Origin: Parcubacteria group bacterium
Lineage (GTDB): Bacteria; Patescibacteriota; Minisyncoccia; Phycocordibacterales; UBA2135
Direction of reading: 5' to 3'
Assembly: GCA_016180525.1 (NCBI GenBank)
Contig: JACPBB010000001.1
Coordinates: forward strand, 251,840 to 315,839
Length of the DNA stretch: 64,000 bases
In this document: in pieces, positions 1-64,000 of the stretch
How the letters are laid out: every line of letters begins with the position of its first letter
Numbering within the stretch: the stretch's first letter is position 1
Program-made: the position numbers and the translations under genes
Notes under the pieces: generated by a model
What the model saw: only the letters and a program-made list of their open reading frames with translations
Told to the model about the DNA's origin: nothing
Database searches by the model: none

Positions 1-543
1 CCGGAGCATCAGTTGTCTAATGCCTAGCGATTTGGCAAGGCAATACACAACATACTTATATGACATGTGTGGCGGATCATTAAAAAGAATAATGTCCGGC
101 TTAAGCGTCGTAAGCACTCCATACCAGTATTTAAGATAAACATGATAGAGGTGCATTTTTTTGCTGAGTGGTGTTTGGGTCCAATCAGTGCTATCCATCA
201 TAATGAGCGACGAAATTTCACATTCAAAAAAGCTTTTGATAAATGTTGGGTCTAGGGGTTTAAAAAATGAAACATCTATCCCTTCCGCGGGTATCCCCAA
301 AACAGCATCGTTGGAATTATGAAAAATGGTATTCGGGAATAATGCTTTGTTATTAAATACGTCGCTCATAAAATCACGCTTCCCCGCAGTCCAATACGCG
401 ATATCCAAAGGCAGAGACTTTATAACTTCGGTCAGCATTTTTGAATGAAAATCAAAAATCATTGCACGCATCTTTTTAGATGTTGAGCTTTGATGACTCC
501 GATTATTCTGTATTTTGTTCTGATTTTTTGTTTTATAACTCAT
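1..543 (-). CDS. partial CDS (runs off window start); hypothetical, possibly another TagF-like/GT-B glycopolymer protein
   Basis: Minus-strand ORF from ATG at 541-543 (MSYKTKNQN...KPDIILFNDPPHMSYKYVVYCLAKSLGI...) with no stop before position 1. Absent from the supplied track because it is truncated. Weak KPDxxF... resemblance to the 4810-6222 and 20288-21661 paralogs. Confidence 0.35.
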   Translation of the reverse strand, partial: MSYKTKNQNKIQNNRSHQSSTSKKMRAMIFDFHSKMLTEVIKSLPLDIAYWTAGKRDFMSDVFNNKALFPNTIFHNSNDAVLGIPAEGIDVSFFKPLDPTFIKSFFECEISSLIMMDSTDWTQTPLSKKMHLYHVYLKYWYGVLTTLKPDIILFNDPPHMSYKYVVYCLAKSLGIRQLMLR

Positions 544-576
544 AATAACAGATATTAATATAAAAATATTTTGCCG

Positions 577-620
577 TATCTATTGGTATCATTCGTATTC
601 ATAGTATATTGATATCTATA
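577..620. repeat. second copy of the GTATCATTCGTAT-type palindromic promoter-region element
   Basis: TATCTATTGGTATCATTCGTATTCATAGTATATTGATATCTATA lies upstream of the partial gene starting at 543. Related to 29041-29085 in reverse-complement orientation. Confidence 0.5.
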
Positions 621-654
621 TTTATTTTTTAAAATTATACCTCGTAAGAAGTAC

Positions 655-2106
655 TTATCGCAGCTCATAAATTTCAAAACCGTATGCGGGTTCGGCGGGA
701 ATATACTGACCTTCTATAATCTCGGCGCCTTCTTTAAAAAATCGGCTTCCTGGCGGCGCCACAACCACTTCGGGTAAGGACAGAGACAGCAGAGGGTTGG
801 AGCCCAAAACAGATGAGCCAATTGCCTCTATGACGACGCTGCGTTTCGGGTTTTGTAAAAGAGTATATACACTGATGTCGCCTAACACCGCGACGCTCTT
901 TTCAGCATACTCTTCATCCAAGTATTGTGCAGTCTTAATAGCGCTGTCTCCTGAAGAAATATCGGCTCCGGTGAATAAATGAATAAAGTGGACCCCGGAG
1001 AGAAGGGCAACAAAAAGAAGAGCGGCTACTTCAGCAGAGACTTTCGGCAACAGCGCAATGCGATTTTTAAATGCTTCAAACAGTAAAAGGAGCGCGTACG
1101 GGGAGAGCATCAGTATAAAAAGTTCCGCTGGGAAAATATACCGTAAATAGCCCGGGCTCCGAAGATAATACACGAATGCAAACAATGAATATATAAGAAC
1201 GAAGCGATACAAAAACGATATACGGGGCTGCCTCACTAGAAAACTGCCCGCAAGAAGCAAAAGCCACAAGAAAGAAAAATATATAAGTGTTGTTGCTTCA
1301 AAAAAATGGGAAAGATTTGAAGCCATGTTGAGCGCTGGATCTGAACCGAAAAAAGGATTTCTATAAAAATTTAGAACGTCTGTCCACAGCATAGGGTCAA
1401 GTGGGTTTGTCCGGATAAATAAGAAAGAAAAAAAGGCAGGGGGAAACATTCCGATTGCTATTAAACTCAAATCGGTAAAAGAAATGCCGCGTCTCATAAA
1501 AAAGAGAACGATGAGCGTCGGAATGAGCAGTAAAAACACGGACGGCTTCGCAACTGCCGCAAGACCAAACATAGCGCCCGCGGCAATTGAATTTTTCTTC
1601 TCAAGAAACAGATAAAGACCAAGGAGTGTAAGCGCAAACCCGGGAACTTCACCGAGCACGGTTCTCCCGACTCCATACACTGTTGGAAATCCGGTAAGAA
1701 GAAGAACCGCCCCTGCGGCAAGTTTTTCGTTGAAAAATTTCCGGATAAACCAAAAAGACAAAAGCACGGCCGCAAAGAGCCAAATTACCATATACACACG
1801 AGCAACGGTAAAAGAGCTCCCTAGCAGCTTAAATGCCCCCGCAAGGGGCAAGAGTACGGGGTATCCGGTCGCTTGCAAAAGATATGGCCTGCCTCCCCAG
1901 ATATCCGGAGCAAGTTCTATGTCAAGTACGCCATGCCGTGCAAAATTCTGTGCCAATCCAATACTCATCGCTTCGTCCGTCCATATACGAGGCTTAGTCG
2001 TCAAATAAAAAAATGAATATAATATTATAAAAACAAGTGAGCCGACAAGTACGGCCTTCGGGAACCACGTAACTGTTTTTAGATTTTGGAAAAAAGAGAA
2101 ATTCAT
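655..2106 (-). CDS. polytopic membrane glycosyltransferase, GT-C fold (PMT/ArnT-like, GT39/GT83-type)
   Basis: 483 aa with about 10 predicted TM segments at the N-terminus and a soluble C-terminal domain. WTDEA (DE-type) motif in the first loop as in PMT_2/ArnT-type polyprenyl-phosphate-sugar-dependent transferases. AAAGGA Shine-Dalgarno 5 nt upstream of the start. Confidence 0.5.
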   Translation of the reverse strand: MNFSFFQNLKTVTWFPKAVLVGSLVFIILYSFFYLTTKPRIWTDEAMSIGLAQNFARHGVLDIELAPDIWGGRPYLLQATGYPVLLPLAGAFKLLGSSFTVARVYMVIWLFAAVLLSFWFIRKFFNEKLAAGAVLLLTGFPTVYGVGRTVLGEVPGFALTLLGLYLFLEKKNSIAAGAMFGLAAVAKPSVFLLLIPTLIVLFFMRRGISFTDLSLIAIGMFPPAFFSFLFIRTNPLDPMLWTDVLNFYRNPFFGSDPALNMASNLSHFFEATTLIYFSFLWLLLLAGSFLVRQPRISFLYRFVLIYSLFAFVYYLRSPGYLRYIFPAELFILMLSPYALLLLFEAFKNRIALLPKVSAEVAALLFVALLSGVHFIHLFTGADISSGDSAIKTAQYLDEEYAEKSVAVLGDISVYTLLQNPKRSVVIEAIGSSVLGSNPLLSLSLPEVVVAPPGSRFFKEGAEIIEGQYIPAEPAYGFEIYELR

Positions 2107-2115
2107 TTTTCCTTT

Positions 2116-2814
2116 TTACTCCACAAAACGATGTTTAATTAAAACCCAGACCGCCTGCACTCCGTCACGCCACGCAATCTTTTTGCCTTCTTTTTTTGTG
2201 CGCGGGTAATACAATATGGGAACTTCTTCTATTTTTATTTTTCTTCTTCCAATTTTGGCGGTTACTTCCGGGCAAAATTCAAATCTGTTACAGGTGAGGC
2301 TCAGATTTTTTAAAAGATCCGCTTTAAATACTTTGTAACACGTTGGCTCATCAGTGATCTTAAGACCATATAATATATTTGCCAAAAAGCTTAAAAAAAC
2401 ACCGCCTAAATAAAACAAAGGACCAGCACTTTTTTTATTTAACGCGTTGAGATTACGCGAGCCATACACCACATCTACGCGACTGGACACAATGGGTTCT
2501 ATAAGTTTCTTGTAATCATTTGGGTCATATTCCAAGTCAGCGTCTTGAATAAGAATAATGTCTCCTGTTGCAGATTTAATCCCCTGCCGTATTGCGTAAC
2601 CCTTGCCATAATTCCGCTCTAAATTAATTATTCTTAGTTCTCTATATTTATAATTGCTTTTTACAAGTATTTGAGGCGTACGGTCAGTGCTTCCGTCGTT
2701 TATAACAATAACCTCTTTTTCTACATCAGAAAGTGGGGCCGCATAAACCAAAGAAAGAATTTTCTCCATTGTTTTTTCTTCATTATATGCAGGAATAATA
2801 ATAGAAAGTTTCAT
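2116..2814 (-). CDS. GT2 family glycosyltransferase, polyprenyl-phosphate sugar synthase type (DPM1/GtrB/ArnC-like)
   Basis: MKLSIIIPAYNEE...VIVINDGSTDRT...DADLEYDP signature of GT2 dolichyl/undecaprenyl-phosphate glycosyltransferases. Confidence 0.85.
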   Translation of the reverse strand: MKLSIIIPAYNEEKTMEKILSLVYAAPLSDVEKEVIVINDGSTDRTPQILVKSNYKYRELRIINLERNYGKGYAIRQGIKSATGDIILIQDADLEYDPNDYKKLIEPIVSSRVDVVYGSRNLNALNKKSAGPLFYLGGVFLSFLANILYGLKITDEPTCYKVFKADLLKNLSLTCNRFEFCPEVTAKIGRRKIKIEEVPILYYPRTKKEGKKIAWRDGVQAVWVLIKHRFVE

Positions 2815-2916
2815 ATTAATTAAATGAAAAATATAAAATGAAAAGCGAAAAATAAATCAAAACTACTTTTAATTTTGCATCGTTATTTTGCGTTTTGCGC
2901 TGTAAGTTTTGCGTTC
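2815..2916 (-). promoter_or_regulatory. conserved upstream element (AAAATGAAAAGCGAAAA ... TTTTGCGTTTTGC), copy upstream of the GT2 gene
   Basis: About 80 nt highly similar to 20243-20330. In gene orientation: GCAAAACGCAAAA...TTTTCGCTTTTCATTTTATATTTTTC then ATG. Confidence 0.6.
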
Positions 2917-4698
2917 CTATTGCCTAATATTATACATCTTGAAGAAGTAGGAGTCTTTCTTTTGGAGAAGATCGCCCGGCTTCCCAATTTCGGTTATTTT
3001 TCCATTATCTAAAACGAGAAGTGTGTCGCAATTCATAACAGTCCCCAAGCGGTGCGCAATGGCCAAAACCGTTATCTTTCCTTTTAAATTTTCTATGACT
3101 TCCTGCACCCGTTTTTCAGATTCGTTATCCAGTGCACTCGTCGCTTCGTCAAGAATGAGTAGTTGTGGATTTCGTGCCAACACTCTGGCAATAACGATTC
3201 TTTGCCGTTGTCCTGCCGACAAGCGGATGCCGCGCTCTCCTATTACCGAATCCCATTTTTTGGGTAATACTTCTATCGTCTCATAAATATTCGCCTGTTT
3301 CGCGGCGTATCTAATTTGTTCATCAGTGATGGTATCGTCAAAAAAACGAATGTTATTTGCTACTGTATCATTTATTAAATGAATATCTTGAGAAACATAC
3401 CCCACATTTCTACGAAATTCATGCAGATCAATTTCTGAGATTAAGGCTCTGTCTAAGAGAATGTCTCCTTTAGTCGGTTTAAATAAACGAAGCACGAGGT
3501 CAACAATCGTTGTTTTCCCCGCGCCAGAGGGGCCGATAAGCCCCACGAGTGACCCTTTGGGAACAGAAAAGGAAACTCCCGAGAGTATTTTTTTGTCTTC
3601 AGTATATCCAAATGACACATTGATAAATGAGAACTTTTCTTTAAACACAAACGCCTGCCCTCCCCTGTCTTCCTCTTCGTTTTTAAGCGCCCTTTTTTGA
3701 TATGAAAGCACGTGCTCAAGATATGGAATCATTCTAAATATGGTTTGAAGATGGGTCTGGAAACTTTGCACTTGAGAAAAAATTCTTTGAATCAAGTATA
3801 CAATGGCTATAAACGCGGGAAGATTAAAGTCTCCCGTTTTATAAGAAAAGGAAAAAAGCAGAAGAATAAAGATGACCCCGAACGGCTGAAAAAAGGAACC
3901 GAATACAGTGCTGATGAGCGCCCTCTTTATTTGAAGTTTCCGCAACGTTTCAAAATATTTTTCACCGACCTCTTCCACCGAATCGGTAACAGACATTGCT
4001 TTTACCGTTTTCATTCCAAGAACGTTTTCATTAACGAAGTGGGCGACACTTCGTGTTTTTTCGGCAACCTCTTGGCTTATCCTGCGCATTGTATTCACAA
4101 TCGGCTGAAATCCGATCGTAATAATAACACCCACACCCATAGTCAAAAGAGTTATGAAGAAAGAGATATTAACCGCGACAATAATATATACCAAAAGGCT
4201 CGTAAGAATGAGAATAAAAGAACTTAATGTCTCCAGAAGCTTTCTCACGTACGCAATTTCAACCGAAAGAACTTTTTCCAAGTGTCCTATTTTTTGATCC
4301 AGAAGGTGCCCCCATTTGGAACGCAGAGATTTTACAAAAAGCTCATCACGAATATTTTTTTCATAGCCATATGCTATTTTGAATTGAACGTATGACCCGA
4401 TAAACAGGACAGCGGCCTTTATGATAAAGAGAACCGCAATAAAAATAAGAAGATAATGTAAAGTAAAATCGGCTCCCAAAAACCCAAATAAACGTTCAAT
4501 AGCTTGTGAAATAAAATCATCTGCCGGACCAGCGTCTGTAATAAAAGAAAAAAGAGGAATCAGGGCATTAGCGCCCACACCCTCAAGAAGGCCGCTTAAA
4601 AAACCGATGCCGGTTAACGCCAGGATTTGTAATTTATAATCGCCAAACGCATCTTTCAACAAAGATAGGCCGCGAATGATTTTTTTAATAATATTCAT
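2917..4698 (-). CDS. ABC transporter, fused permease/ATP-binding protein (MsbA-like exporter)
   Basis: Six N-terminal TM helices. Walker A GPSGAGKTT, ABC signature LSAGQRQR, Walker B ILDEATSALD. Confidence 0.9.
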   Translation of the reverse strand: MNIIKKIIRGLSLLKDAFGDYKLQILALTGIGFLSGLLEGVGANALIPLFSFITDAGPADDFISQAIERLFGFLGADFTLHYLLIFIAVLFIIKAAVLFIGSYVQFKIAYGYEKNIRDELFVKSLRSKWGHLLDQKIGHLEKVLSVEIAYVRKLLETLSSFILILTSLLVYIIVAVNISFFITLLTMGVGVIITIGFQPIVNTMRRISQEVAEKTRSVAHFVNENVLGMKTVKAMSVTDSVEEVGEKYFETLRKLQIKRALISTVFGSFFQPFGVIFILLLFSFSYKTGDFNLPAFIAIVYLIQRIFSQVQSFQTHLQTIFRMIPYLEHVLSYQKRALKNEEEDRGGQAFVFKEKFSFINVSFGYTEDKKILSGVSFSVPKGSLVGLIGPSGAGKTTIVDLVLRLFKPTKGDILLDRALISEIDLHEFRRNVGYVSQDIHLINDTVANNIRFFDDTITDEQIRYAAKQANIYETIEVLPKKWDSVIGERGIRLSAGQRQRIVIARVLARNPQLLILDEATSALDNESEKRVQEVIENLKGKITVLAIAHRLGTVMNCDTLLVLDNGKITEIGKPGDLLQKKDSYFFKMYNIRQ

Positions 4699-4809
4699 AA
4701 TAATCCAGATAACCCAAATTATTTATCCGAATAACCCGGATATAATACTAGATATAATAATTTTGACATATAATTATCTGGGTTATTCGGATACATTTAT
4801 ATATTCGGA
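4699..4809. repeat. intergenic palindromic element, family 'AATAATCC / CCGAATAACCC', copy 1
   Basis: CCGAATAACCCGGATATAAT (about 4727-4746) versus the reverse complement of ATTATCTGGGTTATTCGG (about 4773-4790). Shares ACCCAAATTATTTATCCGAATAACCCGGATATAAT core with 9283-9417. Fills the whole gap upstream of the ABC transporter gene. Confidence 0.75.
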
Positions 4810-6222
4810 TTATGATGACATTTCTCCATTGGCGGTTTGTATCAGAATTTTCGCGATTCGCTCTGACGATTTTCCGTCAACTTTATAACACAGTTTTTGA
4901 AGTAATTGCTTTCGCTCCTCTCGCTTGTAACTTGGGTCAAGAAGGTAGGTATTAATACTTGCCTTAAGTTCATCTTCCGAGCGAGCCAAGTCAACAGCCC
5001 CTGTTTCAAGCACCCACTCCATATGGTCCTGCGTATAGAGCAAGGAAGAGACATCTTTTTTTGTGTGCGGGTGATGGAGAACGTTAAACGCAACATTTAT
5101 AAGCGGCTTGTCAAAGCACACACAATCAAGATTGAGCGTTGAAGCAACAGCAACCAATACGTCACAGTGATATATAAGGTTTGTAAATTTCTTTATCTCA
5201 TCCACGCCCGGGTCCCAATTATCTCCAAAAAAGTCTGAGAGAGTAAAATTTTTATCAACAACTACGTTAGACTCTCCTTCAAAGGCGGTAAGTCGCTTTG
5301 TTCTTGCGTCAGTATAATGCGGACGTATAAAAAGCTGAGCTGGAAGAGATAAAGCTCCTGGGGTGTTTACTAAGCGGACGAAGAACGAGACGACGCGCGC
5401 ATCGTCGGGTGCCCACGCTCCTTCAGAGCCATAAAAAATAATTTTTTTCTTCGGATCAAGCCCTACGGAGCGGCAATACTCCTCTCTGCTTACTAAAATC
5501 TCCGGCCTTCTGTACCAGTCAAATTGCGGAAAGCCTGTAACCACAATCTGCTCGAGCGGCATGGCCTGCACTCGAACAGCTTCTTTCTTCATGCGTTCGG
5601 CTTGCACAATAAGAACATCAGGAATGACGCGATATAACAATTGAGTTATGTTATCCCACCCCTTCGGCATTGCCACCGTTTTAACGCCACGCTTCTCTGC
5701 CTCTTTCATCATGTCTATGTCAAGATGGGCCTGTATTGAAGTAGAAAAAACAAGTGACGGTTTATATTTTTCAAAATATGAAGCATACGTATTGTGACTA
5801 AACACGCGTTTTTCTATAAAACGCGCGAATTTTTTGAGAAGAGGAATTTTGCTTGCGATTGAAAAAAGAATTAAATCTACATATTTCCAAAAAAATGCGC
5901 GCTCCCTCTTTTTGTCTGGCATGAATTGACTGTACATCCACCGAGACTTACTTGAAATAAGGAGTGGCGTTAACTTCGCAAATCGCGAATGTCCCCGTAA
6001 ATGTATACTCGGTGCGACTTCAAGAACGACCTGCTCGTCTTCAAGTTCTTTTTTTAAATATTCCGGAATTGATAGTAAACGATGGGTATCAAAAAAAATC
6101 ACAACGCGGAAACCAGCGTCTTTAAGATGCTTGAGAGTCCCGCTTCGCAGAATATTTCTTACGATAAAACCGCGGGTAATTATAATAAAAATTGTTTTTA
6201 GTTTTGCATTATTATTTTGCAT
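4810..6222 (-). CDS. GT-B fold, TagF-like (CDP-alcohol glycerophosphotransferase-like) surface glycopolymer protein, paralog A
   Basis: TIFIIITRGFIVRN N-terminus, IRPHY and HCDVLVAVASTLNLD...KPLINV C-terminal motifs resembling the TagF kpHP / ...DYSSV...KPiif motifs. Clear paralog of 20288-21661. The annotated ATG sits inside a conserved upstream promoter-like motif, so the true start is uncertain. Confidence 0.4.
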   Translation of the reverse strand: MQNNNAKLKTIFIIITRGFIVRNILRSGTLKHLKDAGFRVVIFFDTHRLLSIPEYLKKELEDEQVVLEVAPSIHLRGHSRFAKLTPLLISSKSRWMYSQFMPDKKRERAFFWKYVDLILFSIASKIPLLKKFARFIEKRVFSHNTYASYFEKYKPSLVFSTSIQAHLDIDMMKEAEKRGVKTVAMPKGWDNITQLLYRVIPDVLIVQAERMKKEAVRVQAMPLEQIVVTGFPQFDWYRRPEILVSREEYCRSVGLDPKKKIIFYGSEGAWAPDDARVVSFFVRLVNTPGALSLPAQLFIRPHYTDARTKRLTAFEGESNVVVDKNFTLSDFFGDNWDPGVDEIKKFTNLIYHCDVLVAVASTLNLDCVCFDKPLINVAFNVLHHPHTKKDVSSLLYTQDHMEWVLETGAVDLARSEDELKASINTYLLDPSYKREERKQLLQKLCYKVDGKSSERIAKILIQTANGEMSS

Positions 6223-6284
6223 TTTTCGTTTTAAGTTTTACGTTTATCTTACAACCTATAACCTAATACCTAGAACCTTGTTTT

Positions 6285-7568
6285 TTATTTATTTATAAAC
6301 TCTATTGTCTTATCAACTGATTTTAAATTAATGCCCGCATTGTCATATTGCTTTGGAAGTATTCCGCTTTTAAATTGACGTAATGTTTCTATAAATTCAT
6401 TTTCGTTAGCAACAACGTGTTTAATATAAAAATGTTTGGCGTTATCATTCAGTTTCCTAAAATTTGAAAAATTGGTAAATAGTGCCGGTACGCCGCTTGC
6501 GAGTACCATGTAATTCACGCTTGATGTCGGATCGCCAATGTATATATCGGACAAACACAAAAGTTCATCCGTCCTTGATTCATTGTGGTATATTTTAATA
6601 TCAAATTTTTTATATGATTCATATATCGTTTTTGTTTTGACCTCCGACGGATGAATTTTTAAAATAATATCCGCTGTTTCTGTCGGAAACACCGTCTGTA
6701 TCATTTTAAAAAGAGAGCTATGGTGAGTAACGTGCTCTTCTGGGGTCATGGTGTACCCCTCCGGAATAGGGAGAACGTGAAAACGAAACAGATTTACAAA
6801 AATTTTTATTTTATCTTCGGATAATCCGTATTTACTGAGAAGCTCTGTGCGAAAAAGATGATTTGAATCAATTTTCTGTTTTAGCTCATTTGTAATCTGG
6901 AAATCGAGAGGGCCGACAACGTGCACTGTCCTGAAATCATGTCCTTTTTCAACAGAATCTTGCGCTTCTTTTTTTGTAAACACACCGATTTTATTAGGGA
7001 TCGCTGGGGTGAATCCAAACCGTGGCTCTTTATAAAACAAATCCAATATCCAAAATAAAATTCCCAAAAGGCGGTAATATATATTTCGTGCAAATGTTTT
7101 TTCCTTCGCAGCAACACCGAAACTCTGCCTGGTAAGCAGTGCTGACCCCCATTGCAGCGTAATGGTTTCAATTCCCATCCGATTGGCCTCTTTAAAAATT
7201 GTATCATACGGGTACCTTGATTTTACGGCAATAATTTTTGCCGGCTTAATGGTCTTTAAAAAAGTACGGCACTCTATGCTGTGCGCGTACCTGTTCTTAA
7301 CCGGAGTAAAAAAAGGAATATGAAATTTAGAACTGCCCTTGAGACCTTTTTCAAGAATGTAATATGTATAGTGCTTGTGTTTGCAGTACTCAATAAGTTC
7401 TCTTCGACGGGAGTCATCTCCGCTTATAAATAAAAAACCGACATCGTAGGTATTTTTAAGATGCGGAATGAGCCGCTCATAGTGCTTGAGCGGCCCTATG
7501 TATTGCGGTATAAAATAAATTTTTTGTTTCGTATGCATATGCGCATTCATCAAAAACTCCTTACACAA
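6285..7568 (-). CDS. TagF-like CDP-glycerol/ribitol glycerophosphotransferase family protein (putative)
   Basis: LKIHPSE and LSDIYIGDPTSSVNYMVLASGVPALF motifs resembling the TagF/TagB C-terminal catalytic-domain motifs. Confidence 0.4.
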   Translation of the reverse strand: MCKEFLMNAHMHTKQKIYFIPQYIGPLKHYERLIPHLKNTYDVGFLFISGDDSRRRELIEYCKHKHYTYYILEKGLKGSSKFHIPFFTPVKNRYAHSIECRTFLKTIKPAKIIAVKSRYPYDTIFKEANRMGIETITLQWGSALLTRQSFGVAAKEKTFARNIYYRLLGILFWILDLFYKEPRFGFTPAIPNKIGVFTKKEAQDSVEKGHDFRTVHVVGPLDFQITNELKQKIDSNHLFRTELLSKYGLSEDKIKIFVNLFRFHVLPIPEGYTMTPEEHVTHHSSLFKMIQTVFPTETADIILKIHPSEVKTKTIYESYKKFDIKIYHNESRTDELLCLSDIYIGDPTSSVNYMVLASGVPALFTNFSNFRKLNDNAKHFYIKHVVANENEFIETLRQFKSGILPKQYDNAGINLKSVDKTIEFINK

Positions 7569-7605
7569 TCAATACTTTTAACCAATTTGTCCTTATTAAA
7601 GTTGT

Positions 7606-8463
7606 GTGGTTTCCGTCCTCTGTGCAAATCTTGTGCGCGAGAGAGCACGATGTTATATTGTACCAATGACAATGCGAGACAACAAAAAATGGCAAAAAAA
7701 TTGGCAGCAGGATAAGTTGTATGCCGATATTTTTAAAAAACGGGCAACAGGAGAGCTTCCCGAAATGGAATCGAGCAGGGCGGCGGCAAAAAAAATTCTA
7801 AAATATTTTAAATCCGGGTATTCAATGCTTGATGTCGGCTGCGGAGCCGGGCACTATCTTAACTCCTATGACAGACAACTGAAGGGCAAAAAATACACGT
7901 ATGTCGGCATTGACGCCTCAAAACGATATGTTGATATTGCAAAAAAGGTCTACGCAGAGAGGGGCAACGTGTCATTTCGTGTCGGCTCTATTTATAAATT
8001 GCCGTTTAAGAATAAGTCATTTGATATCGTGGTGTGCAACAATGTGCTCCTGCATCTACCCGAAATTAAACAAGCGATAAAAGAACTTAATCGGGTTGCC
8101 AAAAAAGTGGTGATTATAAGAACGCTTGTCGGCTACAAGTCGTATTATATTAAAAACGTCTGCACCAAAAGCGATTTTGAATATATTAATGTCCCCGACA
8201 ATGACCCGTTTTATAAAGACGGTAGCCCAAAGAATTTTTTCTATTTCAACATTTACAGCAAGCCATATATAGAGGCCGTGGTAAAAAAATATTCACCCAA
8301 AGCAAAGGTAAAAATAGAAGAAGACCGTGATTTTGACGTCAAGAATCTTGCCAAAAACAAAAAAGATTTCCGGGGCAGAATAAATGCCACGGAACTTGCC
8401 GGGAGCATGCAGGCATCAGGTTATATATTATTGCCATGGGCTTTCGTTACTATAGAAAAATAG
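7606..8463 (+). CDS. class I SAM-dependent methyltransferase
   Basis: LDVGCGAGHY (motif I), VGID, FDIVVCNNVLLHLPE (post-I/II). True start may be the internal Met at about 7666-7672. Confidence 0.85.
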   Translation: MVSVLCANLVRERARCYIVPMTMRDNKKWQKNWQQDKLYADIFKKRATGELPEMESSRAAAKKILKYFKSGYSMLDVGCGAGHYLNSYDRQLKGKKYTYVGIDASKRYVDIAKKVYAERGNVSFRVGSIYKLPFKNKSFDIVVCNNVLLHLPEIKQAIKELNRVAKKVVIIRTLVGYKSYYIKNVCTKSDFEYINVPDNDPFYKDGSPKNFFYFNIYSKPYIEAVVKKYSPKAKVKIEEDRDFDVKNLAKNKKDFRGRINATELAGSMQASGYILLPWAFVTIEK

Positions 8464-8481
8464 TCGCCAGTGGGAATTGTA

Positions 8482-9282
8482 TTACATCCGCTCTTTCTCA
8501 ACCCTAAGAAAAGTAATGTACATTTTGATGAAATTTGAGACGAGAAATCCAAAATTATAGAGCAAAATAAGTAACAGGTACCCCGCAAGAAATTCCCATT
8601 TTCCAAAAAGAACAAAGATAGAAAACCACAAAATAAGACCCGGTTCTGAAAAAAAATTATCTTTAATAAGCACATGTCGATATAATTTTGCCATGTGAAA
8701 GAAAACGCTCATACTTCTGCCCGCCTCTTTCCTCACGAAAGAAGCCGTTTCCATATCATCTCCTCGGTGATGGCCCATTAAAAAATTAATTCTCTTTATG
8801 TTAATCGTTCTGTAGAGCAGAAAAAAAAGTGACGCGCTGATAGCTGCTATGAAAATAATTTCGGGAGATAGGGGCCCTACGGTGACTCCCTTTGAAAATA
8901 AAAGATAGCCGATTGATGAGGGTATAAATGTGTAGAAAAAATCGGCGCCCAACGCATCAAGCGCACCCCCGTACGTGGTTCTTCCGTGAACGCGCGCGAC
9001 ATCTCCGTCAGTTGAGTCAAGAACGCCAAAAATAAATATTCCAATAATTCCCGCGATGGCATATCCAAGTATAAATAAAATCGCGCTTGTTATAATTGCC
9101 ACTAAACTTAAAAAAGTTACAACATCCGCTGAAATGCCGAGATTTAAGAATATAAATGCAGAGTATGGGGAAAGCGCTTTTGTAATAATGTTTATTGGAA
9201 CAAACCGCTCCGCCAATCTCCGTGCTACAGGACGATTGGGATCGTAGCGAGTATCAAAAATTTGTTTTAGTGAGTATCTCAT
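8482..9282 (-). CDS. CDP-alcohol phosphatidyltransferase family membrane protein
   Basis: DSTDGDVARVHGRTTYGGALDALGAD matches the D-G-x2-A-R...G-x3-D-x3-D signature. Multiple TM helices. Confidence 0.75.
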   Translation of the reverse strand: MRYSLKQIFDTRYDPNRPVARRLAERFVPINIITKALSPYSAFIFLNLGISADVVTFLSLVAIITSAILFILGYAIAGIIGIFIFGVLDSTDGDVARVHGRTTYGGALDALGADFFYTFIPSSIGYLLFSKGVTVGPLSPEIIFIAAISASLFFLLYRTINIKRINFLMGHHRGDDMETASFVRKEAGRSMSVFFHMAKLYRHVLIKDNFFSEPGLILWFSIFVLFGKWEFLAGYLLLILLYNFGFLVSNFIKMYITFLRVEKERM

Positions 9283-9417
9283 AAATAAAATAATAACCCA
9301 AATAATCCGAATTATTTACTCGAAAATCCCGAATAAAATTGTGAATTAATAACTCTTTGGGGAATGTCATATAATACATTCGTGATTTTCGGGTATATTC
9401 GTAGATTCGGGTTATTG
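9283..9417. repeat. intergenic palindromic element, same family, copy 2
   Basis: AATAACCCAAATAATCCGAATTATTTACTCGAAAATCCCGAATAAAAT ... GATTTTCGGGTATATTCG ... ATTCGGGTTATTG. Fills the gap upstream of the CDP-alcohol phosphatidyltransferase gene. Confidence 0.75.
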
Positions 9418-10299
9418 CTAATAATGTTTAAACCAAACATCAAAAAGACTTGCTTCTTTAGGAAAATACGCCTTTTGTGCTTTTATGAGACGCTGATCCC
9501 CAAACATTGCCCCGAGGTCAAACAGCGCAAATAGATTATTTACCCATCGCGGGAGCTTAACCGTATTATACGGCCGATAATCAAAAAATTCCCCCATGCG
9601 ATGTTTTGTAATTTCCAGTGTCGGAAATTGATGAAATAGTTTTTGCACCTCCCGCTTTGTAAATATGGCCGTCTTTGGAGTCCCGCCATGGACTTCCGTC
9701 ACTTCATTATATACTTTCTGCCAATCAAGCCCATATCTAAACCACTTTCCCCGCAAAATACCATGAATGAAACATCGTTTTATGTAGTGCTTCCAGCCGC
9801 GCGCATAGACCGTTACAATCGCCTTTCCGTCTGGTTTTAAAACGCGAAACATTTCATTAACCGCTTTTTGGGTGTCTGGAGTATGGTGAATTACTCCAAG
9901 ACAAACAACAAGGTCAAATGTTCCGTCTTTAAATGGAAGCGCCTCTACGTTTGCTTCTCGAACTTCTTTATACGGCAAGTTTCTTAAATTAAAATTAAGT
10001 TTCGTAAGCATTACTTGGTCCGGCCCTAAATCAGTTGCGGTTACATTCGCGCCATACTTTGCATATTCAACCGAATCGGTCCCGATACCGCATCCTATTT
10101 CAAGTACATCCTCTCCCCGATGATATTCAAACTCCATCTCGTTTTTTATGTATTCGTAATATATTTTATATCGCTTATAGGCAAGTTCATTAAACCACGG
10201 GAGTGTAAACGGCGTTCTTTTTGAATACCACTGCTGGGGAATATTTTTCTTTCCCCAATATTGTTTTACTTCATCAATGGTTATTGCTTTCTTGTCCAT
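9418..10299 (-). CDS. class I SAM-dependent methyltransferase
   Basis: LEIGCGIGTD, ATDLGP, FDLVVCLGVIHHTPD, LKPDGKAIV motifs. Confidence 0.85.
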   Translation of the reverse strand: MDKKAITIDEVKQYWGKKNIPQQWYSKRTPFTLPWFNELAYKRYKIYYEYIKNEMEFEYHRGEDVLEIGCGIGTDSVEYAKYGANVTATDLGPDQVMLTKLNFNLRNLPYKEVREANVEALPFKDGTFDLVVCLGVIHHTPDTQKAVNEMFRVLKPDGKAIVTVYARGWKHYIKRCFIHGILRGKWFRYGLDWQKVYNEVTEVHGGTPKTAIFTKREVQKLFHQFPTLEITKHRMGEFFDYRPYNTVKLPRWVNNLFALFDLGAMFGDQRLIKAQKAYFPKEASLFDVWFKHY

Positions 10300-10347
10300 G
10301 AGTTTGATAGTAAATTAAAACAGGAATAAAGACAAGAATGTTGCCTA

Positions 10348-10381
10348 AAGAAAAAACGGGCATGCGCAATGCGCGTGCCCG
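10348..10381 (-). terminator. rho-independent terminator after gene 10391-10867
   Basis: 11-bp GC-rich stem CGGGCATGCGC/GCGCGTGCCCG (one G:U) with AAT loop at about 10357-10381. On the minus strand it is followed by a TTTTTTCTTT tract (plus-strand A-run about 10351-10356). Confidence 0.7.
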
Positions 10382-10390
10382 TAAAACGTT

Positions 10391-10867
10391 TTATGCGAGG
10401 AGCCGTCTGACTTCCTCACCAATATCTCTCGGTGCCTCTGATTCCGGAATAGGAACGGCATCTCCTTTAACCGACGGAAGCCGAAACGAAAACCATCTCG
10501 TCCCATCCTCAAGGGCAAGCCACGTGTGCCAAACTCCGGGTCCATAAAAAATAACATCCGATTGCCTATCCATGATAACCGTTTGCCTAGGAAGGAAGAC
10601 TGCCAAGCGACCGCTTACCAAAAACGAGAACGTGGAAACTGTTTTGTAATCAACCCATGAGGCATTCGGGTTGCCGTTACCCCATTTTGAAAATCCGCGA
10701 TTTGCTTCAGTATATGCAGTCTCAAAGTCAGTCCGATGTTGCAAGCTGCCATCGGGCATAAAATTGCCGATAAACCAGTTCGGGCCCTTTGCCTTATCCA
10801 TAATTTGTTTCGCGACAATTTCTGCCGCATTGCCGGTAAAGAAAGCAGGCTTCCCACAACAGGACAT
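10391..10867 (-). CDS. hypothetical protein (possible cupin-like fold)
   Basis: 158-aa ORF in a locally GC-richer block with its own terminator. Weak G...P.G..H cupin-like motif (VIFYGPGVWHTW). No confident family assignment. Confidence 0.4.
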   Translation of the reverse strand: MSCCGKPAFFTGNAAEIVAKQIMDKAKGPNWFIGNFMPDGSLQHRTDFETAYTEANRGFSKWGNGNPNASWVDYKTVSTFSFLVSGRLAVFLPRQTVIMDRQSDVIFYGPGVWHTWLALEDGTRWFSFRLPSVKGDAVPIPESEAPRDIGEEVRRLLA

Positions 10868-10985
10868 TTTCGTCCTCCACGGTTGTTCCTGTGAAAAGAC
10901 TACACTATTTATTAAATAATGTCAAGTTTGACAAAATATTTTAATATGATAAAAAACAAAAAGCATTTAAAACAGGGCGATAAGA

Positions 10986-11396
10986 ATGGGTGTAGAAAAC
11001 AAGGTGGAAGTGGTAGTCGGAACTATCGTTGATGGTAAAACAGTAGCCGAAATTGGGAATATATTTTACAAAACAGAAGAAAAAATAGATTGGCGAAAAG
11101 ATGTTCCGGCTAAGTTTACTGATGGAACTTGCGGCGTAGTCATATTTTTCCCCGAGGACGGCCGAATGTCACTGCGTACGTTAAGATCTCCTGAGGGAAG
11201 GAGACTCCTTGAGACGTCTACGGAAGTCCCGACCATATGGCACGTTGACGGTGGACTACACGTCGTGGTCACAGCGCCAAAAACAAAAAAGGGGTTTTCT
11301 AAAACAGTTCGCATTGAATATTCGTGGATGGATGTAGATAGTATGGGTCAGCCATCAGAGGGAATTTGTTATTTTGCCAAAGCCGATAGGTGGTAA
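10986..11396 (+). CDS. hypothetical protein
   Basis: 136-aa ORF. It is one of only three plus-strand genes in the window, divergent from 10391-10867 and followed by a bidirectional terminator. No recognisable domain. Confidence 0.45.
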   Translation: MGVENKVEVVVGTIVDGKTVAEIGNIFYKTEEKIDWRKDVPAKFTDGTCGVVIFFPEDGRMSLRTLRSPEGRRLLETSTEVPTIWHVDGGLHVVVTAPKTKKGFSKTVRIEYSWMDVDSMGQPSEGICYFAKADRW

Positions 11397-11400
11397 TATA

Positions 11401-11434
11401 AAACATCTCGTTTTTTAAAACGAGGTGTTTTTTC
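11401..11434. terminator. bidirectional rho-independent terminator between convergent genes
   Basis: CATCTCGTTTT TT AAAACGAGGTG hairpin flanked by an A-run upstream and TTTTTTC downstream. Lies between the stop of 10986-11396 (+) and the stop of 11444-13486 (-). Confidence 0.65.
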
Positions 11435-11443
11435 TTTCTAATA

Positions 11444-13486
11444 TCAGTTGCGACTCGCTTCAATACTTATTGGAAAAGAAAATTTTCTGCCCGCGCGCTG
11501 TTCAGCAAGAAAGCTTGTTTCATTGAATTCTCCGAGAGAATATAAAACACGCAAAAGAAAGGTCTCTTCCCGTGGCATGTCGTTAAATTGGAGCATCGGG
11601 AGTCCCGCGACTTGTGCCATATCAGTTTTCAGCACAAAGTGTTTTTCTTTATCACCAATCACAAAAATTCCTTCGGTGTTACCGAGCGCGGTACGAGAAG
11701 AAACAAGTGAAGAAACCGGGGTCAGATTAATATTTTTGCTTTGTGAGAGAGAAAAACGCTCAATATCTAGTCCCCCGTTATGACAGCCGTAATAGAGCGT
11801 TTCACGGTCAAATGATTCTGGAATGAATGTAAAAATTCCCGAACGAAACGAAGACGGTGAAACTCCCTTTAAATCAAAAGAAAAAATATAATCAATCTTT
11901 GGCTTTCGTTTATGCACTCGTATTGTTTTATGTATTATTCCCGCGTCAATAGACACGTTGCCGGAAATCTCAATATATAAAGGCTCGTTTTTTACGTGGG
12001 CATTAGAAAGATTCATCAAATCAGTCATTTCTGGCCGCATGGGAATATCAATTGAAGTGTGGCCACTTAAAAAGTCATCTCCGAGAGTTATGTCATCATA
12101 ATAACCATGTGGAACGGTGCCCACAATGGGCTTATGATAAACCTTCGGAAATAGGAGGGACTCAACGGCAAGCCCTCTCTTTGTATTAAAAATTGCGTGC
12201 ACATCTGGCGTTTTAACAATAAGTCGTCCCCGCTCCTCATGCCACGTACCTTCTGTATTGCTCTCAAAGAAGGCGCCGTCTATCTGTGCATTATCCGCTG
12301 GGTGGACAATACTCAATGCAGTTTTTCGTGCATTTTCAAGTTTGTTTAAAAATTTTTTATACCGCTCCTCTTCAATGTGCGTCCTAAAATCGCTGCCCCA
12401 CAAATAGCAGAGCTCTTTCCAGGTGTCGCCGGACACACTATTTCCTCCGCGCGCATTTTCAATGGCATTTAGATGATTAAAAATTTTAAAACATTTTGAA
12501 TTTATTTTTACATTATCACGTCCGGTGAGAGCCCAACGAGTAATGTTATATTTCAACTGTTTTTTAACCGGAATGGGCTGGTCAGAAGATTCAAGCGACA
12601 GAGCATGAAACGCGTGTGGTGATTTTATTTCCAAGATATTTTCGGAAAACACGAGGTGCGTGTTATCCTCTTCCCGTAGATGCTCAAAAAGAGTTCGAAT
12701 GCGCTCCCACTCTCCCGCATCTTCGGAGAGCGCCTCTTCCTTATATCGGCCTGGTCTAAAATCAAAAATTTCAACATCACTGCCATACAGCGGAAATGCG
12801 CGTTCAGCTTCTCCTCTATGAGAGCGAATGTATGCAAGATATTCGTCTAAATCAAGTTCATTGTGCGCATATTGCTGAAACTTTTGAAAGGCAATGGAGT
12901 TATTCCAAATGACCGGAAGCGAATTATTATTATGGTCTATTGCGTGGTGGGAATAATACTGAAACTCTTCCGGCCACTCCGGATGAGAAAGACGAGGATT
13001 ATTCCACTCCATAATAATTGCCGCATATCCCGCTTTCTTATAGTGCGCGATGAGACTGCGCGAATACGCCTGTTCGTTTACATACGCAATAGTCGGCTTA
13101 ATGCCCAATAAGGATTCATATATCTGATTACCGATTTTTAAATTTTCCTCATTCACGCGAGAGGGTACGAGAGGCCCAATAATTTGCGCATAGCCGCTTC
13201 CGACGAATGTAACCACACCACGCTTCAATAAATCACGAAATAAAGAAATCCAGCTGGGATCAAGCTCTTGTATGCGCTCCAAAGTATATCCGCTTGCCTC
13301 AATGGTAATAGCACCCGGGAAATCATTCGCAAGGTTAAGAAGCGGCCAATAGCAACGTTTAATAACAACGCCCCTGAATTTCTCCGGGATTGAGGAATAC
13401 GAAAGATTTAAGTGAAAAACCGAATATATATTAAGTTTTCCCTTTTGTGGTGATCCTGTCGAACTACGTTTTTGATTTATATCCAT
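11444..13486 (-). CDS. glycoside hydrolase family 57 protein (alpha-glucan acting)
   Basis: FHLNLSY (cf. GH57 HxHxPY), AYVNEQAY (cf. nucleophile motif WLPECAY) and YGSDVEIFDF (cf. acid/base motif YDAELFGHW). 680 aa. Confidence 0.6.
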   Translation of the reverse strand: MDINQKRSSTGSPQKGKLNIYSVFHLNLSYSSIPEKFRGVVIKRCYWPLLNLANDFPGAITIEASGYTLERIQELDPSWISLFRDLLKRGVVTFVGSGYAQIIGPLVPSRVNEENLKIGNQIYESLLGIKPTIAYVNEQAYSRSLIAHYKKAGYAAIIMEWNNPRLSHPEWPEEFQYYSHHAIDHNNNSLPVIWNNSIAFQKFQQYAHNELDLDEYLAYIRSHRGEAERAFPLYGSDVEIFDFRPGRYKEEALSEDAGEWERIRTLFEHLREEDNTHLVFSENILEIKSPHAFHALSLESSDQPIPVKKQLKYNITRWALTGRDNVKINSKCFKIFNHLNAIENARGGNSVSGDTWKELCYLWGSDFRTHIEEERYKKFLNKLENARKTALSIVHPADNAQIDGAFFESNTEGTWHEERGRLIVKTPDVHAIFNTKRGLAVESLLFPKVYHKPIVGTVPHGYYDDITLGDDFLSGHTSIDIPMRPEMTDLMNLSNAHVKNEPLYIEISGNVSIDAGIIHKTIRVHKRKPKIDYIFSFDLKGVSPSSFRSGIFTFIPESFDRETLYYGCHNGGLDIERFSLSQSKNINLTPVSSLVSSRTALGNTEGIFVIGDKEKHFVLKTDMAQVAGLPMLQFNDMPREETFLLRVLYSLGEFNETSFLAEQRAGRKFSFPISIEASRN

Positions 13487-13530
13487 GTCGAATATATAAC
13501 CTATATTACATTACTTAGGTTAGTTTCATG

Positions 13531-13568
13531 TAAAGATAAAGGCTGTCCCAAGGACAGCCTTTGTGTTT
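13531..13568. terminator. rho-independent terminator downstream of the SDR gene (minus-strand operon end)
   Basis: Perfect hairpin GGCTGTCC-CAA-GGACAGCC at about 13541-13559 with T-rich runs on both sides (TTTATCTTTA on the minus side, TTTGTGTTT on the plus side). Confidence 0.7.
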
Positions 13569-13573
13569 AATTT

Positions 13574-14257
13574 TTATATCAGTGGATTTCTGTTAATCAT
13601 ATATGCGGGATCAAAATCAATGACACTCCCCGAAACCGCTTTCGCGCCCCCTTCCGCAAGCCATATTACATAGGAAGCCACATCTTCTGGTTCAATGAAA
13701 CGACCAGAGGGAATTTTTTGAGAAACAGCCTTCAGAAATTCCGGATTAGGCGGAGTTGCTTTCATGAATTTGGAAAGATGCCCGAGCCGAATACAATGAG
13801 TTGCAATGCCAAATTGGCCCCACTCAACAGCAAGCTCTCGCGTAAGGCCTTCTAAGCCAGCTTTTGAAGCCACATAGGCAACACGCCTAGGATACGGATG
13901 CGTAACATTGATAGAAGAAATTGTAATAAATGTGGAATGACCCGCCTTTTTCATTCTAGGAAACGCGGCGCGTGCAAATAAAAATGCTCCTGTCAAATTT
14001 ACGGCAAGGACATGATTCCATTCATCAAGAGAAAGTGATTCTGTTTCCTTAACAATGTTAGCCCCTGGACAATATATAGCGACATGAATCGTGTTGGGCA
14101 AGTCTTGATATGATTCTTCTTTGGTTGCGTCTGGATGATCTTCCGTGAGCCATGTCGGATGAACCGAGTACCCTGCATGAGTGAGCGTTTTAGCAATAGC
14201 CCCACCAAGATTCCCTGTCGCACCAACAACAACCGCATTTTTATTTTGTGTGTTCAT
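13574..14257 (-). CDS. SDR family NAD(P)-dependent oxidoreductase
   Basis: VVGATGNLGGAIA Rossmann motif and YVASK catalytic YxxxK. Start moved to the internal ATG (MNTQNKN), which has an AAGGTG Shine-Dalgarno 8 nt upstream. The longer track ORF overlaps the upstream gene. Confidence 0.85.
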   Translation of the reverse strand: MNTQNKNAVVVGATGNLGGAIAKTLTHAGYSVHPTWLTEDHPDATKEESYQDLPNTIHVAIYCPGANIVKETESLSLDEWNHVLAVNLTGAFLFARAAFPRMKKAGHSTFITISSINVTHPYPRRVAYVASKAGLEGLTRELAVEWGQFGIATHCIRLGHLSKFMKATPPNPEFLKAVSQKIPSGRFIEPEDVASYVIWLAEGGAKAVSGSVIDFDPAYMINRNPLI

Positions 14258-14259
14258 TG

Positions 14260-14859
14260 TTATTTCACCTTTTCCCAATGAGCGTGCTTTGCTAAGTATA
14301 CCCAAACATACGAAACGTGCACACCCGGCTCTCCAACCACGGGATGGTACCCCATGGGGATTGTGCTAAACGTGTGGCTCTTCACGGGCCACATCTCATC
14401 AACCGGTTTGCCATCATGCCAAACACCCTTTCCTCTCTGCCAGGCAACAGGCTCTCTGCCACGCACCCCACCCGTTAAAATGTGGAAAAAGACTTCTTCA
14501 AATCCTACTTCAGGATTCAATTCAAAATCATGCGGAAGAGACGACCATGTTCCAAAACCACGATGTTTTGTAATACCAAGACGCATTGTGGGAGCTGGCC
14601 CCCCTGGTTTTAAAAAATGATACACGTCTCTTTCTGCGTTTCCTTCCCCAACAACAATGCGATGCGCTTCCTCGGCTTTAACCAAAATAGGTTTTTGATT
14701 ACCGCTTTCCGTAAAAACTACTTCTTTTATATCACCCCCATCAAGAACTACCCGCGCACGTTCAATATTGGTCTTAAAAATCAAAACGCTCGGATTGCCC
14801 GGAAGATGTGATGCCGTAAGCGAGTCTAATTTTGGTGTATTGCTCCATTGTGCAAGCAT
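14260..14859 (-). CDS. KduI/IolB-family cupin sugar isomerase (5-keto-4-deoxyuronate / 5-deoxyglucuronate isomerase-like)
   Basis: EEVFFHILTGG...IPMGYHPVVGEPGVHVSYVWVYLA resembles IolB EEIYYHE...VPKGYHPVGVPDGYDSYYLNVMAG. Start placed at the internal Met (MLAQW), which has an AAGGAAAA Shine-Dalgarno upstream. The track ORF (to 14979) overlaps the neighbouring gene. Confidence 0.45.
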   Translation of the reverse strand: MLAQWSNTPKLDSLTASHLPGNPSVLIFKTNIERARVVLDGGDIKEVVFTESGNQKPILVKAEEAHRIVVGEGNAERDVYHFLKPGGPAPTMRLGITKHRGFGTWSSLPHDFELNPEVGFEEVFFHILTGGVRGREPVAWQRGKGVWHDGKPVDEMWPVKSHTFSTIPMGYHPVVGEPGVHVSYVWVYLAKHAHWEKVK

Positions 14860-14938
14860 ATTATTTTCCTTATGCATTATTCTTTTGTATCTAACATTAA
14901 TAGTGCACAATAAGTTGTTGCCACCTAAGAAAAATTTC

Positions 14939-16258
14939 TCATGATGTCCATGCTTTTCCTTGCGGAAATTCAAATTCATTTAAACTTTTTTGATACATTT
15001 CCGAACTATATCCAGCTTTTTCAGGAACAAGATAGCGGCCATTTTTTATGGTAACAGGATCAAGAAAGTGTTCGTGGAGATGTCCGACATATTCAAGTAT
15101 TCTATTTTCAAGTGAGCCACTTACACAAATATAATCAAAAAGTGAAATGTGAAGCGCTGATTCAGAAAGGCCAACACCTCCACCGTGCGGACATACGGGA
15201 ATTTTAAATTTTGCTGCCATAAGTATTACTGCAAGAACTTCGTTTACCCCTCCAAGACGAAACGTGTCCAGTTGGCAAAATTTCATAGCATCCGTTTGAA
15301 AAAATTGCTTAAACATCACTCTGTTGTGGCAGTGCTCACCGGTTGCAACTCCTATTGGAGTAATTGCTTTTGAAATCGCTGCGTGCCCCAAAATATCATC
15401 GGGGTTTGTCGGTTCTTCAATCCAATACGGGTTATATTCAGCAAGTATGTGCATATTTTTTATCGCGTCGGTAACCCCCCACACCTGGTTGGCATCAACC
15501 ATAAGTTTTCGATTTGGTCCAATTTCTTCGCGAATAATTTTTGCCCGACGTATGTCGTCTTTAATATCCGCGCCAACCTTTAATTTAAAATCATTCCAGC
15601 CGTGTGCCATCGCCTCTCGGCACAATGTTCGAATTTTTTCATCAGAATAGCCAAGCCACCCAGCCGCGGTTGTGTAGGCAGGAAACCCAACTTTTTTAAT
15701 TTCTGTCTCACGCATATTCCGAGTTCCCTGTAATTTTTTAAGCATTTTTAGCGTCTCCTCCTGTGTAAGGGCATCTTCAATGTAACGAAAAGGAACGCAC
15801 GCGACGAGCTCTTCGGGTGTCATGTCTACAAGTAATTTCCACAGTGGTTTATGTTCCGCTTTTGCATACAAATCCCACAGAGCATTCACCACGGCCGCCG
15901 TGGAGAGATGCATAACTCCTTTTTCAGGCCCAAGCCACCGTAGCTGACTATCACCCACAAGCTCATACCACAATCCACCCATATCAGAAGCAATTGAATC
16001 AAACGTCCTGCCAACAACCTTTTGCGCAATTTCCTTTATCGCCGCAACGCATAAATCATTGCCTCTACCTATTGTGAATGTAAGTCCATGGCCCTCTAAT
16101 CCACTTGAACTATCGGTATAAAAAATAACATATGCCGCCGAGTAATCGGGGGCTGTATTCATTGCATCTGATCCATCAAGATTGCGCGATGTTGGAAAAC
16201 GAATATCCTTTACGGTAAAACCCGTTATAACAAAATTGTGACTATTGCCTGTGGTCAT
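14939..16258 (-). CDS. fucD: L-fuconate dehydratase-family acid-sugar dehydratase (enolase superfamily, FucD subgroup)
   Basis: Near-full-length motif-by-motif match to FucD: DIRFPTSR, DGSDAMN, DYSAAYV, GRGND, DSQLRWLGPEKGVMH, GWLGYSDEK, KLKVGA, DDIRR, DANQ.WGV, EEPTNPDD, GEH..NRV.FKQ, GGVNE, AAKF, PHGGGVGL, HLHEHFLDPV. Confidence 0.8.
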   Translation of the reverse strand: MTTGNSHNFVITGFTVKDIRFPTSRNLDGSDAMNTAPDYSAAYVIFYTDSSSGLEGHGLTFTIGRGNDLCVAAIKEIAQKVVGRTFDSIASDMGGLWYELVGDSQLRWLGPEKGVMHLSTAAVVNALWDLYAKAEHKPLWKLLVDMTPEELVACVPFRYIEDALTQEETLKMLKKLQGTRNMRETEIKKVGFPAYTTAAGWLGYSDEKIRTLCREAMAHGWNDFKLKVGADIKDDIRRAKIIREEIGPNRKLMVDANQVWGVTDAIKNMHILAEYNPYWIEEPTNPDDILGHAAISKAITPIGVATGEHCHNRVMFKQFFQTDAMKFCQLDTFRLGGVNEVLAVILMAAKFKIPVCPHGGGVGLSESALHISLFDYICVSGSLENRILEYVGHLHEHFLDPVTIKNGRYLVPEKAGYSSEMYQKSLNEFEFPQGKAWTS

Positions 16259-17601
16259 GGTGATACGTAAAACAATATTATATCTCCGACATTTGTTCCC
16301 GTTGGCCCTCCAGTATCTATGTTTGAATTTATTGGCCGAAGTAAACTGCCAGTTTTATGCACTTCCAAAAAAGAAGCAATGGAATTTGTAAGCTCTTTTT
16401 CCTCTATTACACGAAGAGTGTCCGCGTCAATAATTGCTCCAGCGGACTCGGCTATAAAATCTACCCCATCGGTTGCAATAGATGCAATACACCAATTGCC
16501 CGGCAATGGCCTTAATGAAGCAAGATGAAGACAGGTAGCTATAAATTCCTGATTTCTGCCGCCTTTTTTATGAGGATAATCAAGCGTCACAGTTGTTTCG
16601 CCGCCATAGAGAAATAGAGTTGGTTTTGTAATAAGACGCGCTCTAGTATCTTCATATATGCGACGCGCGACTTCTTTTGCTTCCCCTTGTATGCGCGGCT
16701 CCACAACGGTCGCAATACTAAGCCTTTCTGCTTCTTTTTTTACTGCGCTTAAGAGAGTTTCGTTATGAGCAACAATATACTGATGAACTGCTGGCGGTTT
16801 ATCTGGCAAAGAAATTTTTTGTTCAGATTTTTTCAGAAAAGAAGTGATGGCAGAAGGAACGTCTTTGAGTAATTTTAAATTTTCAAATATACGCAATACA
16901 TCTTCACGCGTTGTTTGATTTCTTGAAAACGGTCCCGACGCTGTCATTCCGTGTCCAGCCCCTCCATTATCATCAGAAATAATGAAAGAAAGGATTGACG
17001 CTGGAGCAAAGTGTTCGGCCAATTTTCCCCCCTTTACGCGCGAAAGGTGTGACTTAATAGTGGTATTTTCATACCCGCTTGCGCTACGAGAGATGAGCAG
17101 CTCCGTCATCTTTTGCTTATCGGCAAGCGTTATTTCCGGGACAGGACAAACAAGCATTGAAGACCCTCCCCCTGAAATAAGCCCTATTATCAAATCATTT
17201 TCAGCAATATTATATTCTTCCTTAAGGGCAAGTATTCGCTTTGTGGCGCTTACGTTTTTTTCTGAAGGAACTGGGTGATCTGCCAATAAAAGCTTAATTT
17301 TTTTTGTTTTCGCGTTTTTATCATTTGACAGCACAATCCCAGCCGTAATTCTATTTGCCCCAATCATATCTTCAAGTGTTTCTGCCATTGCCGCAGATGC
17401 TTTTCCGGCGCCAATGACAAAAATTCTCTTGCCAAGAATATTATATTGTCCATTCGGAGTAAAAAGTGTGTCTCCTGTGAGGTTCAGCGCTTGTTTTAAT
17501 GCCTGACGGGGTAAAACGCTTTTAATTCCCGCTTCTGCAAGAGACAGCACGATTTTTCGCTCTGAAGTCGTCGCGAGTAAATTAAAATTTTTAATAATCA
17601 T
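16255..17601 (-). CDS. glycerate 2-kinase, MOFRL family (GckA/TtuD-like)
   Basis: 448 aa with the FVIGAGKASAAMA N-terminal domain and a C-terminal domain typical of the DUF4147+MOFRL architecture. Confidence 0.55.
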   Translation of the reverse strand: MIIKNFNLLATTSERKIVLSLAEAGIKSVLPRQALKQALNLTGDTLFTPNGQYNILGKRIFVIGAGKASAAMAETLEDMIGANRITAGIVLSNDKNAKTKKIKLLLADHPVPSEKNVSATKRILALKEEYNIAENDLIIGLISGGGSSMLVCPVPEITLADKQKMTELLISRSASGYENTTIKSHLSRVKGGKLAEHFAPASILSFIISDDNGGAGHGMTASGPFSRNQTTREDVLRIFENLKLLKDVPSAITSFLKKSEQKISLPDKPPAVHQYIVAHNETLLSAVKKEAERLSIATVVEPRIQGEAKEVARRIYEDTRARLITKPTLFLYGGETTVTLDYPHKKGGRNQEFIATCLHLASLRPLPGNWCIASIATDGVDFIAESAGAIIDADTLRVIEEKELTNSIASFLEVHKTGSLLRPINSNIDTGGPTGTNVGDIILFYVSP

Positions 17602-18314
17602 AATAGTTTGTCGCCGAAAATACTCTGCGCGTTTCTATAATCTTTCTCAATATTAATATTCACCCAGCGAGGATCATCTGAAAAAAACGGCTCTATTTTA
17701 ATTTCTTCAGATATTTTTGGGAGTGGCATAAAAAAACCTCCTCTCTGCGGAGCATCTCTAAACATTTCTTCGGCGATAGAAAAATAACGCTCACTTGCTG
17801 ATTGTGAAAGTTTGTAAATTCCAAACGCGCTACCGTGCGATAATTGTTCTATATCGTGTCCAATCTCTACAATGCTCTTATCAGAAACATGAACCAAAAC
17901 GGGGTGGGCTTCCGTATTAACAGGGTCTACCACAACTGCGTTATCTAATCCCGAGGCAAGAAAATTTTTTAGGATATCTGAATGAAAGATGGTGTCTCCA
18001 TTCAAAAAAAGCATTCCGTTAGTAACGTGTTCGCGCGCAAGAAACATTGAGTAAAGATTGTCGGTATTTTCAAAATCCTCATTAATAACAAACGAAAGAG
18101 AGCAGCCGTGAGAATTTTTTTTAAGAAAATCCATAACAGTTTCTGCTTCATAGCCAAGAACAACCGTAACTTTTTTTATTCCATTTTCAAAAAGACTCAA
18201 AAGTATGTGCTCAATGACTCGCTTGTCGCCCAGGGGCAAAAGCGCCTTCGGGTATTTCTCCGTCAGGTTTGCAATTCTTTTTCCGCGTCCCGCTGCGCAA
18301 ATTATTGCTCTCAT
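17598..18314 (-). CDS. LicC-like nucleotidyltransferase (CTP:phospho-alcohol/sugar-phosphate cytidylyltransferase family)
   Basis: MRAIICAAGRGKRIANLTEKYPKALLPLGDKRVIEHILLSLFENGIKKVTVVLGY...NTDNLYSMFL aligns closely with S. pneumoniae LicC (MKAIILAAGLGTRL..TENTPKALV...PLIEYQIEFLKEKGI...VGY...NNFYSLYL). Confidence 0.8.
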   Translation of the reverse strand: MRAIICAAGRGKRIANLTEKYPKALLPLGDKRVIEHILLSLFENGIKKVTVVLGYEAETVMDFLKKNSHGCSLSFVINEDFENTDNLYSMFLAREHVTNGMLFLNGDTIFHSDILKNFLASGLDNAVVVDPVNTEAHPVLVHVSDKSIVEIGHDIEQLSHGSAFGIYKLSQSASERYFSIAEEMFRDAPQRGGFFMPLPKISEEIKIEPFFSDDPRWVNINIEKDYRNAQSIFGDKLL

Positions 18315-18334
18315 TATCTATATAAAACACACTT

Positions 18335-20242
18335 TTAAAGAGAAATGTTGTATTCTCTCATCCACAACTCAAGGGTTGTGAGCATCCACACATTAAGCCC
18401 TTGTCGGCTATTCGGACCTTTGGGCACGCGCTCTAAAAATTGCGCAAGGTATTTTTCATTAAACAAGGACTTTGATTTTGAATTATTTCCGAGAAGGAGC
18501 TCTTTTGCCGAGGAATTAAACTCTCCGGCAAACCAATCGTTGAGGGGCGCTGGAGGACCGAGTTTCTTTCGATCAACAATTTCGCTAGGCAAATACTCGC
18601 GAGCTATCTCCTTTAGGAGATATTTAGAAATATCGTGTGTCTCGCTTATCTGGTCGCTATTTAAAATTTCTGCTTTCCTTTTGTCTTTTTCAGACTTCCA
18701 TCTCATTTTATACGAAAGCGGAAGTGAAGAAACATATTCAATTAAACGATGATCAACATACGGCTCACGCGCTTCCACAGAAAATGCCATTGAGTCCGTA
18801 TCGAGTCGGTGTAAAAGACCCAAAAGATGAGAGCGTTCAAAAACATGCATAATTTGTTCCTCATATGAAAGTCCTGACACTTCTTTAAACACTGCCTCAA
18901 AAAAAATTTTGTTAAGAAAATCACTACTATATTTTTCTACAACGCCCTGCTTAATAAGTTCTTTTTTTTCATTTTCTGGAAAATAAGAATAAAGCGATAG
19001 AAAATGGTCAACAATGGTTTTTTTATTCAAATCGCTATATTTCTTCAAGAGGTTTTTCTCAAGAGTTCCTGCCACCCCTTTGTGTATTCTTTCAAGATCA
19101 TATCCGCTTCTAAAAATTCTCCCATACCCGCCGAAAAGCTCATCGGCACCTTCTCCTGCAAGTACAACAGTAATGTGTTTTTTTAACTCTTTTGAGAGCA
19201 ACGTTCCAGAAACTTCAAATGGCACTGCGAGTGGAGCGTCTTTAAAGCGTATTGTCTCTCTCGCCGCATCAAGATATGTTTTGCCGTCAAGCAAAAGTTC
19301 ATGGTGTTCCGTATTAAAAAGTTTTGCCACCTTCCTGGCATATTTAAATTCATTAAAAGATTCTCCTTTAAAACCAACAGAAAATGTTTTAACTGGCTTT
19401 GGAGAAAGCAACGCCATGAGTACCGTTATTAAGCTTGAATCAAGACCCCCGCTTAAATAAGTACCAACGGGAACATCGCTTATCATTCTATATTTAATTG
19501 ACGAAAGAAGCAGTTCTTTTGTTTTTTCTTTTGCTTCTTTTTCTCCAGGATCTTTTTTATTGACAATCGCTGGCAATTTCCAGTAAGAAATCGGCTCGTT
19601 AACGGCTTTTGAAGTTACCGCAAGATAATGTCCCGGTAAAAGAGACAAAACCCCCTCAAACATTGTCTTTGCTCCTAATGGATACCGGTAGCTTAAAAAG
19701 TCCAAAAAACTCTCATAATTGAGTTTTTTTTGCAGGTCAGACATAGACAATATACCCTTTATCTCTGAAGAAAAATAAAATGTTCCTCTGTAAAAGGAGT
19801 AATAAAATGGTTTGACGCCCAATCGATCTCGGGCGCAAAAAAGTTCTTTTTTTTGTCTATCCCATATTGCGAAGGCAAACATACCGTTTAATTTTTGAAG
19901 AGACCGTGGCCCCCAGATTATGTAGGCGGCAAGGAGCACTTCAGTATCAGTTTGAGTTTTAAACGGGTATTTGTCCTTGAGCTCGCTTTTCAGTTCGCGA
20001 TAATTGTAAATTTCACCGTTGAAAACAATAGCGTATCTGCCGTCATGAGAGTAAAACGGTTGGCGGCCATCAGTAGAAAGATCAATAATTGAAAGTCTCC
20101 GATGTCCCAGCGCGATTCCCTCTTCCGGAGCATAGTAAATACCCGCATCGTCTGGCCCGCGATGAATCATCGTATCTCTCGCTTTTTTGAATTGTTCTTG
20201 GCTCGGCAAATGTTTGCCTAAAACGCCGATGATTGCGCACAT
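18335..20242 (-). CDS. asnB: asparagine synthase (glutamine-hydrolysing)
   Basis: N-terminal MCAIIG Ntn-glutaminase start, HRGPDD, and SGGLDSS PP-loop. 635 aa. Confidence 0.92.
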   Translation of the reverse strand: MCAIIGVLGKHLPSQEQFKKARDTMIHRGPDDAGIYYAPEEGIALGHRRLSIIDLSTDGRQPFYSHDGRYAIVFNGEIYNYRELKSELKDKYPFKTQTDTEVLLAAYIIWGPRSLQKLNGMFAFAIWDRQKKELFCARDRLGVKPFYYSFYRGTFYFSSEIKGILSMSDLQKKLNYESFLDFLSYRYPLGAKTMFEGVLSLLPGHYLAVTSKAVNEPISYWKLPAIVNKKDPGEKEAKEKTKELLLSSIKYRMISDVPVGTYLSGGLDSSLITVLMALLSPKPVKTFSVGFKGESFNEFKYARKVAKLFNTEHHELLLDGKTYLDAARETIRFKDAPLAVPFEVSGTLLSKELKKHITVVLAGEGADELFGGYGRIFRSGYDLERIHKGVAGTLEKNLLKKYSDLNKKTIVDHFLSLYSYFPENEKKELIKQGVVEKYSSDFLNKIFFEAVFKEVSGLSYEEQIMHVFERSHLLGLLHRLDTDSMAFSVEAREPYVDHRLIEYVSSLPLSYKMRWKSEKDKRKAEILNSDQISETHDISKYLLKEIAREYLPSEIVDRKKLGPPAPLNDWFAGEFNSSAKELLLGNNSKSKSLFNEKYLAQFLERVPKGPNSRQGLNVWMLTTLELWMREYNISL

Positions 20243-20330
20243 AAAAATTTAAAATGAAAAGCGAAAACGTAAAATAATTTTGAATTGTTATTTTAAGTTT
20301 TGCGTTTTGCTTTTTGCATTTAGAATTCCT
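20243..20330 (-). promoter_or_regulatory. conserved upstream element, copy upstream of asnB
   Basis: In gene orientation: GCAAAACGCAAAACTTAAAATAAC...TTTTCGCTTTTCATTTTAAATTTTT then ATG. A third, more divergent copy lies at about 6211-6260 upstream of (and overlapping the annotated start of) gene 4810-6222. Confidence 0.6.
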
Positions 20331-21661
20331 GTCAGGAATTCGTTGATTCTTTCGGCTGACTTCCCATCAAGTTTATATATAAATTGACTAATCATATTTT
20401 GCACATCCCTTTGTTGATTTTCTTCCAAAATATTCTTCAAAAATTTTAAAAATTCCTCCTCGCTTCTCGCAAGCCATGTTCCGCGAGATTCCATTAAATG
20501 CCTTACGTAATCGCTTATGAATAGTCGTTTTACCGACGCGCTCTCCGGAGTAGCAGTGACATCAAAGTTAAAGTTTACAACGGGAGTTCCGCACGCAATG
20601 GCGTCAAGCGAAAGCGTGGAGGCAACGTTCACGCACACATCCGCGTGATAGAGAGAGTTGAAAAGATTATACACGTGTTCTATTGAAGTATCATAATGAT
20701 CTCGAAGAGCGTGATTTTGTTTATCGCTCGTGTCAACAGCCATTCCTTTTTGCCCGCGTAAGGATAAAAACCGCTCCGCATCTCCCTTATAACCCAAGTG
20801 CGGGCGTATGAGTATGTTTGCCTCCGCAAGTTTTCCTTCATCCATAAATTTCCTGATTAAAAGAACGTGCTTTGATTCATCAAATAGTTTCGCCCCAGCT
20901 GAACCATAAAGAATTATTTTCTTTTTTGGATCAAAGTTGTGCTTTTTACAAAAATCTTCCCGTGAGAGTAATCCCTCTTTCCGCGCATAGAAATCAAACT
21001 GCGGAATGCCCGTAACGATGATTTCAGTATCAGAATATCCTTGGAGTGTAATCGCCTTCTCGCGCATAAAATTATTCCACACAATAAGAAAATCCGCCTT
21101 GGAGGAAAAAAGCGCCTGAGATACATTGTCCCATGTTTTGGGCATATCAACCGTTATTACACCAAAACGCCGTGCGCTTTCAATTACGCCACAATCACCG
21201 CCCGCTGCTGTATTAAAAACTAAATCAGGTTTATATTTTTCAAAAAGATAATCGTGGGCCAGAAGCGGATTTATAAATGAATGTACGGCGCGAATGATCC
21301 ATTTTGCGAAAGGCACATACCGCAGTGGCGCAAAAAAAATCATCCGAAGCGGAAAAAGAACGGTGCTCGGATTTTGTGGAGTTCCGATACTATACCGATA
21401 TCGGGCATATACACTACTGTTAAAAACAGCCCCCTTATAAAGCTCTTTAAAAAATCTTCTAAATTTTTCTTTTTGGTCCCAATGCAGGGGTTCTAATATT
21501 AAATTTTTATGAGCAAAACTGGAAAACAGTTCTGGCATTTTATAATATGGGGTCAAAACCACAACATGAAAACCGCTCTCAAGGAGACGGGAAACCACTC
21601 CAGTGTGAAACATATTGCGAATGATTCCTCCACGAGAAACAGTGATGAAAATTGTTTTCAT
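20288..21661 (-). CDS. GT-B fold, TagF-like surface glycopolymer protein, paralog B
   Basis: MKTIFITVSRGGIIRN, KYKPDLVF, IRPHL and HADVCVNVASTLSLDAIACGTPVVNF motifs. Paralog of 4810-6222. Confidence 0.4.
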   Translation of the reverse strand: MKTIFITVSRGGIIRNMFHTGVVSRLLESGFHVVVLTPYYKMPELFSSFAHKNLILEPLHWDQKEKFRRFFKELYKGAVFNSSVYARYRYSIGTPQNPSTVLFPLRMIFFAPLRYVPFAKWIIRAVHSFINPLLAHDYLFEKYKPDLVFNTAAGGDCGVIESARRFGVITVDMPKTWDNVSQALFSSKADFLIVWNNFMREKAITLQGYSDTEIIVTGIPQFDFYARKEGLLSREDFCKKHNFDPKKKIILYGSAGAKLFDESKHVLLIRKFMDEGKLAEANILIRPHLGYKGDAERFLSLRGQKGMAVDTSDKQNHALRDHYDTSIEHVYNLFNSLYHADVCVNVASTLSLDAIACGTPVVNFNFDVTATPESASVKRLFISDYVRHLMESRGTWLARSEEEFLKFLKNILEENQQRDVQNMISQFIYKLDGKSAERINEFLTGILNAKSKTQNLK

Positions 21662-21772
21662 AAGTAAGTAATAACCAGAATAATCCAGATTTTTTACCCT
21701 AATAACTAACTCAAACGTATGCTGTATCCGGCTTATTCGAGCAATCTATATGTCCGGATTATTATTATAACC
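21662..21772. repeat. intergenic palindromic element, same family, copy 3
   Basis: AATAACCAGAATAATCCAGAT (about 21670-21690) versus the reverse complement of GTCCGGATTATTATTATAACC (about 21752-21772); also CCGGCTTATTCGAG. Fills the gap upstream of gene 20288-21661. Confidence 0.7.
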
Positions 21773-22939
21773 TTATTGTTTTTCTTTAAGTTCTGACAGA
21801 GCAATCTTTAAAAACGAACCGGGACGCAAAAGTTCAAACGCTTCTCGAGCCATTTTTTGCCTCTCTTGGAATTCTTTATTATCTAAAGCATTATAAAAAT
21901 CAAGGATTGCCTGTTCAGTATCTTTAATACGAGTGTAGTCAACTGTAACGACAAATTTATCATAATCAATAAAATCTTTGAGTGGCAGTTCGCAATCCGT
22001 ATTAATGAGTACCGGAAATCTGCCGAGGGACAATGTTTCAAAAAAACGAACAGAGGCATTTCCGTTTCCTTTTGGGGCAAGCACAAAATCAGTGTGTAGT
22101 ATGCTTTCAACATATTCTTTTTCACCCTTTTCGTATCCAATTTGTTTTTTCCCATCAAACCCGCTTTGCGCGTTGAAAGACCTTCGTAATATAAAATTCG
22201 TATTTAAACGAGTTGACCCGCTAAGAACCTGTACGGCCTTTCTTCTAAAAAAAATGCCTCGCTTATGAAGTTCTGCATATTTGTCTTGAAAAACATATTT
22301 CTTTACATCAGAAAGCAGCGCTCTGCCCGCATATGTAATTCTTCGATAGAAACTCGGAAAGTTCGCCCATCCACAAAAACTGACTGTCGGTTTTTCATTT
22401 TTTTCACGCAAAAAAATGCTTTTCCATATTTTTTTTCTATATTCAGAAAGTTCCGGTGGCCTAAAGTGAAGCGGGTACGGCGGTGTTATTATTTCATTTT
22501 CTTTTTGTTTATATTTATATTGAGAATATCTGAAAATAATAGAATGCGGAATTGAAATATCTTCGTCGGAATCCGTCATCGAGAATACAAGTATCTTCTT
22601 TTTATATTTTTCAGCAAGTGAAATAAAATGCGCAAGAAGAGCCTCCGACTTTCGTAACGCACTCATTTTGTCTTCTTGGTTTTTTTTATTATATGGATAA
22701 CGCAATACCGCGTAGTTGTGTGGTAATAGTAAAAAATCGGCATCCTCTGGATTGCTAACAATTCGTAAAAAATCAAAAGACGCTTCACTGGAAGATCCTT
22801 GAAACATGTTCCACAAATTCGGCTCTATCTCTTTGTTTTTATGCAAAACTTTTTCAAGAAAAAAAACGAGTGGAGCATTTTTAAGAGGTGCCCCTATATA
22901 TACAGATATAACATTATTATTCATATTGTTTTTTAACAA
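21773..22939 (-). CDS. GT47 (exostosin-like) family glycosyltransferase, paralog 1
   Basis: C-terminal FVLAPKGNGNASVRFFETLSLGRFPVLINTDCELP...DYDKFVV matches the exostosin/GT47 motif F.L.PRG.G..S.R..EA...GCIPV.ISD...P....I.W..F.V. Confidence 0.55.
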   Translation of the reverse strand: MLKNNMNNNVISVYIGAPLKNAPLVFFLEKVLHKNKEIEPNLWNMFQGSSSEASFDFLRIVSNPEDADFLLLPHNYAVLRYPYNKKNQEDKMSALRKSEALLAHFISLAEKYKKKILVFSMTDSDEDISIPHSIIFRYSQYKYKQKENEIITPPYPLHFRPPELSEYRKKIWKSIFLREKNEKPTVSFCGWANFPSFYRRITYAGRALLSDVKKYVFQDKYAELHKRGIFFRRKAVQVLSGSTRLNTNFILRRSFNAQSGFDGKKQIGYEKGEKEYVESILHTDFVLAPKGNGNASVRFFETLSLGRFPVLINTDCELPLKDFIDYDKFVVTVDYTRIKDTEQAILDFYNALDNKEFQERQKMAREAFELLRPGSFLKIALSELKEKQ

Positions 22940-23627
22940 AAATTAAAGACATGCCAACAAAAGCATACAGGGTGTATGACCTCTCTGAAAGAAACGCGTA
23001 TATCTCATTTTCGCGCGGAACATCAGGATTAAATCTTGTGCTTTCAACGACGACAACGCGTGGAGCATATTTCCCCCAGTCGTTTGACTCCAAAACCTCT
23101 AAGTCCATTCCCTCCGCGTCTACATTTAACAAATCTATAGCCGTTCCTAGTGGAACATAATGCTTTAAAATTTCTCTAAGCGAGACACACGATATTTTTT
23201 GTTCACCGATAAAATTGACTCCAGATTTTTGTCTCCACATTTCTGCTTTTTCTTTTGAAAATGTATTCCAATTTGAGTGAGAAAATGTATAGTATGTTAA
23301 ATTTTTTCTTTCATTTGAAATGCCGGTTTGTATATTTGTGTCGTTGCGCCGGCAGAGATCAAAAAGTTTGATTGTTTCCGGATTTGGGTCTATATTTATC
23401 CCCCCCCACCCCTTTTTGTGTAAAAGATATGTGTTTGAATAGTGTTTCGGGTGATATGCCCCAACATCAACATAAAAACCGTTTTTTTTCTTGAGAAGCT
23501 TCTGGAGAATAACGTCTTCACCAAATTGTGAATAAGATTTTTGAGGATTGCTAAAAAAAGTATTTTTAAAAAAAGATATGCGTGGAAAATATGAACGAGG
23601 GATGAGTCGTTTTAATTGTTTTATCAT
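22917..23627 (-). CDS. FkbM-family methyltransferase
   Basis: YSQFGEDVILQKLL...GFYVDVGAYHPKHYSNT and NVDAEGMDLEVL are typical of the Methyltransf_21/FkbM domain. Confidence 0.75.
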   Translation of the reverse strand: MIKQLKRLIPRSYFPRISFFKNTFFSNPQKSYSQFGEDVILQKLLKKKNGFYVDVGAYHPKHYSNTYLLHKKGWGGINIDPNPETIKLFDLCRRNDTNIQTGISNERKNLTYYTFSHSNWNTFSKEKAEMWRQKSGVNFIGEQKISCVSLREILKHYVPLGTAIDLLNVDAEGMDLEVLESNDWGKYAPRVVVVESTRFNPDVPRENEIYAFLSERSYTLYAFVGMSLIFVKKQYE

Positions 23628-23688
23628 GTATCTTGTAATTTCAATTAAATAAATAGGGACGTGCTCAATAAAATTTAATTTACATTGA

Positions 23689-24615
23689 TCACTTATTTTC
23701 TATAACTATTTTTATAATGTAGGGGGTGCTTCCTTTGTTTTCATAATAAATACGAAGAATTATTTCAGCGAGAAAGCCCATCATGATGAGAAGTACCCCC
23801 ACAACGACAAAAAGCGCCGCAAGCGTCGGTAGAGGAGTTTGAGATAAATGAAAAAGTCCCAGCAATTTAAGAACAACGGACGAGGCGGCAGAGACAATTC
23901 CGAGAAAAATAGAAACAAGTCCCCATCCACCAAAAAATAAAAAGGGGCGCGCCAAGTAGTCAGACATAAACTTTATGACCAAGAGATCCGCGAAGCTTTT
24001 CATAAGCTTTGTGAGGTGGTATTTTGATACTCCTGACTTTCTGTATGCATGGCTAACAGGAACTTCGGCAACTCGCGCTCCACGAGCATATAAAATAGCA
24101 GGCAAAAAAGAGTGCATTTCCCCATATAAATGTAATCCCGCAAGGACTTCTTTGCGAATTGCTTTAAGAGGCGCCGCGGAATCGTGGAGCGGTAATCCGG
24201 TAATAGCGCTAGTAAGATTATTCGCCATGCGAGAAATCATCTTTCGCGTGAAACCATCGTGACGATTGGCGCGCCAACCTGAGACAACATCATATCCCTC
24301 GCGCAACTTTTGAATAAGGAGTGGAATATCTTCTGGGTTATTTTGTAAATCTGCGTCAATCGTCACAATAACATCGCCCCCGGCTTTCTTTATTCCGGCA
24401 TCAAGAGCCGCCGACTGTCCTTTATTTTTAGCTAAAGAAATTATTGTTAGTGGATAAAGTTTTTTAAGCGCCGCGAGAGTTTCGTCTGTTGACCCGTCAT
24501 CAACCGCAATAATTTCAAAATCCTCTGAAAGCCCCTCAAGCGATTGCCGTATGCGAAGGTGAAGTTCTTCAATATTCTTTTCTTCGTTATATGCGGGGAA
24601 AATAACCGAGATCAT
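23689..24615 (-). CDS. GT2 polyprenyl-phosphate glycosyltransferase with C-terminal TM helices (GtrB/ArnC-like)
   Basis: MISVIFPAYNEE, IIAVDDGSTDET, DADLQNNPEDIP and two C-terminal TM helices. Confidence 0.85.
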   Translation of the reverse strand: MISVIFPAYNEEKNIEELHLRIRQSLEGLSEDFEIIAVDDGSTDETLAALKKLYPLTIISLAKNKGQSAALDAGIKKAGGDVIVTIDADLQNNPEDIPLLIQKLREGYDVVSGWRANRHDGFTRKMISRMANNLTSAITGLPLHDSAAPLKAIRKEVLAGLHLYGEMHSFLPAILYARGARVAEVPVSHAYRKSGVSKYHLTKLMKSFADLLVIKFMSDYLARPFLFFGGWGLVSIFLGIVSAASSVVLKLLGLFHLSQTPLPTLAALFVVVGVLLIMMGFLAEIILRIYYENKGSTPYIIKIVIENK

Positions 24616-24687
24616 AAAAGCTAAATTAAAAATGAAAAATAATCTTAATATGACTATAACATCAAAAATAACAAAAAAGTAATTGTT

Positions 24688-25431
24688 TTATAATGATTTT
24701 TGCGCGACAACCAAAATAGAACTTCCCCAGGGAATAGGTATTATTTTCATCAAAATCCGCTCCATGGTAAGCCAGAATATTAAAAGTGAGTTCAAAAATG
24801 TGGGAAGTATAATGTCATCAGTTTTCGGCTGATTATTTTTTCTAGAAAAACGGAATGCCTTTCCCGCAAAAAATTTTAGTGCTCTAAACGGAATTGATAA
24901 AAAAACAAAGTGACTTGATTCTTTAATTATAAAGCCGGCCATCATTATTTTTTCAAGCAATTCTTTCTTTGCATATCGTCGCTTATGATGGAGCGCGATA
25001 TCGTGCTCCGACCACATCCATTTATACGCTGGAACGGTCAACAAAAAAAATCCACCGGGCTTTAAAATTCTAAATATTTCATGAAGTGCCCTCACGTCAT
25101 CATCAATGTGCTCAATAACATCAAGCGCGGATGCCCCATCAAAACAATTGTTCGGGAATGGAAGTTCTGTTGCAGAGCCTCGAACTATTTTTTTATATCC
25201 TTCTGCCTCTGCATATCGAAGCGCCTCATCATTTGAATCAACCCCCACCACTTCTCCAAATTCTCTGAGAAAAAGAATGTTTCCTCCGGGGCCGCATCCC
25301 ACATCAAGAATATTTCCCGTCTTTAAACGTGCGTGGCGCCTAAGCGCGTCTTTCAAGATGCGTCGCCTACCAACATTCCACCAAAAAAACCGCTCTCGGT
25401 CCTTTAAAAGTTTATATTCTTTATGTTCCAT
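24688..25431 (-). CDS. class I SAM-dependent methyltransferase
   Basis: LDVGCGPGGN, VGVDSN, FDGASALDVIEHIDDD, LKPGGFFLLTVP motifs. Confidence 0.85.
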   Translation of the reverse strand: MEHKEYKLLKDRERFFWWNVGRRRILKDALRRHARLKTGNILDVGCGPGGNILFLREFGEVVGVDSNDEALRYAEAEGYKKIVRGSATELPFPNNCFDGASALDVIEHIDDDVRALHEIFRILKPGGFFLLTVPAYKWMWSEHDIALHHKRRYAKKELLEKIMMAGFIIKESSHFVFLSIPFRALKFFAGKAFRFSRKNNQPKTDDIILPTFLNSLLIFWLTMERILMKIIPIPWGSSILVVAQKSL

Positions 25432-26053
25432 TGCGTTTATGCAGATAGACTTTGTTCAAAACATGAAATAATTTTGTGATAAAAGAGTTTTCAAAAAGAT
25501 TGTCGCTGTGAATAAGGATGCTTCGGCGCATTCCAGAGGCAATAGGGAGATTTCCGTGATATGTTGTTGACCCGTCGAAAACCATAACATCGCCTGCCTT
25601 AAGGGAAACTCGTGTAAAAAATTTGTCTCGTATCGATTTCCTGGGAAGAATAAGCCATGAAATAGGGTTTGTCCAAAATAATTTCGTAAGAGTATATATG
25701 AGTGAGGATTTGGTATGGCGGCGAAGATTCGGACGTATCAGTATGTCTCCATTCTCTTCTCCCAGAACAGAGCGAAGAACAATGAGTATTGTTTTTCTCT
25801 GATTATCAAAATGCCAACATTGTGATGCCCTGTTTCCTTTTTCTGTTACAGATCGTATTACGGTATATGCATTTTCCCCAAACTTGATGTTATCGCACTC
25901 TGCAAAAAGCTTATCTTTAAAGTCAGCTAATATTGTTTCACTGTGGGGAGGAGGTATAATTTCAAAACTCTCCCCACTGCTTGCGGCATCAATTTTTTTA
26001 TTTATCGCATCCAAAACCTCATTACTTATTGCTTGTTTTAAAATTGTATGCAT
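25421..26053 (-). CDS. hypothetical protein, possible 2OG-Fe(II) oxygenase/PhyH-like fold
   Basis: WHFD (HxD) followed about 75 aa later by TYHG is compatible with the HxD...H facial triad. Weak. Confidence 0.3.
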   Translation of the reverse strand: MHTILKQAISNEVLDAINKKIDAASSGESFEIIPPPHSETILADFKDKLFAECDNIKFGENAYTVIRSVTEKGNRASQCWHFDNQRKTILIVLRSVLGEENGDILIRPNLRRHTKSSLIYTLTKLFWTNPISWLILPRKSIRDKFFTRVSLKAGDVMVFDGSTTYHGNLPIASGMRRSILIHSDNLFENSFITKLFHVLNKVYLHKRNGT

Positions 26054-26086
26054 AAAAGCAACGTGTCATAGATATTATATAGAAAG

Positions 26087-27907
26087 TTATCTTGTTTGGT
26101 ATCTATAAATAATAACCACGCCCGTATCATATAATTTTTCATACCTTTCTAAAAATGTTCTGTTCATGGCAATTTTTTCCTCACGCGGACCTACAAAAAT
26201 ATAATCAAGGTGATACGGAATTTCTTGTGGCACTATGAATGTTTCATACTCGTGAATATACAACGTGGATACATCAGGCGGAAGTTTGTATACAGGATAC
26301 TTATATGGCCGTAATGCTGAATCAAGTGCTCTGCTATTATATTCCGCGGTAAAAAAATTAAAAACACCGCGTTCTGACTCAATAGTTTCGGCAAACACAG
26401 CAGGAGAAATACCTAAAAACTTATATGTAATAAAAAAACGGTCAAGAACCTCTACTTTTGAAAGAAGGTTGTTTTGAGATCGCGCCTGAAAGATTCTGTT
26501 GTGCGTATATGCCGCGAGCTCAATGTTTGTCTCAATCGATGGGGTCATGACAACACTGTCTTTGGGCGTATTTTTATTAAGCCATTCATATGCCTCCATA
26601 AGAGCCGGGGCAACGGTATAATTGGCGGCATATTTTATATTTTCCTTAATTGTGCTTTCTAGAACGTGCGTCGTCAAAAACAAAATGGAAATGAGCGCAA
26701 GGACTGAAAATATTTTTCTCAAATACAAAGATCGCGACTTGAGCAATGGATTCACAAGAACCCATCCATAATATGCAAGCGTCGGCAATATCATTCCGTT
26801 AACAATTAAAAAAACCTTATTCCCCCAATGGTCAGACTGAAGTGAAAAACCGGTAATGACATTTATGTTATACACGATAATCCCCGTCACAGACAACGCG
26901 GCAAGAAAAAAACCAAGGGTTTTTTTAGAAAGTTTTTGTCCGATGTAAAGAGCCGCTCCCGCCATAAACGTGTGCAGGATATAAGTCTTCCATAAAAACC
27001 ATCGTACGCCATACTCCTCTTCAATACCCATACGAGCCATAATATCATCGTAGGAAGGAAGTTGAGAAAGATTATATTGATTTATCCAGAACGGAACGGA
27101 GACAATGACTCCGATAATGCCAGATAAAAAAACGGTTTTAGCGAAGGAGTAATTTTTTGTTAATACAAAAAACAAAAAAAGAACGCCGAGAAAAATTGTT
27201 GCAAACACCCAGAAATAAAAATAGAGATAAAAGAGCAGCCCATAAAAGATTCCTCCTAAAACAATGAAGGTTTTTTGTCTTGATTCTTCAGTAAGCGCTC
27301 TATACACAAAATAAAACATCAATACAAAAAATGGACCGCTCGGAATGTATGAATCTCTCGCTAAGAAATTAAGTTCAGAAGTTGTGACTCCTGAAAACGG
27401 AATAAATTGAAATATAAGCGCCTTCAGCTCGGTTAAAGACGAGGGAGGCAGGAGGGTCGACAATTGTGGAAAAAGCATAACCGCGTATGCGGAAACAAGA
27501 GAGAAGAATCTATGCTGTGTAAATCTATAGAGAACTAAAAAGAGTGATATGAAAATAAGTATTGGAAAAATAAATTCTGTTATTATGATTCCGGGAAAGA
27601 TTGACTCAAATGGCAAGAAAAATGGAAAAAGAATTGTAGCTGATAAAATTGGCCATAAAATAGGGCCGCCTTTGTGCTCATATGTGTCCATTTCGCCAGG
27701 AATAAACGCCCCGTCGACAATGTCTCGATAACGAGCGGCGTGAATGTTAATGTGGTCAAATGTTGAAGTAATGGTAAGCGGAATATAACGTTCTCCACGA
27801 TCTGTGAGTGTTTCATAACGGACAAAATGCGGCAAAACAGAATAAACGATGCCGATCATAAGAACAGCAAAGAAAAAAAGGATCTTAAACGAAAACAATT
27901 TTTGCAT
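26087..27907 (-). CDS. large polytopic membrane protein (putative GT-C-type glycosyltransferase or polymerase)
   Basis: 606 aa with at least 12 hydrophobic segments plus a soluble C-terminal domain. Sits in glycan-locus context. No precise family match. Confidence 0.4.
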   Translation of the reverse strand: MQKLFSFKILFFFAVLMIGIVYSVLPHFVRYETLTDRGERYIPLTITSTFDHINIHAARYRDIVDGAFIPGEMDTYEHKGGPILWPILSATILFPFFLPFESIFPGIIITEFIFPILIFISLFLVLYRFTQHRFFSLVSAYAVMLFPQLSTLLPPSSLTELKALIFQFIPFSGVTTSELNFLARDSYIPSGPFFVLMFYFVYRALTEESRQKTFIVLGGIFYGLLFYLYFYFWVFATIFLGVLFLFFVLTKNYSFAKTVFLSGIIGVIVSVPFWINQYNLSQLPSYDDIMARMGIEEEYGVRWFLWKTYILHTFMAGAALYIGQKLSKKTLGFFLAALSVTGIIVYNINVITGFSLQSDHWGNKVFLIVNGMILPTLAYYGWVLVNPLLKSRSLYLRKIFSVLALISILFLTTHVLESTIKENIKYAANYTVAPALMEAYEWLNKNTPKDSVVMTPSIETNIELAAYTHNRIFQARSQNNLLSKVEVLDRFFITYKFLGISPAVFAETIESERGVFNFFTAEYNSRALDSALRPYKYPVYKLPPDVSTLYIHEYETFIVPQEIPYHLDYIFVGPREEKIAMNRTFLERYEKLYDTGVVIIYRYQTR

Positions 27908-27918
27908 AAAAAATTCTG

Positions 27919-29037
27919 TTAGGTTAATTTCTGAACTACATTAAGTAGTTCGCGACCTGCTTTATTCCACGAAAACTTTTTTGCGTGTTCGCGCCCTTTT
28001 TTGATTAAATTTTCACGCAAACCCTTTTCGCTTACTACTCTCTCCATCGCATTTGCAATTTCATTTATCTGAAGCGGGTTAATAAGAAGTGCCGCATCTT
28101 TTACTGTCTCTTCAAGTGATTCATACGGCCCTTGCCCAGATGTAATAACCGGAAGCCCGCAATCCATTGCCTCAAAGACAGGAAGAGCAAAGCCGCCTTC
28201 AAAAATACTTGGAAATACGAGCGCAAATGCCCGCTTATACATATATGATAATTGATTGTCTGTAATAAAGCCCGTAAATTTGACTGCCTGTTCGATACCG
28301 TGGTCTCTTATATATTTACGCATTTCTTCATAATACGGACCTCCTCCTTTCCCAGCGACAACCAACATGTATCCAGGATTATTTTTATAAAATTGAGTAA
28401 AGGCCTTTATGGCGACGAGGGGATTTTTGCGCGGCTTTAATACCCCTACAAAAAGAAAAAACTTTTCCGGAAGTCCCGCCTTCGCTCCACTGCGGCGAGG
28501 TAAGTCTATTTTTTCTTCAGGCAACTGACAAATAGAATCAAAGCCCATGTATACGACAGAAATTTTATCCGGCGAAATGCCGTATAGTTTTATAATTTCA
28601 TCCTTCGTCGTTTGTGATATAGAAACGATATGCCTTGCTCTTTTGAGCGATACTCCGTGATAAAAGCCGAGTATTTTATTGTGTATCGCTGTGCGCAGAT
28701 TCTCCGTTGGTAAATACTGATACGCAAAATCAAGTGCTATAACAATAGATTTTGGCGGCTGCCAAAAAAACGGCATGACGGGGGTGTGAAAAATATAGAT
28801 GTCGGCAGAAGGAGCGTGCCGCATCCTATCAAGCCAAAATGTCCCCTCTCCTAAAACGTGAAGCTTCCAATTTTTTCCGGGGAGCTGCGGGTTTTCCCGT
28901 GGTCTTTTTTTAACAAAAATAATATATTCGTTTTCTGAATCAGCCTCAAGCATTCCTGTCACAAATCCTAAAATCGTGCGGCCGAGCCCAGCCGGTTTGT
29001 CTTCGTCGTAAGGATGTAAGAGGATACCAATGCGCAT
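27919..29037 (-). CDS. GT4 (group 1) glycosyltransferase
   Basis: MRIGILLHPYD N-terminus and the GT-B C-terminal motif FPSIFEGGFALPVFEAMDCGLPVITS. The track ORF extends 45 codons further (to 29172), but that extension is encoded by a palindromic hairpin in the intergenic region, so the start is placed at the internal ATG. Confidence 0.85.
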   Translation of the reverse strand: MRIGILLHPYDEDKPAGLGRTILGFVTGMLEADSENEYIIFVKKRPRENPQLPGKNWKLHVLGEGTFWLDRMRHAPSADIYIFHTPVMPFFWQPPKSIVIALDFAYQYLPTENLRTAIHNKILGFYHGVSLKRARHIVSISQTTKDEIIKLYGISPDKISVVYMGFDSICQLPEEKIDLPRRSGAKAGLPEKFFLFVGVLKPRKNPLVAIKAFTQFYKNNPGYMLVVAGKGGGPYYEEMRKYIRDHGIEQAVKFTGFITDNQLSYMYKRAFALVFPSIFEGGFALPVFEAMDCGLPVITSGQGPYESLEETVKDAALLINPLQINEIANAMERVVSEKGLRENLIKKGREHAKKFSWNKAGRELLNVVQKLT

Positions 29038-29040
29038 AAT

Positions 29041-29140
29041 ATAGATACCAATATACCAATGATTACGAATGATGCTAATAAATACTAATGTAGCGTATTC
29101 GTATCCATTTGTATCATTAGTACAATTCGTATATTGACAA
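29041..29140. repeat. imperfect palindromic promoter-region element built from GTATCATTCGTAT / ATACGAATGATAC modules
   Basis: ATAGATACCAATATACCAATGATTACGAATGAT ... GTATCATTAGTACAATTCGTATATTGAC. About 38 of 45 positions match the reverse complement of 577-620. Confidence 0.5.
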
Positions 29141-29148
29141 GCGAGGAG

Positions 29149-29176
29149 CGAAATGAAAATTGCGATTTTCATTTCG
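29149..29176. other. perfect 12-bp-stem hairpin/palindrome (CGAAATGAAAAT-TGCG-ATTTTCATTTCG)
   Basis: Seen directly in the sequence. Flanked by an outer imperfect inverted repeat TTGACAAGCG...CGCTGTCAA. It explains the spurious MKIAIFIS N-terminal extension of ORF 27919-29172. Confidence 0.7.
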
Positions 29177-29228
29177 TCCGAGCGCTGTCAATATATAAGA
29201 CACAGTGCTTTTATATTAGTACCTGTTA

Positions 29229-29828
29229 TCATTTCTTGATTTCTAACTCCCACACGAGTATTTTAACTGGAATAAGCAGTGACAGATATTGGTCATAAAA
29301 CTTCGAATATTGATGTATAAACGCCTTAAACAGGCGCGTGAGGGGGTTCTGCGACAATTGTGGCCATCCATACCAAAAACCTATTTTTTTAAATTTGTGT
29401 TTTGTATATTGATACCCCGAAAAATGACTGTCTGTATCTAAAAAATAATCCATTGAAGATGAAGTAAAAAAGTGCTTCATCGTGGGATCTGAAAATGCGT
29501 CAATGGAACGAAAATATGGTGTAGATATTATAATGCGGGAACCATTCTTTCCCACGCGAGAAACCTCATTAAAAAAATCAACAAGAGAAGAAAGATGTCC
29601 GATAACACTGTGCGCAAAAAAAACATCAACACTGTTCGCCTCAAGTGGCCACGGCGTTAAATCAAGATTGTGCACGACGTCAACAGACGGAAATGTAAGC
29701 ATATCAATGCCTACTGCTCCCGCTAATTTTGAATTACCGCAACCAAGGTGAAGAACCTTTTTATCAGGAAAAAGATGTTCCTTTGAAACACCTCGATGAG
29801 TGTAAATTTGTAGAGCAATGCTTTGCAT
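29229..29828 (-). CDS. class I SAM-dependent methyltransferase (small)
   Basis: VLHLGCGNSKLAGAVGID, VDVFFAHSVIGHL, GKNGSRIIISTP motifs. Confidence 0.8.
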   Translation of the reverse strand: MQSIALQIYTHRGVSKEHLFPDKKVLHLGCGNSKLAGAVGIDMLTFPSVDVVHNLDLTPWPLEANSVDVFFAHSVIGHLSSLVDFFNEVSRVGKNGSRIIISTPYFRSIDAFSDPTMKHFFTSSSMDYFLDTDSHFSGYQYTKHKFKKIGFWYGWPQLSQNPLTRLFKAFIHQYSKFYDQYLSLLIPVKILVWELEIKK

Positions 29829-29838
29829 AAATATATAT

Positions 29839-29926
29839 GATGCGAAAATAGCGAAATCTATGCGAAATGTGCGAAATTATGAATTTTCTTTTCGTGGCTT
29901 TCGCATACTTTTTGTGGATTTCGTAT
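29839..29926. repeat. about 90-bp repeat element, copy A (GCGAAAT x4 followed by inverted TTTCG(C/T) x3)
   Basis: GATGCGAAAATAGCGAAATCTATGCGAAATGTGCGAAATTATGAATTTTCTTTTCGTGGCTTTCGCATACTTTTTGTGGATTTCGTATC. Copy B at 31625-31713 differs at about 5 positions. It lies immediately upstream of the methyltransferase ATG (29828) and overlaps the last ~17 codons of the aminotransferase ORF. Confidence 0.85.
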
Positions 29927-31040
29927 CGTGTTGTTTACTAAAAAATTCTTTTACCGCCGCAATAACTTTGTCTTTATCTTTTTTGCTCAAATGAGATGAG
30001 GATGGGAGATAGAGACCATTCCACCCCAAATATTCTGAAACTGGAAACAATCCATTTTGTCTATGAGACGGCTGAAGGTGCATCGGTATAAAAAATGCTC
30101 GCGATTCTATCCCTTTTTTTGCGAGAAAATCGATAAGCTTGTCTCTCTCCCCCGGTTTTTTGAGCAGAATCCCGTACATCCAAAAGACCGAGCGAATTCG
30201 AGACTTTTCCGCAGGAAATATCAGGCGGTCTTTAAGAACTGAAAGATTTTTTGTGTAATATTTAGCATTTGCTCGTCTTTTATTTACTAATTCCTCTAGT
30301 CGTTCAAGCTGGGCAAGTCCGAGCGCCGCAAGAAGCGAACTTAACTTCATATTCCACGCAACTTTTTTATGATAATAACGATTTTTACCCTTTCCGGACC
30401 AATAGTGGTCTCTGAATTTTGACACCTCCTCTGCCAATTTTTTATCATTCGTCGCGACCATCCCTCCCTCGCCGGTCGTCACTAATTTATTCGCGTAAAA
30501 ACTAAAACATGCCGCGTCTCCCAATGCTCCCACCTTTTTCCCTTTGTATAAAGCGCCTTGCGCCTCCGCCGCGTCTTCTAAAATAAATAATTTATGTTTT
30601 CGCGCGATTTTTTTTATTTCATCCATATCGCACGGGTGTCCGTAAATATGAACAGGCATAATTGCTTTTGTCCGTTTCGTAATCTTTTTTTCTATTTGGG
30701 TAACGTCAATATTTCCATTTGGCTCACAGTCTACAAAAACAGATTTTGCGCCGCATTGTGCAACCGCGTTTGCGCACGCCGCCATGGTAAATGTAGGAAC
30801 GATGACCTCGTCCCCTTTACGAATACCGAGCGCCCAAAGCGCGAGAAATAAGGCAGAGGCACCGGAGTTTACGGTAATCGCGTATTTCACGCCTGTCTTT
30901 TTTGCAAACGCTTTTTCAAATAACCCAACATATTTAGCCATACCGGAAATGTGCCCTGTTTTAATGGCGTCCATGACATAGCGTATCTCCCGTTGTGTTA
31001 TGTCCGGCTCGCAGACACGAATAATATTCTTAGGTTTCAT
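29877..31040 (-). CDS. DegT/DnrJ/EryC1/StrS-family PLP-dependent sugar aminotransferase
   Basis: GDEVIVPTFTMAACANAV, SFYANKLVTTGEGGMV, AIMPVHIYGHPCDMD. The last ~17 codons are encoded by repeat element A. Confidence 0.9.
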   Translation of the reverse strand: MKPKNIIRVCEPDITQREIRYVMDAIKTGHISGMAKYVGLFEKAFAKKTGVKYAITVNSGASALFLALWALGIRKGDEVIVPTFTMAACANAVAQCGAKSVFVDCEPNGNIDVTQIEKKITKRTKAIMPVHIYGHPCDMDEIKKIARKHKLFILEDAAEAQGALYKGKKVGALGDAACFSFYANKLVTTGEGGMVATNDKKLAEEVSKFRDHYWSGKGKNRYYHKKVAWNMKLSSLLAALGLAQLERLEELVNKRRANAKYYTKNLSVLKDRLIFPAEKSRIRSVFWMYGILLKKPGERDKLIDFLAKKGIESRAFFIPMHLQPSHRQNGLFPVSEYLGWNGLYLPSSSHLSKKDKDKVIAAVKEFFSKQHDTKSTKSMRKPRKENS

Positions 31041-31227
31041 TTTTAAAATTTCTAATTAATCTAATTACTCTAATTATTCTAATCAAATCCCAATTAATTA
31101 AATCCTAAATTAGAAATCCTAAATCCTAAACAAATACAAAATTCAAATGAAAAAATTATTAAGTGTTTTTATTTTTTGAATTTTTGATTTCGATATTGTT
31201 TAGAGTTTAGATATTAGGATTTAGAAT
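31041..31227. repeat. structured 187-bp intercistronic spacer: degenerate about 9-bp tandem repeat (TCTAATTAN x4) plus long imperfect inverted repeat
   Basis: TCTAATTAATCTAATTACTCTAATTATTCTAATCAAA..., AAATCCTAAATTAGAAATCCTAAATCCTAAAC versus the reverse complement of GTTTAGAGTTTAGATATTAGGATTTAGAATTT, and a nested inverted repeat CAAAATTCAAA / TTTGAATTTTG. Confidence 0.6.
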
Positions 31228-31611
31228 TTAAAGAATCTTTACTCTCACCGTATCATCTTCATATCCCTTCACGCCCCTAGCGAGTGTCGTCATGTCAAGC
31301 ATTGCCGCTGGAGAAAGCGCTTTATACGCGTGCACAATATTTGACGGAATACGACTGAACATTCCTTCTTTCAAAATAAATTTTTTCTTATTTTTTCCAT
31401 TTTTGTCTGAGACAACAAAAATGATTTTTCCTTTTAAAATATATGTATATTGTATAGATTTTTTGTGGTAGTGATTACCGCGCACCGCGCCTTTTTTAAA
31501 CGTAATGAGTCCCACATGAGAAAGCGGCTCTTCCACAATATCAAAAATATGCCCACGCGCATCCGTAAACGCGGGCTTAATCATATAATTTTCAACAACA
31601 GATTTTTTCAT
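31228..31611 (-). CDS. cupin-fold sugar nucleotide 3,4-ketoisomerase-like protein (FdtA/WxcM C-terminal-domain-like)
   Basis: 127 aa. GAVRGNHYHKK...NIVHAY His-containing cupin motifs similar to FdtA/QdtA. Context: next to a DegT aminotransferase and a C-methyltransferase. Confidence 0.5.
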   Translation of the reverse strand: MKKSVVENYMIKPAFTDARGHIFDIVEEPLSHVGLITFKKGAVRGNHYHKKSIQYTYILKGKIIFVVSDKNGKNKKKFILKEGMFSRIPSNIVHAYKALSPAAMLDMTTLARGVKGYEDDTVRVKIL

Positions 31612-31624
31612 AAAATAAATACAC

Positions 31625-31713
31625 GATGCGAAAACAGCGAAATCTATGCGAAATGTGCGAAATTATGAATTTTCTTTTCGCGGTTTTCGCATGCTTTTTG
31701 TGGATTTCGCATC
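31625..31713. repeat. about 90-bp repeat element, copy B
   Basis: GATGCGAAAACAGCGAAATCTATGCGAAATGTGCGAAATTATGAATTTTCTTTTCGCGGTTTTCGCATGCTTTTTGTGGATTTCGCATC. Immediately upstream of the ATG of the cupin gene (31611) and just past the stop of the C-methyltransferase gene. Confidence 0.85.
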
Positions 31714-32968
31714 ATACTATTTTTGGTTTGGGTATCGGAATAATAAACTTTCCACCCCGTTTTTTAAATTCCTCCAGATTTTTCATAATCTCTGTCGCGA
31801 AATTCCATGCAAGCAAGAGCGCGTAATCAGGTTGTTCCTTGAGAAGCGTCGCGTCATCATAAATCGGAATAAATGTTCCCGGAGTAAAACGACCAACCTT
31901 CAGTGGATTTTTTTCTGTAATAAAATCAAGAAACGTCTTGTCAATACTGCAGTAATTAAGCAAGGTGTTTCCTTTAGCGGGAGCAGAAATACCCGCGATT
32001 TTTTTACCCTCCCGCTTTAATTGTAGCAGAAGTGAGAGCATATCTCTTTTGTGCCGCTCCACATCCTCTGCAAATTTTTTAAGCCGTGATAAAGAATAGA
32101 TTCCAAATGTTTTTTCTTCTTCAATATAACGAGCAATATCCGGAGATACTTCGTGTTTTCCTTTATGCCCCACATAGTATCGCATACTTCCTCCGAAGTA
32201 ATCGCTTTTTTTAAGGCCAAATAATTCCAATCCGAGACGTTCAAAATATGCCGCCATCGGCTTTACCGATAAGTATCCGACATGTGAATGATAAATAGTG
32301 TCGTATTGAAATTCTTTAATTAAATCAATTACATACGGAGCCTCAACCGCGATAACGCCGTCATCCGCAAGAAGCGTTTTCATTCCTAAAACCGCGTCAT
32401 CAATATCATGCAGATGTGCAAAAACATTCGTCCCGGTAATAACGTGCGCCTTCCCATGCTCTTTTACAATGTCTACGGCAACATTTGTGCTGAAGAAATC
32501 AAGAATGGTCGGGATTCCGTTTTCAATCGCTTTTTTTGCGACATCCGCCGGGTCAACGCCGAGCACCCGCAACCCCTCTTCTTTAAATGAGTGGAGTAGC
32601 GCTCCGACATTGCTGCCGATATCTACCGCGAGGGCGTTTTTGGGAATATTGTGAACAGAACATATATCGTGAGCCATTTCCTTAAAATGTCCGCCGCCTG
32701 TTTTTGTTGTTGCCGCTGATTGATACAGATAATCTGTTTGATACAGAATTTTTGGATTCACCAGATAATCAATTTGAAGGAGCCCACAATCAAGACATGC
32801 AACAAGCCGAAGCGGATATCGTTCTTCGTGCTCGTTTAATTGCTCCTTTGTTGGAAAATGGTCCGAATGGGGCTGATGACTAAGGTCAAGAACTTGCGTT
32901 AAAGAATTACCCTTGCACATGTGACACCGCTCTACCATTTTCCCTCTTTGTGCTTCGCTCATAGCCAT
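31712..32968 (-). CDS. NDP-hexose C-methyltransferase-like (TylCIII/Methyltransf_13+12+14 architecture), paralog 1
   Basis: N-terminal Zn-ribbon CHMCKGNS...CLDCGL, a class I methyltransferase core (VDIGSNVGAL) and a C-terminal C-methyltransferase domain. Paralog of 54519-55757. Confidence 0.7.
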   Translation of the reverse strand: MAMSEAQRGKMVERCHMCKGNSLTQVLDLSHQPHSDHFPTKEQLNEHEERYPLRLVACLDCGLLQIDYLVNPKILYQTDYLYQSAATTKTGGGHFKEMAHDICSVHNIPKNALAVDIGSNVGALLHSFKEEGLRVLGVDPADVAKKAIENGIPTILDFFSTNVAVDIVKEHGKAHVITGTNVFAHLHDIDDAVLGMKTLLADDGVIAVEAPYVIDLIKEFQYDTIYHSHVGYLSVKPMAAYFERLGLELFGLKKSDYFGGSMRYYVGHKGKHEVSPDIARYIEEEKTFGIYSLSRLKKFAEDVERHKRDMLSLLLQLKREGKKIAGISAPAKGNTLLNYCSIDKTFLDFITEKNPLKVGRFTPGTFIPIYDDATLLKEQPDYALLLAWNFATEIMKNLEEFKKRGGKFIIPIPKPKIV

Positions 32969-33084
32969 AGTTGAGATTTATATAGTATTTAACACATTAT
33001 ACAGAAAAAAGTTAATATAGGAGTTCTATAACTAACTATTGACAAAATTTTTATTTACATTAGTGTAAAAATCAGTTTACGGGG

Positions 33085-33465
33085 ATGGAGGCTGTTTTGA
33101 AGGCTCTTTGGCACATTGCTTTGATTTCATTTAGGCCCGATGCGCCTGAGGAGATTCGTAAAGAAATTTTTGATCAATATCAGACCCTGGCAGAAGATTG
33201 CGGGGGCAGAGATACCGGTATTCTTTTTTGGAAAGTAGCCCACAATTTAGATCTACGAAAAAACGTGCATTTGGTGGAAATTGCCGTATTTAAAGACGAT
33301 GCCGCTCTGCAGGCGTTCAGAGGACACCCCAAACACAAAGAATTGACTGATGTGCTTTCAAAAGTTGCCGACTGGTGGGTCGGCGATGTATACCAGACTC
33401 TTCCTAATGATTTAATTACCGAAACCCCTTCGCATGAGGCGGCACTTTTAGATGGAGTTGATTAA
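33085..33465 (+). CDS. Dabb-type (stress-responsive dimeric alpha+beta barrel) domain protein
   Basis: 126 aa. VHLVEIAVFKDDAALQAFRGHPKH is typical of Dabb/EthD-like proteins. Confidence 0.45.
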   Translation: MEAVLKALWHIALISFRPDAPEEIRKEIFDQYQTLAEDCGGRDTGILFWKVAHNLDLRKNVHLVEIAVFKDDAALQAFRGHPKHKELTDVLSKVADWWVGDVYQTLPNDLITETPSHEAALLDGVD

Positions 33466-34190
33466 TGAAAAAACTAGAAATGAGAATTTGGGAGCGATTT
33501 CCAGAGCTCGTTCAGGCAGTAAAACTTGACCACGACAAAGCAGATCTCTTTCGAGTACACGACATTTTCCACGCACTACGCGTTGGAGAATGGGCATACA
33601 GAATTGCATATTCTGAATGGGGAGATGTGCGACTTGCAGAGCTCGCTGGAATAGCGGGAATCTGCCACAATGCTGACCACATGCTCTTTAAAAAAGACGG
33701 ACCGGATGAGCGTAGTGTAAAACACGATCGCATACGAACAGTGATTAAAAGGTGGCTTATATACACTGACACAAAATCAAACGAGCAAGAGTTAATTATA
33801 CAGGCAGTTATAAACCATACGAACAAAAACAGCGATTTTGATCCGAAGATACTGATAGCGCTTATGGACGCAGATCGTGTTGTAAATGCTGAAGCTGACG
33901 TCATTATGAGATCAGCACAATTTCGCAATTTGCCACCAATTGATTACAAACACTTCTTGAAAGATCCTAGTGCGACATACTGGAATCCAAAGACTGTAAT
34001 CTATGACCTGTCTGGGTGCCTTGACTGGTTTGAGGAAGGATGTCCGGTTTGTGTAAGAACACAGCTGGCAAAGCAAGAAGGAGGGTTTCTTGCGGCATAT
34101 CTTAAAAGATACCTAGATACAGTAGAACAACAGCTTAAAGATATAGGGCTTCTACCATGTCCGTTTGATGAAACATGGAAGGTGTCATAA
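33465..34190 (+). CDS. HD-domain-like phosphohydrolase (putative)
   Basis: RVHDIFHALRV (H...HD) then CHNADH and KHD motifs. Start overlaps the upstream stop (TAATG). Confidence 0.4.
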   Translation: MKKLEMRIWERFPELVQAVKLDHDKADLFRVHDIFHALRVGEWAYRIAYSEWGDVRLAELAGIAGICHNADHMLFKKDGPDERSVKHDRIRTVIKRWLIYTDTKSNEQELIIQAVINHTNKNSDFDPKILIALMDADRVVNAEADVIMRSAQFRNLPPIDYKHFLKDPSATYWNPKTVIYDLSGCLDWFEEGCPVCVRTQLAKQEGGFLAAYLKRYLDTVEQQLKDIGLLPCPFDETWKVS

Positions 34191-34200
34191 GTTTGCCTTT

Positions 34201-34228
34201 GCGGATGATTTTAATCATCCGCTTTTTT
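34201..34228 (+). terminator. rho-independent terminator of the plus-strand two-gene unit (also abuts the convergent GT4 gene end)
   Basis: GCGGATGATT-TT-AATCATCCGC perfect hairpin followed by TTTTTTATT. Confidence 0.7.
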
Positions 34229-35368
34229 ATTAATGAACGCAATAATTTTTTCCGCCCGCTTGTCCCATGTATATTCTTTCGCGTCTTCTAACGCTTGTCT
34301 TGAAATCTGCTCCGCTGTTTTTTTATCATTTAAAATTTTTTCAATTCCTCTCTTTAAATCTTCGGGGCTATCTGATTTTACAAGTACCGCATTTTTTTCA
34401 TTTAAAATTTCTCGGACAGATGGCATGTCAGAAGCCACTATGGGCACACCACTTGCCATATACTCAAACATCTTAATCGGCGACGTATCATGACGGGCAA
34501 ACACGGAAAAACGAGGGTCTTTGAGCGCCGCTTCGGAGTGCGACAAGACAAGCGCATCGGCCGCTTTTAAGTAGAGTGGTATTTCTTTATATGGTTTTTG
34601 CCCCAAAACAAGCACATTAGAAAGCCCTCCAGCATCTCTTTTAAATTTCTCCACATCCCATGGAGTGCCGCCAACAAAAACAAATAAAGATATTTGGAAA
34701 TTGCGCGCCACTTCAAGCAACACGTTCACGCCTTTCCAGTCATAGAGATGTCCTGTGTAGAGAACGATGGGCTTGTCGCTCGGCAGATTTATTTTTTTTC
34801 TCAATTCTTCCTTGCCATTCTGAATATCAAAAAGGTCCGGATCAAATCCGTTCCTTGCTACAATTATTTTTTCTTTAGATATGCCGAGACTTTTGTTGCA
34901 TTGCTCAACTTTCCAATAATTCGTCGCGATAATTCCTGAAAGCGGCCGCAGGAGCATTTTCCAGAGCCATACAAGCCGCTCCGGAAATCCATGTATATCA
35001 TAATATACCTGAACACCGGCAAGCCGTAGTAAAAATCCAGACACTTCATCGCGTGTGAGGAGGATAAAATTTCGTTTTTTCAAGAAAAATAATAAAAAAA
35101 CAGCAACGCCAAATGAAATTTGATTGATAACAAACCCGTAACGCCACCCCCATTTTACAGCATCAAAAGTGGGAACGTACCGAACAGAAAAATTTTTCTG
35201 AATGTTATAATATGAAAAAACATCGTCTCCAAACGGATTTGCAATTTTAGGCGCAAGAAGAAGCACTTGTGCGCCATTTTTCGCAAGCGCTTCACACGTT
35301 TTTACGATACTTACTCCGTACGCTTTGTCCGTCGGAATACGGGAATTGCAAATGTAAATGATTTTCAT
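34211..35368 (-). CDS. GT4 (group 1) glycosyltransferase
   Basis: MKIIYICNSRIPTDKAYGVSIV N-terminal domain. C-terminal GT-B motif FEYMASGVPIVASD. Confidence 0.85.
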   Translation of the reverse strand: MKIIYICNSRIPTDKAYGVSIVKTCEALAKNGAQVLLLAPKIANPFGDDVFSYYNIQKNFSVRYVPTFDAVKWGWRYGFVINQISFGVAVFLLFFLKKRNFILLTRDEVSGFLLRLAGVQVYYDIHGFPERLVWLWKMLLRPLSGIIATNYWKVEQCNKSLGISKEKIIVARNGFDPDLFDIQNGKEELRKKINLPSDKPIVLYTGHLYDWKGVNVLLEVARNFQISLFVFVGGTPWDVEKFKRDAGGLSNVLVLGQKPYKEIPLYLKAADALVLSHSEAALKDPRFSVFARHDTSPIKMFEYMASGVPIVASDMPSVREILNEKNAVLVKSDSPEDLKRGIEKILNDKKTAEQISRQALEDAKEYTWDKRAEKIIAFINKKADD

Positions 35369-36366
35369 TATGCGGGGTCAGGATGTGCCATATACCAATC
35401 ATGTGTAATCCTTAACCCTTCATCTAAAGAGACTTCCGGTGTCCACTCAACAAAAGCCCGAAGTTTTGAAGTGTCTGCAAGCCTGCGCTTTACGCTTCCT
35501 ATCGGTCCATTTTGTATATCAAGTTTTTTAGGGCGCCAGTCAACTACATCAAACATTCTTTCAGCCAATTCCTTCATGGTAATTTCCAGAGCGTCCCCAA
35601 TGTGTACCGTTTCAATTGGTTGGCTATCCGTTTTCTTCGAATCCATAAGCATAGACATCGCCCTCACAGCGTCACCAATATAACAAAATGTTCTTGTGTC
35701 ATCTGCCCCATAAATAGGAAATGGATCAGCGCGTGCCATGATTCTCTCCGAAAAGTCTGGTATAACATGGCCCTTATATCCAGCACGAGGACCATAAAAA
35801 TTGTGCGGCCGGACAATAAGCGCCTTAAAATTATGCATTTTCGCGTAATTGATGACAAAAAGCTCCCCCACAAGCTTTGTAGCAGCGTATGACCAGCGGG
35901 GATTATGCGTGTCGTGAATTACAAGCGGAACCTTCTCGGGAGTAGGAATAGGAAGCTGATTAAACGCATTAAGTCCTCCGGCATACGCTTCATTTGAGGA
36001 AGTAAAACAAAACTTACCCTCCTTGTTTTTCTCACGAAACCACTCGAGCATATAGATAAGCGAGAGTGTGTTAACACGCAGTACTTCATGCGGCATTTCA
36101 TAAAATAATTTTGTTCCGTTTACGGCCGCGAGATGATATACGTGGTTATAGCCACTACCTAATTTTTCATAAGAATCTGGCTTGGTGAGATCAAGGGCTA
36201 AAAATTTCACGCGCGGATTATCCAAAACATTTTGAAAATCCGCGTCTATCCTGCCACGCCTCAAATTATCAACTAAAACTAGTTCCACATCGGAATTTTG
36301 CAATAAATGTTGTGCTAGGTGATATCCAATAAATCCCGCACCGCCAGTTATAAGTATTTTTCTCAT
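35368..36366 (-). CDS. NAD-dependent nucleotide-sugar epimerase/dehydratase (extended SDR)
   Basis: ILITGGAGFIGYHL Rossmann motif and catalytic YAATK (YxxxK). Confidence 0.85.
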   Translation of the reverse strand: MRKILITGGAGFIGYHLAQHLLQNSDVELVLVDNLRRGRIDADFQNVLDNPRVKFLALDLTKPDSYEKLGSGYNHVYHLAAVNGTKLFYEMPHEVLRVNTLSLIYMLEWFREKNKEGKFCFTSSNEAYAGGLNAFNQLPIPTPEKVPLVIHDTHNPRWSYAATKLVGELFVINYAKMHNFKALIVRPHNFYGPRAGYKGHVIPDFSERIMARADPFPIYGADDTRTFCYIGDAVRAMSMLMDSKKTDSQPIETVHIGDALEITMKELAERMFDVVDWRPKKLDIQNGPIGSVKRRLADTSKLRAFVEWTPEVSLDEGLRITHDWYMAHPDPA

Positions 36367-36479
36367 AATAAAAAATTAAAGCTTAAAACAAAAAGTGCAA
36401 AATAGCAATGTAATAAAGCAGAATATTTTGAACTTTGAGTTGTTATTTTAACTTCTGTGTTTTTACATTTTAATTTTAT

Positions 36480-37832
36480 TTATATCGTATCGTATCCAAG
36501 ATTGCTATAATGCAATCCTTTTATATTAACAATCTCTTCTTTGGGCAACATAGACCATGTATCAAAAATAAGAGCTGGTTTTGCCATCTCACGGACATGC
36601 TCAATTTCTAAATTTTTATATTCTGGATGGTTAGTCATGATCACTATGGCATGCTTGTCCTTGAAGATGGCTTTTCCATCCGCAATCGGTTTTGCACCAT
36701 GTTTTGCAATTACATCGTCCGCAACAACAAAGTCGTGGCCGTGTATATGTATATTTGGATTACCTTTCAAGAACTTTAAAACATCAAGTGTCGGAGAAAA
36801 TCGCATATCCGACGTCGGCGGCTTGCCTTTAAACGCAAACCCTAAAATTGCCACGTGTTTTACGGCTGTTTCTTTGTGGTGCGTATTTAAAAATTTCATA
36901 ATTTGCCCGTAGACATACTCAGGCATTGCTTCATTCACACTTCTCCCCACTGCAGGAAGCTTCATCTCATATCCACGCTGCCGCGCGCTGTATTGCAATA
37001 TGTATGGATCCTTTGAAAGACAATATCCACCGACGCCTGGACTGGGAACGGGAATTTTGTCTCGAGTATATGCCTCGTTTGCAGCGTGTACTATTTTGTT
37101 TGTATCAAGATTAAACACGTCACATGCTCTCGCAAATTCATTTGCAAATGCAAAATTAAAATCACGAAACGTATTATTGAGAAGTTTTACCATTTCCGCC
37201 TCTTCAAGAAAATCAAGCATGATAGATTGGGGAGCAAAATGCTCAAAAAGTGCCTGTGTCAATGTCGCGCTTCTTTTATCAATACCCGCAATCACTTGCG
37301 GCAAGGTTCGTAATTCCTGAAGCGCGTCTCCTTCCACTGTCCGCTCGGGTGCAAATGCGACAGAAAAATCGGGTCCTGCTGTAAGGCCGGAACATTTTTC
37401 TAAAATTGGAATAACAAAATCACGGGTTGTGCCAACTGGCACTGTTGAGCGCAAAATTACCAAGTCTCCTCTTTTGAGCACTGCTCCAATATGCCTCGCG
37501 GAGTTTTCAAGATCTCTGAAAACGGGAGTATAGTTTAGAACTGGTGTCCCCACCGCGATAATATAGGTCGTTATGAGGTCATCGCGAGGAATAGTATCAA
37601 AACATTCAAATCCTTCGCGCTGCTGTTTTTCCAAAAGAGGCCTGAGACCTTTTTCATAAAAATGTGGCTGTAGATTGTTTATGCCATCAACAACCGTTCG
37701 GTTTATGTCAACCCCGTATACGCGCTTGCCACATTCATAAAGCGTTACTGCGAGAGTCAGGCCAACATACCCGAGCCCAAGAACACAAACGCTATTATTG
37801 GGAGCTGATTTTTTTGTTCTAAATGAATTCAT
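36480..37832 (-). CDS. nucleotide-sugar 6-dehydrogenase (UDP-glucose/GDP-mannose dehydrogenase family)
   Basis: VCVLGLGYVGLTLAV NAD-binding N-terminus and catalytic Cys motif GGYCLSKDP. 450 aa. Confidence 0.85.
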   Translation of the reverse strand: MNSFRTKKSAPNNSVCVLGLGYVGLTLAVTLYECGKRVYGVDINRTVVDGINNLQPHFYEKGLRPLLEKQQREGFECFDTIPRDDLITTYIIAVGTPVLNYTPVFRDLENSARHIGAVLKRGDLVILRSTVPVGTTRDFVIPILEKCSGLTAGPDFSVAFAPERTVEGDALQELRTLPQVIAGIDKRSATLTQALFEHFAPQSIMLDFLEEAEMVKLLNNTFRDFNFAFANEFARACDVFNLDTNKIVHAANEAYTRDKIPVPSPGVGGYCLSKDPYILQYSARQRGYEMKLPAVGRSVNEAMPEYVYGQIMKFLNTHHKETAVKHVAILGFAFKGKPPTSDMRFSPTLDVLKFLKGNPNIHIHGHDFVVADDVIAKHGAKPIADGKAIFKDKHAIVIMTNHPEYKNLEIEHVREMAKPALIFDTWSMLPKEEIVNIKGLHYSNLGYDTI

Positions 37833-37983
37833 CTATGCCTTGTATTATATAATTACTCAAACATAAAATCCCTTGCGACATAAGAACTAATGATGACACA
37901 TAGTGTAACAATGCATTCTATCTGCTTTAGTAATAACTAAAATGAACGAAAGAGAGTCACGGCTAAAAAGTATGAGAAAATTT

Positions 37984-39795
37984 TTAAAGATGCGACATTT
38001 TTTTTACAAGATAATCCTCCAATACCAAGTAGTCCATTTTTGTTTTCAAGAAACAGTTAAGAGCATCTTCAGGTGTCTCAACAATTGGATCCCCGCCCAA
38101 ATTAAAGGAGGTATTCAAAACAAGAGGAACCCCCGTTATTTTTAAAAATTCATCGAGTAGCTGCGCGTAGCGCTTGTTTGATTCTGGGGTCACCGATTGA
38201 ATGCGCGATGTATTATCAACATGCAACACAGCTGGTATGCGTTCTGCTTTATCCTTTCGCACACTAGCAGCAAGAAGCATAAAGGGACTTGGAACGTCAA
38301 TGTCAAACCACTCTCCAAGGTGCTCTTCCAGAATTGACGTCGCAAAAGGTCTCCATGGCTCACGGTGTTTTACCTTAATGTTTAAGATATCTTTCATTTT
38401 TTGGTCTCTCGCGTCACAGAGAATGGAACGGTTTCCCAGCGAGCGCGGGCCGTATTCAGAGCCGCCATGAAACCATCCAATTATATTCCCGTTCGCTATA
38501 AGCTCCGCTGTTTCTTTGCAAATATTCTTTGATTTAGAAACAACAATAAGATCCTTCTTTTTTCCAAGAGCATTTTGTATTTCATTATCGGTATAGGAAC
38601 GTCCAAGAGAAGCGCTCTTCATTCTCCACCAACGTGGCTCACCCGCTATAACATGCACACCATAGAGCGCGCATCCAAGCGGAACGCCCGTATCGGAAGC
38701 GCCCGGCTGAACAAATAATTGTTTAAATCCAACTTTGTCCAAATAGTTTCTGTTCGCATCTATATTGAGACCGACACCGCCAGCAACGCAAAGATTTTCT
38801 GAGCGAGCAATCTCTTTAAGCCTATTACCCCATCGAATTGAAATTTCTTCAAGAAGCTTCTGCCCCGCGTATGCGACTGAAGCATAATATGGATCTGGAA
38901 GCGGCTCATTTGTCCGTGCTACCTTATCAAATATAATATCCTGAAACAAAGTCGGCTCACTGAAAAAACGATATTTCCCTTGTGAAGCAAGGGTAAGAAT
39001 GTGTACCCCAAATGCTAAAATAGCTTCTCTGATTATCTTGCGTACCTTCTCTCTAAAAGAGATTTGCGGAGCGGAATTGTTCACCACATGCCCGCGCTTT
39101 GGTTTTGGGAATCGAATGCGTGGGTTACAAAAAAAATGGCCGTGGATTTCTTTAAACCATTGTTCCATCGGGTATTGTTTAATGATCCGGTCGTCACCAT
39201 ACGTGGCGAGCCCCATCATTTTTCCTTCGTTGTATTTTCCCAGCCCAAGATACTCACGGCATAAATATGTATAAAGATTCCCAACGCCTATGGTATAAAT
39301 AAATCCGATGCCGTTACGAAGATGGGTTGTTTTTTGAATCTCAACAAGACGATTTTTTTCTCCAAAATAAAGAGTTTCCGTTTCCCGAATGGGAATGCCG
39401 TAGTGACTGAAGAATTTCTCACCGTGTCCGTCATACACAAGCACCGCGGCTTCATCAAATGGGGAGCAAAAAAACGCAGAGGCGGCATGGGCATCATGAT
39501 GATTAATAATTTCAAGCCGTGCAGCCGCAAAAGCATGTTTACTGTCCCACTCACGGAAAATTTTTGCTGTTGGATATTCAACTTCTGAATTAAATTGGTC
39601 TATAACAATAAGATCAATGTCTTTTGGCTGTAACCCAAATGCGTCAAGACAATATTGTATGGAAAGTTCCGGAAACATGTATTGCGAATGCTTCACGCGG
39701 TTTAAGCGCTCTTCGGCTATTGCTATGATACGTTTCCCTGAAATAAGGGCCGCACCGGTATCATGCCCCGTCGCTTTTAATCCAAGAATATTCAT
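37984..39795 (-). CDS. carbamoyltransferase (NodU/CmcH/TobZ family)
   Basis: N-terminus MNILGLKATGHDTGAALI...ERLNRVKH (Carbam_trans_N) and a full-length 603-aa architecture with the C-terminal domain. Confidence 0.85.
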   Translation of the reverse strand: MNILGLKATGHDTGAALISGKRIIAIAEERLNRVKHSQYMFPELSIQYCLDAFGLQPKDIDLIVIDQFNSEVEYPTAKIFREWDSKHAFAAARLEIINHHDAHAASAFFCSPFDEAAVLVYDGHGEKFFSHYGIPIRETETLYFGEKNRLVEIQKTTHLRNGIGFIYTIGVGNLYTYLCREYLGLGKYNEGKMMGLATYGDDRIIKQYPMEQWFKEIHGHFFCNPRIRFPKPKRGHVVNNSAPQISFREKVRKIIREAILAFGVHILTLASQGKYRFFSEPTLFQDIIFDKVARTNEPLPDPYYASVAYAGQKLLEEISIRWGNRLKEIARSENLCVAGGVGLNIDANRNYLDKVGFKQLFVQPGASDTGVPLGCALYGVHVIAGEPRWWRMKSASLGRSYTDNEIQNALGKKKDLIVVSKSKNICKETAELIANGNIIGWFHGGSEYGPRSLGNRSILCDARDQKMKDILNIKVKHREPWRPFATSILEEHLGEWFDIDVPSPFMLLAASVRKDKAERIPAVLHVDNTSRIQSVTPESNKRYAQLLDEFLKITGVPLVLNTSFNLGGDPIVETPEDALNCFLKTKMDYLVLEDYLVKKMSHL

Positions 39796-39804
39796 AAAAA
39801 ACTA

Positions 39805-40959
39805 CTATTGAAAACTGTGGTACATAGTAATGTGTCTTTCTGTTGATTTACGCCAATTAAATTTTTCACGCACAAAGAGTTTCGCGCGCTCGCCCATTTT
39901 TTTTCGCACAATAGGATTATTGTAAAGAAAAACTATTTTCTCCGCAAGCGCACGAGAATCTCTTTCTTGTACTAAAAAACCAGATTTTCCATCTTCAACT
40001 GCCTCCGGTATACCACCACTGTGTGTTCCTAAGACTGGAACGCCATACTGTTGTGCTTCGAGATACGCGATGCCAAGACCTTCAATGTCCCCCTCTTCTG
40101 TATAGAAAAAAGACGGCATTGAGAAAAGATTTGAAATATTGTAAAAAACGGACACATCGGGAACCTTTCCCGCAAAAATAACCAGATCTGTAGCTCCGAG
40201 CGAGCGCGCCAATGTTTCAAAGTTTTTCCTCTCTGGACCATCTCCCACAAACATAAGTTTTATATGAAAATTTTTAATATTAGCGATTGCTTGAATTAAA
40301 TATTCTCCCCCTTTCCGCTTCACTAAGTGCCCGACATAAAGAACAAGAAAGTCAGCAGGTGTAATTTTGTATTTTTCTCTTATTGTCCGGGCGTCATCTT
40401 GAGAAACCTCCGGTGGAGTATCTCTAAGTGGATAATATATAACCGAGAGCTGTGACGCCAAAATACCATAGCGCTTTATTATTTCGTTTCGTGTTGAATT
40501 GCTAACCGCTATCGCGCGCGTCGCATGCCTTAATGTCCACTCTTTGGCAAAACGAGTCTTTCCGCTTCCTCGTCTCTCTAGTATGTCTGTTCCGTGAAAA
40601 GTAACAAAAACAGGCTTACGAAAAATATATCTTCCAATAAGTACTGCGAGGAATCCCATTGGAAAAACGTGTGTCGCGTGAAAAACATCATACTTCCTAT
40701 ACTTAAACGCGTAATAGCAGATGCTAAAAAAAATAGCGGCAAAAGACTTTTTATCGTCTCGAATAATTAATAATTTTTCATTTTCATATTCTTCACCCTT
40801 TTCCTGATTTTTAAGCGCAACAACGCTGACATAAGTGACGCTCGGTGATTGTGCCATGTAAAAGGAGAGACTGTGCGTAAATTCCGATATGCCTCCAACT
40901 GTCGGAGGAAAATCGGTTGTAAAAAAAACAATTTTTAGTTTTTTATTTTTTTGCTGCAT
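39805..40959 (-). CDS. GT4 (group 1) glycosyltransferase
   Basis: KLKIVFFTTDFPPTVGGISEF and EGLGIAYLEAQQYGVPVLGTHSGG. The track ORF begins at a GTG 10 codons upstream, so the start is placed at the ATG (MQQKNKKLKIVFF). Confidence 0.85.
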   Translation of the reverse strand: MQQKNKKLKIVFFTTDFPPTVGGISEFTHSLSFYMAQSPSVTYVSVVALKNQEKGEEYENEKLLIIRDDKKSFAAIFFSICYYAFKYRKYDVFHATHVFPMGFLAVLIGRYIFRKPVFVTFHGTDILERRGSGKTRFAKEWTLRHATRAIAVSNSTRNEIIKRYGILASQLSVIYYPLRDTPPEVSQDDARTIREKYKITPADFLVLYVGHLVKRKGGEYLIQAIANIKNFHIKLMFVGDGPERKNFETLARSLGATDLVIFAGKVPDVSVFYNISNLFSMPSFFYTEEGDIEGLGIAYLEAQQYGVPVLGTHSGGIPEAVEDGKSGFLVQERDSRALAEKIVFLYNNPIVRKKMGERAKLFVREKFNWRKSTERHITMYHSFQ

Positions 40960-41828
40960 AGTATCATTCCAAAATCTTTTTCCTTCCACGGTGTTATAAG
41001 AATATCAAGAACATATAATTTCACATACGCCCCGAAGGCAAAAAACATGAAAAAGAAATTCTTAAGCGTTTTTTGCCGTTTCCATTTTCCCCATAAGTGA
41101 AGTGAGCCAAGTTCATATAATAATGTCGGTGGACGACGAAACCACGCAGTCATGGGCGTAAATCCATTTTGTGTTAAAAATTGTTTCAAATTATCTTCAG
41201 AAAATTGAAATAAGTGGTGAGGCGGGGTCAGCACAGACCATGAAATATTAAACCGTTTGTAGAGTTTAAATGTTGTTTTAGCCCAAAAAGAATCGAGATT
41301 TGGTGTTGAAATAACAAGCACTCCAGTACTCTTTAGGACTCTGTGAGATTCAACAAGCAGTTCTTTGGGATTTTTCACGTGCTCAATAATGTCACCCAAG
41401 AAAACAGTGTCAAAAAAATTATCTGCATAGTGAGCATCTTTGAGTGTCCCCTGTTTTACATTGAGTTCGCGTGACCGCGCGATCTCCGCGGTCAATTCAT
41501 TTATTTCCACTCCATACGTCTCAAATCCTCTTTGTTTCGCGAAAAATAAAAAGTCGCCATTTGAGCAGCCGACATCGAGTAGTTTTCCATTTGAAACTGT
41601 CTTCTGTAAATAATTAAGTATTTTTTTAATATGCCGACTTTCTTTTACCGCAAGTTTTTTTCTATGCTTTTGATACCCGGCTTTTTTTGAATAAACCTCC
41701 TCTTGTAAATGCCGCTCATCGGGTTGCGGATTTACAAAAACAAGCCCGCATGCGGGACATTTTTGGTAGCCATACCTGTCTTTTTCAACGAAAAAGGCTG
41801 TTTTATTATTGCATATGAGACAGTTCAT
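40935..41828 (-). CDS. class I SAM-dependent methyltransferase with N-terminal Zn-ribbon
   Basis: CLICNN...CPACG zinc ribbon. LLDVGCSNGDF, VEINE, FDTVFLGDIIEHVKNP, LKSTGVLVIS motifs. Confidence 0.85.
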   Translation of the reverse strand: MNCLICNNKTAFFVEKDRYGYQKCPACGLVFVNPQPDERHLQEEVYSKKAGYQKHRKKLAVKESRHIKKILNYLQKTVSNGKLLDVGCSNGDFLFFAKQRGFETYGVEINELTAEIARSRELNVKQGTLKDAHYADNFFDTVFLGDIIEHVKNPKELLVESHRVLKSTGVLVISTPNLDSFWAKTTFKLYKRFNISWSVLTPPHHLFQFSEDNLKQFLTQNGFTPMTAWFRRPPTLLYELGSLHLWGKWKRQKTLKNFFFMFFAFGAYVKLYVLDILITPWKEKDFGMILCSKKIKN

Positions 41829-42847
41829 GAAAGAAGGCCTATTTTTTGTGCTTCGTTAATAATAGTAAGCACGCGCGCCTTTGTGGAGTGCCGTTTTAAA
41901 ATTTCTTGATATTCTTCTTCTAAATCTTTTTGATTATACCCATTTCGTAAAAACTCTCCCGCTTTTTTGAGTTGATATTCAAAATCATACAAATTATTGT
42001 ATTGAAAAATTCTTTTGTAATTCATCGCGTCGCTGTCAAGCTCAAACAAATCAAAGCGCTCCGCGATAATGAGACAGTTATTTCCTAAGATTTCCCAGAA
42101 GCGGCGCGAGTCATACCCTGCAGCGCCCGTTGAAACGCCGACTTTCGTGCGTGCCCAGATTTCATATGATTTATCGGGTGAATACGGACCCTTATGTATA
42201 AGCGGCAATTTGTATGTTTTCTTTGTGTGACACGTAAATCCATTCTCTGTGCAAAATTTTTGAGTTAACTCCGGAGCATAGCGCCGCGTTAGAGGGTAAA
42301 GCTCTTGCCCAAAAAAACAACTAAAATCAATGTCTTTCTCCTTGTTGGAGTCGTAATATTTCATAAACCGAGATTCAATGCCAAGCGGAAAAGGAATCAT
42401 GCCGTTTGTATATGGCTTTTCGCGCCTGAAATACAGCCGACATTTTTTTTGCATGTCTTTATTTGGGGCACCGAGCCCTTCGTATGCGCCTTTGATTATT
42501 TCGTACTGGATTTTTAGATCGCGCCATCTGTCTTTCCCAATTTCAGAACCGTCAACATAGACTGTCTTTCCCCACCCGTTTAGTTCGTCAATAAACGCTG
42601 TATCGGTGCCATATTTTCCGTACGAGAAAATAATCAGGTCAGCGCCCTTAGCAAACTCCGCCAGTTGTTTTTTGGAAACTCCAAACTGTTTTGTAAAAGC
42701 TTCTCCAAACGGGTGCGGATAATAATCGGGGTAAAAAAATTCAAGTTCTGGATTTTCTTTTTTTAATAAAAACAACCCGTCCAGGACAGTGTCGCAATAA
42801 AAATCATCTCTTTCTGTCGGCGTTACGACCGCAATTTTATACCGCAT
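41825..42847 (-). CDS. hypothetical protein, possible GT-B-like glycosyltransferase (CgeB/DUF-type)
   Basis: 340 aa with a two-domain alpha/beta-looking composition in a tightly overlapping GT operon. No confident motif. Confidence 0.3.
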   Translation of the reverse strand: MRYKIAVVTPTERDDFYCDTVLDGLFLLKKENPELEFFYPDYYPHPFGEAFTKQFGVSKKQLAEFAKGADLIIFSYGKYGTDTAFIDELNGWGKTVYVDGSEIGKDRWRDLKIQYEIIKGAYEGLGAPNKDMQKKCRLYFRREKPYTNGMIPFPLGIESRFMKYYDSNKEKDIDFSCFFGQELYPLTRRYAPELTQKFCTENGFTCHTKKTYKLPLIHKGPYSPDKSYEIWARTKVGVSTGAAGYDSRRFWEILGNNCLIIAERFDLFELDSDAMNYKRIFQYNNLYDFEYQLKKAGEFLRNGYNQKDLEEEYQEILKRHSTKARVLTIINEAQKIGLLS

Positions 42848-43895
42848 GTAATAATTGTGTTATGCGTTTAATAAGATTTTTTAAATCAAAATTTTGTTTT
42901 ACTTGATTATATAAATATTCCTGGATATTCAAAACCTCTTCTTCGCCCTTTATGCAGAGCGAATTTATTTTTTGAGCAAGATCGTTCGCGTCACGCTCCT
43001 TATAGAGCAAAGATTTGCCGTGTATACCAAAAACTTCAGAGAATGCTTTATTTGCCGAAAGCGCCATGGTCCCGCACGCGATACTCTCAAGCACCGCCTT
43101 ATCCATACCACCCGTTGGGGTCAAATTAACCGATATATCTGCTTCTTTATAATAGTCGAGCATGTCGGTATATGAAATTGCACCCTTAAAAAAAACTGAT
43201 TCTGATATGTTTTTTTCTTTAACTAGGGTTTTAAGTTTTTTAAAATACTCAACATCTGTTTTGTACACCGGAGCGCCGATGCACGTAATCATCGCATGAA
43301 TATTGTATTTCCTTTCTAGTGCGTGTGCTGCCTCAAACAAAATCTCTAAATTTTTAATAGGGGTAATTCTGCCGACATGAAGAATCCGAAGCGGCGTATG
43401 AAGTGGCTCATCTTTTTTACGCGTGAAGTGCGCAAAATCAATGCCGTGCCCCAAAAAGTTGACTTTTTTACTTTTAAGACGAAACGCCTCCGGGGTCGTG
43501 CTAAAAACAACGTGCGCTAACTTTTCTGCAATTCGCAATTTCATATTAACCTGTCGGTGCACGTACCACAGTCCAATTTTTTTATTCCACAGTCGCCACA
43601 AGAGTCCGCCGAGAATAATATATTCTGGATTCATATGAACAAAAACAGCATCGTAGCGATTTTTCAAATTCCAAATATATTTATAAAAATTAAAAATGTA
43701 TGAGATTCTTGATGTGCCCCGCTCTTTTCCTAAAGAAAAAATCCCTACGTTGTTGGGTAGAGTATGCACTCCTTTTTCAAGACAAATAACCGTCACGCCT
43801 TCACAGTATTGCGCAAACCGATGGATCCACGGATGAAAAAAGCCGAGGACATCATCTGCCGCATCAACTTTTTGAGTGAGTATTAGAATTCGCAT
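42837..43895 (-). CDS. GT4-like (group 1) glycosyltransferase
   Basis: MRILILTQKVDAADDVLGFFHPW N-terminal domain and C-terminal ...DKAVLESIACGTMALSA GT-B motif. Confidence 0.7.
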   Translation of the reverse strand: MRILILTQKVDAADDVLGFFHPWIHRFAQYCEGVTVICLEKGVHTLPNNVGIFSLGKERGTSRISYIFNFYKYIWNLKNRYDAVFVHMNPEYIILGGLLWRLWNKKIGLWYVHRQVNMKLRIAEKLAHVVFSTTPEAFRLKSKKVNFLGHGIDFAHFTRKKDEPLHTPLRILHVGRITPIKNLEILFEAAHALERKYNIHAMITCIGAPVYKTDVEYFKKLKTLVKEKNISESVFFKGAISYTDMLDYYKEADISVNLTPTGGMDKAVLESIACGTMALSANKAFSEVFGIHGKSLLYKERDANDLAQKINSLCIKGEEEVLNIQEYLYNQVKQNFDLKNLIKRITQLLHAV

Positions 43896-44839
43896 TATGA
43901 AACATCATCGTTCGCACTATTTAAAATCGTGTCTCCATACACCCCGCGCAATAAATCAAGGTCCTTGTTGCTTGAAACGAGCAAGTCAATATTTTTATTC
44001 TTCAGCGCGTCTAAAACCATATGCCCAAACGGGTCATCAATTTCTTTTTTATATATTTCGCTAAAAGCGGCAAAATCTTTTATGAAACAGTGTCCTCCCG
44101 CCCCGCGCCCGCTTTTGTGAACCGGCTCCATATGAAGTTCATACAAAGGAAGCGTTCGTTCCGCCTCGCCGCCTAGAGTTCCGCTTTTGTGGACCGGGTT
44201 CATATGAGATGTCCCGATTCTTGGGTCAGCAATCATTGCATCCCGAATTACCTCCCAGTCGCAGCCAATTTTGTTGGCTAAATCATAAAGCAAATTTATA
44301 TAAATTACTTTAAAATAAAACCAGTTGTTCCCGCCGTATTTAATAAGTTCAGCTTCTTTTGCTTTGCAGACTAAATCAAACTGTGCCTTTGGCAACACAG
44401 ACAAAACCTCTTTTGCTTTTTGTCTGTACTCATCACTCTCTTCTGAAATTCCAATAATATTGCGAAATGGTTGAGACGCGTCTTGCCTCGCGGTGGATTC
44501 GGTTAAAAATTCCGGAGAATGGAAAACAAAGATACCCGGATTCTCTTTTTGTATTGATTCGGTGGTTCCAGGGATAACGGTTGATTTAATAACCGCAATC
44601 TTTCCTTTTCCCACGAGCTTTACCACTTCACGTACGATGCTGTCGTCAAATTTTTGATTGCGAGTAGGAGTCGGAACGGCAATAAACACAATGTCGCAAT
44701 CTCGCACCTTCTCTCTATTTCCGGCATATTCCCTTTCCTGCGCGTAGCGAGTTACCCCATACCCCCTTCGTTCAAAATCATCGGCATAATTTTTGCCTAT
44801 CCAACCCTGTCCTATAAAGCCTATGTGTTGCTTCTGCAT
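43895..44839 (-). CDS. short UDP-glucose/GDP-mannose dehydrogenase-family protein carrying an internal duplication
   Basis: IGFIGQGWIGKNYA NAD-binding start, SPEFLTEST, and catalytic-Cys motif GGHCFIKD. Only 314 aa. Contains a 24-aa internal repeat HMNPVHKSGTLGG / HMEPVHKSGRGAGG. Confidence 0.55.
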   Translation of the reverse strand: MQKQHIGFIGQGWIGKNYADDFERRGYGVTRYAQEREYAGNREKVRDCDIVFIAVPTPTRNQKFDDSIVREVVKLVGKGKIAVIKSTVIPGTTESIQKENPGIFVFHSPEFLTESTARQDASQPFRNIIGISEESDEYRQKAKEVLSVLPKAQFDLVCKAKEAELIKYGGNNWFYFKVIYINLLYDLANKIGCDWEVIRDAMIADPRIGTSHMNPVHKSGTLGGEAERTLPLYELHMEPVHKSGRGAGGHCFIKDFAAFSEIYKKEIDDPFGHMVLDALKNKNIDLLVSSNKDLDLLRGVYGDTILNSANDDVS

Positions 44840-44914
44840 ATGAGTAGTAATTCTTCAGATTATATACTGTATATAAACAAAATACACGCTATTGAGTTGC
44901 ATAGTGGATGTATT

Positions 44915-45433
44915 TTAAAACGATGCCAGGAGTTGTGCAAATTCGTTTAAATTTGAAACTTCCGGAAACTCTGTTTGCTTGATATCGCTGCCGTATTTCA
45001 TTTCTTTCCGTCGCATACGAATCCCGACAATGTGTGGACATTGTTTTTTCATGTTTTGCAGTTGCGCAAAATCGTCATCAAGAAAAATTATTTTTTCTTC
45101 TGCGTGCTTAAATATGCGCTTGATTATATCCCCCTTCATTTCAGTACCGGTAAATATAGATTCTGAAAATAAGTTGAGGATTCCACTTTGTTGAACTTTA
45201 GCTTTTTGATATTTTTTATCGCCAAATGTCACCAAAATGAGACGGTGCTGTGAATGGTTTTTTAAAAAATCCACCGTGTCGGGAAACAAGAACATACCCG
45301 CTTTCCCGTGCTCTTTAAGAATTTTAAGACAGCGGTTGCTGTGTTCAACGCATGAGATATTCTCTAGCCCCATTTCTTTTTTATACTGCTCCGTATTAAA
45401 AAGTGTCCAATCAAAATCCAATAAAATGCGCAT
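44915..45433 (-). CDS. HAD-superfamily hydrolase
   Basis: Motif I DFDWTL (DxDxT) and motif IV FLDDD. Confidence 0.6.
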   Translation of the reverse strand: MRILLDFDWTLFNTEQYKKEMGLENISCVEHSNRCLKILKEHGKAGMFLFPDTVDFLKNHSQHRLILVTFGDKKYQKAKVQQSGILNLFSESIFTGTEMKGDIIKRIFKHAEEKIIFLDDDFAQLQNMKKQCPHIVGIRMRRKEMKYGSDIKQTEFPEVSNLNEFAQLLASF

Positions 45434-45440
45434 ATCAATT

Positions 45441-46448
45441 TTACATTATCTCAATAATAGCCCGCGCGAGCTTGTCCGGGTCATGCCTGATTAAACTCCT
45501 TCGGAGTGTGTCTCCTGATTTTTTCTTCACCTCTTCCGAAGCAAGGAAATCATTTCTAATAATAGCAGCGCTCCCCTCCTCTAAATCATCCGCGATGGGA
45601 AATTCTTTCTGCGCGTAGTATGCCTCAAGAATATCCTCCGGCAGATTATTATTATTTACAAGGACATAGTCTGGGTTTCGACCTGTATACTGTATCAGTT
45701 CAGTGAGGTGGTCATTTGCAGTAAAATTATGCGTTTGTCCGTACTTGCTCATAAGGTTCAAAACAAAAAGTAATTTTCCTTTTGAGCTCACGAGCGCTTC
45801 TTTTGTCCCTGGCACCACAACGCTCGCAAGAATGCTCGTATAAAGGTCCCCAGGACCCATAATGATAAGGTCTGCGCTTGCTATTGCCTCGCGTGCCCTT
45901 TCCGATATGCGCGCTTCCGGCTCTATCCAGAGGCGTTTAATTTTTTGCGTTCCGTCATGGCTCTCGGGCGGCTCATCAATGTAGGTCTCCCCTTTTACCG
46001 TATGGCCGCTTTCATACTCCGCGGCCAAAGTAATTTTTTCACTGGTAACCGGAAGCACTCTGCCACGCACGCGAAGCATTTGGGAGGCATATTCAATCGC
46101 GCGCTCTTCTGAGCCGAAAATATCGGTGAGAGCAACTAAAAATAAATTGCCGAAATTGTGTCCCTTGAGCCCCTCCCCTTTATCAAAACGGTGGAGAAAA
46201 AGCGAGCGTAGGGCATTTCCCACCTCGCTGTCGTCAGCAAGCGCGACAAGCGCCATGCGAAAATCGCCAACGGGCAAGTACCCGAATTCATCCCGCAGTC
46301 GCCCCGTAGAGCCTCCACTGTCAGCAACGGTTACAATCGCCGTTAAATCAAAAAGGTCTGGAGGGTATTTTTTTAATCCGGACAAAACAGTGTATGTCCC
46401 CGTCCCCCCTCCAATAACCACTATATTTTTTTGTCTTTTCGTAAACAT
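45441..46448 (-). CDS. YvcK/gluconeogenesis-factor family protein (UPF0052, CofD-like, UDP-sugar binding)
   Basis: IVVIGGGTGTYTVLSGLK...TAIVTVADSGGSTGRLRDEFGYLPVGD is typical of YvcK. Confidence 0.85.
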   Translation of the reverse strand: MFTKRQKNIVVIGGGTGTYTVLSGLKKYPPDLFDLTAIVTVADSGGSTGRLRDEFGYLPVGDFRMALVALADDSEVGNALRSLFLHRFDKGEGLKGHNFGNLFLVALTDIFGSEERAIEYASQMLRVRGRVLPVTSEKITLAAEYESGHTVKGETYIDEPPESHDGTQKIKRLWIEPEARISERAREAIASADLIIMGPGDLYTSILASVVVPGTKEALVSSKGKLLFVLNLMSKYGQTHNFTANDHLTELIQYTGRNPDYVLVNNNNLPEDILEAYYAQKEFPIADDLEEGSAAIIRNDFLASEEVKKKSGDTLRRSLIRHDPDKLARAIIEIM

Positions 46449-46500
46449 ATCTTGTATTCATCATAACTCTTTATGCTTACAAAAAGTACCTGACACAATT

Positions 46501-47337
46501 TTATATTTGCTTTCCTATTATCGATTCTAATTTTGAAGTGTAGCCTTGTTTTTCGATCGAAATAATTCCATCCGAATAAACTGGGTCGGAGCACTTAAGA
46601 GGAAGCCATATATAACTTTTAGTATCCAATCTATAGCATTTAAAATCTGAAGATTTTTCTAATGGAGGTAACGGTCTTTTAATATCATCAATCATTAAAG
46701 TGAAATCATTATAAAAATCTGGGAAGACGTAGATGGCTTGAGCATTAATATAGTCAACGACAGAGCAATATTTATTGCTACCGCCAACAGAGCATTGAGA
46801 ACTAAATTCGTTACTAGTAGCTAAATACATTAACAAAATTTCATCCCCTTCTCCTAGTTGTGTAAGGTTAAGTGTGCATTTACGGTTGACACAATTATTA
46901 AATTCTGCGCTTTTCAATATTTTTTCTTCGGCTTTTAATTCAATTGGGCCCTCTTGAATCAATCCATTCATAAATTCTAATTTGATGTTTTTTGCTTTTC
47001 TCGGGCTAGAGTTTGTTATGTATATAGAATATGCTGAGCAACTACCTTCACATAATATAAAATCAGGGTTGATTATCCCTTTTCCAGACTTATTTTTGTC
47101 CACATTTTGTATTGCCGTCAAAGTGCCATAACCATATTGAGTGGTGAATAGATAATTTACATCGTTGATCGTTGAATTCTCTACTAATTTTGTTTCGGTA
47201 ACAGATATTTCAATCGCAGGGTCTGCAAAAAATTTTCCTAGAAAATTTTTTGTCTTTGAGTTTATCGGATCTTCAAATACTGCATAGAGTGCTATTGTAA
47301 CGATAACCCCGATAATAAAATATAGCGCATTTCTCAT
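46501..47337 (-). CDS. hypothetical membrane-anchored/secreted Cys-rich protein
   Basis: N-terminal TM anchor (ALYFIIGVIVTIALYAV), then a Cys/Asn/Ser-rich domain. The gene is visibly AT-richer than its flanks. Confidence 0.5.
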   Translation of the reverse strand: MRNALYFIIGVIVTIALYAVFEDPINSKTKNFLGKFFADPAIEISVTETKLVENSTINDVNYLFTTQYGYGTLTAIQNVDKNKSGKGIINPDFILCEGSCSAYSIYITNSSPRKAKNIKLEFMNGLIQEGPIELKAEEKILKSAEFNNCVNRKCTLNLTQLGEGDEILLMYLATSNEFSSQCSVGGSNKYCSVVDYINAQAIYVFPDFYNDFTLMIDDIKRPLPPLEKSSDFKCYRLDTKSYIWLPLKCSDPVYSDGIISIEKQGYTSKLESIIGKQI

Positions 47338-47377
47338 ATTATTTTAAAAAATTGGTGCCAGGTACCTTTTTCATTTT

Positions 47378-48445
47378 CTATTTTCTGTGGTTTAACAGGC
47401 ATTGTTCAAAAGATTGTTTATACAAACGCAAATATTCTTCTTTATCTTTATAAGGATACTTGTATTCTAAAGGTTTGGGAAGTTCTTTTTTATAAAGCCG
47501 CAGGAGTATCTCTCCCAGTGACTGCGGGGTGTGTTCCGCGATATACGCCCCGACTTCATGGGCAACGCCTACATCAGTAGCAACAACTGGAATACCGGCA
47601 ACTCGCGCCTCAACCATCTGCAATCCATACCCTTCATACCACGAGGTTACAAGAAGCGCATCCGCGCCTTTATAATATCCCGCGACATCATTTTGCCAAC
47701 CGAGAAAAAGAACGTTATTTTGTAACTTGTAACGTGTAACTTGTAACTCAGGGTCGTTACGCTCCGAGCCGTCGCCGATGATGACAAGGCAAGAATTTGG
47801 AACATGCCTTTGGAATATATTAAACGCTTCTAGCGCAAGCATCGGATTTTTTTCTTTTTCAAGCCGCCCCACCCAGAGAATCGTGAAATCGTACCGTTTT
47901 GGTAAAGATGTTGGTTGCGCATTTTTAATTTTTTCTGCGTCTATCCAAATAGGCAGGACCGCGCAGCTTGTAGCTTGTAGCTTGTAGCTTGTAGCAAGAG
48001 AATTTTTTATTTTTTCACTAACCACGCGAATGCAATCCGCCCTCAAAAGAGTGCGCCGCAAAAACATTTTTCGGATGAAATTTTTTATGCTCGCCCTGGC
48101 AAAATACGGAGAGAAAACATCCGTATGAACTTGCAGTTGTAATTTTGCGTTTAAAGCTGACGCAAGGCGTGAGGCAATGAACCCTGTTTCAAACGGGTCT
48201 TGCGCTGTCACAATATCAATATCGCCCCGCACTCGTTTAACAATATTACCAATACCCCACAAAGAACTAAGCGGCTCATGAAAAACAAAAACGTTTGGAG
48301 AGATGCGTTCTTCTTTATATTTTCCAATCGAAATTACACAAATATAAAGATTTTCAAATAATTTCCCATATTCAACCATCCGCGCACGCACAGCGCTTCC
48401 TTTGTCAAAAATCTTCGCATCCCGTGAGAGCATTAAAACTTTCAT
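47378..48445 (-). CDS. GT4 (group 1) glycosyltransferase containing two heptanucleotide repeat tracts
   Basis: GRLEKEKNPMLALEAF...GDGSERNDPE...YEGYGLQMVEARVAGIPVVATDVG. Carries (TTGTAAC)x4 at about 47720-47747 and (CTTGTAG)x4 at about 47967-47994. Confidence 0.85.
   Translation of the reverse strand: MKVLMLSRDAKIFDKGSAVRARMVEYGKLFENLYICVISIGKYKEERISPNVFVFHEPLSSLWGIGNIVKRVRGDIDIVTAQDPFETGFIASRLASALNAKLQLQVHTDVFSPYFARASIKNFIRKMFLRRTLLRADCIRVVSEKIKNSLATSYKLQATSCAVLPIWIDAEKIKNAQPTSLPKRYDFTILWVGRLEKEKNPMLALEAFNIFQRHVPNSCLVIIGDGSERNDPELQVTRYKLQNNVLFLGWQNDVAGYYKGADALLVTSWYEGYGLQMVEARVAGIPVVATDVGVAHEVGAYIAEHTPQSLGEILLRLYKKELPKPLEYKYPYKDKEEYLRLYKQSFEQCLLNHRK
47720..47747. repeat. heptanucleotide tandem repeat TTGTAAC x4 (third unit GTGTAAC) inside a GT4 coding sequence
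   Basis: ttgtaacttgtaacgtgtaacttgtaac encodes LQVTRYKLQ. Confidence 0.9.
47967..47994. repeat. heptanucleotide tandem repeat CTTGTAG x4 inside the same GT4 coding sequence
   Basis: cttgtagcttgtagcttgtagcttgtag encodes ATSYKLQATS. Confidence 0.9.
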
Positions 48446-49494
48446 TATTTTAGTTTATTCTCAAATACATATTTCAGAAATGAATCAAATTTGAGATATT
48501 TCATGAACGTATCGCGAGCTAATGTTTGCTTCTTTTTAAATTCTTCGTCTGACATACCGTCCCAGAATTTCCTTATATATTTGTCCGTGTTTTTAATATC
48601 GGTATACGGCACAAACACAACAAATTTTTTATAATCTATTTCGCCTTCGCTGGGCAGCATCCATTCGGTATCAATTAAAACGGGAATTCTTCCTAATGCC
48701 AGTGTCTCATAAAACCGAACCGCCATATTCGCATCTCCGCGAACTATGAGTACAAAGTCAGAATTCCTGATGTTCCCAATATATTCTTTCCGTAATACCA
48801 TTGGGTCGCCTTGTACCGTATTTTTATTTGCTGAATAAAAGTTTCTTATCAAAAAAGAGGTTTTGATAAGCCGTGAATTTTGTAAGGCGGCAATTGCCCT
48901 TTTCCTCCAATAAATTCCTTGCTTGTGAACTTCGGCGTATCGGCTGCGAAAAATATATTTTTTCACATCAAGAGGAATTGTTTTTGAAAGATATTTTAAT
49001 CTCTGCCGCAGAGAATTGAGCTCAGCCCAGCCACAAAAACTCACTACAGGTATTTCTTTTTTATTACGAAGATAAAATAAATCATTTGCGAGGATATCGC
49101 TCGCGTAGATTTGTGTCGGGGTGATAATTTCATTTTCCGCTGCCCCCCGATATCTATATCCGGCATATCGGAAAAAAAGCGTATGCGGTAAATAAAATTG
49201 CTCGTCAGAATCAACGAGGGCAAACGCAAGAATCTTTTTATTGTGTCTCTGCGCAAGCTCAACAAAATGGCTGATATATGTCTTATTGTTTCTGAGCGTG
49301 GGATATGTATAGGGAATGAGGATAAAATCAGCACCTTCCGGTTTGCTTACAACTGTTATAAAACTGAAATCCATCTCATCAAAAATCGCCCTATACGGCT
49401 TCTTGCCTTCATACGGAGGAATTTTAAGCTCGCGGTTCAAGAACCGCAACGGCTTGCCGCCGGGAAATAGTTCACCAATATAGACCTTGGCCAT
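48445..49494 (-). CDS. GT47 (exostosin-like) family glycosyltransferase, paralog 2
   Basis: FVLIVRGDANMAVRFYETLALGRIPVLIDTEWMLPSEGEIDYKKFVVFVPY matches the exostosin motif. Collinear similarity to 21773-22939 throughout (ADFILIPY / ILAFALVDSDE / FFRYAGYRY...ENEIITP). Confidence 0.55.
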   Translation of the reverse strand: MAKVYIGELFPGGKPLRFLNRELKIPPYEGKKPYRAIFDEMDFSFITVVSKPEGADFILIPYTYPTLRNNKTYISHFVELAQRHNKKILAFALVDSDEQFYLPHTLFFRYAGYRYRGAAENEIITPTQIYASDILANDLFYLRNKKEIPVVSFCGWAELNSLRQRLKYLSKTIPLDVKKYIFRSRYAEVHKQGIYWRKRAIAALQNSRLIKTSFLIRNFYSANKNTVQGDPMVLRKEYIGNIRNSDFVLIVRGDANMAVRFYETLALGRIPVLIDTEWMLPSEGEIDYKKFVVFVPYTDIKNTDKYIRKFWDGMSDEEFKKKQTLARDTFMKYLKFDSFLKYVFENKLK

Positions 49495-49538
49495 ATAAAG
49501 AATTTCTAATTCACCTAATAAAATGTTTAACGCAAAAA

Positions 49539-51071
49539 TTAGAGCAATGTAACCAGTGATTCTATCGCTTTTTCTTTTGAAAACGATTTTGCCTTTTCTA
49601 TCCCGTTTTTTATCAGGTCGTTTCGCATGGCCCCATTCTTAAGAAGAGTTTTGACAGCGTTTTTGATTTCACTCTTGTCATTATATGAAACAAGCAGGCC
49701 CTCTTTTTGGTTCTCTATAAGCTCCGAGTTTCCTCCGATATTAGTCGTAATAATAGGGGTTCCGAGCGCCATTACTTCAAGCAATTGATGAGAAAACCCC
49801 TCATAGCCGGTATTGAGCACAAAGATATCGGCGGCTCGTATATATTCCGTAAGCATGCCAGATGACAATCTGCCGACTAAAAAAACTACATCTTGTAACT
49901 TGTAACTTGTAACTTGTAACTTGAGTGTTTCCCGCTCCGGTCCGTCTCCGGCTATATATAATTTAATATCGGGAATTTCTTTTTTTAGTTCAGCGATAAC
50001 GTCAATGAGCGCGGAAAATCCTTTCCACGGCACAAGCCGCCCCGCAGAAAAAATTACTGTTCCGTGCATTCCCAATTTTTCCCTTACGTTTTCTTTGGGC
50101 GCTAACGAAGCCGAAAACTCAAACGAATTATAAATGACTTTGATTTTCAGGCCTTCAATTCCCCACTGTTGTACGATTTTTTTGAGATATTCACTCGGCA
50201 CAACAATATGGCCTGCGTTTCGCGCGACAAGATGCTCAATTTTTCTCCGAGCTTCCGTCACGAAATCAAATTTTCTTTCTTGAAACTCCTCTGGCGTAAT
50301 AAATTTTCCATCGGTGTTTTTCATTTTTCGCTTTTCATTTTGCACTTGATACTGTTCCCACGCGTAGTCTCCCGCGATGCGTAACAAAAATTTTTTTCTA
50401 AGCAGTTTGGACACAATAAGCGCGGGAAATCCAACGCTTACCGGGTCAAGTGCGTATATAATTTCAGCTTCTGTGGCCCTAAAGCAAATAATTAAAAAAT
50501 AAACGAGGTGTCGAATAATTTTAGGCAGCTTGCGAACACTGCTAAAAGATACAATCGTAATGTGAATATTGCGACTTGGAAGCTCTGTTTCAAGAAGTTT
50601 TGCGTACGTAGCCGGGCCACCGATATCAGGAGGATAGAGCGGAGTGGCTAGGAGGACTCTCCCTTTCTGAGTGTGATTAAAAATAATATTTCCATATATA
50701 AAAAATGTTACGACCGCGATGGCGCCTGAAGAAAATACCTGCGCAAGCATGTACCAGAGGCCTGCAACAGAAACAAGTACGTACATAAAAAGGGCGTTCG
50801 CGGCAAGCCCCGTGAGCGCGGTTATAAGATATAGGGCGACTTGCCGTGAAATATCGTGCGTATGAGTATTTTTAAATGTCCATAATTTCTGCAACAGAAA
50901 GCTCGCAAAAAACGCGAAAACAAACGCAATCGTTGAGGAGAGAAGATACCACAGACCAACGATGTCAGTAAGCACATATAAAAAACTAAGCGATACAAAG
51001 GCCGCTATTCCTCCCGCAATTAGATATCGCGCGATTTTATTTTGAATAAATTTTAAAAACATAATTTTCAT
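49539..51071 (-). CDS. GtrA-like membrane domain fused to a GT4 glycosyltransferase; contains a heptanucleotide repeat tract
   Basis: N-terminal 4-TM GtrA-like segment (IARYLIAGGIAAFVSLSFLYVL...) followed by a GT4 domain (...GDGPERETL...GFSHQLLEVMALGTPIITTNIGG). (CTTGTAA)x4 at about 49892-49919 encodes KLQVTSYKLQ. Confidence 0.75.
   Translation of the reverse strand: MKIMFLKFIQNKIARYLIAGGIAAFVSLSFLYVLTDIVGLWYLLSSTIAFVFAFFASFLLQKLWTFKNTHTHDISRQVALYLITALTGLAANALFMYVLVSVAGLWYMLAQVFSSGAIAVVTFFIYGNIIFNHTQKGRVLLATPLYPPDIGGPATYAKLLETELPSRNIHITIVSFSSVRKLPKIIRHLVYFLIICFRATEAEIIYALDPVSVGFPALIVSKLLRKKFLLRIAGDYAWEQYQVQNEKRKMKNTDGKFITPEEFQERKFDFVTEARRKIEHLVARNAGHIVVPSEYLKKIVQQWGIEGLKIKVIYNSFEFSASLAPKENVREKLGMHGTVIFSAGRLVPWKGFSALIDVIAELKKEIPDIKLYIAGDGPERETLKLQVTSYKLQDVVFLVGRLSSGMLTEYIRAADIFVLNTGYEGFSHQLLEVMALGTPIITTNIGGNSELIENQKEGLLVSYNDKSEIKNAVKTLLKNGAMRNDLIKNGIEKAKSFSKEKAIESLVTLL
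49892..49919. repeat. heptanucleotide tandem repeat CTTGTAA x4 inside a GT4 coding sequence
   Basis: cttgtaacttgtaacttgtaacttgtaa. Same unit as in gene 47378-48445. Confidence 0.9.
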
Positions 51072-52258
51072 GATGCTGTTTCAAAAATATGTTTCATTGT
51101 GTTAGCAATTTTATTCCAATCGTGTTTTTCTGTAGCAACTTCACGAGCATTTTTAACAATAGTACTTATCGCTTCTTTGTGCTTCGGATTGATAATAAAA
51201 TCTACTTGATCTGCAACGCTTTTGGGGTCTTTTACTCCGCATATAAACCCGGTTTCTCTGTCTTTTAGAAAGTCTACTATGCCGCCAACGGCTGTTCCGA
51301 TAACCGGAATTCCCGCGGCCATCGCCTCAATAAAAGAATTGCCCATACCCTCCGAAAGAGAGGGACGAACAAAAATATCCGAAGATTTAAGATATGGTGG
51401 AACTTTTTTCCCGTCAATAAATCCCAAAAAATGAACTCTGCGCGAAACACCCACATCTTCCGCGAGTTTTTTGAGCATCCGCTCATCAGGCCCAACCCCG
51501 AGTACAATAAAATGAACGGTTTCTGGTAAATATCTAAGCGCCTTTATAACATCATCAACGGCGTTCTTCTTCACCAGCCGTGATGTCGTAATTAAAGCCT
51601 TATCTTTTTCCTGTATTTTTAAACTTTTTCGTAGCTCCTCTGTTTTATGTTTTTCGATTTGCGTTTTGAATTTTTCTACATCTACCCCATTCGGCACAAC
51701 GGAGCTCTTCCCTTTAAACCCCATTTTCCTTCCCCATTTTTCAAGAAACGAAGATTCGCCGACGAGATGGTCGGCAAGCGCAAATCCCCTTACAAACAAA
51801 GGCCATGCAGGCAACATTGTGCGTTCTATGTATTCGGGAGGATCTCCCTCTTGAAGCGTTAGAACATAAAAAACGTCTCTATAAAATGTTTTAAAAAGAC
51901 CGGCAGGAATTCCTGCAGAGTGTGCCATCATAGCCCACATGCCGTCAAAGTGGTGTGTGCGATGAAGCGCGGCCCCTTTTAAAAAAGCGAGAATCTGAAA
52001 AATATATTTGTTGAGGTGCAAAGGAAATAGGCGGAAATCGGCAGAGTTTGGACTCATTTTTGCAAAACCGATGCGATGCACAAAAACATTTCCAACCTTT
52101 TCTGATTTTGGCAGTGCCTTGTCAAACCGCGCAGTCACCATGTGAAACTCAAATTCATCAGGAGAAATTCTGTCCGTGATTTCTTTTATGGCGACTTCCG
52201 CACCCCCCACAAACGGATAATACGCAAGAGAAAATATAAGAACTTTCTTTGGTGTCAT
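51068..52258 (-). CDS. GT4 (group 1) glycosyltransferase
   Basis: VLIFSLAYYPFVGGAEVAI N-terminus and C-terminal EGMGNSFIEAMAAGIPVIGTAVGG. Confidence 0.85.
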   Translation of the reverse strand: MTPKKVLIFSLAYYPFVGGAEVAIKEITDRISPDEFEFHMVTARFDKALPKSEKVGNVFVHRIGFAKMSPNSADFRLFPLHLNKYIFQILAFLKGAALHRTHHFDGMWAMMAHSAGIPAGLFKTFYRDVFYVLTLQEGDPPEYIERTMLPAWPLFVRGFALADHLVGESSFLEKWGRKMGFKGKSSVVPNGVDVEKFKTQIEKHKTEELRKSLKIQEKDKALITTSRLVKKNAVDDVIKALRYLPETVHFIVLGVGPDERMLKKLAEDVGVSRRVHFLGFIDGKKVPPYLKSSDIFVRPSLSEGMGNSFIEAMAAGIPVIGTAVGGIVDFLKDRETGFICGVKDPKSVADQVDFIINPKHKEAISTIVKNAREVATEKHDWNKIANTMKHIFETAS

Positions 52259-52357
52259 TGATTAATGATAACACGACTGTATTCTATAACGTTTTCTGTT
52301 GCTGCTCATTGTTATCAATACTATTTTTAAAGAATGACCCACTTTGAGTAAGTAATT

Positions 52358-53317
52358 TTAACGAATCCACTGTAACTTTTTTATAAAAATAGAGCGGCTA
52401 TTTGCGCTGATGGATCGTTCTATGGCCTCAAGGACCCTTACTGTTGCAATCCCGTTTTTTATATCCGTTTTTGGTTTTTTGTTTGTTTTTATCATTGTGA
52501 GAAACGCTTTGAGTTCAGCTGTAAGCGGAAGGATTTTATTGTATGACGGGTGCGTAATGATTTCTTTTCCTTGTTTTGTGACATTATTTCTTTTTTTTAG
52601 CCCAACGTTTTTGTATACAGTTATTTTTTTCTTCGCCATTTCATCAAAAACAATCGTGCTTTTTTCTCCAACAATCGTCATTCGTTTTCTTTTTTCAGGA
52701 AACATCCAAGAGTTAAACATAAACGCTATTGTGCCGTTTTTAAAATATAGTTTGGCATATGTCGTATCATACAACGTACTTTTTGAACGCATATGCGACA
52801 CCTCCCAACCTAGAACGCGTATCGGGCTTTCCAGAAGTAAATCCAAAAGCATGTAAACATCGTGCGAGCCCCAATCCCACAAAACTGATACATCCTCGCG
52901 AACGGGTCCGCTGCTACAACCCTCGCTAAAAATATATCTTATTTTACCAATATGTTTTGCAAGCTGTTTTGTTTTAAGGTATGCCGGGTTGTAGAGATGT
53001 AGATGCCCTACAAATACACGCGCGCCGCTTTTACGCGCGGCGCGCGCAAGCACTAGTGCCTCCGCAACGTTTGTCACCATCGGTTTTTCAATAAAAACCG
53101 AAAGACCTTTTTTAATAAACGGGAGCGCGACTTTTGCGTGAGTAGCGGCAGGAGTTGCCACAATAACCGCATCAATGTCTTCCTTGTTTAAAAGAGTACT
53201 ATAATCGTATTCTGCTATATATGAAACAGTAACACTCTCTAATATTTTGAGGGTGCCAATGATCTTTTTTCCCCAGCGTCCCGCTCCAATAACCGCGACC
53301 CTTGTTCGTTTTATCAT
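52358..53317 (-). CDS. Gfo/Idh/MocA-family NAD(P)-dependent oxidoreductase (sugar-nucleotide dehydrogenase-like)
   Basis: RVAVIGAGRWGKK Rossmann N-terminus, ...DAVIVATPAATH..., EKPM motif. Confidence 0.85.
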   Translation of the reverse strand: MIKRTRVAVIGAGRWGKKIIGTLKILESVTVSYIAEYDYSTLLNKEDIDAVIVATPAATHAKVALPFIKKGLSVFIEKPMVTNVAEALVLARAARKSGARVFVGHLHLYNPAYLKTKQLAKHIGKIRYIFSEGCSSGPVREDVSVLWDWGSHDVYMLLDLLLESPIRVLGWEVSHMRSKSTLYDTTYAKLYFKNGTIAFMFNSWMFPEKRKRMTIVGEKSTIVFDEMAKKKITVYKNVGLKKRNNVTKQGKEIITHPSYNKILPLTAELKAFLTMIKTNKKPKTDIKNGIATVRVLEAIERSISANSRSIFIKKLQWIR

Positions 53318-53361
53318 TGAGGATTATTATCCCAATTCTTGCCTCTTATACAAAGCGTGTG

Positions 53362-54441
53362 TTAATTACCCTGAGTATAACTTGGATCATTTTTGCACCA
53401 CTCTATAAACTGCTCAAGTCCTTCCTTAAGAGAAACGTGTGGGGTAAAGCCAAGGTCATTCCGCGCTTTAGAAACATCCGGGCAGCGTCTCTGGGGTTCC
53501 CCCGCGGGGTAAGTTTCCGGATATGCTATAAGGTCATAAGAAATTTTGTTATCAAAAAGAGAAGTGAACAGCTCGGCGAGGTCTTTCATGCTTATTTCAT
53601 TTTCATCATTACCAATATTATATGGATGTCCCGGTTTGCCCTTAAGAAGTACGAGCAAAAATCCGGTAATCGCGTCCGTAATATAACAAAAAGTGCGCGT
53701 CTGATGTCCGTCTCCGTGTACCGGTAGGGGCTCGTTATTAAGGGCTCGGAACGCGAACATCGGAAGCACTCGGTGATCGTTATGAGACATGCCTGGGCCA
53801 AAGACGTTAAATGGCCGAACGATTGTTGTGGGAATACCGTATTGCTGCTCATAAATTGTGGCAATGGTCTCGCCGAGACGCTTTGATTCATCGTAGCAGG
53901 CCCGCGGACCAACTGACGAAACATACCCATGATATGTCTCCTGTGTCGGAACAGCTTTCGGGTCCGGGTCTCCGTATATTTCACTTGAACTGAAAAAAAG
54001 AAATCCCTCAAGGTGGTCTTTATTTTTTCGCGCAAGCTCAAGCAGATTCTTTACTCCGAAAACAGTGCCTTCAATCGTTTCAAGCGGATATTTTTTGTAA
54101 TACACGGGAGAAGCAAGGCCGGCCCCGTTTATTATAAAGTGAACATCCTCCCTCACCGGAAGCGGGTAGGTGACATCTGCCCATACCTCAAGAACGTCAG
54201 GTCGACCCTGATAATTAAAATGCGGATGGCGAGCCCCCGTAATATAGTTATCAACAGAAATAACGCGACACGGTTTAGAAAAAACGTTGTCATTCAAATA
54301 GGCAAGTGTGCCAACGATGTACTTTCCGAGAAAACCGCCACCGCCACTCATGAGAATTGTTTTCCCTTCAAACTTTTTTGCTTCTTCTCCAAGATTTTTC
54401 GCAATAGTCGCTATATCTTTTTTTACGATTTCTTGAGACAT
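53362..54441 (-). CDS. UDP-glucuronate decarboxylase / UXS-like extended SDR (ArnA-dehydrogenase-like)
   Basis: ILMSGGGGFLG; ETIEGTVFGVKNLLELARK, SSEIYGDP, GPRACYDESKRLGE and RPFNVFGPGM closely parallel UXS motifs (KTIKTNVIGT..., STSEVYGDP, GPRACYDEGKRVAE, RIFNTYGPRM). Start placed at ATG (MSQEIV); the track start is a GTG. Confidence 0.8.
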   Translation of the reverse strand: MSQEIVKKDIATIAKNLGEEAKKFEGKTILMSGGGGFLGKYIVGTLAYLNDNVFSKPCRVISVDNYITGARHPHFNYQGRPDVLEVWADVTYPLPVREDVHFIINGAGLASPVYYKKYPLETIEGTVFGVKNLLELARKNKDHLEGFLFFSSSEIYGDPDPKAVPTQETYHGYVSSVGPRACYDESKRLGETIATIYEQQYGIPTTIVRPFNVFGPGMSHNDHRVLPMFAFRALNNEPLPVHGDGHQTRTFCYITDAITGFLLVLLKGKPGHPYNIGNDENEISMKDLAELFTSLFDNKISYDLIAYPETYPAGEPQRRCPDVSKARNDLGFTPHVSLKEGLEQFIEWCKNDPSYTQGN

Positions 54442-54518
54442 ATGTTTAGAAAAAATTAAATGGAATAATATACAATACTGTAACTGGAAAATGCCCACAA
54501 AAGCAACTTTGCCGCGCG

Positions 54519-55706
54519 CTAAGAAACCTCTCGTGGTGGTATGGGTATTAGGTAGGTGTATTTTCCATTACGTGTTTTTTCCTTGATATCAGTAAAATAT
54601 TCATACGCAAACACGACAAGCACATCTATCTTATGCGTGTCTAAATGCGTTCTGGGAAAAATCGGTATATGAGTGCCAGGGCTAAACTTGTTCTGCTTTA
54701 ACGGACTGTCATCAATAATGAATTCAATAAGCTCGGGGCCAATATTACCGAAATTACAAATAGTGGCAACCCGCGCAGGAGAACCATATCCGGCAACTCT
54801 ACGGCCGGCATTTTTGTATTCTACGAGCTTATCTTTAAATGCGCCAATATATGCGTCAACTTTTTGACCAAACTCTTTCAGCGATTCCACGTGCAAATTT
54901 TCTTCTTCCTCTCTCAAAAAATTTTTTACACGCTCGCTTACGGGGGCAGCGTGTTTTGTATTCTGCGCATAAATCCTGATAGACCCTCCGTGTGGCTGAA
55001 TGTTTTCAACATCAGTAACAATCATGCCATGAGAAGCAAATAAATCTCTTAGTGAAGTAAGTGAGTAATAAAATATCCTATCAAGATAGAATCGTTCAAA
55101 TTGAACATCCCGTATGATATTTCCGATATATTCAACCTCAACAATAAAAACCCCTTGTGGCGCCATCACTTTTTTCACGTCGTCAATAAACTGATGCGGG
55201 TCATCCAGGTGGGTAAATATACTGCTTGCAACAATGACATCAGGAGCTCCGTATTTTTCCTTAACTTCACGTGCGGATTTTTCATTAAAAAAGGATGTTA
55301 CCGTAGTAAGCCCCTCATCGTTTGCGATTTTTGAAACATTAATAGACGGGTCAATGCCGACGGCCTTAACTCCTAATTTTTTAAGGGGGCGGAGCAATAT
55401 GCCGTCATTTGAGCCAACATCAAGAACAAACTGCGCCGATGTCAATTTACCCGCTAATTCTTCAAAATGTCTCACAAGGCCTGGGTTTACGGAAGAAAGA
55501 TAATAATAATCTTCAAACATTCTTTCACGAGATACAAATGTTCCAAGCTGAACATTTTTACACCCACCTTCACAGAAAAAAACCGAGAGTGGAAAAAAAT
55601 CTTCGCCCGAAAACTGATTCCTGGTCGGGTATTTGTTCGCAAGCGGCTGCTTGCCAAGATTGAGAAATTCTATTGAATTGTTTTTAAAACATAAACTACA
55701 TTTCAT
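54519..55706 (-). CDS. NDP-hexose C-methyltransferase-like (TylCIII-type), paralog 2
   Basis: Zn-ribbon CSLCF...CEGGCKN, methyltransferase core LDVGSNDGIL and a C-terminal C-methyltransferase domain. Paralog of 31712-32968. Start placed at the internal ATG (MKCSLCF); the track start is a TTG. Confidence 0.7.
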   Translation of the reverse strand: MKCSLCFKNNSIEFLNLGKQPLANKYPTRNQFSGEDFFPLSVFFCEGGCKNVQLGTFVSRERMFEDYYYLSSVNPGLVRHFEELAGKLTSAQFVLDVGSNDGILLRPLKKLGVKAVGIDPSINVSKIANDEGLTTVTSFFNEKSAREVKEKYGAPDVIVASSIFTHLDDPHQFIDDVKKVMAPQGVFIVEVEYIGNIIRDVQFERFYLDRIFYYSLTSLRDLFASHGMIVTDVENIQPHGGSIRIYAQNTKHAAPVSERVKNFLREEEENLHVESLKEFGQKVDAYIGAFKDKLVEYKNAGRRVAGYGSPARVATICNFGNIGPELIEFIIDDSPLKQNKFSPGTHIPIFPRTHLDTHKIDVLVVFAYEYFTDIKEKTRNGKYTYLIPIPPREVS

Positions 55707-55757
55707 ATAAATACAACAATACCATTCAAGCAGATGTCCGCCAAGACACCCACGCAA

Positions 55758-57170
55758 TTATTCCTTTTCTTCAAGAATTGTAAAGTCCTCTGCCGTAACA
55801 GTCTCGCCTGACTCTTCTAGCAAAGGAGCGCGAAAAACGAAAAAGAAGCCGAGAAACCCCATAAGCATGAGCCCCGCGAATCCGAAAAGCCATTTCATTA
55901 TGGAATTGTTTTGGCTATGTGCTCCTACGGCTGCCGCAACTTGTGTCTTTTCCGAAGCTGATTCTTCATTATTTAAAACAGGCTTTTCTTTTAATGCTTT
56001 GGTATCTGCATCTTTAGAGACGGTTACAACTATTGGAAGTGGAGATGCAATTGGGGGCACAGGAATATAAGCAGAAGCAATGTTTCCATTTGGATAAAGA
56101 AGGGCAACATCGCCACTAAAAGCAAGTCCGGTTACTTGCGGAGCAAATCGCAATGTTTTTCCTGAAGCGATAAGCGTATTTGCTGGAACCATAAAATGCC
56201 CACCTTCCGAGCGCAATACCCACCCTTCAAGATTGACTTCGTATTTTGTGTTGTTTGTAACTGCTATAAAAAAATCCTGAGGTGTGCCGATACCACTTAC
56301 CGCAATGTCAGAGGGAACAGTCATCACATTTATTTTTGCTGACGCGGCGTATCCGCCGGAACTCCCCTCAAGAACAACTATATATTCCCCGGGATAGCGA
56401 TATGTGTGAGAAACTGCCGAGCCCTCTCCCCTTTCACCGTCTCCGAAACTCCACAGAAAGCGGACGTTCTCTATGGGCTCACTCTTAAGGCCAAGAGCAG
56501 AGCCGCGAAAGGCAATTGGAGCGCCCACAAGCGCGACACGCCTTACCTGCCCCGCGCTCACAGTAATTGTTTGCTTTGGTTCTGGCGCATAAATACTTTC
56601 CGAGTTTCCTACAACTGGCCCTTCAAGTGTCTCACCCGCTGTCTCTTGGTTATTTCCTCCACCTTCATCATTTGTCACCCCAGGAGTTGGTAGTGCGGCA
56701 ATCCATTGTCCCTGTATTAATTGAATTGATAAGCCGTTTTTTTGTGCGCCAGCATTTTCCCCATATGAAACTGAGCCAACGGTCACACCACTTTCATTAG
56801 CCAGAGATAAAATATCGCCAATATCAGTGAGAGAAAAAGAGCCGTCAATCACAGTGCCAGAAAATCCTTGGTGCGTATTTAAAAATGTATCGGCCTCTTT
56901 GGCGATAATAGCATATGCGTTGGGAGACACGGTAAGAGTTCCTTGTCCCCCGTTCTTAGGCGGCTTTTCAAAAACGTGATTTGTTCCATCATTAAATCGC
57001 CATTCTGTGAGATCAACTGATTCACTTCCCTCATTTAAAATCTCAAACCATTCGTAGGCAACACCCTCTTCCGGAGCATACATTATTTCGGTAATTACTA
57101 CTTGCGCATGCGAAAAGACCGGAAAAAGAAAGAGAAATAAAGCTAATAATAAAGCAGCATGTCGTTTCAT
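55758..57170 (-). CDS. secreted/membrane-anchored surface protein with lamin-tail domains (LTD)
   Basis: Signal peptide MKRHAALLLALFLFLFPVFSHA. VVITEIMYAPEEGVAYEWFEILNEGSESVDLTEWRF is a classic LTD. A second LTD-like segment follows, then a C-terminal TM anchor. The track start is a TTG. Confidence 0.7.
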   Translation of the reverse strand: MKRHAALLLALFLFLFPVFSHAQVVITEIMYAPEEGVAYEWFEILNEGSESVDLTEWRFNDGTNHVFEKPPKNGGQGTLTVSPNAYAIIAKEADTFLNTHQGFSGTVIDGSFSLTDIGDILSLANESGVTVGSVSYGENAGAQKNGLSIQLIQGQWIAALPTPGVTNDEGGGNNQETAGETLEGPVVGNSESIYAPEPKQTITVSAGQVRRVALVGAPIAFRGSALGLKSEPIENVRFLWSFGDGERGEGSAVSHTYRYPGEYIVVLEGSSGGYAASAKINVMTVPSDIAVSGIGTPQDFFIAVTNNTKYEVNLEGWVLRSEGGHFMVPANTLIASGKTLRFAPQVTGLAFSGDVALLYPNGNIASAYIPVPPIASPLPIVVTVSKDADTKALKEKPVLNNEESASEKTQVAAAVGAHSQNNSIMKWLFGFAGLMLMGFLGFFFVFRAPLLEESGETVTAEDFTILEEKE

Positions 57171-57204
57171 TGAACTAGATTCTAGCAAACTATGTATTAT
57201 TTTC

Positions 57205-57238
57205 AAGAAAAAACGTCTGAAGAAATTACTTCAGACGT
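57205..57238 (-). terminator. rho-independent terminator after the NYN-domain gene
   Basis: ACGTCTGAAG-AAATTA-CTTCAGACGT 10-bp stem. On the minus strand it is followed by TTTTTTCTTG. Confidence 0.7.
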
Positions 57239-57255
57239 TTATGAAAAACTTTAAA

Positions 57256-58833
57256 TTATTGTGTGCGTGTCATTCTTCCGAATCGTGCTCCGTATCCGTG
57301 AACTCTTTGGTGATTCTTTTGAAACACCGTGAGATGTTTTGGTTCAACAAACAAAACAGAATCTGCCATGTTGTGTGATTTCTGATTTAAATGACCATGC
57401 TGTGCGATAAAGGCAATAGTTAATTTCGTATTCGTCTCTCTGGCCGCATGCCGCAAATGATGGAGCGTATGGTTGTAATCGCCGTCTCCCGTAACAAGAA
57501 TAACGTGAACGGTTGTATATTTTTCCATCGCGTCCCGCACAAAGAATCCTATGTCGCCAGACATGACTACGTCAGTATCCTTTTTCGGATGCCGAATAAT
57601 CGTAAATCCTTCCTGCTTTGCATTAAATTCAACATCACTCGCCAAAACTCCCGTCCACACATACGCGTATAAGCCCTGTATTCTTTCACGCGCGGATGGT
57701 TCTTGCATAATTGCAAGACGTAGAGCGTGCCAGTTGAGATTTTGAATGGAAAGTATTCTTCTCCCACATTCCTTTCCGTCTCCATCTACACCCTCTCGCG
57801 CTCCTGTAAGATTGCCGACATCAACGAAGATGAATGTTATCGGCTCCGTGCTTCTTTCGTCCTTCTTTTCGGCACGTTTTTTCAGGTCTTTAAGCGTTTC
57901 TGTCCTTACTAATTGAAATCCATCAGGCACTTGAAGCAATCCGACGGGCTTTTGTTCCGGCTTTTTAGGAAAAGAAACATATTTTTTGGGAATATCATTC
58001 CTTAAAATCTTTACCCGTTGAATACTCTGCCTACCACGGCCTTCTAAATCGTACACAAGCTGTATACATCCACGGTCATTGAGGTCTATTAAATAGGCCC
58101 GATATGCAACCTTGTACCGCCCGAGTTGTTTTTCTTCCACAACACCGAGAATTGCGATGCGACAGAGTTCTTCAAGTAGTGCAGAGAGATTTTTCCTCCT
58201 CGCCTCTTCGCCAGAGCCCCGGTGGGATGCAATGGGCCGCAAATTTGATAATACAGCACGATTTCTATCACTCTCATGAAGAGCGATAAAATCCATTTGA
58301 ACTTCTGTCACCGCGAAGTGCGCCGGTGTGTCCGACTGAAAAAGATTTGGCTTAAAAGGTTTTGTGGATGCCACCACTTCTTTATTGAATCCAGCACTCC
58401 CCGATAACTTCTTTTTTTGAATGGCCTGTATATCCTCCTCTGTACACTCAAGAAGCGTAAGCATTTGAGTCCAGCTCAGTGATAACGCAGTGCAAGCAAC
58501 CTTAAGTGCCGCGACAATATTTCCTTGAATTAATTCAACGTATTCTATTTTACCTCCATGCCGACGATCAATTACATCAGTTTCATACCTTACCTTAAGA
58601 CATGAACCATTGAACGGAATTTTTGACTTTTCTTTTGCGTCAAGAGCAAATAGGAATTCGTATCGCGCAGGATTTTCAAAAAACGGAGAAAGCTGAGCGC
58701 GCGGAACCCTATTCCCTAAAGAAATTGAATGCAGGTACACAAGAACGCCCGGGAGCTTCATTTCCCGCCCAAGACCCTTCTTTTTCATAGACAACACATG
58801 TTCCAGATATGCGACACTGCCTAGAGTGTGCAT
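57256..58833 (-). CDS. NYN/LabA-like (PIN-fold) domain protein with a large uncharacterised N-terminal domain
   Basis: C-terminal ITFIFVDVGNL...VHVILVTGDGDYNHTLHHLR matches the NYN/LabA catalytic signature. About 330-aa N-terminal region of unknown function. Strong GGAAGGAG Shine-Dalgarno upstream. Confidence 0.55.
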   Translation of the reverse strand: MHTLGSVAYLEHVLSMKKKGLGREMKLPGVLVYLHSISLGNRVPRAQLSPFFENPARYEFLFALDAKEKSKIPFNGSCLKVRYETDVIDRRHGGKIEYVELIQGNIVAALKVACTALSLSWTQMLTLLECTEEDIQAIQKKKLSGSAGFNKEVVASTKPFKPNLFQSDTPAHFAVTEVQMDFIALHESDRNRAVLSNLRPIASHRGSGEEARRKNLSALLEELCRIAILGVVEEKQLGRYKVAYRAYLIDLNDRGCIQLVYDLEGRGRQSIQRVKILRNDIPKKYVSFPKKPEQKPVGLLQVPDGFQLVRTETLKDLKKRAEKKDERSTEPITFIFVDVGNLTGAREGVDGDGKECGRRILSIQNLNWHALRLAIMQEPSARERIQGLYAYVWTGVLASDVEFNAKQEGFTIIRHPKKDTDVVMSGDIGFFVRDAMEKYTTVHVILVTGDGDYNHTLHHLRHAARETNTKLTIAFIAQHGHLNQKSHNMADSVLFVEPKHLTVFQKNHQRVHGYGARFGRMTRTQ

Positions 58834-58887
58834 GTTTCAACCGCTCCTTCCGTGGTTGCATTCCGGTGGAAATACTACCATATTTCA

Positions 58888-58913
58888 ATAAAAAAGCAAG
58901 TTTTAAAACTTGC
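58888..58913 (-). terminator. rho-independent terminator after gene 58970-60169 (perfect palindrome GCAAGTTTTAAAACTTGC + T-tract)
   Basis: 18-bp perfect palindrome at about 58896-58913, followed on the minus strand by TTTTTTAT. Confidence 0.6.
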
Positions 58914-58930
58914 ACATGTTTTTAGTGTAG

Positions 58931-58956
58931 AACTATTCCAGTATACTGGAATAGTT
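58931..58956. promoter_or_regulatory. perfect 26-bp palindrome AACTATTCCAGTA|TACTGGAATAGTT (candidate operator)
   Basis: Seen directly. Lies between the stop of 58970-60169 and the terminator, about 100 bp upstream of the NYN gene start. Confidence 0.5.
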
Positions 58957-58969
58957 TATGTTGGATTTT

Positions 58970-60169
58970 TTATTTTTGTAAAGAAGACAGCACTGTGTTT
59001 ACTAACTTATTTTTTTCTTCTTCGCTTAGAAATTGCTCCGGACCGCCAGACGGCTTTCCTGCAAGAAGCCATTGCTTAAAACAATCTTTGTATGTAGTAA
59101 GCGGTACCGAGACAAGCACAATATCGTCAACTTTTCTTTTGACATATTTGTTAAATCTTTCTTCATCTATTTTCCCCCGCGCTTCTTTTATCTGGTGCTT
59201 CTTCTTTATCAAGTTTGCACCTATGCTAGAAATCGTAAATTGAATGCCCACTATTCGCTTGTTTTTTACAAACTCATCTCTTGACATATCCGTACCCTCT
59301 ACAGCAACACCGAGAACTTTTTGGAGTATATAGACCTTAAAATCGTATTTTAATTCTGTATCTTCAATTGCGTTTGCCGACTCTACCTTAAATAGTATTT
59401 CCGGATTATTATATGACATTCTTATTAAAATATTTTTTGCCATTTTCTCTCCAATAGCACCAACTATAATCGTTCCTTGGAAGTGTTTTTCTATAAATTC
59501 TTCGTCTATATTTGTTCCCCCATGTGTTATTCCTTCAACAACAACAATTTCATCATTAAAAATTGCACCAATCTTCTGTCGCGCTTCTGATAAATCAGAT
59601 AATTTTCTTATTTTGCGCCAAACATCACGAGGGCACGATTCATCAGGCCTATATAAAATCCCCCAGTCCATGTCTGCTACGACATCACCGAATGTAATTT
59701 GTTTTTTCTTTCCATTTACATTTACAAAAATGCCCTTGTTCTCTTCGTTAAAAAAGACGACGCGCCTCCTTACTCTTTCCTCTTCAGGATAATCAATATG
59801 AGAATCAATGTCTTTAAGCCGTTTCTTTAATACATTCATTTCAATTCTTTTATCCGCGACAAAACCAGCCCGCTGAATATTTGAAGCTTCTTTTTGTTGT
59901 TTTTGTTTTTCCTTAATGCTTCTTTTGACTCTTATGCCATATTGAGGCGCGAATACACCTCTTTTTGTTTTCTTTGCTTTTTGAGAAGTTTTTTTTTCTT
60001 GTATTTCTTGAGTTGTTTTTATTTGTGACTGCTCTTTACTAAAATCATTTTTTGGAACTTCAACAGCCCTTGTCGCGTCTAACATCTCCTCTAGCTGCTC
60101 CGCGGCGATTGCTTCAGCCGCAAGTTTTTCCATCGGTGGTTTTAAATTTTCTGGTAAAAAATGCTCCAT
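58970..60169 (-). CDS. hypothetical protein with Lys/Glu-rich N-terminal low-complexity region
   Basis: 399 aa with no recognisable domain. Sits immediately downstream of the T4CP-like ATPase, separated from it by a 5-nt gap. Confidence 0.5.
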   Translation of the reverse strand: MEHFLPENLKPPMEKLAAEAIAAEQLEEMLDATRAVEVPKNDFSKEQSQIKTTQEIQEKKTSQKAKKTKRGVFAPQYGIRVKRSIKEKQKQQKEASNIQRAGFVADKRIEMNVLKKRLKDIDSHIDYPEEERVRRRVVFFNEENKGIFVNVNGKKKQITFGDVVADMDWGILYRPDESCPRDVWRKIRKLSDLSEARQKIGAIFNDEIVVVEGITHGGTNIDEEFIEKHFQGTIIVGAIGEKMAKNILIRMSYNNPEILFKVESANAIEDTELKYDFKVYILQKVLGVAVEGTDMSRDEFVKNKRIVGIQFTISSIGANLIKKKHQIKEARGKIDEERFNKYVKRKVDDIVLVSVPLTTYKDCFKQWLLAGKPSGGPEQFLSEEEKNKLVNTVLSSLQK

Positions 60170-60174
60170 AAATA

Positions 60175-62229
60175 TTATTTGGGATTTCTTTCATCGCCCG
60201 AGCTCATATCTAACATTTTTTTAAGCTCATCTTCAGGAATTTCCGGAATATTTTTTGGTTCTTCTTTTTTGGCCTCTTGAACATTTGGTTTTTGCTGCAC
60301 ATCGTTTGTTATTGGCTCCTTGTCATTTGCCGTCTCTTGTCTGTTGTTTCTTGCTCCGCGCGCTTCACTTCCCGAGGTTGGGATTTCTTGTTCCTTCGCC
60401 TGAAGAGCTTCTTTGAGCGTTTTCCGCAACTCATCCGCGTTTTGAGAGACCGATTCTTTTTGAGGAGAATTGGGACGAAGCGAACTTAATGAGACGGGCT
60501 GCTCTACGCGCTCTCTCGGCCATCGGTTTGACGAAGTTAGATCTTGAGAAGACGTAATCGGCTCCTGCCTTTTTTCATATATCCTCTGTGACGTTGGCCT
60601 TTCTCCCCTCAAGGTTCTTTCTGTTCTCGGAGGTCTGCCGTCGTTCCTCCTGTCAACATAAGTAGCATTAAATGCTTTTTTAAATGGCTGATGAACTGGC
60701 TGTTCATCCACCCGTCCGCCCCTTTGAGAGCGCTCGCCTACCCATGCGTTGCGCGCAGGTGGGCGAAGAGGCGCGGCAACAGCGGGCTCCCGCATAGGCG
60801 CCCTTTTTTGTTCATCTACTTGAGGAGAGCGAAATTCTCTTTCTCTTTCAGGTGGCCTTTGAAAATCTTTGCGTGGAGTGTCAAGCCGACTTTCTCTATA
60901 AGGCTTTTCCTTCTTTGACTGCTTTTCCGGAGGAGGTGCGGAGAGGTGCCGCTCTAAAATTTTAGATTCTACCTCCGCACGCGGGCGTGCGTATGTCTCC
61001 CGTGAATGGACGAGCACTTCTTCTTTCCATGACCGCGCCGGTTTTTCAATCGGAGGAAGAGTCACTGAAGAGAATGGTTTTGAGGCAAGTCCATCAATCA
61101 TTAACTTTAAATAAATTTGGTAGTATCCGAGGTTTACCAAATCCTCCGCCATAAAAGTCGGAGAAAATTCTTTCTCTAAAACCTCTGCGTCTTCAGCGCC
61201 GACCCGAAACACAATCGTGGTGCCCACGTTTCCAAAGACCGCCTCACGCACTTCATCAGGCATCTGACCTATATATTGGTGTGCAATAGTAAGAGATAAT
61301 TTATATTTACGCGATTCAGACAAAATATCGGCAAATGTTTCGTTCGCAAATGACTGGAATTCATCAACAAAAAAATAAAACGGGGGGAGTTTATTAAGTT
61401 CTGCGGCGGTTGTGTCAGCCCGAGACATTGCCGCAAGATAGATTTTAATAATGAGCATGCTCCCAATCAGTTTCGCGTTCGTGTCTCCAATTCTTCCTTT
61501 TGATAAGTTGATAATAAGAATCTTCTTCCCGTCCATCGCCTCTCTGAAATCAAATGAGGATTTTGGTTGACCTATAATATTTCTAATAAGCGGGTTTGAG
61601 ACGAATTGCCCGATTTTATTTTGAATTGCGGGAGTCGCTTCTTGTGTATATCTATCGGTATATTTTGCAAATTCATCAACCCAAAATGATTTGATAACTG
61701 GATCAGTAATATGGTCAACGACATCCTTGCGAAATTCTTTATTTACGAGCATGCGATTCACGTCAAGAAGCGTTGAATCCGGATATTCCAAAAGCGCAAA
61801 GAGCGTATTGCTTAAAATGTATTCCATTCTCGCCGACCATACATCGGGCCAGATTTTTTTAAACGTACTGATGAGACCGCTCACGACGAGGTGGCGTTTG
61901 TCATATCCCACATCTTCCATCACATTAAATGAAATAGGGAAATTTGCGTCAAAAGGTGCGAAGTGAATAACATCGTTTACGCGCTCTTCGGGAACATAAT
62001 CAAGAAGCGCGGCAGTTACTTCTCCGTGTGGGTCAATAAAGGCCATGCCATTCCCGTTTTGAATATCTTGCACTGCCATATTTTGTAAAAGTACCGTTTT
62101 CCCCATCCCCGTTTTTCCAATAACGTAGATGTGTTTACTGCGATCAAGCGCCTTAATGCCGAACACTTGTTCTTTCCCCCGATAATCCGCTTTTGCAAAA
62201 TATGTTTTTCTGCTTGTATCTTCTTTCAT
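60175..62229 (-). CDS. P-loop NTPase of the TraD/TrwB/VirD4 (type IV coupling protein) / HerA-FtsK superfamily, no TM segments, about 270-aa disordered C-terminal tail
   Basis: DRSKHIYVIGKTGMGKTVLL (Walker A), AFIDPHGE (cf. DPKGE of T4CPs), FYFFVDEFQSF (Walker B). The C-terminal about 270 aa are low complexity, rich in R/E/P/K/Q. Confidence 0.6.
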   Translation of the reverse strand: MKEDTSRKTYFAKADYRGKEQVFGIKALDRSKHIYVIGKTGMGKTVLLQNMAVQDIQNGNGMAFIDPHGEVTAALLDYVPEERVNDVIHFAPFDANFPISFNVMEDVGYDKRHLVVSGLISTFKKIWPDVWSARMEYILSNTLFALLEYPDSTLLDVNRMLVNKEFRKDVVDHITDPVIKSFWVDEFAKYTDRYTQEATPAIQNKIGQFVSNPLIRNIIGQPKSSFDFREAMDGKKILIINLSKGRIGDTNAKLIGSMLIIKIYLAAMSRADTTAAELNKLPPFYFFVDEFQSFANETFADILSESRKYKLSLTIAHQYIGQMPDEVREAVFGNVGTTIVFRVGAEDAEVLEKEFSPTFMAEDLVNLGYYQIYLKLMIDGLASKPFSSVTLPPIEKPARSWKEEVLVHSRETYARPRAEVESKILERHLSAPPPEKQSKKEKPYRESRLDTPRKDFQRPPEREREFRSPQVDEQKRAPMREPAVAAPLRPPARNAWVGERSQRGGRVDEQPVHQPFKKAFNATYVDRRNDGRPPRTERTLRGERPTSQRIYEKRQEPITSSQDLTSSNRWPRERVEQPVSLSSLRPNSPQKESVSQNADELRKTLKEALQAKEQEIPTSGSEARGARNNRQETANDKEPITNDVQQKPNVQEAKKEEPKNIPEIPEDELKKMLDMSSGDERNPK

Positions 62230-62253
62230 AGATTGAATTTTAACACAAATTTA

Positions 62254-63456
62254 CTATTCAGTCAAATCACCTAAAAGAGCCTCACGAGTATATTGATTTG
62301 AAGGATCCCACAACATCCAGCTATCCAGGCCGGCATCATAAACAGCCTGCATTTGTGTTTTAACCATATCTACTGTATAGGGTACTGGGTAATCAAAGTC
62401 CTGAAGCCATGGACGGAGTTTCTCTGGCGTTGAGCTTGCCGCGGTCAATCGCGCTGCCGCTCTATCCATTGAAAACTTGACGATTTCATACGGATACGCA
62501 TTTACGTTCTGGTATCCATTAAATCCCTTTGGATAATGAGACGGGTATACCATTGGTGCAATATAATCAAAATACGGCTCTGCAAACTCAAGTACCTGTC
62601 CGATGTTTAAATCGTCTGTGTTTGTGGAGGCCATTCCAAACAAATCAGCCGAAAGAATCACTCCGCTCTTTTTCAGCCCTTCGTAGAGATGGGCGAAAAA
62701 TTCTTTAAGCGTATGCGCTTTGCCAAATGCGGGGTCGGCAATAATACGCGCCTCACTCCATGGATAATAAATATCACGCATATTTCCGTCTGACGGGAAG
62801 CGAATGTAATCGTAGTTCAGTTCGTCAAAACCGATTTGGTAAGATTCCAAAGAAAGGTCAATTATATAACTCCAATATTCTTGCGCGCCAGCGTCTATAA
62901 AACTGATACCTTTATAATCTTTCCAAATTGTTTTGTCGGATTCTTTCTGCACAGCAAGGTCAGGTCGTTTTTTCGCAAAAAAGGGGTCTTGAAACACCGT
63001 AATCCGCCCAATGACATAAATATTTTTTTCGTGAAGCGTACGTATAAACTCTTTCATGTCCTGTACGCGACAGGTAATGCCGAGTGCTTCATTTAAATGA
63101 GAATTTTTAGTTTCAAACGCTATATTACCGCTGTAATCCTTGATGTCTATAATAATTGAGTTTAATTTTGTCTCCTCAATCAATTTTACCAGCCGACTGC
63201 GGATACTTGGGGTTCCCGCGACACAACTTGTCATGTAGATGCCATATACGGATTTCGGCGTTTTTATGTGAGTAACGGGTGGCTCCTTTATTTCTTCCGC
63301 AGCCTCTTCAAGCGCCGCAAGATAACTATCTCCATTGCCCGGCTCATAGACCGTTCTCACAAAAAAAGGTACGGTAAAAAATGCTACGGCGGCAAATAAA
63401 AAAAAGCCGACGCCCATAAGTATGTATCTTCTACTTATTGTTTTCATGTGGGACAT
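62254..63456 (-). CDS. putative glycoside hydrolase-like TIM-barrel protein (GHL/DUF4015-like) with N-terminal TM anchor
   Basis: TM anchor YILMGVGFFLFAAVAFF, then VYGIYMTSCVAG...IIIDIKDYSG...DELNYDYIRFP is typical of uncharacterised GH-like families. Confidence 0.35.
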   Translation of the reverse strand: MSHMKTISRRYILMGVGFFLFAAVAFFTVPFFVRTVYEPGNGDSYLAALEEAAEEIKEPPVTHIKTPKSVYGIYMTSCVAGTPSIRSRLVKLIEETKLNSIIIDIKDYSGNIAFETKNSHLNEALGITCRVQDMKEFIRTLHEKNIYVIGRITVFQDPFFAKKRPDLAVQKESDKTIWKDYKGISFIDAGAQEYWSYIIDLSLESYQIGFDELNYDYIRFPSDGNMRDIYYPWSEARIIADPAFGKAHTLKEFFAHLYEGLKKSGVILSADLFGMASTNTDDLNIGQVLEFAEPYFDYIAPMVYPSHYPKGFNGYQNVNAYPYEIVKFSMDRAAARLTAASSTPEKLRPWLQDFDYPVPYTVDMVKTQMQAVYDAGLDSWMLWDPSNQYTREALLGDLTE

Positions 63457-63640
63457 GCGCTTGGTGCGTAATATATGACTGATTTTCTTTTCTCTTTCTT
63501 AAGATCTGTAAAAAAGCAAACGATGCAACATATATTCCTGCGATAAACAAAAATACGGTTTTCCACGAGGGCGGAAAACCTAAAAACGGCAGAAAAAAAA
63601 TAAGCACCCCAAATACAAATAATGTCCAATATTGTCTCAT
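63431..63640 (-). CDS. small hydrophobic membrane protein (hypothetical)
   Basis: Two predicted TM helices (LFVFGVLIFFLPFLGF / VFLFIAGIYVASFAFLQIL). Start uncertain. Confidence 0.3.
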   Translation of the reverse strand: MRQYWTLFVFGVLIFFLPFLGFPPSWKTVFLFIAGIYVASFAFLQILRKRKENQSYITHQAHVPHENNK

Positions 63641-63668
63641 TAAAATAATTATAGCATACAAAACACTA

Positions 63669-64000
63669 TCACAGAGGCTCCACAAGTACCACAAATTCGC
63701 CCCTTATTTTTTCTTTGTTTTTTTCAAAATACGCGATAAGTTCATCTGCCGTGCCCAAAACCCCCTCCTCATATATTTTAGTAAGCTCGCGCGCAACAAA
63801 TATTTTCCTCCCCGAAGTAAGAAATTTTTTTAATGAGATAAGCGCTTTCATAATGCGATGCGGAGATTCATAAAAAACGACAGTTCGTTTTAATGCAGCA
63901 ATTTCTTTAAAAAGCGTTTCTCTTCCTTTTTTGTGCGGCAAAAATCCTAAAAATAAAAAATCGGATGAAGGAAGCCCACTTATTGAAAGTGCCGCAATCG
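63669..64000 (-). CDS. rsmI: 16S rRNA (cytidine1402-2'-O)-methyltransferase RsmI, partial (N-terminus beyond window end)
   Basis: ...SDFLFLGFLPHKKGRETLFKEI...VFYESPHR...RELTKIYEE matches the RsmI C-terminal half (GFLP.K...R, RELTK.FEE). The reading frame stays open to position 64000. Confidence 0.75.
   Translation of the reverse strand, partial: IAALSISGLPSSDFLFLGFLPHKKGRETLFKEIAALKRTVVFYESPHRIMKALISLKKFLTSGRKIFVARELTKIYEEGVLGTADELIAYFEKNKEKIRGEFVVLVEPL

What the first reader, a model, noticed from the sequence alone, without database searches (positions are those of the whole stretch)
47720..47994. Two heptanucleotide tandem-repeat tracts (TTGTAAC x4 and CTTGTAG x4) inside a GT4 glycosyltransferase gene: candidate phase-variation switch
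The same 7-bp unit is tandemly repeated four times at two positions within gene 47378-48445, and again in a different GT4 gene at 49892-49919. A 7-bp unit is not a multiple of three. Gain or loss of one unit by slipped-strand mispairing would therefore frameshift the gene: the ORF is intact at n=4 (28 bp) and would be out of frame at n=3 or n=5. This is the classic architecture of contingency loci that switch glycosyltransferases on and off in Haemophilus, Neisseria, Campylobacter and Helicobacter. The identical DNA unit at three sites in two genes argues for a repeat-driven mechanism rather than conservation of the encoded YKLQ peptide. Phase-variable surface glycan genes in a CPR-like organism would be notable.
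Basis: partly seen in the sequence, partly recalled or inferred. Interest (0 to 1): 0.8.

Follow-up and report, generated by a model that had tools for sequence, protein, structure and literature searches.

The report
Slippery 7-base repeats inside glycosyltransferase genes
Two sugar-transferase genes of an uncultured Parcubacteria (CPR) bacterium carry short in-frame 7-base tandem repeats, and gain or loss of such repeats is seen to break the matching genes in related wild populations, so they probably act as on/off switches for the cell-surface glycan.

Summary
The three heptanucleotide tracts are real. They are the only perfect or near-perfect tandem repeats of three or more units in the 64-kb window, at any period from 4 to 15. 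On the coding (minus) strand they read (CTACAAG)x4.4, (TTACAAG)x4.1 and (TTACAAG)x4.6. They lie in two GT4 genes of a glycan-synthesis cluster.

They are not insertions in a linker. Each encodes the end of a surface helix plus the loop before the next beta-strand, with no length change against 40 homologs.

The pattern is general in Parcubacteria-type GT4 genes:
- In 414 kb of related loci, period 7 gives 34 of the 35 perfect repeats of four or more units, all in GT4 ORFs.
- 60 of 240 GT4 homologs carry heptamer-periodic peptides, against 0 of 120 neighbouring YvcK homologs.
- Orthologs keep the tract position and length, but the unit sequence changes in concert.

Related populations show a -7 nt allele that splits the GtrA-GT4 ortholog, a -7 nt allele that splits the gene A ortholog, and a -21 nt in-frame allele at the site corresponding to the window's gene B tract (site 2).

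Slipped-strand on/off variation is therefore well supported for this class of tract. For this genome itself there is no read-level evidence. All three tracts are in the ON state.

The parts
47965..47995 (-). Heptanucleotide tract 'site 1' in GT4 gene A. The sense strand reads (CTACAAG)x4.4, perfect, and encodes ATSYKLQATS (aa 150-160).
   Evidence: TRF; sequence; codons. The AF2 model places it at the C-terminal end of helix 144-154 plus the loop before strand 161-163. There is no gap against 40 homologs. The L120 ortholog has a non-repeat sequence here. Logan contigs L211, L212, L214 and L215 all end inside this tract.
47720..47748 (-). Heptanucleotide tract 'site 2' in GT4 gene A. The sense strand reads TTACAAG TTACACG TTACAAG TTACAA(A) and encodes LQVTRYKLQ (aa 233-241).
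   Evidence: TRF (4.1 copies, 90% matches); codons. It covers helix 230-238 plus the loop before strand 245-247. It follows the GDG strand, with no gap against homologs. It is identical in Logan contigs L211 and L212.
47378..48445 (-). GT4 (GT-B fold, retaining-type) glycosyltransferase gene A, 355 aa, intact.
   Evidence: Pfam Glycos_transf_1 and Glyco_transf_4. AF2 mean pLDDT 94.6. Foldseek top hits are MshA, BshA and BA1558. Its start codon overlaps the stop codon of the upstream GT47-like gene by 1 nt.
49892..49923 (-). Heptanucleotide tract in GtrA-GT4 gene B at the position equivalent to site 2. The sense strand reads (TTACAAG)x4.6, perfect, and encodes KLQVTSYKLQ (aa about 381-390).
   Evidence: TRF; sequence; codons. 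There is no gap against 40 homologs. The L120 ortholog has TTGAAAG (TTGCAAG)x3 at the same place. L213 reads through it unchanged, while L214 and L215 start inside it.
49539..51071 (-). GtrA-like membrane domain fused to a GT4 glycosyltransferase (gene B), 510 aa, intact.
   Evidence: Pfam GtrA_DPMS_TM plus Glycos_transf_1. Its start overlaps the upstream GT4 gene 51068-52258 by 4 nt.
50317..50341 (-). Decayed heptamer tract in gene B, in the loop after DYAWEQ, encoding QNEKRKMKN. In a related lineage the orthologous site carries the polymorphic (ATTTCCA)x4.3 / x3.3 tract.
   Evidence: TRF (period 7, 3.6 copies, 77% matches). Orthologous tracts and the -7 nt allele are shown.
48445..49494 (-). 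GT47/exostosin-like glycosyltransferase between the two tract-bearing genes. It carries no tract. It lies on the same strand and is tightly packed, so it is probably translationally coupled to gene A.
   Evidence: Pfam; coordinates. The same gene order is seen in L120, L123 and L124.
34211..57206 (-). Surrounding glycan-biosynthesis cluster. It holds six GT4/GT1-family genes, sugar epimerases/dehydratases, UDP-glucose dehydrogenases, a carbamoyltransferase, methyltransferases, YvcK/CofD and an LTD/PKD surface protein.
   Evidence: Pfam.

Best explanation
The three tracts are hypermutable heptanucleotide simple-sequence repeats embedded in frame in two GT4 glycosyltransferase genes.

Each tract encodes a structurally tolerant segment: the end of a surface helix plus the loop into the next beta-strand. 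The protein therefore works at the current unit number. [shown]

Slipped-strand mispairing during replication adds or removes one 7-nt unit. This shifts the frame and ends translation 5 to 40 codons downstream, before the EX7E motif. The enzyme is lost, and expression of the tightly packed downstream genes is possibly affected. [the consequence is shown by simulation; slippage is inferred for this genome and observed as natural alleles in orthologs]

A second slip restores the frame. [inferred from the concerted evolution of repeat units]

The result is heritable, stochastic ON/OFF variation of individual steps of surface-glycan synthesis. In this genome all three tracts are in the ON state.

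The same architecture recurs at three or four fixed positions of the GT-B fold in many Parcubacteria-type GT4 genes. That the variation is adaptive, for example against phage or in host attachment, is speculation.
For: (1) Frameshift logic was verified for all three tracts.

(2) Natural length alleles exist in orthologous clusters.
- (ATTTCCA) is x4.3 in seven assemblies (intact 521 aa) and x3.3 in L123. L123 is 99.1% identical to L124 over 5.1 kb, with the 7-nt gap as the only indel, and its gene is split into 263 + 273 aa.
- (AACCTAC) is x5.1 in L123, L124 and L134 (intact 387 aa) and x4.1 in L129, where the gene is split into 104 + 279 aa.
- L217 differs from L218 (97.7% identity) by a single 21-nt in-frame deletion exactly at site 2.

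(3) Units change in concert, which requires repeated unit gain and loss.
- Window TTACAAG against L120 CTACAAG and TTGCAAG at the same sites.
- (CAAAATA)x3.3 against (CAAGATA)x3.3 between 99%-identical contigs.
- ATSYQLPATS against TTNYQLPTTN, and NLKSQISNLK against NFKFQISNLK, within 90%-identity clusters.

(4) The signal is specific to period 7 and to GT genes.
- In 414 kb of related loci, perfect repeats of 3 or more units number 48 at period 7, against 8, 1, 0, 0 and 3 at periods 4, 5, 6, 8 and 9. At 4 or more units the counts are 34 at period 7 against 1.
- Density is 34.9 per 100 kb in GT4 ORFs against 4.4 in other ORFs. At 4 or more units the split is 34 against 0.
- Most of the 'other' ORFs are a second GT-B family.
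- Heptamer-periodic peptides occur in 60 of 240 GT4 homologs, against 0 of 120 YvcK homologs.

(5) The tracts sit in tolerant positions, with no indel against homologs.

(6) Heptanucleotide SSRs are accepted mediators of phase variation in H. influenzae. These include an intragenic (AATTTTG)14 tract with a frameshift. That survey used a detection threshold of 3 units (PMC2651432).
Against: - No copy-number variant was found for this genome. A window-specific flank pattern found nothing in metagenome contigs.
- Gene A site 2 is identical in two Logan contigs and the gene B tract is identical in one.
- The tracts have only about 4 units, so slippage rates may be low.
- None of the 89 tracts inside GT4 ORFs (96 tracts examined) in the 80 metagenomic loci is frameshifted. 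OFF alleles are therefore rare in population consensus sequences, unlike classical contingency loci.
- The two -7 nt alleles were found by looking for truncated cluster members, which is an ascertainment bias, and each rests on one assembly.
- Gene A site 2 is already interrupted by a point mutation.
- The same heptamer also occurs in other phyla inside apparently essential genes and in intergenic arrays. A heptamer tract alone therefore does not imply a switch.
Confidence: 0.6

Rival explanations
1. The tracts are tolerated, self-homogenising microsatellites with no switching role. A general bias of bacterial replication towards heptanucleotide repeats seeds them. They survive only in unconstrained helix-loop segments. 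The occasional +/-7 nt alleles are ordinary deleterious mutants on their way to loss.
For: - Heptamer SSRs are over-represented in many bacterial genomes (Mrazek 2007, as cited in PMC4692102 and PMC4679880).
- (CTTGTAR) repeats of 3 or more units occur in more than 119 loci of many phyla. These include intergenic arrays and in-frame copies in LeuRS-, Der- and UvrC-like ORFs.
- OFF alleles are rare: none at the 89 tracts inside GT4 ORFs (96 tracts examined) in 80 loci.
- The tracts are short (3 to 5 units).
- Some tracts are visibly decaying, such as 50317-50341 and gene A site 2.
Against: - Tracts are 8-fold enriched in GT genes over neighbouring ORFs, and 34 against 0 at 4 or more units. There are none in 120 YvcK homologs.
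- Perfect periodicity persists at the same sites across orthologs of 45-69% identity, with concerted unit changes. Homogenisation by single-unit steps passes through frameshifted states. These would be purged if loss of the gene were simply deleterious.
Confidence: 0.3
2. The shared repeats serve as short homology patches for recombination or gene conversion between GT4 paralogs or alleles, shuffling donor- and acceptor-binding modules, rather than as frameshift switches.
For: - Gene A site 2 and the gene B tract carry the same unit, in the same reading frame, at the equivalent fold position.
- Site 1 lies at the boundary between the N- and C-domains.
- Close relatives differ by local replacement of a non-repeat segment with a repeat-encoded one of similar length, as in P0267 against P0264.
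- L125 carries a divergent (about 85% identity) gene A allele next to a 99%-identical gene B.
Against: - In L120 and in the related lineage the two paralogs carry different units, so shared homology is not maintained.
- 28-32 bp is short for RecA-dependent exchange.
- No chimeric gene with a junction at a tract was found.
- The length variants actually observed are unit indels, not exchanges.
Confidence: 0.06
3. The repeat-encoded peptide (YKLQ-type motif) is itself the selected feature, and the DNA periodicity is a by-product.
For: The same peptide, LQ[AV]TSYKLQ, recurs at the same site in several homologs of 40-60% identity.
Against: - More than 30 different heptamers, encoding unrelated peptides, occupy the same sites.
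- Unit changes are concerted across first, second and third codon positions, including synonymous ones.
- Site 1 is non-repetitive in the closest ortholog.
- Site 2 can lose 7 residues while the ORF stays intact.
Confidence: 0.02

Closest known systems
SSR-mediated phase-variable glycosyltransferase genes of Haemophilus, Neisseria and Campylobacter (for example lgtA/C/G, lic2A, lex2 and polyG tracts in capsule/LOS genes). Based on established knowledge and PMC2651432.
   Same: An intragenic tandem repeat has a unit length that is not a multiple of three. Unit gain or loss by slippage frameshifts a surface-glycan glycosyltransferase. Several such genes lie in one cluster.
   Different: - The unit here is 7 nt, not 1 or 4 nt.
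- There are only 3 to 5 units.
- The tracts lie mid-gene, at fixed structural positions, rather than near the 5' end.
- There can be up to three tracts per gene.
- The organism is a free-living or episymbiotic CPR bacterium, not a host-adapted pathogen.
- OFF alleles are rare in consensus sequences.
- No rates have been measured.
Heptanucleotide SSRs of H. influenzae: hmw1A/hmw2A promoter repeats and the intragenic (AATTTTG)14 tract in hmw1a of strain PittAA (PMC2651432; PMC8262952 listed).
   Same: The unit length is also 7 nt. The PittAA case is intragenic and is associated with a frameshift.
   Different: Those tracts are long (13 to 38 units) and mostly lie in promoters, where they modulate transcription. 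They occur at single loci, not across a protein family.
Over-represented heptamer repeats in bacteria: TAACTGA direct repeats of Beggiatoaceae, Cyanobacteria and Bacteroidetes (PMC4679880); GGGNATC repeats of Xanthomonas and Nostoc (PMC4692102); cyanobacterial STRR heptamers (from memory: Mazel 1990).
   Same: Period 7 predominates. Sets are short, with a preference for about 4 units. One strand carries stop codons and the other is translatable. TAACTGA differs from the unit here in the same register (TAACTTG) at two positions. The distribution crosses phyla.
   Different: Those repeats are mainly intergenic and have been proposed to act on translation or through G-quadruplexes. Here the tracts are inside ORFs, in frame, specific to a gene family, and shown to vary by whole units with frameshift consequences.

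Membership tests
SSR-mediated phase-variable (contingency) locus | A tandem simple-sequence repeat lies inside the ORF (or promoter), with a unit length that is not a multiple of 3. | tested here: met
   Three period-7 tracts of 4.1 to 4.6 units lie inside two ORFs.
SSR-mediated phase-variable (contingency) locus | A change of one unit abolishes the full-length product. | tested here: met
   Simulated +/-7 nt changes give stops at aa 165-175, 245-263 and 392-425, all before the EX7E motif.
SSR-mediated phase-variable (contingency) locus | Repeat number is polymorphic among close relatives or within a population, at these very tracts. | tested here: inconclusive
   The flank-pattern scan found no other copies. 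Gene A site 2 and the gene B tract are unchanged in the Logan contigs that cross them. Four k=31 Logan contigs end in the site 1 tract, and two of them (L214, L215) also start in the gene B tract. This could reflect length heterogeneity or assembler limits.
SSR-mediated phase-variable (contingency) locus | Repeat number is polymorphic at equivalent tracts of orthologous genes. | tested here: met
   Two -7 nt alleles split the genes. One -21 nt in-frame allele lies at site 2. Unit replacement is concerted between 99%-identical contigs.
SSR-mediated phase-variable (contingency) locus | Switching is reversible and occurs at high frequency (a measured rate). | not testable with these tools
   This needs read pileups, single-cell or culture data. 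Reversibility is inferred only from concerted evolution.
SSR-mediated phase-variable (contingency) locus | The tracts are associated with surface or interaction functions, and SSRs are enriched in such genes. | tested here: met
   The genes lie in a glycan cluster. Tract density is 34.9 per 100 kb in GT4 ORFs against 4.4 in other ORFs. Heptamer-periodic peptides occur in 0 of 120 YvcK homologs against 60 of 240 GT4 homologs.
CAZy GT4 / GT-B fold glycosyltransferase (the host genes) | The protein has two Rossmann-like domains, Glycos_transf_1 and Glyco_transf_4 profiles, and an EX7E motif. | tested here: met
   Pfam E-values are 2e-27 and 2e-42. The AF2 model has pLDDT 94.6. Foldseek matches MshA, BshA and PimA. 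The motifs YEGYGLQMVEA and YEGFSHQLLEV are present.
Intergenic heptamer direct repeats (TAACTGA-type / STRR) | The repeats are predominantly intergenic, often just upstream of start codons. | tested here: not met
   All three tracts are internal to ORFs, in the translatable orientation. 89 of 96 related tracts are inside GT4 ORFs.

The most novel reading that the evidence does not exclude
Parcubacteria-type CPR bacteria maintain a family-wide system of heptanucleotide contingency tracts at three or four fixed surface positions of the GT-B fold of their GT4 (and a second GT-B family) glycosyltransferases. The tracts are kept repetitive by continual unit gain and loss. Each cell lineage can therefore stochastically switch individual glycosylation steps and generate combinatorial surface-glycan diversity. 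This would be the first phase-variation system described for the Candidate Phyla Radiation, and it would be built on an unusual unit length.
Probability: 0.45. Interest if true: 0.75.

Novelty: new variant of a known kind. Interest (0 to 1): 0.66.

Why it matters
CPR/Patescibacteria are ultrasmall, mostly uncultured episymbionts. Their surface is their interface with hosts and phages, and almost nothing is known about how they vary it.

If these tracts are real switches, phase variation is not confined to host-adapted pathogens. It would give a simple, sequence-readable marker of surface-glycan heterogeneity in metagenomes, namely unit counts at defined positions of GT4 genes.

It also has a practical consequence. 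GT4 genes of these organisms that appear 'split' or 'truncated' in MAGs may be OFF phase variants rather than pseudogenes or assembly errors.

The gene-family-specific persistence of period-7 repeats also bears on the old, unexplained over-representation of heptanucleotide repeats in bacteria.

Tried and rejected
- A literature search for the repeat itself and for the encoded peptides found nothing.
- Searches combining CPR/Patescibacteria terms with phase variation, heptanucleotide or tandem repeat found no relevant paper.
- A window-specific flank pattern with a variable gap found 0 hits in metagenome contigs. The nearest protein homologs are only 61-69% identical, so no strain panel exists for this lineage.
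- L130 (P0279) looked like a gene split at a tract but is a scaffold gap of Ns. It was discarded.
- P0268/P0270 split within the EX7E region, not at a tract. P0297/P0298 are a two-module fission. The P0250 frameshift is not at a tract. None was counted.
- The contig of P0303 (89% YvcK relative) does not reach gene A.
- Logan contigs break at the two perfect tracts. This was considered as evidence of length heterogeneity, but the break points (27 to 30 periodic nt) do not fit a simple k=31 graph expectation. It is left as inconclusive.
- The idea that the repeat is an insertion in a linker was rejected by alignment and model.
- An adapter or index artefact (TruSeq index CTTGTA, from memory) was considered and rejected. 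The repeat is tandem and in frame, and it is present in independent assemblies and in complete isolate genomes.
- A link to REP/RAYT or IS200/IS605 cleavage tetranucleotides (GTAG, TTAC) was noted only as a resemblance and was not tested.
Full report
**1. The observation**

The window belongs to an NCBI MAG labelled 'Parcubacteria group bacterium' (contig of 344,533 bp). Tandem Repeats Finder reports three period-7 arrays:
- 47720-47748: TTGTAAC x4.1, one mismatch.
- 47965-47995: AGCTTGT x4.4, perfect.
- 49892-49923: CTTGTAA x4.6, perfect.

A two-unit pattern allowing one mismatch gives 9 matches, all inside these tracts. Shuffles predict 0.07. For periods 4 to 15, the only perfect tandem repeats of three or more units in the 64 kb are the two perfect heptamer tracts. 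Only period 7 gives a sliding-window signal.

The host genes are on the minus strand:
- Gene A is a 355-aa GT4 glycosyltransferase at 47378-48445. It carries two tracts.
- Gene B is a 510-aa GtrA-GT4 fusion at 49539-51071. It carries one tract.
- A GT47-like gene lies between them.

On the sense strand the units read CTACAAG or TTACAAG and encode ATSYKLQATS, LQVTRYKLQ and KLQVTSYKLQ. This strand has no stop codon in any frame. The complementary strand has a stop every 21 nt.

Both genes sit in a glycan-synthesis cluster of about 23 kb that holds six GT4/GT1-family genes. Logan contigs from three SRA runs are 100% identical to the window here, so the tracts are not an assembly artefact.

**2. 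Anatomy**

The repeat-encoded segments are not insertions. Alignment with 40 homologs of each gene shows no gap at any of the three sites.

An AlphaFold2 model of gene A has mean pLDDT 94.6. It matches the GT4 enzymes MshA, BshA and BA1558. The model places the tracts as follows:
- Site 1 (aa 150-160) is the end of helix 144-154 plus the loop before strand 161-163. This is the last beta-alpha-beta unit of the N-domain.
- Site 2 (aa 233-241) is helix 230-238 plus the loop before strand 245-247. It follows the GDG strand directly.
- The gene B tract is at the position equivalent to site 2.

Adding or deleting 7 or 14 nt at any tract produces a stop at aa 165-175, 238-270 or 392-425. All of these lie upstream of the EX7E motif. 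A change of +/-21 nt restores the frame, with 7 residues more or fewer.

**3. The repeats are a DNA-level, dynamic feature**

L120 is a syntenic cluster from a relative (GT4, GtrA-GT4, GT47, GT4, YvcK; proteins 61-69% identical). It has tracts at the same places and of the same length, but with other units:
- At gene A site 2, L120 reads CTACAAG CTAAAAA CTACAAG CTACAAG, where the window reads TTACAAG.
- In gene B, L120 reads TTGAAAG (TTGCAAG)x3, where the window reads (TTACAAG)x4.6.
- At site 1, L120 is non-repetitive.

The differences fall on the same unit position in every copy. They therefore hit first, second and third codon positions alike. Only repeat homogenisation explains this, not peptide selection.

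The same concerted change is seen between contigs that are 99.1% identical. L123 and L125 carry (CAAAATA)x3.3, while L124, L129 and L134 carry (CAAGATA)x3.3. It is also seen within 90%-identity protein clusters: ATSYQLPATS against TTNYQLPTTN, and NLKSQISNLK against NFKFQISNLK.

**4. The phenomenon is general and specific to GT genes**

A peptide scan looked for stretches of 8 or more residues that can only arise from 7-nt periodic DNA.
- It hits 60 of 240 GT4 homologs, with more than 30 different heptamers at recurring positions.
- It hits 0 of 120 homologs of the neighbouring YvcK/CofD gene, over a similar number of residues.

80 related metagenomic loci were fetched, 414 kb in total. Perfect tandem repeats of three or more units number 48 at period 7. 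At periods 4, 5, 6, 8 and 9 they number 8, 1, 0, 0 and 3. At four or more units the counts are 34 at period 7 and 1 at period 9.

89 of the 96 period-7 tracts lie inside GT4-like ORFs, on the sense strand and in frame. Density is 34.9 per 100 kb in GT4 ORFs and 4.4 in other ORFs. At four or more units the split is 34 to 0. Most of the 'other' ORFs turned out to be a second GT-B family, with a tract after a conserved LSLGK motif.

The tracts cluster at about 350-400, 575-630 and 770-890 nt before the stop codon. These are fixed positions of the fold.

**5. Unit-number variation in nature**

One related lineage was sampled in about nine assemblies.
- The GtrA-GT4 ortholog has (ATTTCCA)x4.3 and is intact (521 aa) in L124 to L128, L133 and L134.
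- In L123 the same tract is x3.3. L123 differs from L124 by 38 substitutions and this single 7-nt gap over 5.1 kb. Its gene is split into 263 + 273 aa.
- The gene A ortholog has (AACCTAC)x5.1 and is intact (387 aa) in L123, L124 and L134.
- In L129 that tract is x4.1, and the gene is split into 104 + 279 aa.

In another lineage, L217 and L218 are 97.7% identical and differ by one indel. It is a 21-nt in-frame deletion exactly at site 2, changing KDLRLKIKDLRMEN to KDLRMEN.

These are the alleles that slipped-strand mispairing predicts. MEGAHIT contigs built at k=141 are unlikely to collapse a 30-36 nt tract, but each allele rests on one assembly.

**6. What could not be shown**

For this genome itself no variant was found. 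A flank pattern with a variable gap returned nothing. Gene A site 2 is unchanged in L211 and L212, and the gene B tract is unchanged in L213.

Four k=31 Logan contigs end inside the perfect site 1 tract. Two of them (L214, L215) also start inside the perfect gene B tract. This fits length heterogeneity in those runs. However, the break points (27 to 30 periodic nt) do not match a simple graph expectation, so I leave it as inconclusive.

Frameshifted alleles are rare overall. None of the 89 tracts inside GT4 ORFs (96 tracts examined) in the 80 loci is frameshifted. I found the two -7 nt alleles by searching for truncated cluster members, which biases the sample.

**7. Interpretation**

The best-supported reading is that these are slippage-prone heptanucleotide repeats that toggle GT4 genes between an intact and a frameshifted state. 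All three are currently in the ON state.

The main argument that this is more than a tolerated microsatellite has two parts. One is the gene-family specificity. The other is the long-term persistence of perfect periodicity at fixed sites. Homogenisation by single-unit steps must pass through frameshifted intermediates. This is hard to reconcile with constant purifying selection on these genes.

The main rival keeps the same mutational mechanism but denies a selected switching role. I give it 0.3. Its support comes from the short tracts, the rarity of OFF alleles, and the wide occurrence of heptamer repeats in bacteria (PMC4692102, PMC4679880). Recombination-joint and peptide-function readings are poorly supported.

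**8. Relation to known systems**

Frameshift phase variation of glycosyltransferases by simple-sequence repeats is classical in Haemophilus, Neisseria and Campylobacter. Heptanucleotide units are known in H. influenzae, in the hmw promoters and in one intragenic (AATTTTG)14 tract with a frameshift. That survey used a detection threshold of three units (PMC2651432).

What differs here:
- the unit length is used as a rule rather than as an exception;
- the copy number is low;
- the tracts lie mid-gene at fixed structural sites, with up to three per gene;
- the units evolve in concert;
- the host is a CPR bacterium.

I found no paper that links CPR/Patescibacteria with phase variation or heptanucleotide repeats. 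The library searched is incomplete. I therefore rate the finding as a new variant of a known kind.

Noticed in passing
The hosts are very diverse: Pseudomonas, Alcanivorax, Acidobacteriota, Bacteroidota, Chloroflexi, Saccharibacteria and other CPR. Copy number ranges from 3 to 14, often mixed with the one-base variants CTCGTAG, CTTGCAG and CTCGTAA. Many copies are intergenic and form inverted arrays around a spacer (for example L025, L027, L047, L050, L087, L088). Alcanivorax-type copies share a conserved left flank, 'cccgggaacttttcgggtttc..atccaa.caagcgtag'. Some copies lie in frame in LeuRS-like (L026, L092), Der-like (L015) and UvrC-like (L059) ORFs of MAGs; I assigned those gene identities from sequence motifs by eye, not by a search.
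   Followed up: partly
window 31040-31230: This intergenic region is packed with short repeats: (TCTAATTAA)x3.7, then (TAAATCC)x4.6, and about 70 nt further on the inverted array (TTTAGAA / GGATTTA)x4.6. Two heptamer arrays in opposite orientation could form a long hairpin. It resembles the intergenic inverted heptamer arrays seen in other phyla.
   Followed up: no
window 29835-29895 and 31620-31712: A direct repeat of about 60 nt occurs in two intergenic regions 1.8 kb apart. It contains several 'ATGCGAAA' boxes (atgcgaaaa.agcgaaatctatgcgaaatgtgcgaaattatgaattttcttttcg). The second copy is followed by an inverted version. It may be a shared operator or promoter element.
   Followed up: no
window 20290-20327: A weak period-7 stretch (TTTTGCG-like) lies at the 3' end of ORF 20288-21661, next to the gap that separates it from ORF 18335-20242. 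It is the only other period-7 signal in the window.
   Followed up: no
L138 5389-5414, L142 3401-3429, L182 6538-6556, L193 3374-3395: A second GT-B-like family (N-terminus 'KLLIITQKVDENDD.LGFFH.W') carries heptamer tracts at its own fixed site, right after a conserved 'LSLGK'. The units differ between loci: NNYQLRITNYEL, ENSEIRNQKSEI, DELSAISYKLRAF.
   Followed up: partly
proteins P0149, P0150, P0153, P0264, P0296: In several two-module GT4 proteins the site 2 tract is interrupted by a 7-8 residue insert, 'SAGEAGL' or 'PAGEAGL' (KSKISNLSAGEAGLKINENV). The same insert recurs after NGVD in the first module of P0296. It looks like a small mobile or palindromic in-frame insertion.
   Followed up: no
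L189 1991-2017: A large ATPase-like ORF of 649 aa (its family was not checked by a search) carries a (CAAGAAT)x3.9 tract encoding QESRIKNQE in its low-complexity C-terminal tail. It is one of the few non-GT genes with a heptamer tract.
   Followed up: no
L125 versus L124: Within one lineage the GtrA-GT4 gene is 99.3% identical between contigs, while the adjacent GT47 and gene A ortholog are only about 85% identical. This mosaic structure suggests allele exchange within the glycan cluster.
   Followed up: no

What the first reader, a model, noticed from the sequence alone, without database searches (positions are those of the whole stretch)
48445..49494. GT47 (exostosin-like) glycosyltransferase, paralog 2
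Second copy with the same motif (FVLIVRGDANMAVRFYETLALGRIPVLIDTE...DYKKFVV) and collinear similarity to 21773-22939 along its whole length. Duplication of a rare family within one locus suggests functional diversification, for example different sugar donors or acceptors.
Basis: partly seen in the sequence, partly recalled or inferred. Interest (0 to 1): 0.5.

Follow-up and report, generated by a model that had tools for sequence, protein, structure and literature searches.

The report
Second exostosin-like glycosyltransferase gene, Parcubacteria
This is an intact gene for an exostosin-type (GT47-like) sugar-adding enzyme, one of two old, diverged copies inside a very large surface-sugar gene cluster of a tiny groundwater bacterium (Parcubacteria); it is already labelled this way in public databases, so it is a sound but fairly ordinary finding.

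Summary
Window 48445..49494 (minus strand) is one intact 349-aa ORF carrying the quoted motif. It is 40% identical (E 2e-83) to the ORF at 21773..22939.

The interpretation also holds:
- Pfam PF03016 (Exostosin_GT47) scores above its cut-off.
- The UDP-binding Arg and Glu of EXT1 (R346, E349) are invariant here (R260, E263).
- dN/dS against the nearest orthologue is 0.11.

- The family is not rare. A profile search found 1,264 clusters at E<=1e-30, and at least 566 loci in GTDB species genomes, mostly Patescibacteria.
- The duplication is old. Both copies, each with its own neighbours, recur on another Parcubacteria contig.
- dN/dS between the two copies cannot be computed because synonymous sites are saturated.

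The exact protein is already in NCBI as "exostosin family protein [Parcubacteria group bacterium]".

Most likely function: a soluble, cytoplasmic, inverting UDP-sugar transferase. It would work with membrane-anchored GT4 enzymes on a lipid-linked surface glycan. Donor and acceptor are unknown. The copies differ consistently in the donor-sugar loop, which fits different donors but does not prove it.

The parts
48445..49494 (-). GT47/exostosin-like glycosyltransferase, paralog 2 (349 aa, no TM segment)
48664..48756 (-). Nucleotide-sugar-binding motif, residues 247-277. It contains G253, N256, R260, E263, R269, P271 and T276 (all invariant in the 46-sequence alignment) and the clade-specific loop D254-V259.
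   Evidence: Invariant columns. R260 aligns to EXT1 R346, E263 to E349 and G253 to G339. Roles of the EXT1 residues are from PMC9675754 and PMC9178029.
49210..49212 (-). Codon of Asp95, the invariant Asp in the loop after an N-domain strand; candidate catalytic base (inferred)
   Evidence: Invariant in 46/46 sequences. It lies three residues after strand 88-92 of the model. By hhalign it aligns to EXT1 D202, not D162/D164.
21773..22939 (-). GT47/exostosin-like glycosyltransferase, paralog 1 (public model starts at 22924, 383 aa)
   Evidence: PF03016 E 4.1e-15 covering profile positions 41-286. 40% identical to paralog 2. Identical to P0037.
49539..51071 (-). Upstream gene: four-helix GtrA/DPMS membrane domain fused to a GT4 glycosyltransferase
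   Evidence: PF04138 plus PF00534. 4 TM segments. Conserved next to GT47 orthologues in L001, L005-L007 and L015.
51068..52258 (-). GT4 glycosyltransferase, first gene of the conserved GT4 / GtrA-GT4 / GT47 / GT4 block
   Evidence: PF00534 E 7e-38. Synteny.
47378..48445 (-). Downstream GT4 glycosyltransferase; its ATG overlaps the GT47 stop codon (TAATG)
   Evidence: PF00534 E 2e-27. The junction sequence reads aaaTAATGaaa. Synteny.
40935..46448 (-). Rest of the cassette that recurs in other genomes: YvcK-like protein, a 172-aa unknown, a truncated NDP-sugar dehydrogenase-like protein, a GT4, an unannotated GT-B protein of 340 aa, and a methyltransferase
   Evidence: The same order occurs in L001, L002, L005, L006 and L015.

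Best explanation
The gene encodes an active, soluble, cytoplasmic GT-B glycosyltransferase of the exostosin (GT47) type.

Proposed mechanism, by analogy with EXT1 and the related viral enzyme A075L:
- It binds a UDP-sugar in its C-terminal subdomain.
- Y238 is the likely uracil stacker.
- R260, and probably R197, hold the diphosphate leaving group.
- E263 on helix C-alpha-4 binds the ribose.
- It transfers the sugar with inversion and without a metal.
- An Asp in the N-terminal subdomain, most likely the invariant D95, acts as the base.

Proposed role: it is co-transcribed and translationally coupled with GT4 enzymes, one of which carries a GtrA/DPMS polyprenyl-phosphate-type membrane domain. 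It therefore most likely adds one beta-linked residue to a polyprenyl-phosphate-linked oligosaccharide at the inner face of the membrane. This would be part of a surface-glycan pathway that is conserved across Parcubacteria.

Relation to paralog 1: that copy does the analogous step in a second module (GT2 / GT47 / TagF-like). The two copies arose by an old duplication and probably differ in donor sugar.

Shown here: family, fold, conserved donor-site residues, purifying selection, synteny, and GtrA fusions in relatives.
Inferred: inversion, UDP donor, the base residue, a lipid-linked acceptor, and different donors for the two copies.
For: Family and fold:
- PF03016 is above cut-off for both copies.
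- The profile of 46 homologues hits EXT1 at E 1.9e-10.
- The AF2 model has pLDDT 93.2 and pTM 0.91.
- Foldseek's top 16 hits are all EXT1, EXT2 or EXTL3.

Active site:
- R260, E263, G253, N256, R197, R217 and D95 are invariant in 46/46 sequences.
- R260 aligns to EXT1 R346 and E263 to EXT1 E349. Both bind UDP, and R346A abolishes activity (PMC9675754).
- The C-alpha-4 acidic residue is a GT47 hallmark (PMC9178029).
- Position 238 is always Tyr or Phe and aligns to the uracil-stacking Y324.

Selection: dN/dS is 0.108 against the 86%-identical orthologue.

Location: no TM segment.

Operon: a 1-nt TAATG overlap with the downstream GT4 and a 44-nt gap upstream.

Context:
- The GT4 / GtrA-GT4 / GT47 / GT4 block is conserved in L001, L005-L007 and L015.
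- 60 of the 80 best GTDB loci have GT4-type neighbours.
- Relatives P0022-P0033 and L008 fuse the GtrA membrane domain directly to the GT47 domain. In L008 the fusion sits in the same slot of the cassette.

Old pair: both copies, with their own neighbours, lie on one 34.6-kb Hainich contig. They form sister clades in an NJ tree.

Donor loop:
- The paralog-2 clade has RGD[AS]NMA.RF and DTEW.
- The paralog-1 clade has [KR]G[NH][GA]NAS.RF and DTDC.
- Other relatives have GDGN[YF]S.
- This loop corresponds to EXT1 G339-F345, proposed to recognise the sugar.
Against: - No biochemical data exist for any bacterial member of this subfamily; none was found in the literature searched.
- Pfam aligns only residues 225-308 of paralog 2, and identity to EXT1 is 17%.
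- The candidate bases of EXT1 (D162, D164) align to T66 and R68 here and are not conserved. The base assignment to D95 is therefore a guess from a low-confidence part of an hhalign alignment.
- No initiating phosphoglycosyltransferase and no Wzx- or Wzy-type protein was recognised in the window by Pfam. A lipid-linked acceptor is thus not demonstrated.
- A PF03016 match does not guarantee CAZy GT47 membership. A075L had such a match and became family GT114 (PMC11571054).
Confidence: 0.6

Rival explanations
1. It is an active GT47-type enzyme, but the acceptor is not a lipid-linked oligosaccharide. One option is polyprenyl phosphate itself, giving a polyprenyl-P-sugar donor for the GT-C (PMT_2-like) enzymes. 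Another is an alditol- or glycerol-phosphate unit of a teichoic-acid-like polymer, as RXYLT1 does on ribitol phosphate.
For: - GtrA/DPMS domains are typical of polyprenyl-phosphate glycosyltransferases, and they are fused to GT47 domains in relatives.
- PMT_2-like GT-C genes follow the GT47 gene directly in 5 of the 80 related loci and lie within 6 kb in 12.
- Both copies give a weak RXYLT1_C match (20.1 bits, below the cut-off of 27).
- Paralog 1 sits next to a TagF-like glycerophosphotransferase, in the window and in L003 and L004.
Against: - The window protein has no membrane domain.
- Where PMT_2-like genes occur, small GT2 (DPM1/GtrB-like) genes that would normally make the polyprenyl-P-sugar are also present.
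- The RXYLT1 match is below threshold.
- Paralog 2, the subject here, is flanked by GT4s rather than TagF-like genes.
Confidence: 0.2
2. It is a catalytically dead GT47 domain that only scaffolds or chaperones the neighbouring GT4 enzymes, like the GT47 domains of EXT2 and EXTL3.
For: - There is precedent in the family: the GT47 domains of EXT2 and EXTL3 are inactive (PMC9675754; PMC9178029).
- EXT1 D162 and D164 are not conserved at the aligned positions.
Against: - The residues lost in EXT2 (the equivalent of R346) or masked in EXTL3 (Glu453) are invariant here, as R260 and E263, across 46 diverse sequences. So are D95, R197 and N256.
- dN/dS is 0.11.
- Clade-specific conservation of the donor loop is hard to explain for a dead site.
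Confidence: 0.07
3. It is a cytoplasmic protein glycosyltransferase, modifying for example pilins or surface-layer proteins directly, rather than a step in an oligosaccharide assembly line.
For: - An LTD/PKD surface protein is encoded near the cassette here and in L008, L047, L055 and L077.
Against: - The POGLUT matches are much weaker than the EXT matches.
- The gene is embedded among sugar-nucleotide-modifying enzymes and 8-10 other glycosyltransferases. That pattern is typical of stepwise glycan assembly.
Confidence: 0.06
4. It has a GT-B fold but transfers a non-sugar group such as pyruvyl or phosphoglycerol, like CsaB/WcaK or TagF-type enzymes.
For: - GT-B-like folds are used by such enzymes.
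- The locus encodes TagF-like enzymes and enzymes that may activate an acid.
Against: - No Pfam match to PS_pyruv_trans or Glyphos_transf, even at E<=1.
- The best structural and sequence matches are bona fide GT47 domains.
Confidence: 0.04

Closest known systems
GT47 (GlcA-transferase) domain of human EXT1 (PDB 7ZAY, 7SCH)
   Same: - Best PDB sequence match to the family profile: E 1.9e-10.
- Shared ...RG....RF.E.L..G.[IV]PV... motif, with R346 matching R260, E349 matching E263, G339 matching G253, and Y324 matching Y238.
   Different: - 17% identity.
- No N-terminal membrane anchor, no GT64 domain and no heterodimer partner.
- EXT1 D162 and D164 are not conserved.
- A 40-residue helical insertion lies between the first C-domain strand and R197.
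- Cytoplasmic bacterial protein rather than a Golgi-lumen enzyme.
- Donor unknown.
Plant GT47 enzymes (IRX10 xylan xylosyltransferase, MUR3 xyloglucan galactosyltransferase)
   Same: - Same Pfam family.
- The conserved C-alpha-4 Glu (IRX10 E293) corresponds to E263 (PMC9178029).
- Single-domain GT47 architecture of about 350-400 residues in the catalytic part.
   Different: The plant enzymes are type II Golgi membrane proteins acting on cell-wall polysaccharides. No direct comparison was run here, so the relation rests on the Pfam model and the cited paper.
Chlorovirus PBCV-1 A075L beta-xylosyltransferase (GT114; PDB 8ASA)
   Same: - Soluble, cytoplasmic, single-domain GT-B enzyme once annotated PF03016.
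- Inverting and metal-independent.
- One Asp base (D73) plus two Arg (R158, R208), as described in PMC11571054. This is the same residue logic as D95, R197 and R260 here.
   Different: - A075L is 280 aa and was placed in a separate CAZy family.
NCBI 'exostosin family protein' of Parcubacteria / Patescibacteria (automatic annotation)
   Same: - The window protein is 100% identical to such an entry.
- 113 close homologues all carry PF03016.
   Different: Nothing differs: this is the same protein. None of these entries has an experimentally tested function.

Membership tests
GT47 / Exostosin (Pfam PF03016) | Significant match to the family HMM above the curated gathering score | tested here: met
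   Paralog 2 scores 61.6 bits against a cut-off of 33.4, E 9.8e-17, but only over residues 225-308. Paralog 1 scores 56.3 bits over profile positions 41-286. All 113 homologues carry a precomputed PF03016 hit.
GT47 / Exostosin (Pfam PF03016) | GT-B fold whose nearest solved structures are GT47 domains | tested here: met
   [not shown]
GT47 / Exostosin (Pfam PF03016) | Conserved Asp/Glu on helix C-alpha-4 that binds the nucleotide sugar (EXT1 E349, EXTL3 E453, IRX10 E293) | tested here: met
   E263 is invariant in 46/46 sequences and aligns to EXT1 E349. The feature is defined in PMC9178029.
GT47 / Exostosin (Pfam PF03016) | Arg that holds the UDP diphosphate (EXT1 R346; lost in inactive EXT2) | tested here: met
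   R260 is invariant and aligns to R346. Its role is described in PMC9675754.
GT47 / Exostosin (Pfam PF03016) | Second diphosphate-binding Arg (EXT1 R280) | tested here: inconclusive
   R197 and R217 are invariant. By secondary-structure order, R197 sits in the helix after the first C-domain strand. The hhalign alignment is unreliable in this stretch.
GT47 / Exostosin (Pfam PF03016) | Catalytic base in the N-terminal subdomain (EXT1 D162/D164 proposed) | tested here: inconclusive
   EXT1 D162 and D164 align to T66 and R68, which are not conserved. The invariant D95 aligns to EXT1 D202. The base of EXT1 itself is only proposed.
GT47 / Exostosin (Pfam PF03016) | Inverting transfer from a UDP-sugar, metal-independent | not testable with these tools
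   Needs an enzyme assay and product NMR.
GT47 / Exostosin (CAZy family assignment) | Assignment by CAZy/dbCAN family models | not tested
   No dbCAN or CAZy library is available here. The A075L precedent shows that a PF03016 match can end in another CAZy family.
GT114 (A075L-like) | Close sequence or structure similarity to A075L | tested here: not met
   [not shown]
GT4 (Glycos_transf_1) | Match to PF00534 / PF13692 | tested here: not met
   [not shown]
Polysaccharide pyruvyl transferase (PF04230) / TagF-like (PF04464) | Match to the family HMM | tested here: not met
   Only PF03016 and a sub-threshold PF24785 hit were reported at E<=1.

The most novel reading that the evidence does not exclude
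The Parcubacteria GT47-like proteins may be the inverting, beta-linking step of a phylum-wide cassette (GT4 / GtrA-GT4 / GT4 / GT4 / GT47) that builds an as yet undescribed signature surface glycan of these episymbiotic bacteria. The two diverged copies would install different sugars. One candidate is a uronic acid, as in EXT1, given the NDP-sugar 6-dehydrogenase in the locus. This would be the first functionally defined bacterial exostosin lineage and a tractable soluble model for GT47 catalysis.
Probability: 0.2. Interest if true: 0.5.

Novelty: new member of a known kind. Interest (0 to 1): 0.25.

Why it matters
All biochemically understood GT47 enzymes are eukaryotic Golgi membrane proteins, such as those for heparan sulfate and for plant xylan, xyloglucan and pectin. 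They are hard to produce.

A small, soluble bacterial relative with an intact donor site could serve as a model for the family's still unsettled catalytic base and donor selectivity.

For candidate-phyla-radiation biology, the gene marks a conserved glycan cassette. That cassette takes up a large share of a very small genome and probably shapes the cell surface used to attach to hosts.

As a genome-scan finding it mainly confirms an existing automatic annotation.

Tried and rejected
- NCBIfam gave no family for either copy.
- A single-sequence PDB search gave only EXT1 at E 0.42. The profile search was needed.
- dN/dS between the two paralogs, and against 61%- and 56%-identical orthologues, is not computable because pS exceeds 0.75. 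Only the 86%-identical orthologue gave a usable value.
- hhalign to EXT1 is reliable only in the C-terminal subdomain. The N-terminal mapping of the base is therefore left open.
- Recent tandem duplication or an assembly artefact is rejected. The copies are 40% identical and 26 kb apart, and each has a conserved, different neighbourhood in another genome.
- Literature searches for bacterial or CPR exostosins found nothing relevant.
- Promoter and terminator scans around the gene were at chance level, and no hit falls in either junction flanking the gene.
- No tRNA and no Rfam hit in the window.
- The window's own genome is not among the GTDB representatives; the best match is 62% identical. 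The 344-kb NCBI contig could not be fetched, so the number of copies in the whole genome is unknown.
Full report
OBSERVATION

Window 48445..49494 is exactly one ORF on the minus strand, with an ATG start and 349 aa. The quoted motif is present: FVLIVRGDANMAVRFYETLALGRIPVLIDTE is residues 247-277 and DYKKFVV is residues 287-293. BLASTP against the ORF at 21773..22939 gives 40% identity and 62% positives over 332 columns, E 2e-83, collinear from residue 40 to 341. The public gene model for that other copy starts at the ATG at 22924, giving 383 aa.

WHAT IT IS

Sequence evidence:
- Pfam PF03016 (Exostosin_GT47) is the only family above its cut-off for both copies. Paralog 2 scores 61.6 bits and paralog 1 scores 56.3 bits, against a cut-off of 33.4.
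- For paralog 2 the aligned stretch is only residues 225-308. For paralog 1 it spans most of the profile.
- NCBIfam has no model for either copy.
- The exact protein is already public as [quoted passage not shown] on a 344,533-bp contig. Paralog 1 is on the same contig.

Structure evidence:
- A 46-sequence alignment (A1) gave an AlphaFold2 model with mean pLDDT 93.2 and pTM 0.91. It has two Rossmann-like halves.
- Foldseek's top 16 PDB hits are all EXT1, EXT2 or EXTL3.
- The A1 profile hits EXT1 in the PDB at E 1.9e-10.

ACTIVE SITE

Published work on EXT1 shows the following (PMC9675754):
- UDP is held by R280, R346 and E349, with Y324 stacking on uracil.
- R346A and D162N/D164N abolish GlcA transfer.
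- Loop G339-F345 probably reads the sugar.

The acidic residue on helix C-alpha-4 is conserved across GT47, for example IRX10 E293 (PMC9178029).

In this protein:
- R260 aligns to R346, E263 to E349, G253 to G339 and Y238 to Y324.
- R260, E263, G253, N256, R197, R217 and D95 are invariant in 46/46 sequences. Position 238 is always Tyr or Phe.
- The N-terminal mapping is weaker. hhalign puts EXT1 D162 and D164 opposite the non-conserved T66 and R68, and puts the invariant D95 opposite EXT1 D202.
- D95 lies just after an N-domain strand. In the related A075L the base, Asp73, lies in the N-terminal (acceptor-binding) region and works with two Arg (PMC11571054). D95 as the base is an inference, not a result.

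IS IT FUNCTIONAL?

Against its closest orthologue (86% aa identity, L085), Nei-Gojobori dN/dS is 0.108. The residues that are lost or masked in the inactive GT47 domains of EXT2 and EXTL3 are invariant here. A dead scaffold is therefore unlikely.

CONTEXT

- The window is an almost unbroken array of about 50 minus-strand genes at GC near 0.40.
- Most of it is glycan biosynthesis:
  - Transferases: eight or nine GT4s, two GT2s, two TagF-like enzymes and a PMT_2-like GT-C.
  - Transport: an ABC exporter.
  - Sugar modification: NDP-sugar dehydrogenases, epimerases/dehydratases, a DegT aminotransferase, two sugar C-methyltransferases, a carbamoyltransferase and an AsnB-like amidotransferase.
- The GT47 protein has no hydrophobic segment.
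- Its stop codon overlaps the start of the downstream GT4 (TAATG). Only 44 nt separate it from the upstream gene. That upstream gene is a four-helix GtrA/DPMS membrane domain fused to a GT4.
- Promoter and terminator scans are at chance level, and no hit falls in either junction flanking the gene.

COMPARATIVE EVIDENCE

- On a 34.6-kb Parcubacteria contig from Hainich groundwater, both copies recur, each with its own neighbours. The paralog-2 orthologue (61% identity) sits between GtrA-GT4 and GT4, followed by YvcK. The paralog-1 orthologue (about 54-56% identity by BLAST or global alignment) sits between GT2 and a TagF-like gene, followed by AsnB.
- In an NJ tree the two clades are sisters. 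The duplication therefore predates the split of these lineages and is not a recent local event.
- A scan of GTDB species genomes found at least 566 loci encoding relatives. The best 80 are almost all Patescibacteria (Paceibacterota and related names), with a few from Kiritimatiellales, Anaerolineae and others.
- In those 80 loci, 60 have GT4-type neighbours, 40 a homologue of GT4_42837, 36 of GT4_47378 and 33 of GtrA-GT4.
- A recurrent order is GT4 / GtrA-GT4 / GT4 / GT4 / GT47.
- Relatives P0022-P0033 (about 510 aa) fuse the GtrA domain directly to the GT47 domain. In L008 such a fusion (510 aa, 4 TM) occupies the slot that GtrA-GT4 plus GT47 occupy here.
- This ties the enzyme to the membrane face and to polyprenyl-phosphate-linked chemistry. 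It does not prove the acceptor.

RARITY

A profile search of 1.84 billion representative proteins found 6,990 at E<=0.001, 3,023 at E<=1e-10 and 1,264 at E<=1e-30. The subfamily is small next to GT2 or GT4 but is not rare, and it is typical of Patescibacteria.

DIVERSIFICATION

The loop equivalent to EXT1 G339-F345 carries clade-specific, conserved residues:
- Paralog-2 orthologues: RGD[AS]NMA.RF, followed later by DTEW.
- Paralog-1 orthologues: [KR]G[NH][GA]NAS.RF and DTDC.
- Remaining relatives: GDGN[YF]S.

Paralog 1 also has two N-domain insertions. This fits different donors, and perhaps different acceptors, but it is indirect evidence. dN/dS between the paralogs cannot be computed because pS is 0.76.

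MECHANISM

Committed view:
- An active, soluble, inverting, metal-independent UDP-sugar glycosyltransferase: about 0.9 for "active GT47-type transferase".
- It adds one residue to a lipid-linked glycan intermediate at the cytoplasmic membrane face, together with the adjacent GT4s: about 0.6 for the full statement.

Rivals:
- A different acceptor, either polyprenyl phosphate itself or a polyol-phosphate unit as for RXYLT1. Both copies give a sub-threshold RXYLT1_C hit.
- A pseudo-enzyme.
- A protein glycosyltransferase.
- A non-sugar transferase.

Missing pieces: no initiating phosphoglycosyltransferase and no Wzx- or Wzy-type protein was recognised in the window.

COMPARISON AND NOVELTY

It works like the GT47 domain of EXT1 and meets the testable membership criteria: HMM score, fold, C-alpha-4 Glu and diphosphate Arg. 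The base and the second Arg are inconclusive. Stereochemistry and CAZy assignment could not be tested.

It differs from all characterised GT47s in being bacterial, cytoplasmic, unanchored and single-domain. No paper in the searchable library deals with exostosins in CPR bacteria. Because the protein already carries this annotation in NCBI, it is a new, uncharacterised member of a known kind, of modest interest.

Noticed in passing
[not shown]
   Followed up: yes
window 49539..51071 (-); L008 3454-4986; P0022-P0033: The GtrA/DPMS four-helix membrane domain is fused to a GT4 here. In relatives it is fused to the GT47 domain instead, in the same slot of the cassette. It looks like an interchangeable membrane anchor or polyprenyl-phosphate module.
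   Followed up: partly
window 43895..46448 (-): A YvcK-type UDP-GlcNAc-binding protein (TIGR01826, 299.5 bits against a cut-off of 196) sits inside the glycan cassette. With it are a 172-aa unknown and an NDP-sugar dehydrogenase-like protein that lacks the C-terminal UDP-binding domain. The trio is conserved in L001, L005 and L006; L015 lacks a detected homologue of the 172-aa unknown and instead has an NTP-transferase homologue between the YvcK-like and dehydrogenase-like genes.
   Followed up: partly
window 14260..21661 (-); L003 16160-18250: This run of genes encodes a KduI-like protein, an enolase-superfamily (MR_MLE) protein, a DUF4147+MOFRL (glycerate-kinase-like) protein, a MobA-like nucleotidyltransferase, an AsnB-like amidotransferase and a TagF-like transferase. 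In L003 the nucleotidyltransferase and the DUF4147+MOFRL protein are fused into one 696-aa protein. This may make a nucleotide-activated acid or phospho-acid donor for a teichoic-acid-like polymer.
   Followed up: no
window 55758..63456 (-): The right end of the window encodes a surface protein with lamin-tail and PKD domains, a NYN-domain protein, a VirD4/TraG-like coupling ATPase and a DUF4015 glycoside-hydrolase-like protein. Homologues of the TraG-like and LTD/PKD genes also precede the glycan cassette in L047 and L077.
   Followed up: no
window 22917..23627 (-) and 46501..47337 (-): Two genes are present here but absent at the same positions in the syntenic Hainich contig (L001/L003). One is an FkbM methyltransferase between GT2 and GT47 paralog 1. 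The other is a 278-aa protein with an N-terminal hydrophobic segment and no Pfam hit, between the GT4 and YvcK. Both look like lineage-specific insertions.
   Followed up: partly
window 26087..27907 (-): A 606-aa protein with about 8 predicted TM segments and no Pfam hit. It is conserved (59-60% identity) in L003 and L004, upstream of the paralog-1 module. It may be a polymerase, ligase or GT-C-like membrane enzyme.
   Followed up: no
window 1..64000: Roughly 50 kb of consecutive, same-strand glycan-biosynthesis genes, with no tRNA and no Rfam match in 64 kb. Only two plus-strand ORFs of 150 aa or more are not nested inside a longer minus-strand ORF: 7606..8463 and 33465..34190. This is a large investment if the source genome is small, as Parcubacteria genomes usually are; its largest public contig is 344 kb.
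   Followed up: partly

What the first reader, a model, noticed from the sequence alone, without database searches (positions are those of the whole stretch)
49892..49919. Third copy of the CTTGTAA x4 heptanucleotide tract in a second glycosyltransferase (GtrA-GT4 fusion)
Same repeat unit as in gene 47378-48445, here in gene 49539-51071. It encodes KLQVTSYKLQ at the position equivalent to the GT4 interdomain linker. This gives two adjacent glycosyltransferases with identical simple-sequence repeats, which could allow combinatorial on/off switching of the glycan structure. The protein is also an unusual fusion of a GtrA-like 4-TM domain to a GT4 domain.
Basis: partly seen in the sequence, partly recalled or inferred. 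Interest (0 to 1): 0.7.

Follow-up and report, generated by a model that had tools for sequence, protein, structure and literature searches.

The report
Coding heptanucleotide repeat in glycosyltransferase gene
A perfect 7-base repeat sits in frame inside a sugar-transferase gene of an uncultured Parcubacteria bacterium; it is one of a very common, apparently undescribed class of ~31-base heptamer tracts in these bacteria, and it can occasionally knock a gene out by slippage but does not look like a fast on/off switch.

Summary
The repeat is real. (CTTGTAA)x4.6 is perfect at 49892-49923, in frame in a minus-strand GtrA-GT4 gene. Only one other perfect repeat of period >=5 exists in the 64-kb window, and it lies in the neighbouring GT4 gene.

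The tract is not in an interdomain linker. It encodes a confident helix and loop (LKLQVTSYKLQ) of the C-terminal Rossmann domain. The GtrA-GT4 fusion is common in Patescibacteria.

The tract belongs to a much larger class:
- In 530 kb of related loci, heptamers dominate perfect tandem repeats (50, versus 0-3 for periods 5, 6 and 8-12).
- Almost all are 30-34 nt long, on the coding strand and in frame.
- They recur at the same GT4 sites with different units.
- They also occur in housekeeping genes such as Lgt, Tmk, RecJ and UvrC.

The tracts do change. Orthologs show unit changes copied across all repeats. One near-identical strain pair differs by one unit, which splits the gene. Another pair differs by three units, in frame.

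Such changes are rare. Length was the same in 15 of 16 loci seen in near-identical contigs, and none of 95 coding tracts was frameshifted.

Best reading: a slippage-prone coding microsatellite kept in frame by selection, at most a slow switch. Why the period is 7 remains unexplained.

The parts
49892..49923 (-). Perfect heptanucleotide tract. It reads (CTTGTAA)x4.6 on the + strand and (AAGTTAC)n in the coding sense. It encodes LKLQVTSYKLQ, residues ~383-394 of the GtrA-GT4 protein ('site B').
   Evidence: It maps to a helix and loop of the C-terminal Rossmann domain in the model.
49539..51071 (-). GtrA-GT4 fusion gene (510 aa). It has four N-terminal TM helices, a GT4 N domain and a GT4 C domain with EX7E (EGFSHQLLE).
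   Evidence: ORF; Pfam. A 100% identical NCBI protein comes from a Parcubacteria MAG. Model has mean pLDDT 84.9.
50317..50341 (-). Decayed heptamer tract ('site A') in the same gene. It encodes QNEKRKMKN just after GDYAWEQ.
   Evidence: TRF reports period 7, 3.6 copies, 77% matches. Codon view and the ortholog's (GTAGAAA)n tract at the same site are. Many homologs have perfect tracts here. The model has a low-confidence loop here.
47378..48445 (-). Second GT4 glycosyltransferase gene (355 aa). It carries two heptamer tracts.
47719..47748 (-). Imperfect tract with the same unit (AAGTTAC, 2 mismatches). It encodes ELQVTRYKLQ at the structurally equivalent site B of the second GT4.
47965..47995 (-). 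Perfect (AGCTTGT)x4.4 tract, coding sense (GCTACAA)n. It encodes ATSYKLQATS in the last loop of the N-terminal domain ('site C'). This, not the tract in the finding, is the one close to the interdomain junction.
20297..20321 (-). Fourth near-perfect heptamer tract of the window. It lies at the C-terminal end of a TagF-like (Glyphos_transf) gene, 20288-21661.
51068..52258 (-). Third GT4 gene of the operon. It has no tract (LKKLAEDVGVSRR at site B) and serves as an internal control: the GxG-to-VxF spacing is the same as in the tract-bearing gene.
48445..49494 (-). GT47 (exostosin-like) gene between the two tract-bearing GT4 genes. The gene order is conserved in the ortholog locus.

Best explanation
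The tract is a coding heptanucleotide microsatellite. It is one member of a pervasive class of ~31-nt heptamer tracts in Patescibacteria genomes.

Proposed mechanism:
- DNA-level misalignment (replication slippage or templated misalignment between neighbouring 7-nt units) creates the units and keeps homogenising them.
- Purifying selection keeps the tract in frame and keeps the protein segment at its canonical length.
- Selection allows only units whose three reading phases give a stop-free heptad peptide. At this site the peptide must also be amphipathic so that it can form the Rossmann-fold helix (L0, V/I4, Y/L7).

Consequence: the tract is a fragile site. Rare +-1/+-2-unit slips give frameshift null alleles that can in principle revert. 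+-3-unit slips give in-frame 7-residue length variants. In glycan genes that are under selection for loss of function, this could work as a slow, incidental switch. It is not a dedicated high-frequency phase-variation device.

Shown: the tract itself, its structural position, the size and properties of the class, unit change copied across all repeats, natural -1 and -3 unit alleles, and the rarity of such alleles.

Inferred: slippage as the generating mechanism, the heptad/helix filter, and the low switching rate of this particular tract.
For: 1. Reality and context.
2. Structural role: helix 377-386 plus loop, pLDDT 88-94. The GxG-to-VxFxG spacer is 17 aa in most of 176 GT4 domains whether or not they are heptad-periodic. 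109/176 show i/i+7 identities against 44 in shuffles, and offset 7 is unique among offsets 3-11.
3. Class: in 530 kb of related loci, perfect repeats of >=3 copies by period are 4:14, 5:1, 6:0, 7:50, 8:0, 9:3. At >=2.5 copies period 7 gives 102 against 16, 9, 4 and 3 for periods 5, 6, 8 and 9, and an E. coli glycan region has none of period >=6. Tract lengths are 25-36 nt with modes at 30-31 and 33-34. All tracts with an ORF through them lie on the strand of the long ORF and are ORF-preserving, at recurrent GT4 sites and with many different units.
4. Dynamics: the orthologs in L120 have the same tract length, but the unit differs by one base in every copy, at two sites. There is a -3-unit in-frame allele (L124 vs L125) and a -1-unit frameshift allele as the only indel between 99.7%-identical strains (L207 vs L129/L130).
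5. Rarity of change.
6. Not specific to glycan genes: in-frame tracts occur in Lgt, Tmk, RecJ, UvrC, FemAB and pilins of CPR genomes. Tract density is similar (~1 per 10 kb) in GT-centred loci and these other CPR loci.
7. Peptide filter: tracts are A-rich and G-poor on the coding strand (A 47%, G 10%, against 30% and 23% in the background).
Against: - The strict preference for period 7 over 5, 8, 10 and 11 is not predicted by plain slippage.
- Neither is the fixed size of ~4.5 units, nor the fact that tracts replace existing sequence without changing its length.
- Perfect tracts persist at the same sites across orthologs that are only 45-69% identical. This could reflect selection for mutability, which is the contingency-locus logic.
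- Within the window all four near-perfect tracts lie in GT-B-type transferase genes.
- Two independent nonsense alleles in one population show that on/off variation of this gene family is under selection.
- No read-level data exist for this particular tract.
Confidence: 0.55

Rival explanations
1. True contingency locus. The heptamer tracts in the two adjacent GT4 genes are maintained by second-order selection as reversible frameshift switches. They would give combinatorial on/off variation of a surface glycan, for example to escape phages or change host attachment.
For: - The tract is a perfect non-triplet SSR inside glycan genes.
- +-1 unit truncates the enzyme.
- A natural -1-unit frameshift allele exists at a sister tract in an ortholog, and it is the only indel between near-identical strains.
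- The units are homogenised across all copies and tracts are kept perfect at the same sites over deep divergence.
- Both of the two substitutions between two Hainich H51 strains are nonsense mutations in this gene. A TAG nonsense allele also occurs in a related GT4.
- Heptanucleotide precedents exist: neuO and H. influenzae hmw.
Against: - There are only 4.6 units, and copy number is nearly invariant across the class.
- 15/16 loci have the same length in near-identical contigs.
- 0/95 coding tracts are out of frame.
- There are 2 length variants in ~115 cluster members, against 65.6% OFF and 3-53 repeats for neuO.
- Tracts show no 5' bias; the median position is 0.46 of the ORF.
- The same kind of tract sits in essential housekeeping genes.
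Confidence: 0.22
2. Footprint of a dedicated heptamer-writing process other than ordinary slippage. This could be a repair or retro-type polymerase activity, or a micro-mobile element. It would overwrite ~31 nt with copies of a local 7-nt seed and would operate in many phyla. The tract in the GT4 gene would be a tolerated by-product.
For: - The period is sharply specific and the size is fixed.
- Tracts are length-neutral at site B.
- At site C a (GAATCAA)-like tract in the ortholog is replaced by (GCTACAA)n of nearly the same length.
- The same units recur at different sites and in different phyla.
- Genomes that have one heptamer tract have others nearby: 28 of period 7 against <=7 of any other period.
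Against: - No associated enzyme or conserved flanking motif was found.
- The -1 and -3 unit alleles behave like ordinary slippage.
- Part of the unit vocabulary can be explained by stop-codon avoidance and peptide filtering.
- The cross-phylum count rests on one pattern searched in 596 Gb, with no base rate for other units.
Confidence: 0.15
3. Cis-acting nucleic-acid element (internal promoter, terminator, structured RNA or protein-binding array), or a short homology cassette for recombination between the paralogous GT4 genes.
For: The same unit occurs at the equivalent site of two genes 2.2 kb apart in direct orientation. Tract length is close to minimal homology lengths for recombination (own knowledge).
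Against: - The tracts show no RNA structure (z = -0.41, +0.82, +0.95).
- Promoter-like and terminator-like sites are at shuffle level, and none lies at the tract in the finding (49892-49923).
- The unit sequence differs from tract to tract, so no common binding factor is likely.
- The two same-unit tracts share only ~14 nt of uninterrupted identity.
- The ortholog's two tracts have different units.
Confidence: 0.04

Closest known systems
neuO of E. coli K1 prophage CUS-3: phase-variable O-acetyltransferase with a coding (AAGACTC)n heptanucleotide repeat
   Same: Both are heptanucleotide tandem repeats inside the coding sequence of a surface-glycan-modifying enzyme. Both are translated as a heptad peptide. 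Only certain copy numbers keep the full-length frame (for neuO, those divisible by three), and +-1 unit gives a truncated protein (PMC13001214).
   Different: neuO's tract is at the 5' end, ranges from 3 to 53 units, and is OFF in 65.6% of genomes, with mixed repeat numbers within a culture. Here the tract is internal, encodes a canonical fold element, has 4.6 units, and the class shows almost no length variation.
SSR contingency loci of LOS/capsule glycosyltransferases (H. influenzae tetranucleotides, Campylobacter/Neisseria homopolymers) and H. influenzae heptanucleotide SSRs (hmw promoters; internal (AATTTTG)14 in hmw1A)
   Same: Simple repeats in surface-glycan or adhesin genes, with slipped-strand mispairing as the mutational mechanism. 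Frameshifted alleles are found in natural isolates (PMC2651432).
   Different: Known loci have long, highly variable tracts and use several unit sizes. Here only period 7 is enriched, the copy number is low and fixed, and the tracts are also common in housekeeping genes.
Cyanobacterial STRR (short tandemly repeated repetitive) heptanucleotide sequences (own knowledge, Mazel et al. 1990; not retrieved with the paper tools)
   Same: Lineage-wide abundance of tandem heptanucleotide repeats with several different units and no known function. Some peptide translations look alike, for example LEIGNWK-type units.
   Different: To my knowledge STRRs are described as mostly intergenic arrays in heterocystous cyanobacteria. 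Here the tracts are short, of fixed size and overwhelmingly in frame within genes. No comparison was run.
GT4 family GT-B glycosyltransferases fused to a GtrA-like domain
   Same: The host gene matches on Pfam domains, the EX7E motif and a two-Rossmann model with four N-terminal TM helices.
   Different: Nothing unusual. The architecture is common in Patescibacteria.

Membership tests
SSR contingency locus (phase variation by slipped-strand mispairing) | Perfect tandem repeat with a unit not divisible by 3, inside an ORF or promoter | tested here: met
   (CTTGTAA)x4.6 is perfect and lies in the ORF.
SSR contingency locus (phase variation by slipped-strand mispairing) | Repeat number varies between closely related strains or within populations | tested here: inconclusive
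   Only one contig carries this exact gene. Among sister tracts, 1 of 16 loci in near-identical contigs varies, and there are 2 variants in ~115 cluster members.
SSR contingency locus (phase variation by slipped-strand mispairing) | Both ON and OFF frames are commonly found among genomes | tested here: not met
   0/95 coding tracts are frameshifted in 80 related loci. A single -1-unit OFF allele was found. neuO is 65.6% OFF.
SSR contingency locus (phase variation by slipped-strand mispairing) | Long tract with a broad copy-number distribution | tested here: not met
   The tract has 4.6 units. The class spans 25-36 nt, and no tract reaches 7 units.
SSR contingency locus (phase variation by slipped-strand mispairing) | Reversible switching at roughly 1e-2 to 1e-5 per generation | not testable with these tools
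   This needs reads, cultures or a reporter assay.
SSR contingency locus (phase variation by slipped-strand mispairing) | Gene encodes a surface or glycan determinant | tested here: met
   The gene is a GtrA-GT4 in a ~60-kb glycan cluster.
GT4 (GT-B fold) glycosyltransferase | Glyco_transf_4 and Glycos_transf_1 domains, EX7E motif, two Rossmann-like domains | tested here: met
   PF00534 E 1.8e-42 and PF13439 E 5.5e-7. EGFSHQLLE is present. The model has two beta-alpha-beta domains, pLDDT 84.9.
GtrA-like family (PF04138) | Four-TM-helix N-terminal domain matching GtrA_DPMS_TM | tested here: met
   PF04138 E 2.5e-19, aa 15-131. Four long helices at 9-35, 39-62, 71-99 and 104-127.
NeuO-type heptad VNTR domain | 5'-terminal, highly variable heptanucleotide array whose in-frame length tunes activity | tested here: not met
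   The tract is internal, at 75% of the ORF, with a fixed ~4.5 units. An effect on activity is not testable.
Cyanobacterial STRR heptanucleotide repeats | Tandem heptamers of a few family-specific units, mainly intergenic, in cyanobacteria | not tested
   The resemblance is recalled from memory. No cyanobacterial data were examined.

The most novel reading that the evidence does not exclude
Patescibacteria, and sporadic lineages of other phyla, may have a heptamer-specific mutational process. It would repeatedly write ~31-nt tracts of a local 7-nt seed into DNA without changing its length, at roughly one perfect tract per 10 kb, including inside folded helices of enzymes. In glycan genes such as this GtrA-GT4, these tracts would then be retained as built-in, revertible knock-out sites. 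That would be a previously undescribed genome-wide evolvability mechanism in ultra-small symbiotic bacteria.
Probability: 0.17. Interest if true: 0.85.

Novelty: new variant of a known kind. Interest (0 to 1): 0.6.

Why it matters
- If the tracts are only tolerated microsatellites, they still reveal a strong, unexplained heptamer-specific mutational signature. Standard SSR surveys that stop at units of 6 nt would miss it; PSSRdb, for example, covers motifs of 1-6 bp (abstract).
- The tracts show that a non-triplet repeat can encode a native structural helix.
- Patescibacteria depend on cell-surface contact with hosts and are exposed to phages. If the tracts do provide revertible null alleles in glycan genes, they would give these uncultured bacteria a testable route to surface variation. 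The independent nonsense alleles seen in one aquifer population suggest such variation is under selection.
- In practice, the tracts are sites where annotation pipelines will call split genes.

Tried and rejected
- Chance occurrence: rejected.
- Interdomain-linker location: rejected by Pfam coordinates and the model.
- 'Unusual fusion': rejected.
- RNA structure in the tract: none.
- Promoter or terminator at the tract: none above shuffle level.
- Recombination cassette between the two same-unit tracts: only ~14 nt of uninterrupted identity, and the ortholog's two tracts differ in unit.
- Simple '+21-nt insertion' model: rejected for site B, because the spacer length is the canonical 17 aa with or without periodicity and no period-21 duplications exist.
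- Conserved flanking motif or target site around tracts: none seen.
- Search for frameshifted tracts in 80 related loci: three candidates, judged from the tract sequences and, for L152, ORF coordinates to be gene boundaries.
- Split genes in protein clusters: L209 and L210 are point nonsense mutations and L208 is an unrelated deletion, so none of these is a tract slip.
- Ten further clusters: no tract-related indels.
- Literature searches for heptanucleotide repeats or phase variation in CPR/Patescibacteria: nothing relevant found in the held library. STRR papers were not retrieved.
- GT-specific enrichment: could not be established, because the window is almost entirely a glycan cluster and tract density in other CPR loci is similar.
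Full report
**1. The observation**

Bases 49892-49919 are exactly (CTTGTAA)x4. The perfect period-7 run continues to 49923, giving 4.6 copies at 100% identity. The tract lies in the minus-strand ORF 49539-51071 (510 aa). In the coding sense it reads (AAGTTAC)n and is translated as ...GDGPERETLKLQVTSYKLQDVVFLVG....

It is far beyond chance. A two-unit probe with one mismatch allowed has 6 hits against 0.03 expected. The only perfect tandem repeats of period >=5 and >=3 copies in the whole 64-kb window are this tract and (AGCTTGT)x4.4 at 47965-47995, in the next-but-one gene.

Gene 47378-48445 has an imperfect copy of the same unit at 47719-47748 (two mismatches, ELQVTRYKLQ). It also has a perfect tract of a different unit (CTTGTAG) at 47965-47995.

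**2. The host gene**

Pfam gives GtrA_DPMS_TM (aa 15-131) followed by GT4 N- and C-terminal domains. An identical protein is deposited from a Parcubacteria MAG, on a 344-kb contig.

The fusion is not unusual. 29 of the 120 best homolog clusters have the same architecture.

The surrounding window is one large glycan-biosynthesis region on one strand. It contains GT2, PMT_2, TagF-like, GT47, GT4, sugar epimerases and methyltransferases.

An AlphaFold model (pLDDT 84.9) shows four N-terminal TM helices and two Rossmann-like domains. The tract encodes most of helix 377-386 and the following loop, between strands 366-371 and 393-397, at high confidence. It is therefore inside the C-terminal domain, not in the interdomain linker.

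The tract-free paralog 51068-52258 has essentially the same GxG-to-VxF spacing (18 aa against 17 aa). The tract is therefore not a net insertion.

**3. A much larger phenomenon**

Homologs across Patescibacteria carry 7-residue-periodic peptides at the same site. Examples are LRFKIKDLRM, LELRIKNYEL, LKFQISNLKL and LELQATSYKLQA.

I fetched DNA for 80 related metagenome loci, 530 kb in total. The results were as follows.
- Perfect tandem repeats of >=3 copies by period were 4:14, 5:1, 6:0, 7:50, 8:0, 9:3 and 10-12:0.
- At >=2.5 copies the series is 176, 16, 9, 102, 4, 3 for periods 4 to 9. The E. coli O-antigen/colanic-acid region has nothing of period >=6.
- The heptamer tracts have a narrow size range of 25-36 nt, with modes at 30-31 and 33-34 nt, which is four units plus 2-6 nt. 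None reaches seven units. There are no period-21 duplications.
- Every tract with an ORF through it lies on the strand of the long ORF and leaves that ORF open. Many different units are used. The tracts recur at about six positions of the GT-B fold: after VGDYAWEQ, after GDGPE..L (the site in the finding), before ilPif, after vvPNG, and others.
- They are A-rich and G-poor on the coding strand and show no 5' bias within genes.
- At site B the spacer is 17 aa in most of 176 domains, whether or not it is heptad-periodic. 62% of domains show i/i+7 identities against 25% in shuffles. Offset 7 is unique among offsets 3-11.

The window's own gene also has a decayed tract at site A (50317-50341). A fourth near-perfect tract lies in a TagF-like gene at 20297-20321.

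**4. Not specific to glycan genes**

Long intergenic arrays occur in Pseudomonas and Alcanivorax.

In CPR genomes the same unit, and other heptamer units, lie in frame in Lgt (two tracts), thymidylate kinase (two), RecJ, UvrC, FemAB (two), pilin-like proteins, a Wzy-type ligase and a GT4.

The density of perfect tracts is about one per 10 kb, both in GT4-centred loci and in these other CPR loci.

**5. Do the tracts change?**

Over long times they do. In the syntenic ortholog locus L120 (69% protein identity) the tract has the same length, but its unit is AAGTTGC instead of AAGTTAC in every copy. The second GT4's site-B tract has AAGCTAC instead of AAGTTAC in every copy. At site C a decayed (GAATCAA)-like tract in L120 corresponds to the window's perfect (GCTACAA)n. 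This is concerted evolution: a base change becomes copied into every repeat unit.

At the strain level I found three tract-associated variants.
- L124 against L125 (>90% identical proteins): an exact 21-nt (three-unit) in-frame deletion at site B.
- L207 against L129/L130 (99.7% identical over 3.6 kb, five substitutions): the only indel is the loss of one unit from (AATTTCC)x4.3 at site A. This splits the GtrA-GT4 gene into ORFs of 263 and 273 aa.
- L126: a TCA-to-TAA change makes the (AAGATTT) tract perfect and creates an in-frame stop.

L126 and L209 come from replicate samples of one aquifer well. They differ at only two positions in 1855 nt, and both differences are nonsense mutations in this gene. 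L210 carries a TAG in a related GT4. This suggests selection for loss of function.

Such variants are nevertheless rare.
- 15 of 16 tract loci seen in two or more near-identical contigs have identical lengths.
- None of 95 coding tracts in the 80 loci is frameshifted.
- About 115 full-length members of 20 protein clusters gave only the two length variants above.
- For the established heptanucleotide switch neuO, repeat numbers range from 3 to 53 and 65.6% of genomes are OFF (PMC13001214).

**6. Consequences at this locus**

A change of +-1 or +-2 units truncates the protein at 392-425 aa, before the EX7E region. A change of +-3 units adds or removes seven residues of the helix.

**7. Interpretation**

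The best-supported reading is a slippage-prone coding microsatellite. It is generated and homogenised at the DNA level. Selection then filters it for reading frame, canonical length and a stop-free, helix-compatible heptad (L0, V/I4, Y/L7 at site B). It can produce null alleles that can in principle revert, and in-frame length variants. In glycan genes under loss-of-function selection this could act as a slow switch. The class as a whole does not behave like a contingency locus.

Three observations remain unexplained by plain slippage and leave room for a dedicated heptamer-generating process:
- the exclusive enrichment of period 7;
- the fixed size of about 4.5 units;
- the length-neutral replacement of existing sequence.

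Cis-element and recombination-cassette readings were tested and disfavoured.

**8. Novelty**

Heptanucleotide SSRs in surface genes are known, for example neuO and hmw. I found no report of SSR-based variation or heptamer tracts in CPR/Patescibacteria in the searchable library. That library is incomplete, and the resemblance to cyanobacterial STRR repeats rests on my own knowledge.

I rate the finding a new variant of a known kind. The specific on/off claim is of moderate interest. The lineage-wide heptamer signature behind it is of higher interest.

Noticed in passing
L001-L119 (genome-contig hits); e.g. L017 1549-1632, L081, L040, L065: (CTTGTAR)n, read as KLQ[AV]TSY, occurs in more than 119 species-representative genomes of many phyla. 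Intergenic arrays reach 9-14 units in Pseudomonas, Alcanivorax and Electrothrix. Those genomes also carry other heptamer tracts nearby (28 of period 7 against <=7 of any other period in 479 kb).
   Followed up: partly
L018 3130-3159 and 3659-3679; L037 1264-1335; L035 5998-6024; L053 7217-7237; L060 1750-1920; L008 781-801; L048 5542-5628: In CPR genomes heptamer tracts lie in frame inside housekeeping genes: Lgt, thymidylate kinase, RecJ, UvrC and FemAB. They also lie just upstream of the N-methylation motif of pilin-like proteins.
   Followed up: partly
L208 3319-3345; L135 1517-1665; L137 4355; L144 965; L190 1698; L210 1080 (none in the window): A separate GC-rich ~21-nt palindromic element (CCTGCCTGCCGGCGAGGCAGG, encoding ..LPAGEAGL.. 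or PDGQAG) sits in frame in CPR glycosyltransferase genes. Its presence or absence is polymorphic between >90% identical proteins (P0150 vs P0013; P0158 vs P0034). It looks like a miniature mobile hairpin insert.
   Followed up: partly
L126 1781-1783; L209 ~2975-2977; L210 ~3380-3382: In-frame nonsense codons (TAA, TAA, TAG) interrupt GT4 genes in otherwise near-identical strains. L126 and L209 (Hainich well H51 replicates) differ at only two positions in 1855 nt, and both are nonsense mutations in the same GtrA-GT4 gene. This suggests selection for loss of function.
   Followed up: partly
window 31051-31230: This intergenic stretch contains several degenerate short tandem repeats: (TCTAATTAA)x3.7, (TAAATCC)x4.6 and, about 70 nt away, (TTTAGAA)x4.6, which looks by eye roughly like the reverse complement of the second (not checked with a tool). 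Its function is unknown.
   Followed up: no
window 1-64000: Of the genes scanned with Pfam (29 of 56 ORFs), most belong to glycan synthesis or sugar modification: PMT_2, GT2 x2, TagF-like x2, GT47 x2, GT4 x3, many methyltransferases, sugar epimerases/dehydratases, asparagine synthase and GH57. All but 5 of the 56 ORFs are on the minus strand, so this is an unusually long glycan supercluster for a small genome.
   Followed up: partly
window 29835-29881 and 31626-31712: TRF reports near-identical 20-nt repeats (ATGCGAAAAGAGCGAAATT-like, ~2.2 copies) at two places about 1.8 kb apart, with an inverted copy at 31674-31712. I did not examine them.
   Followed up: no
L208 3240-3340: A double-GT4 gene is split by a deletion that removes the VVPNGVD-coding segment next to a heptamer tract and a palindromic element. 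This is not a unit slip, but it shows these composite repeat regions are also deletion-prone.
   Followed up: partly
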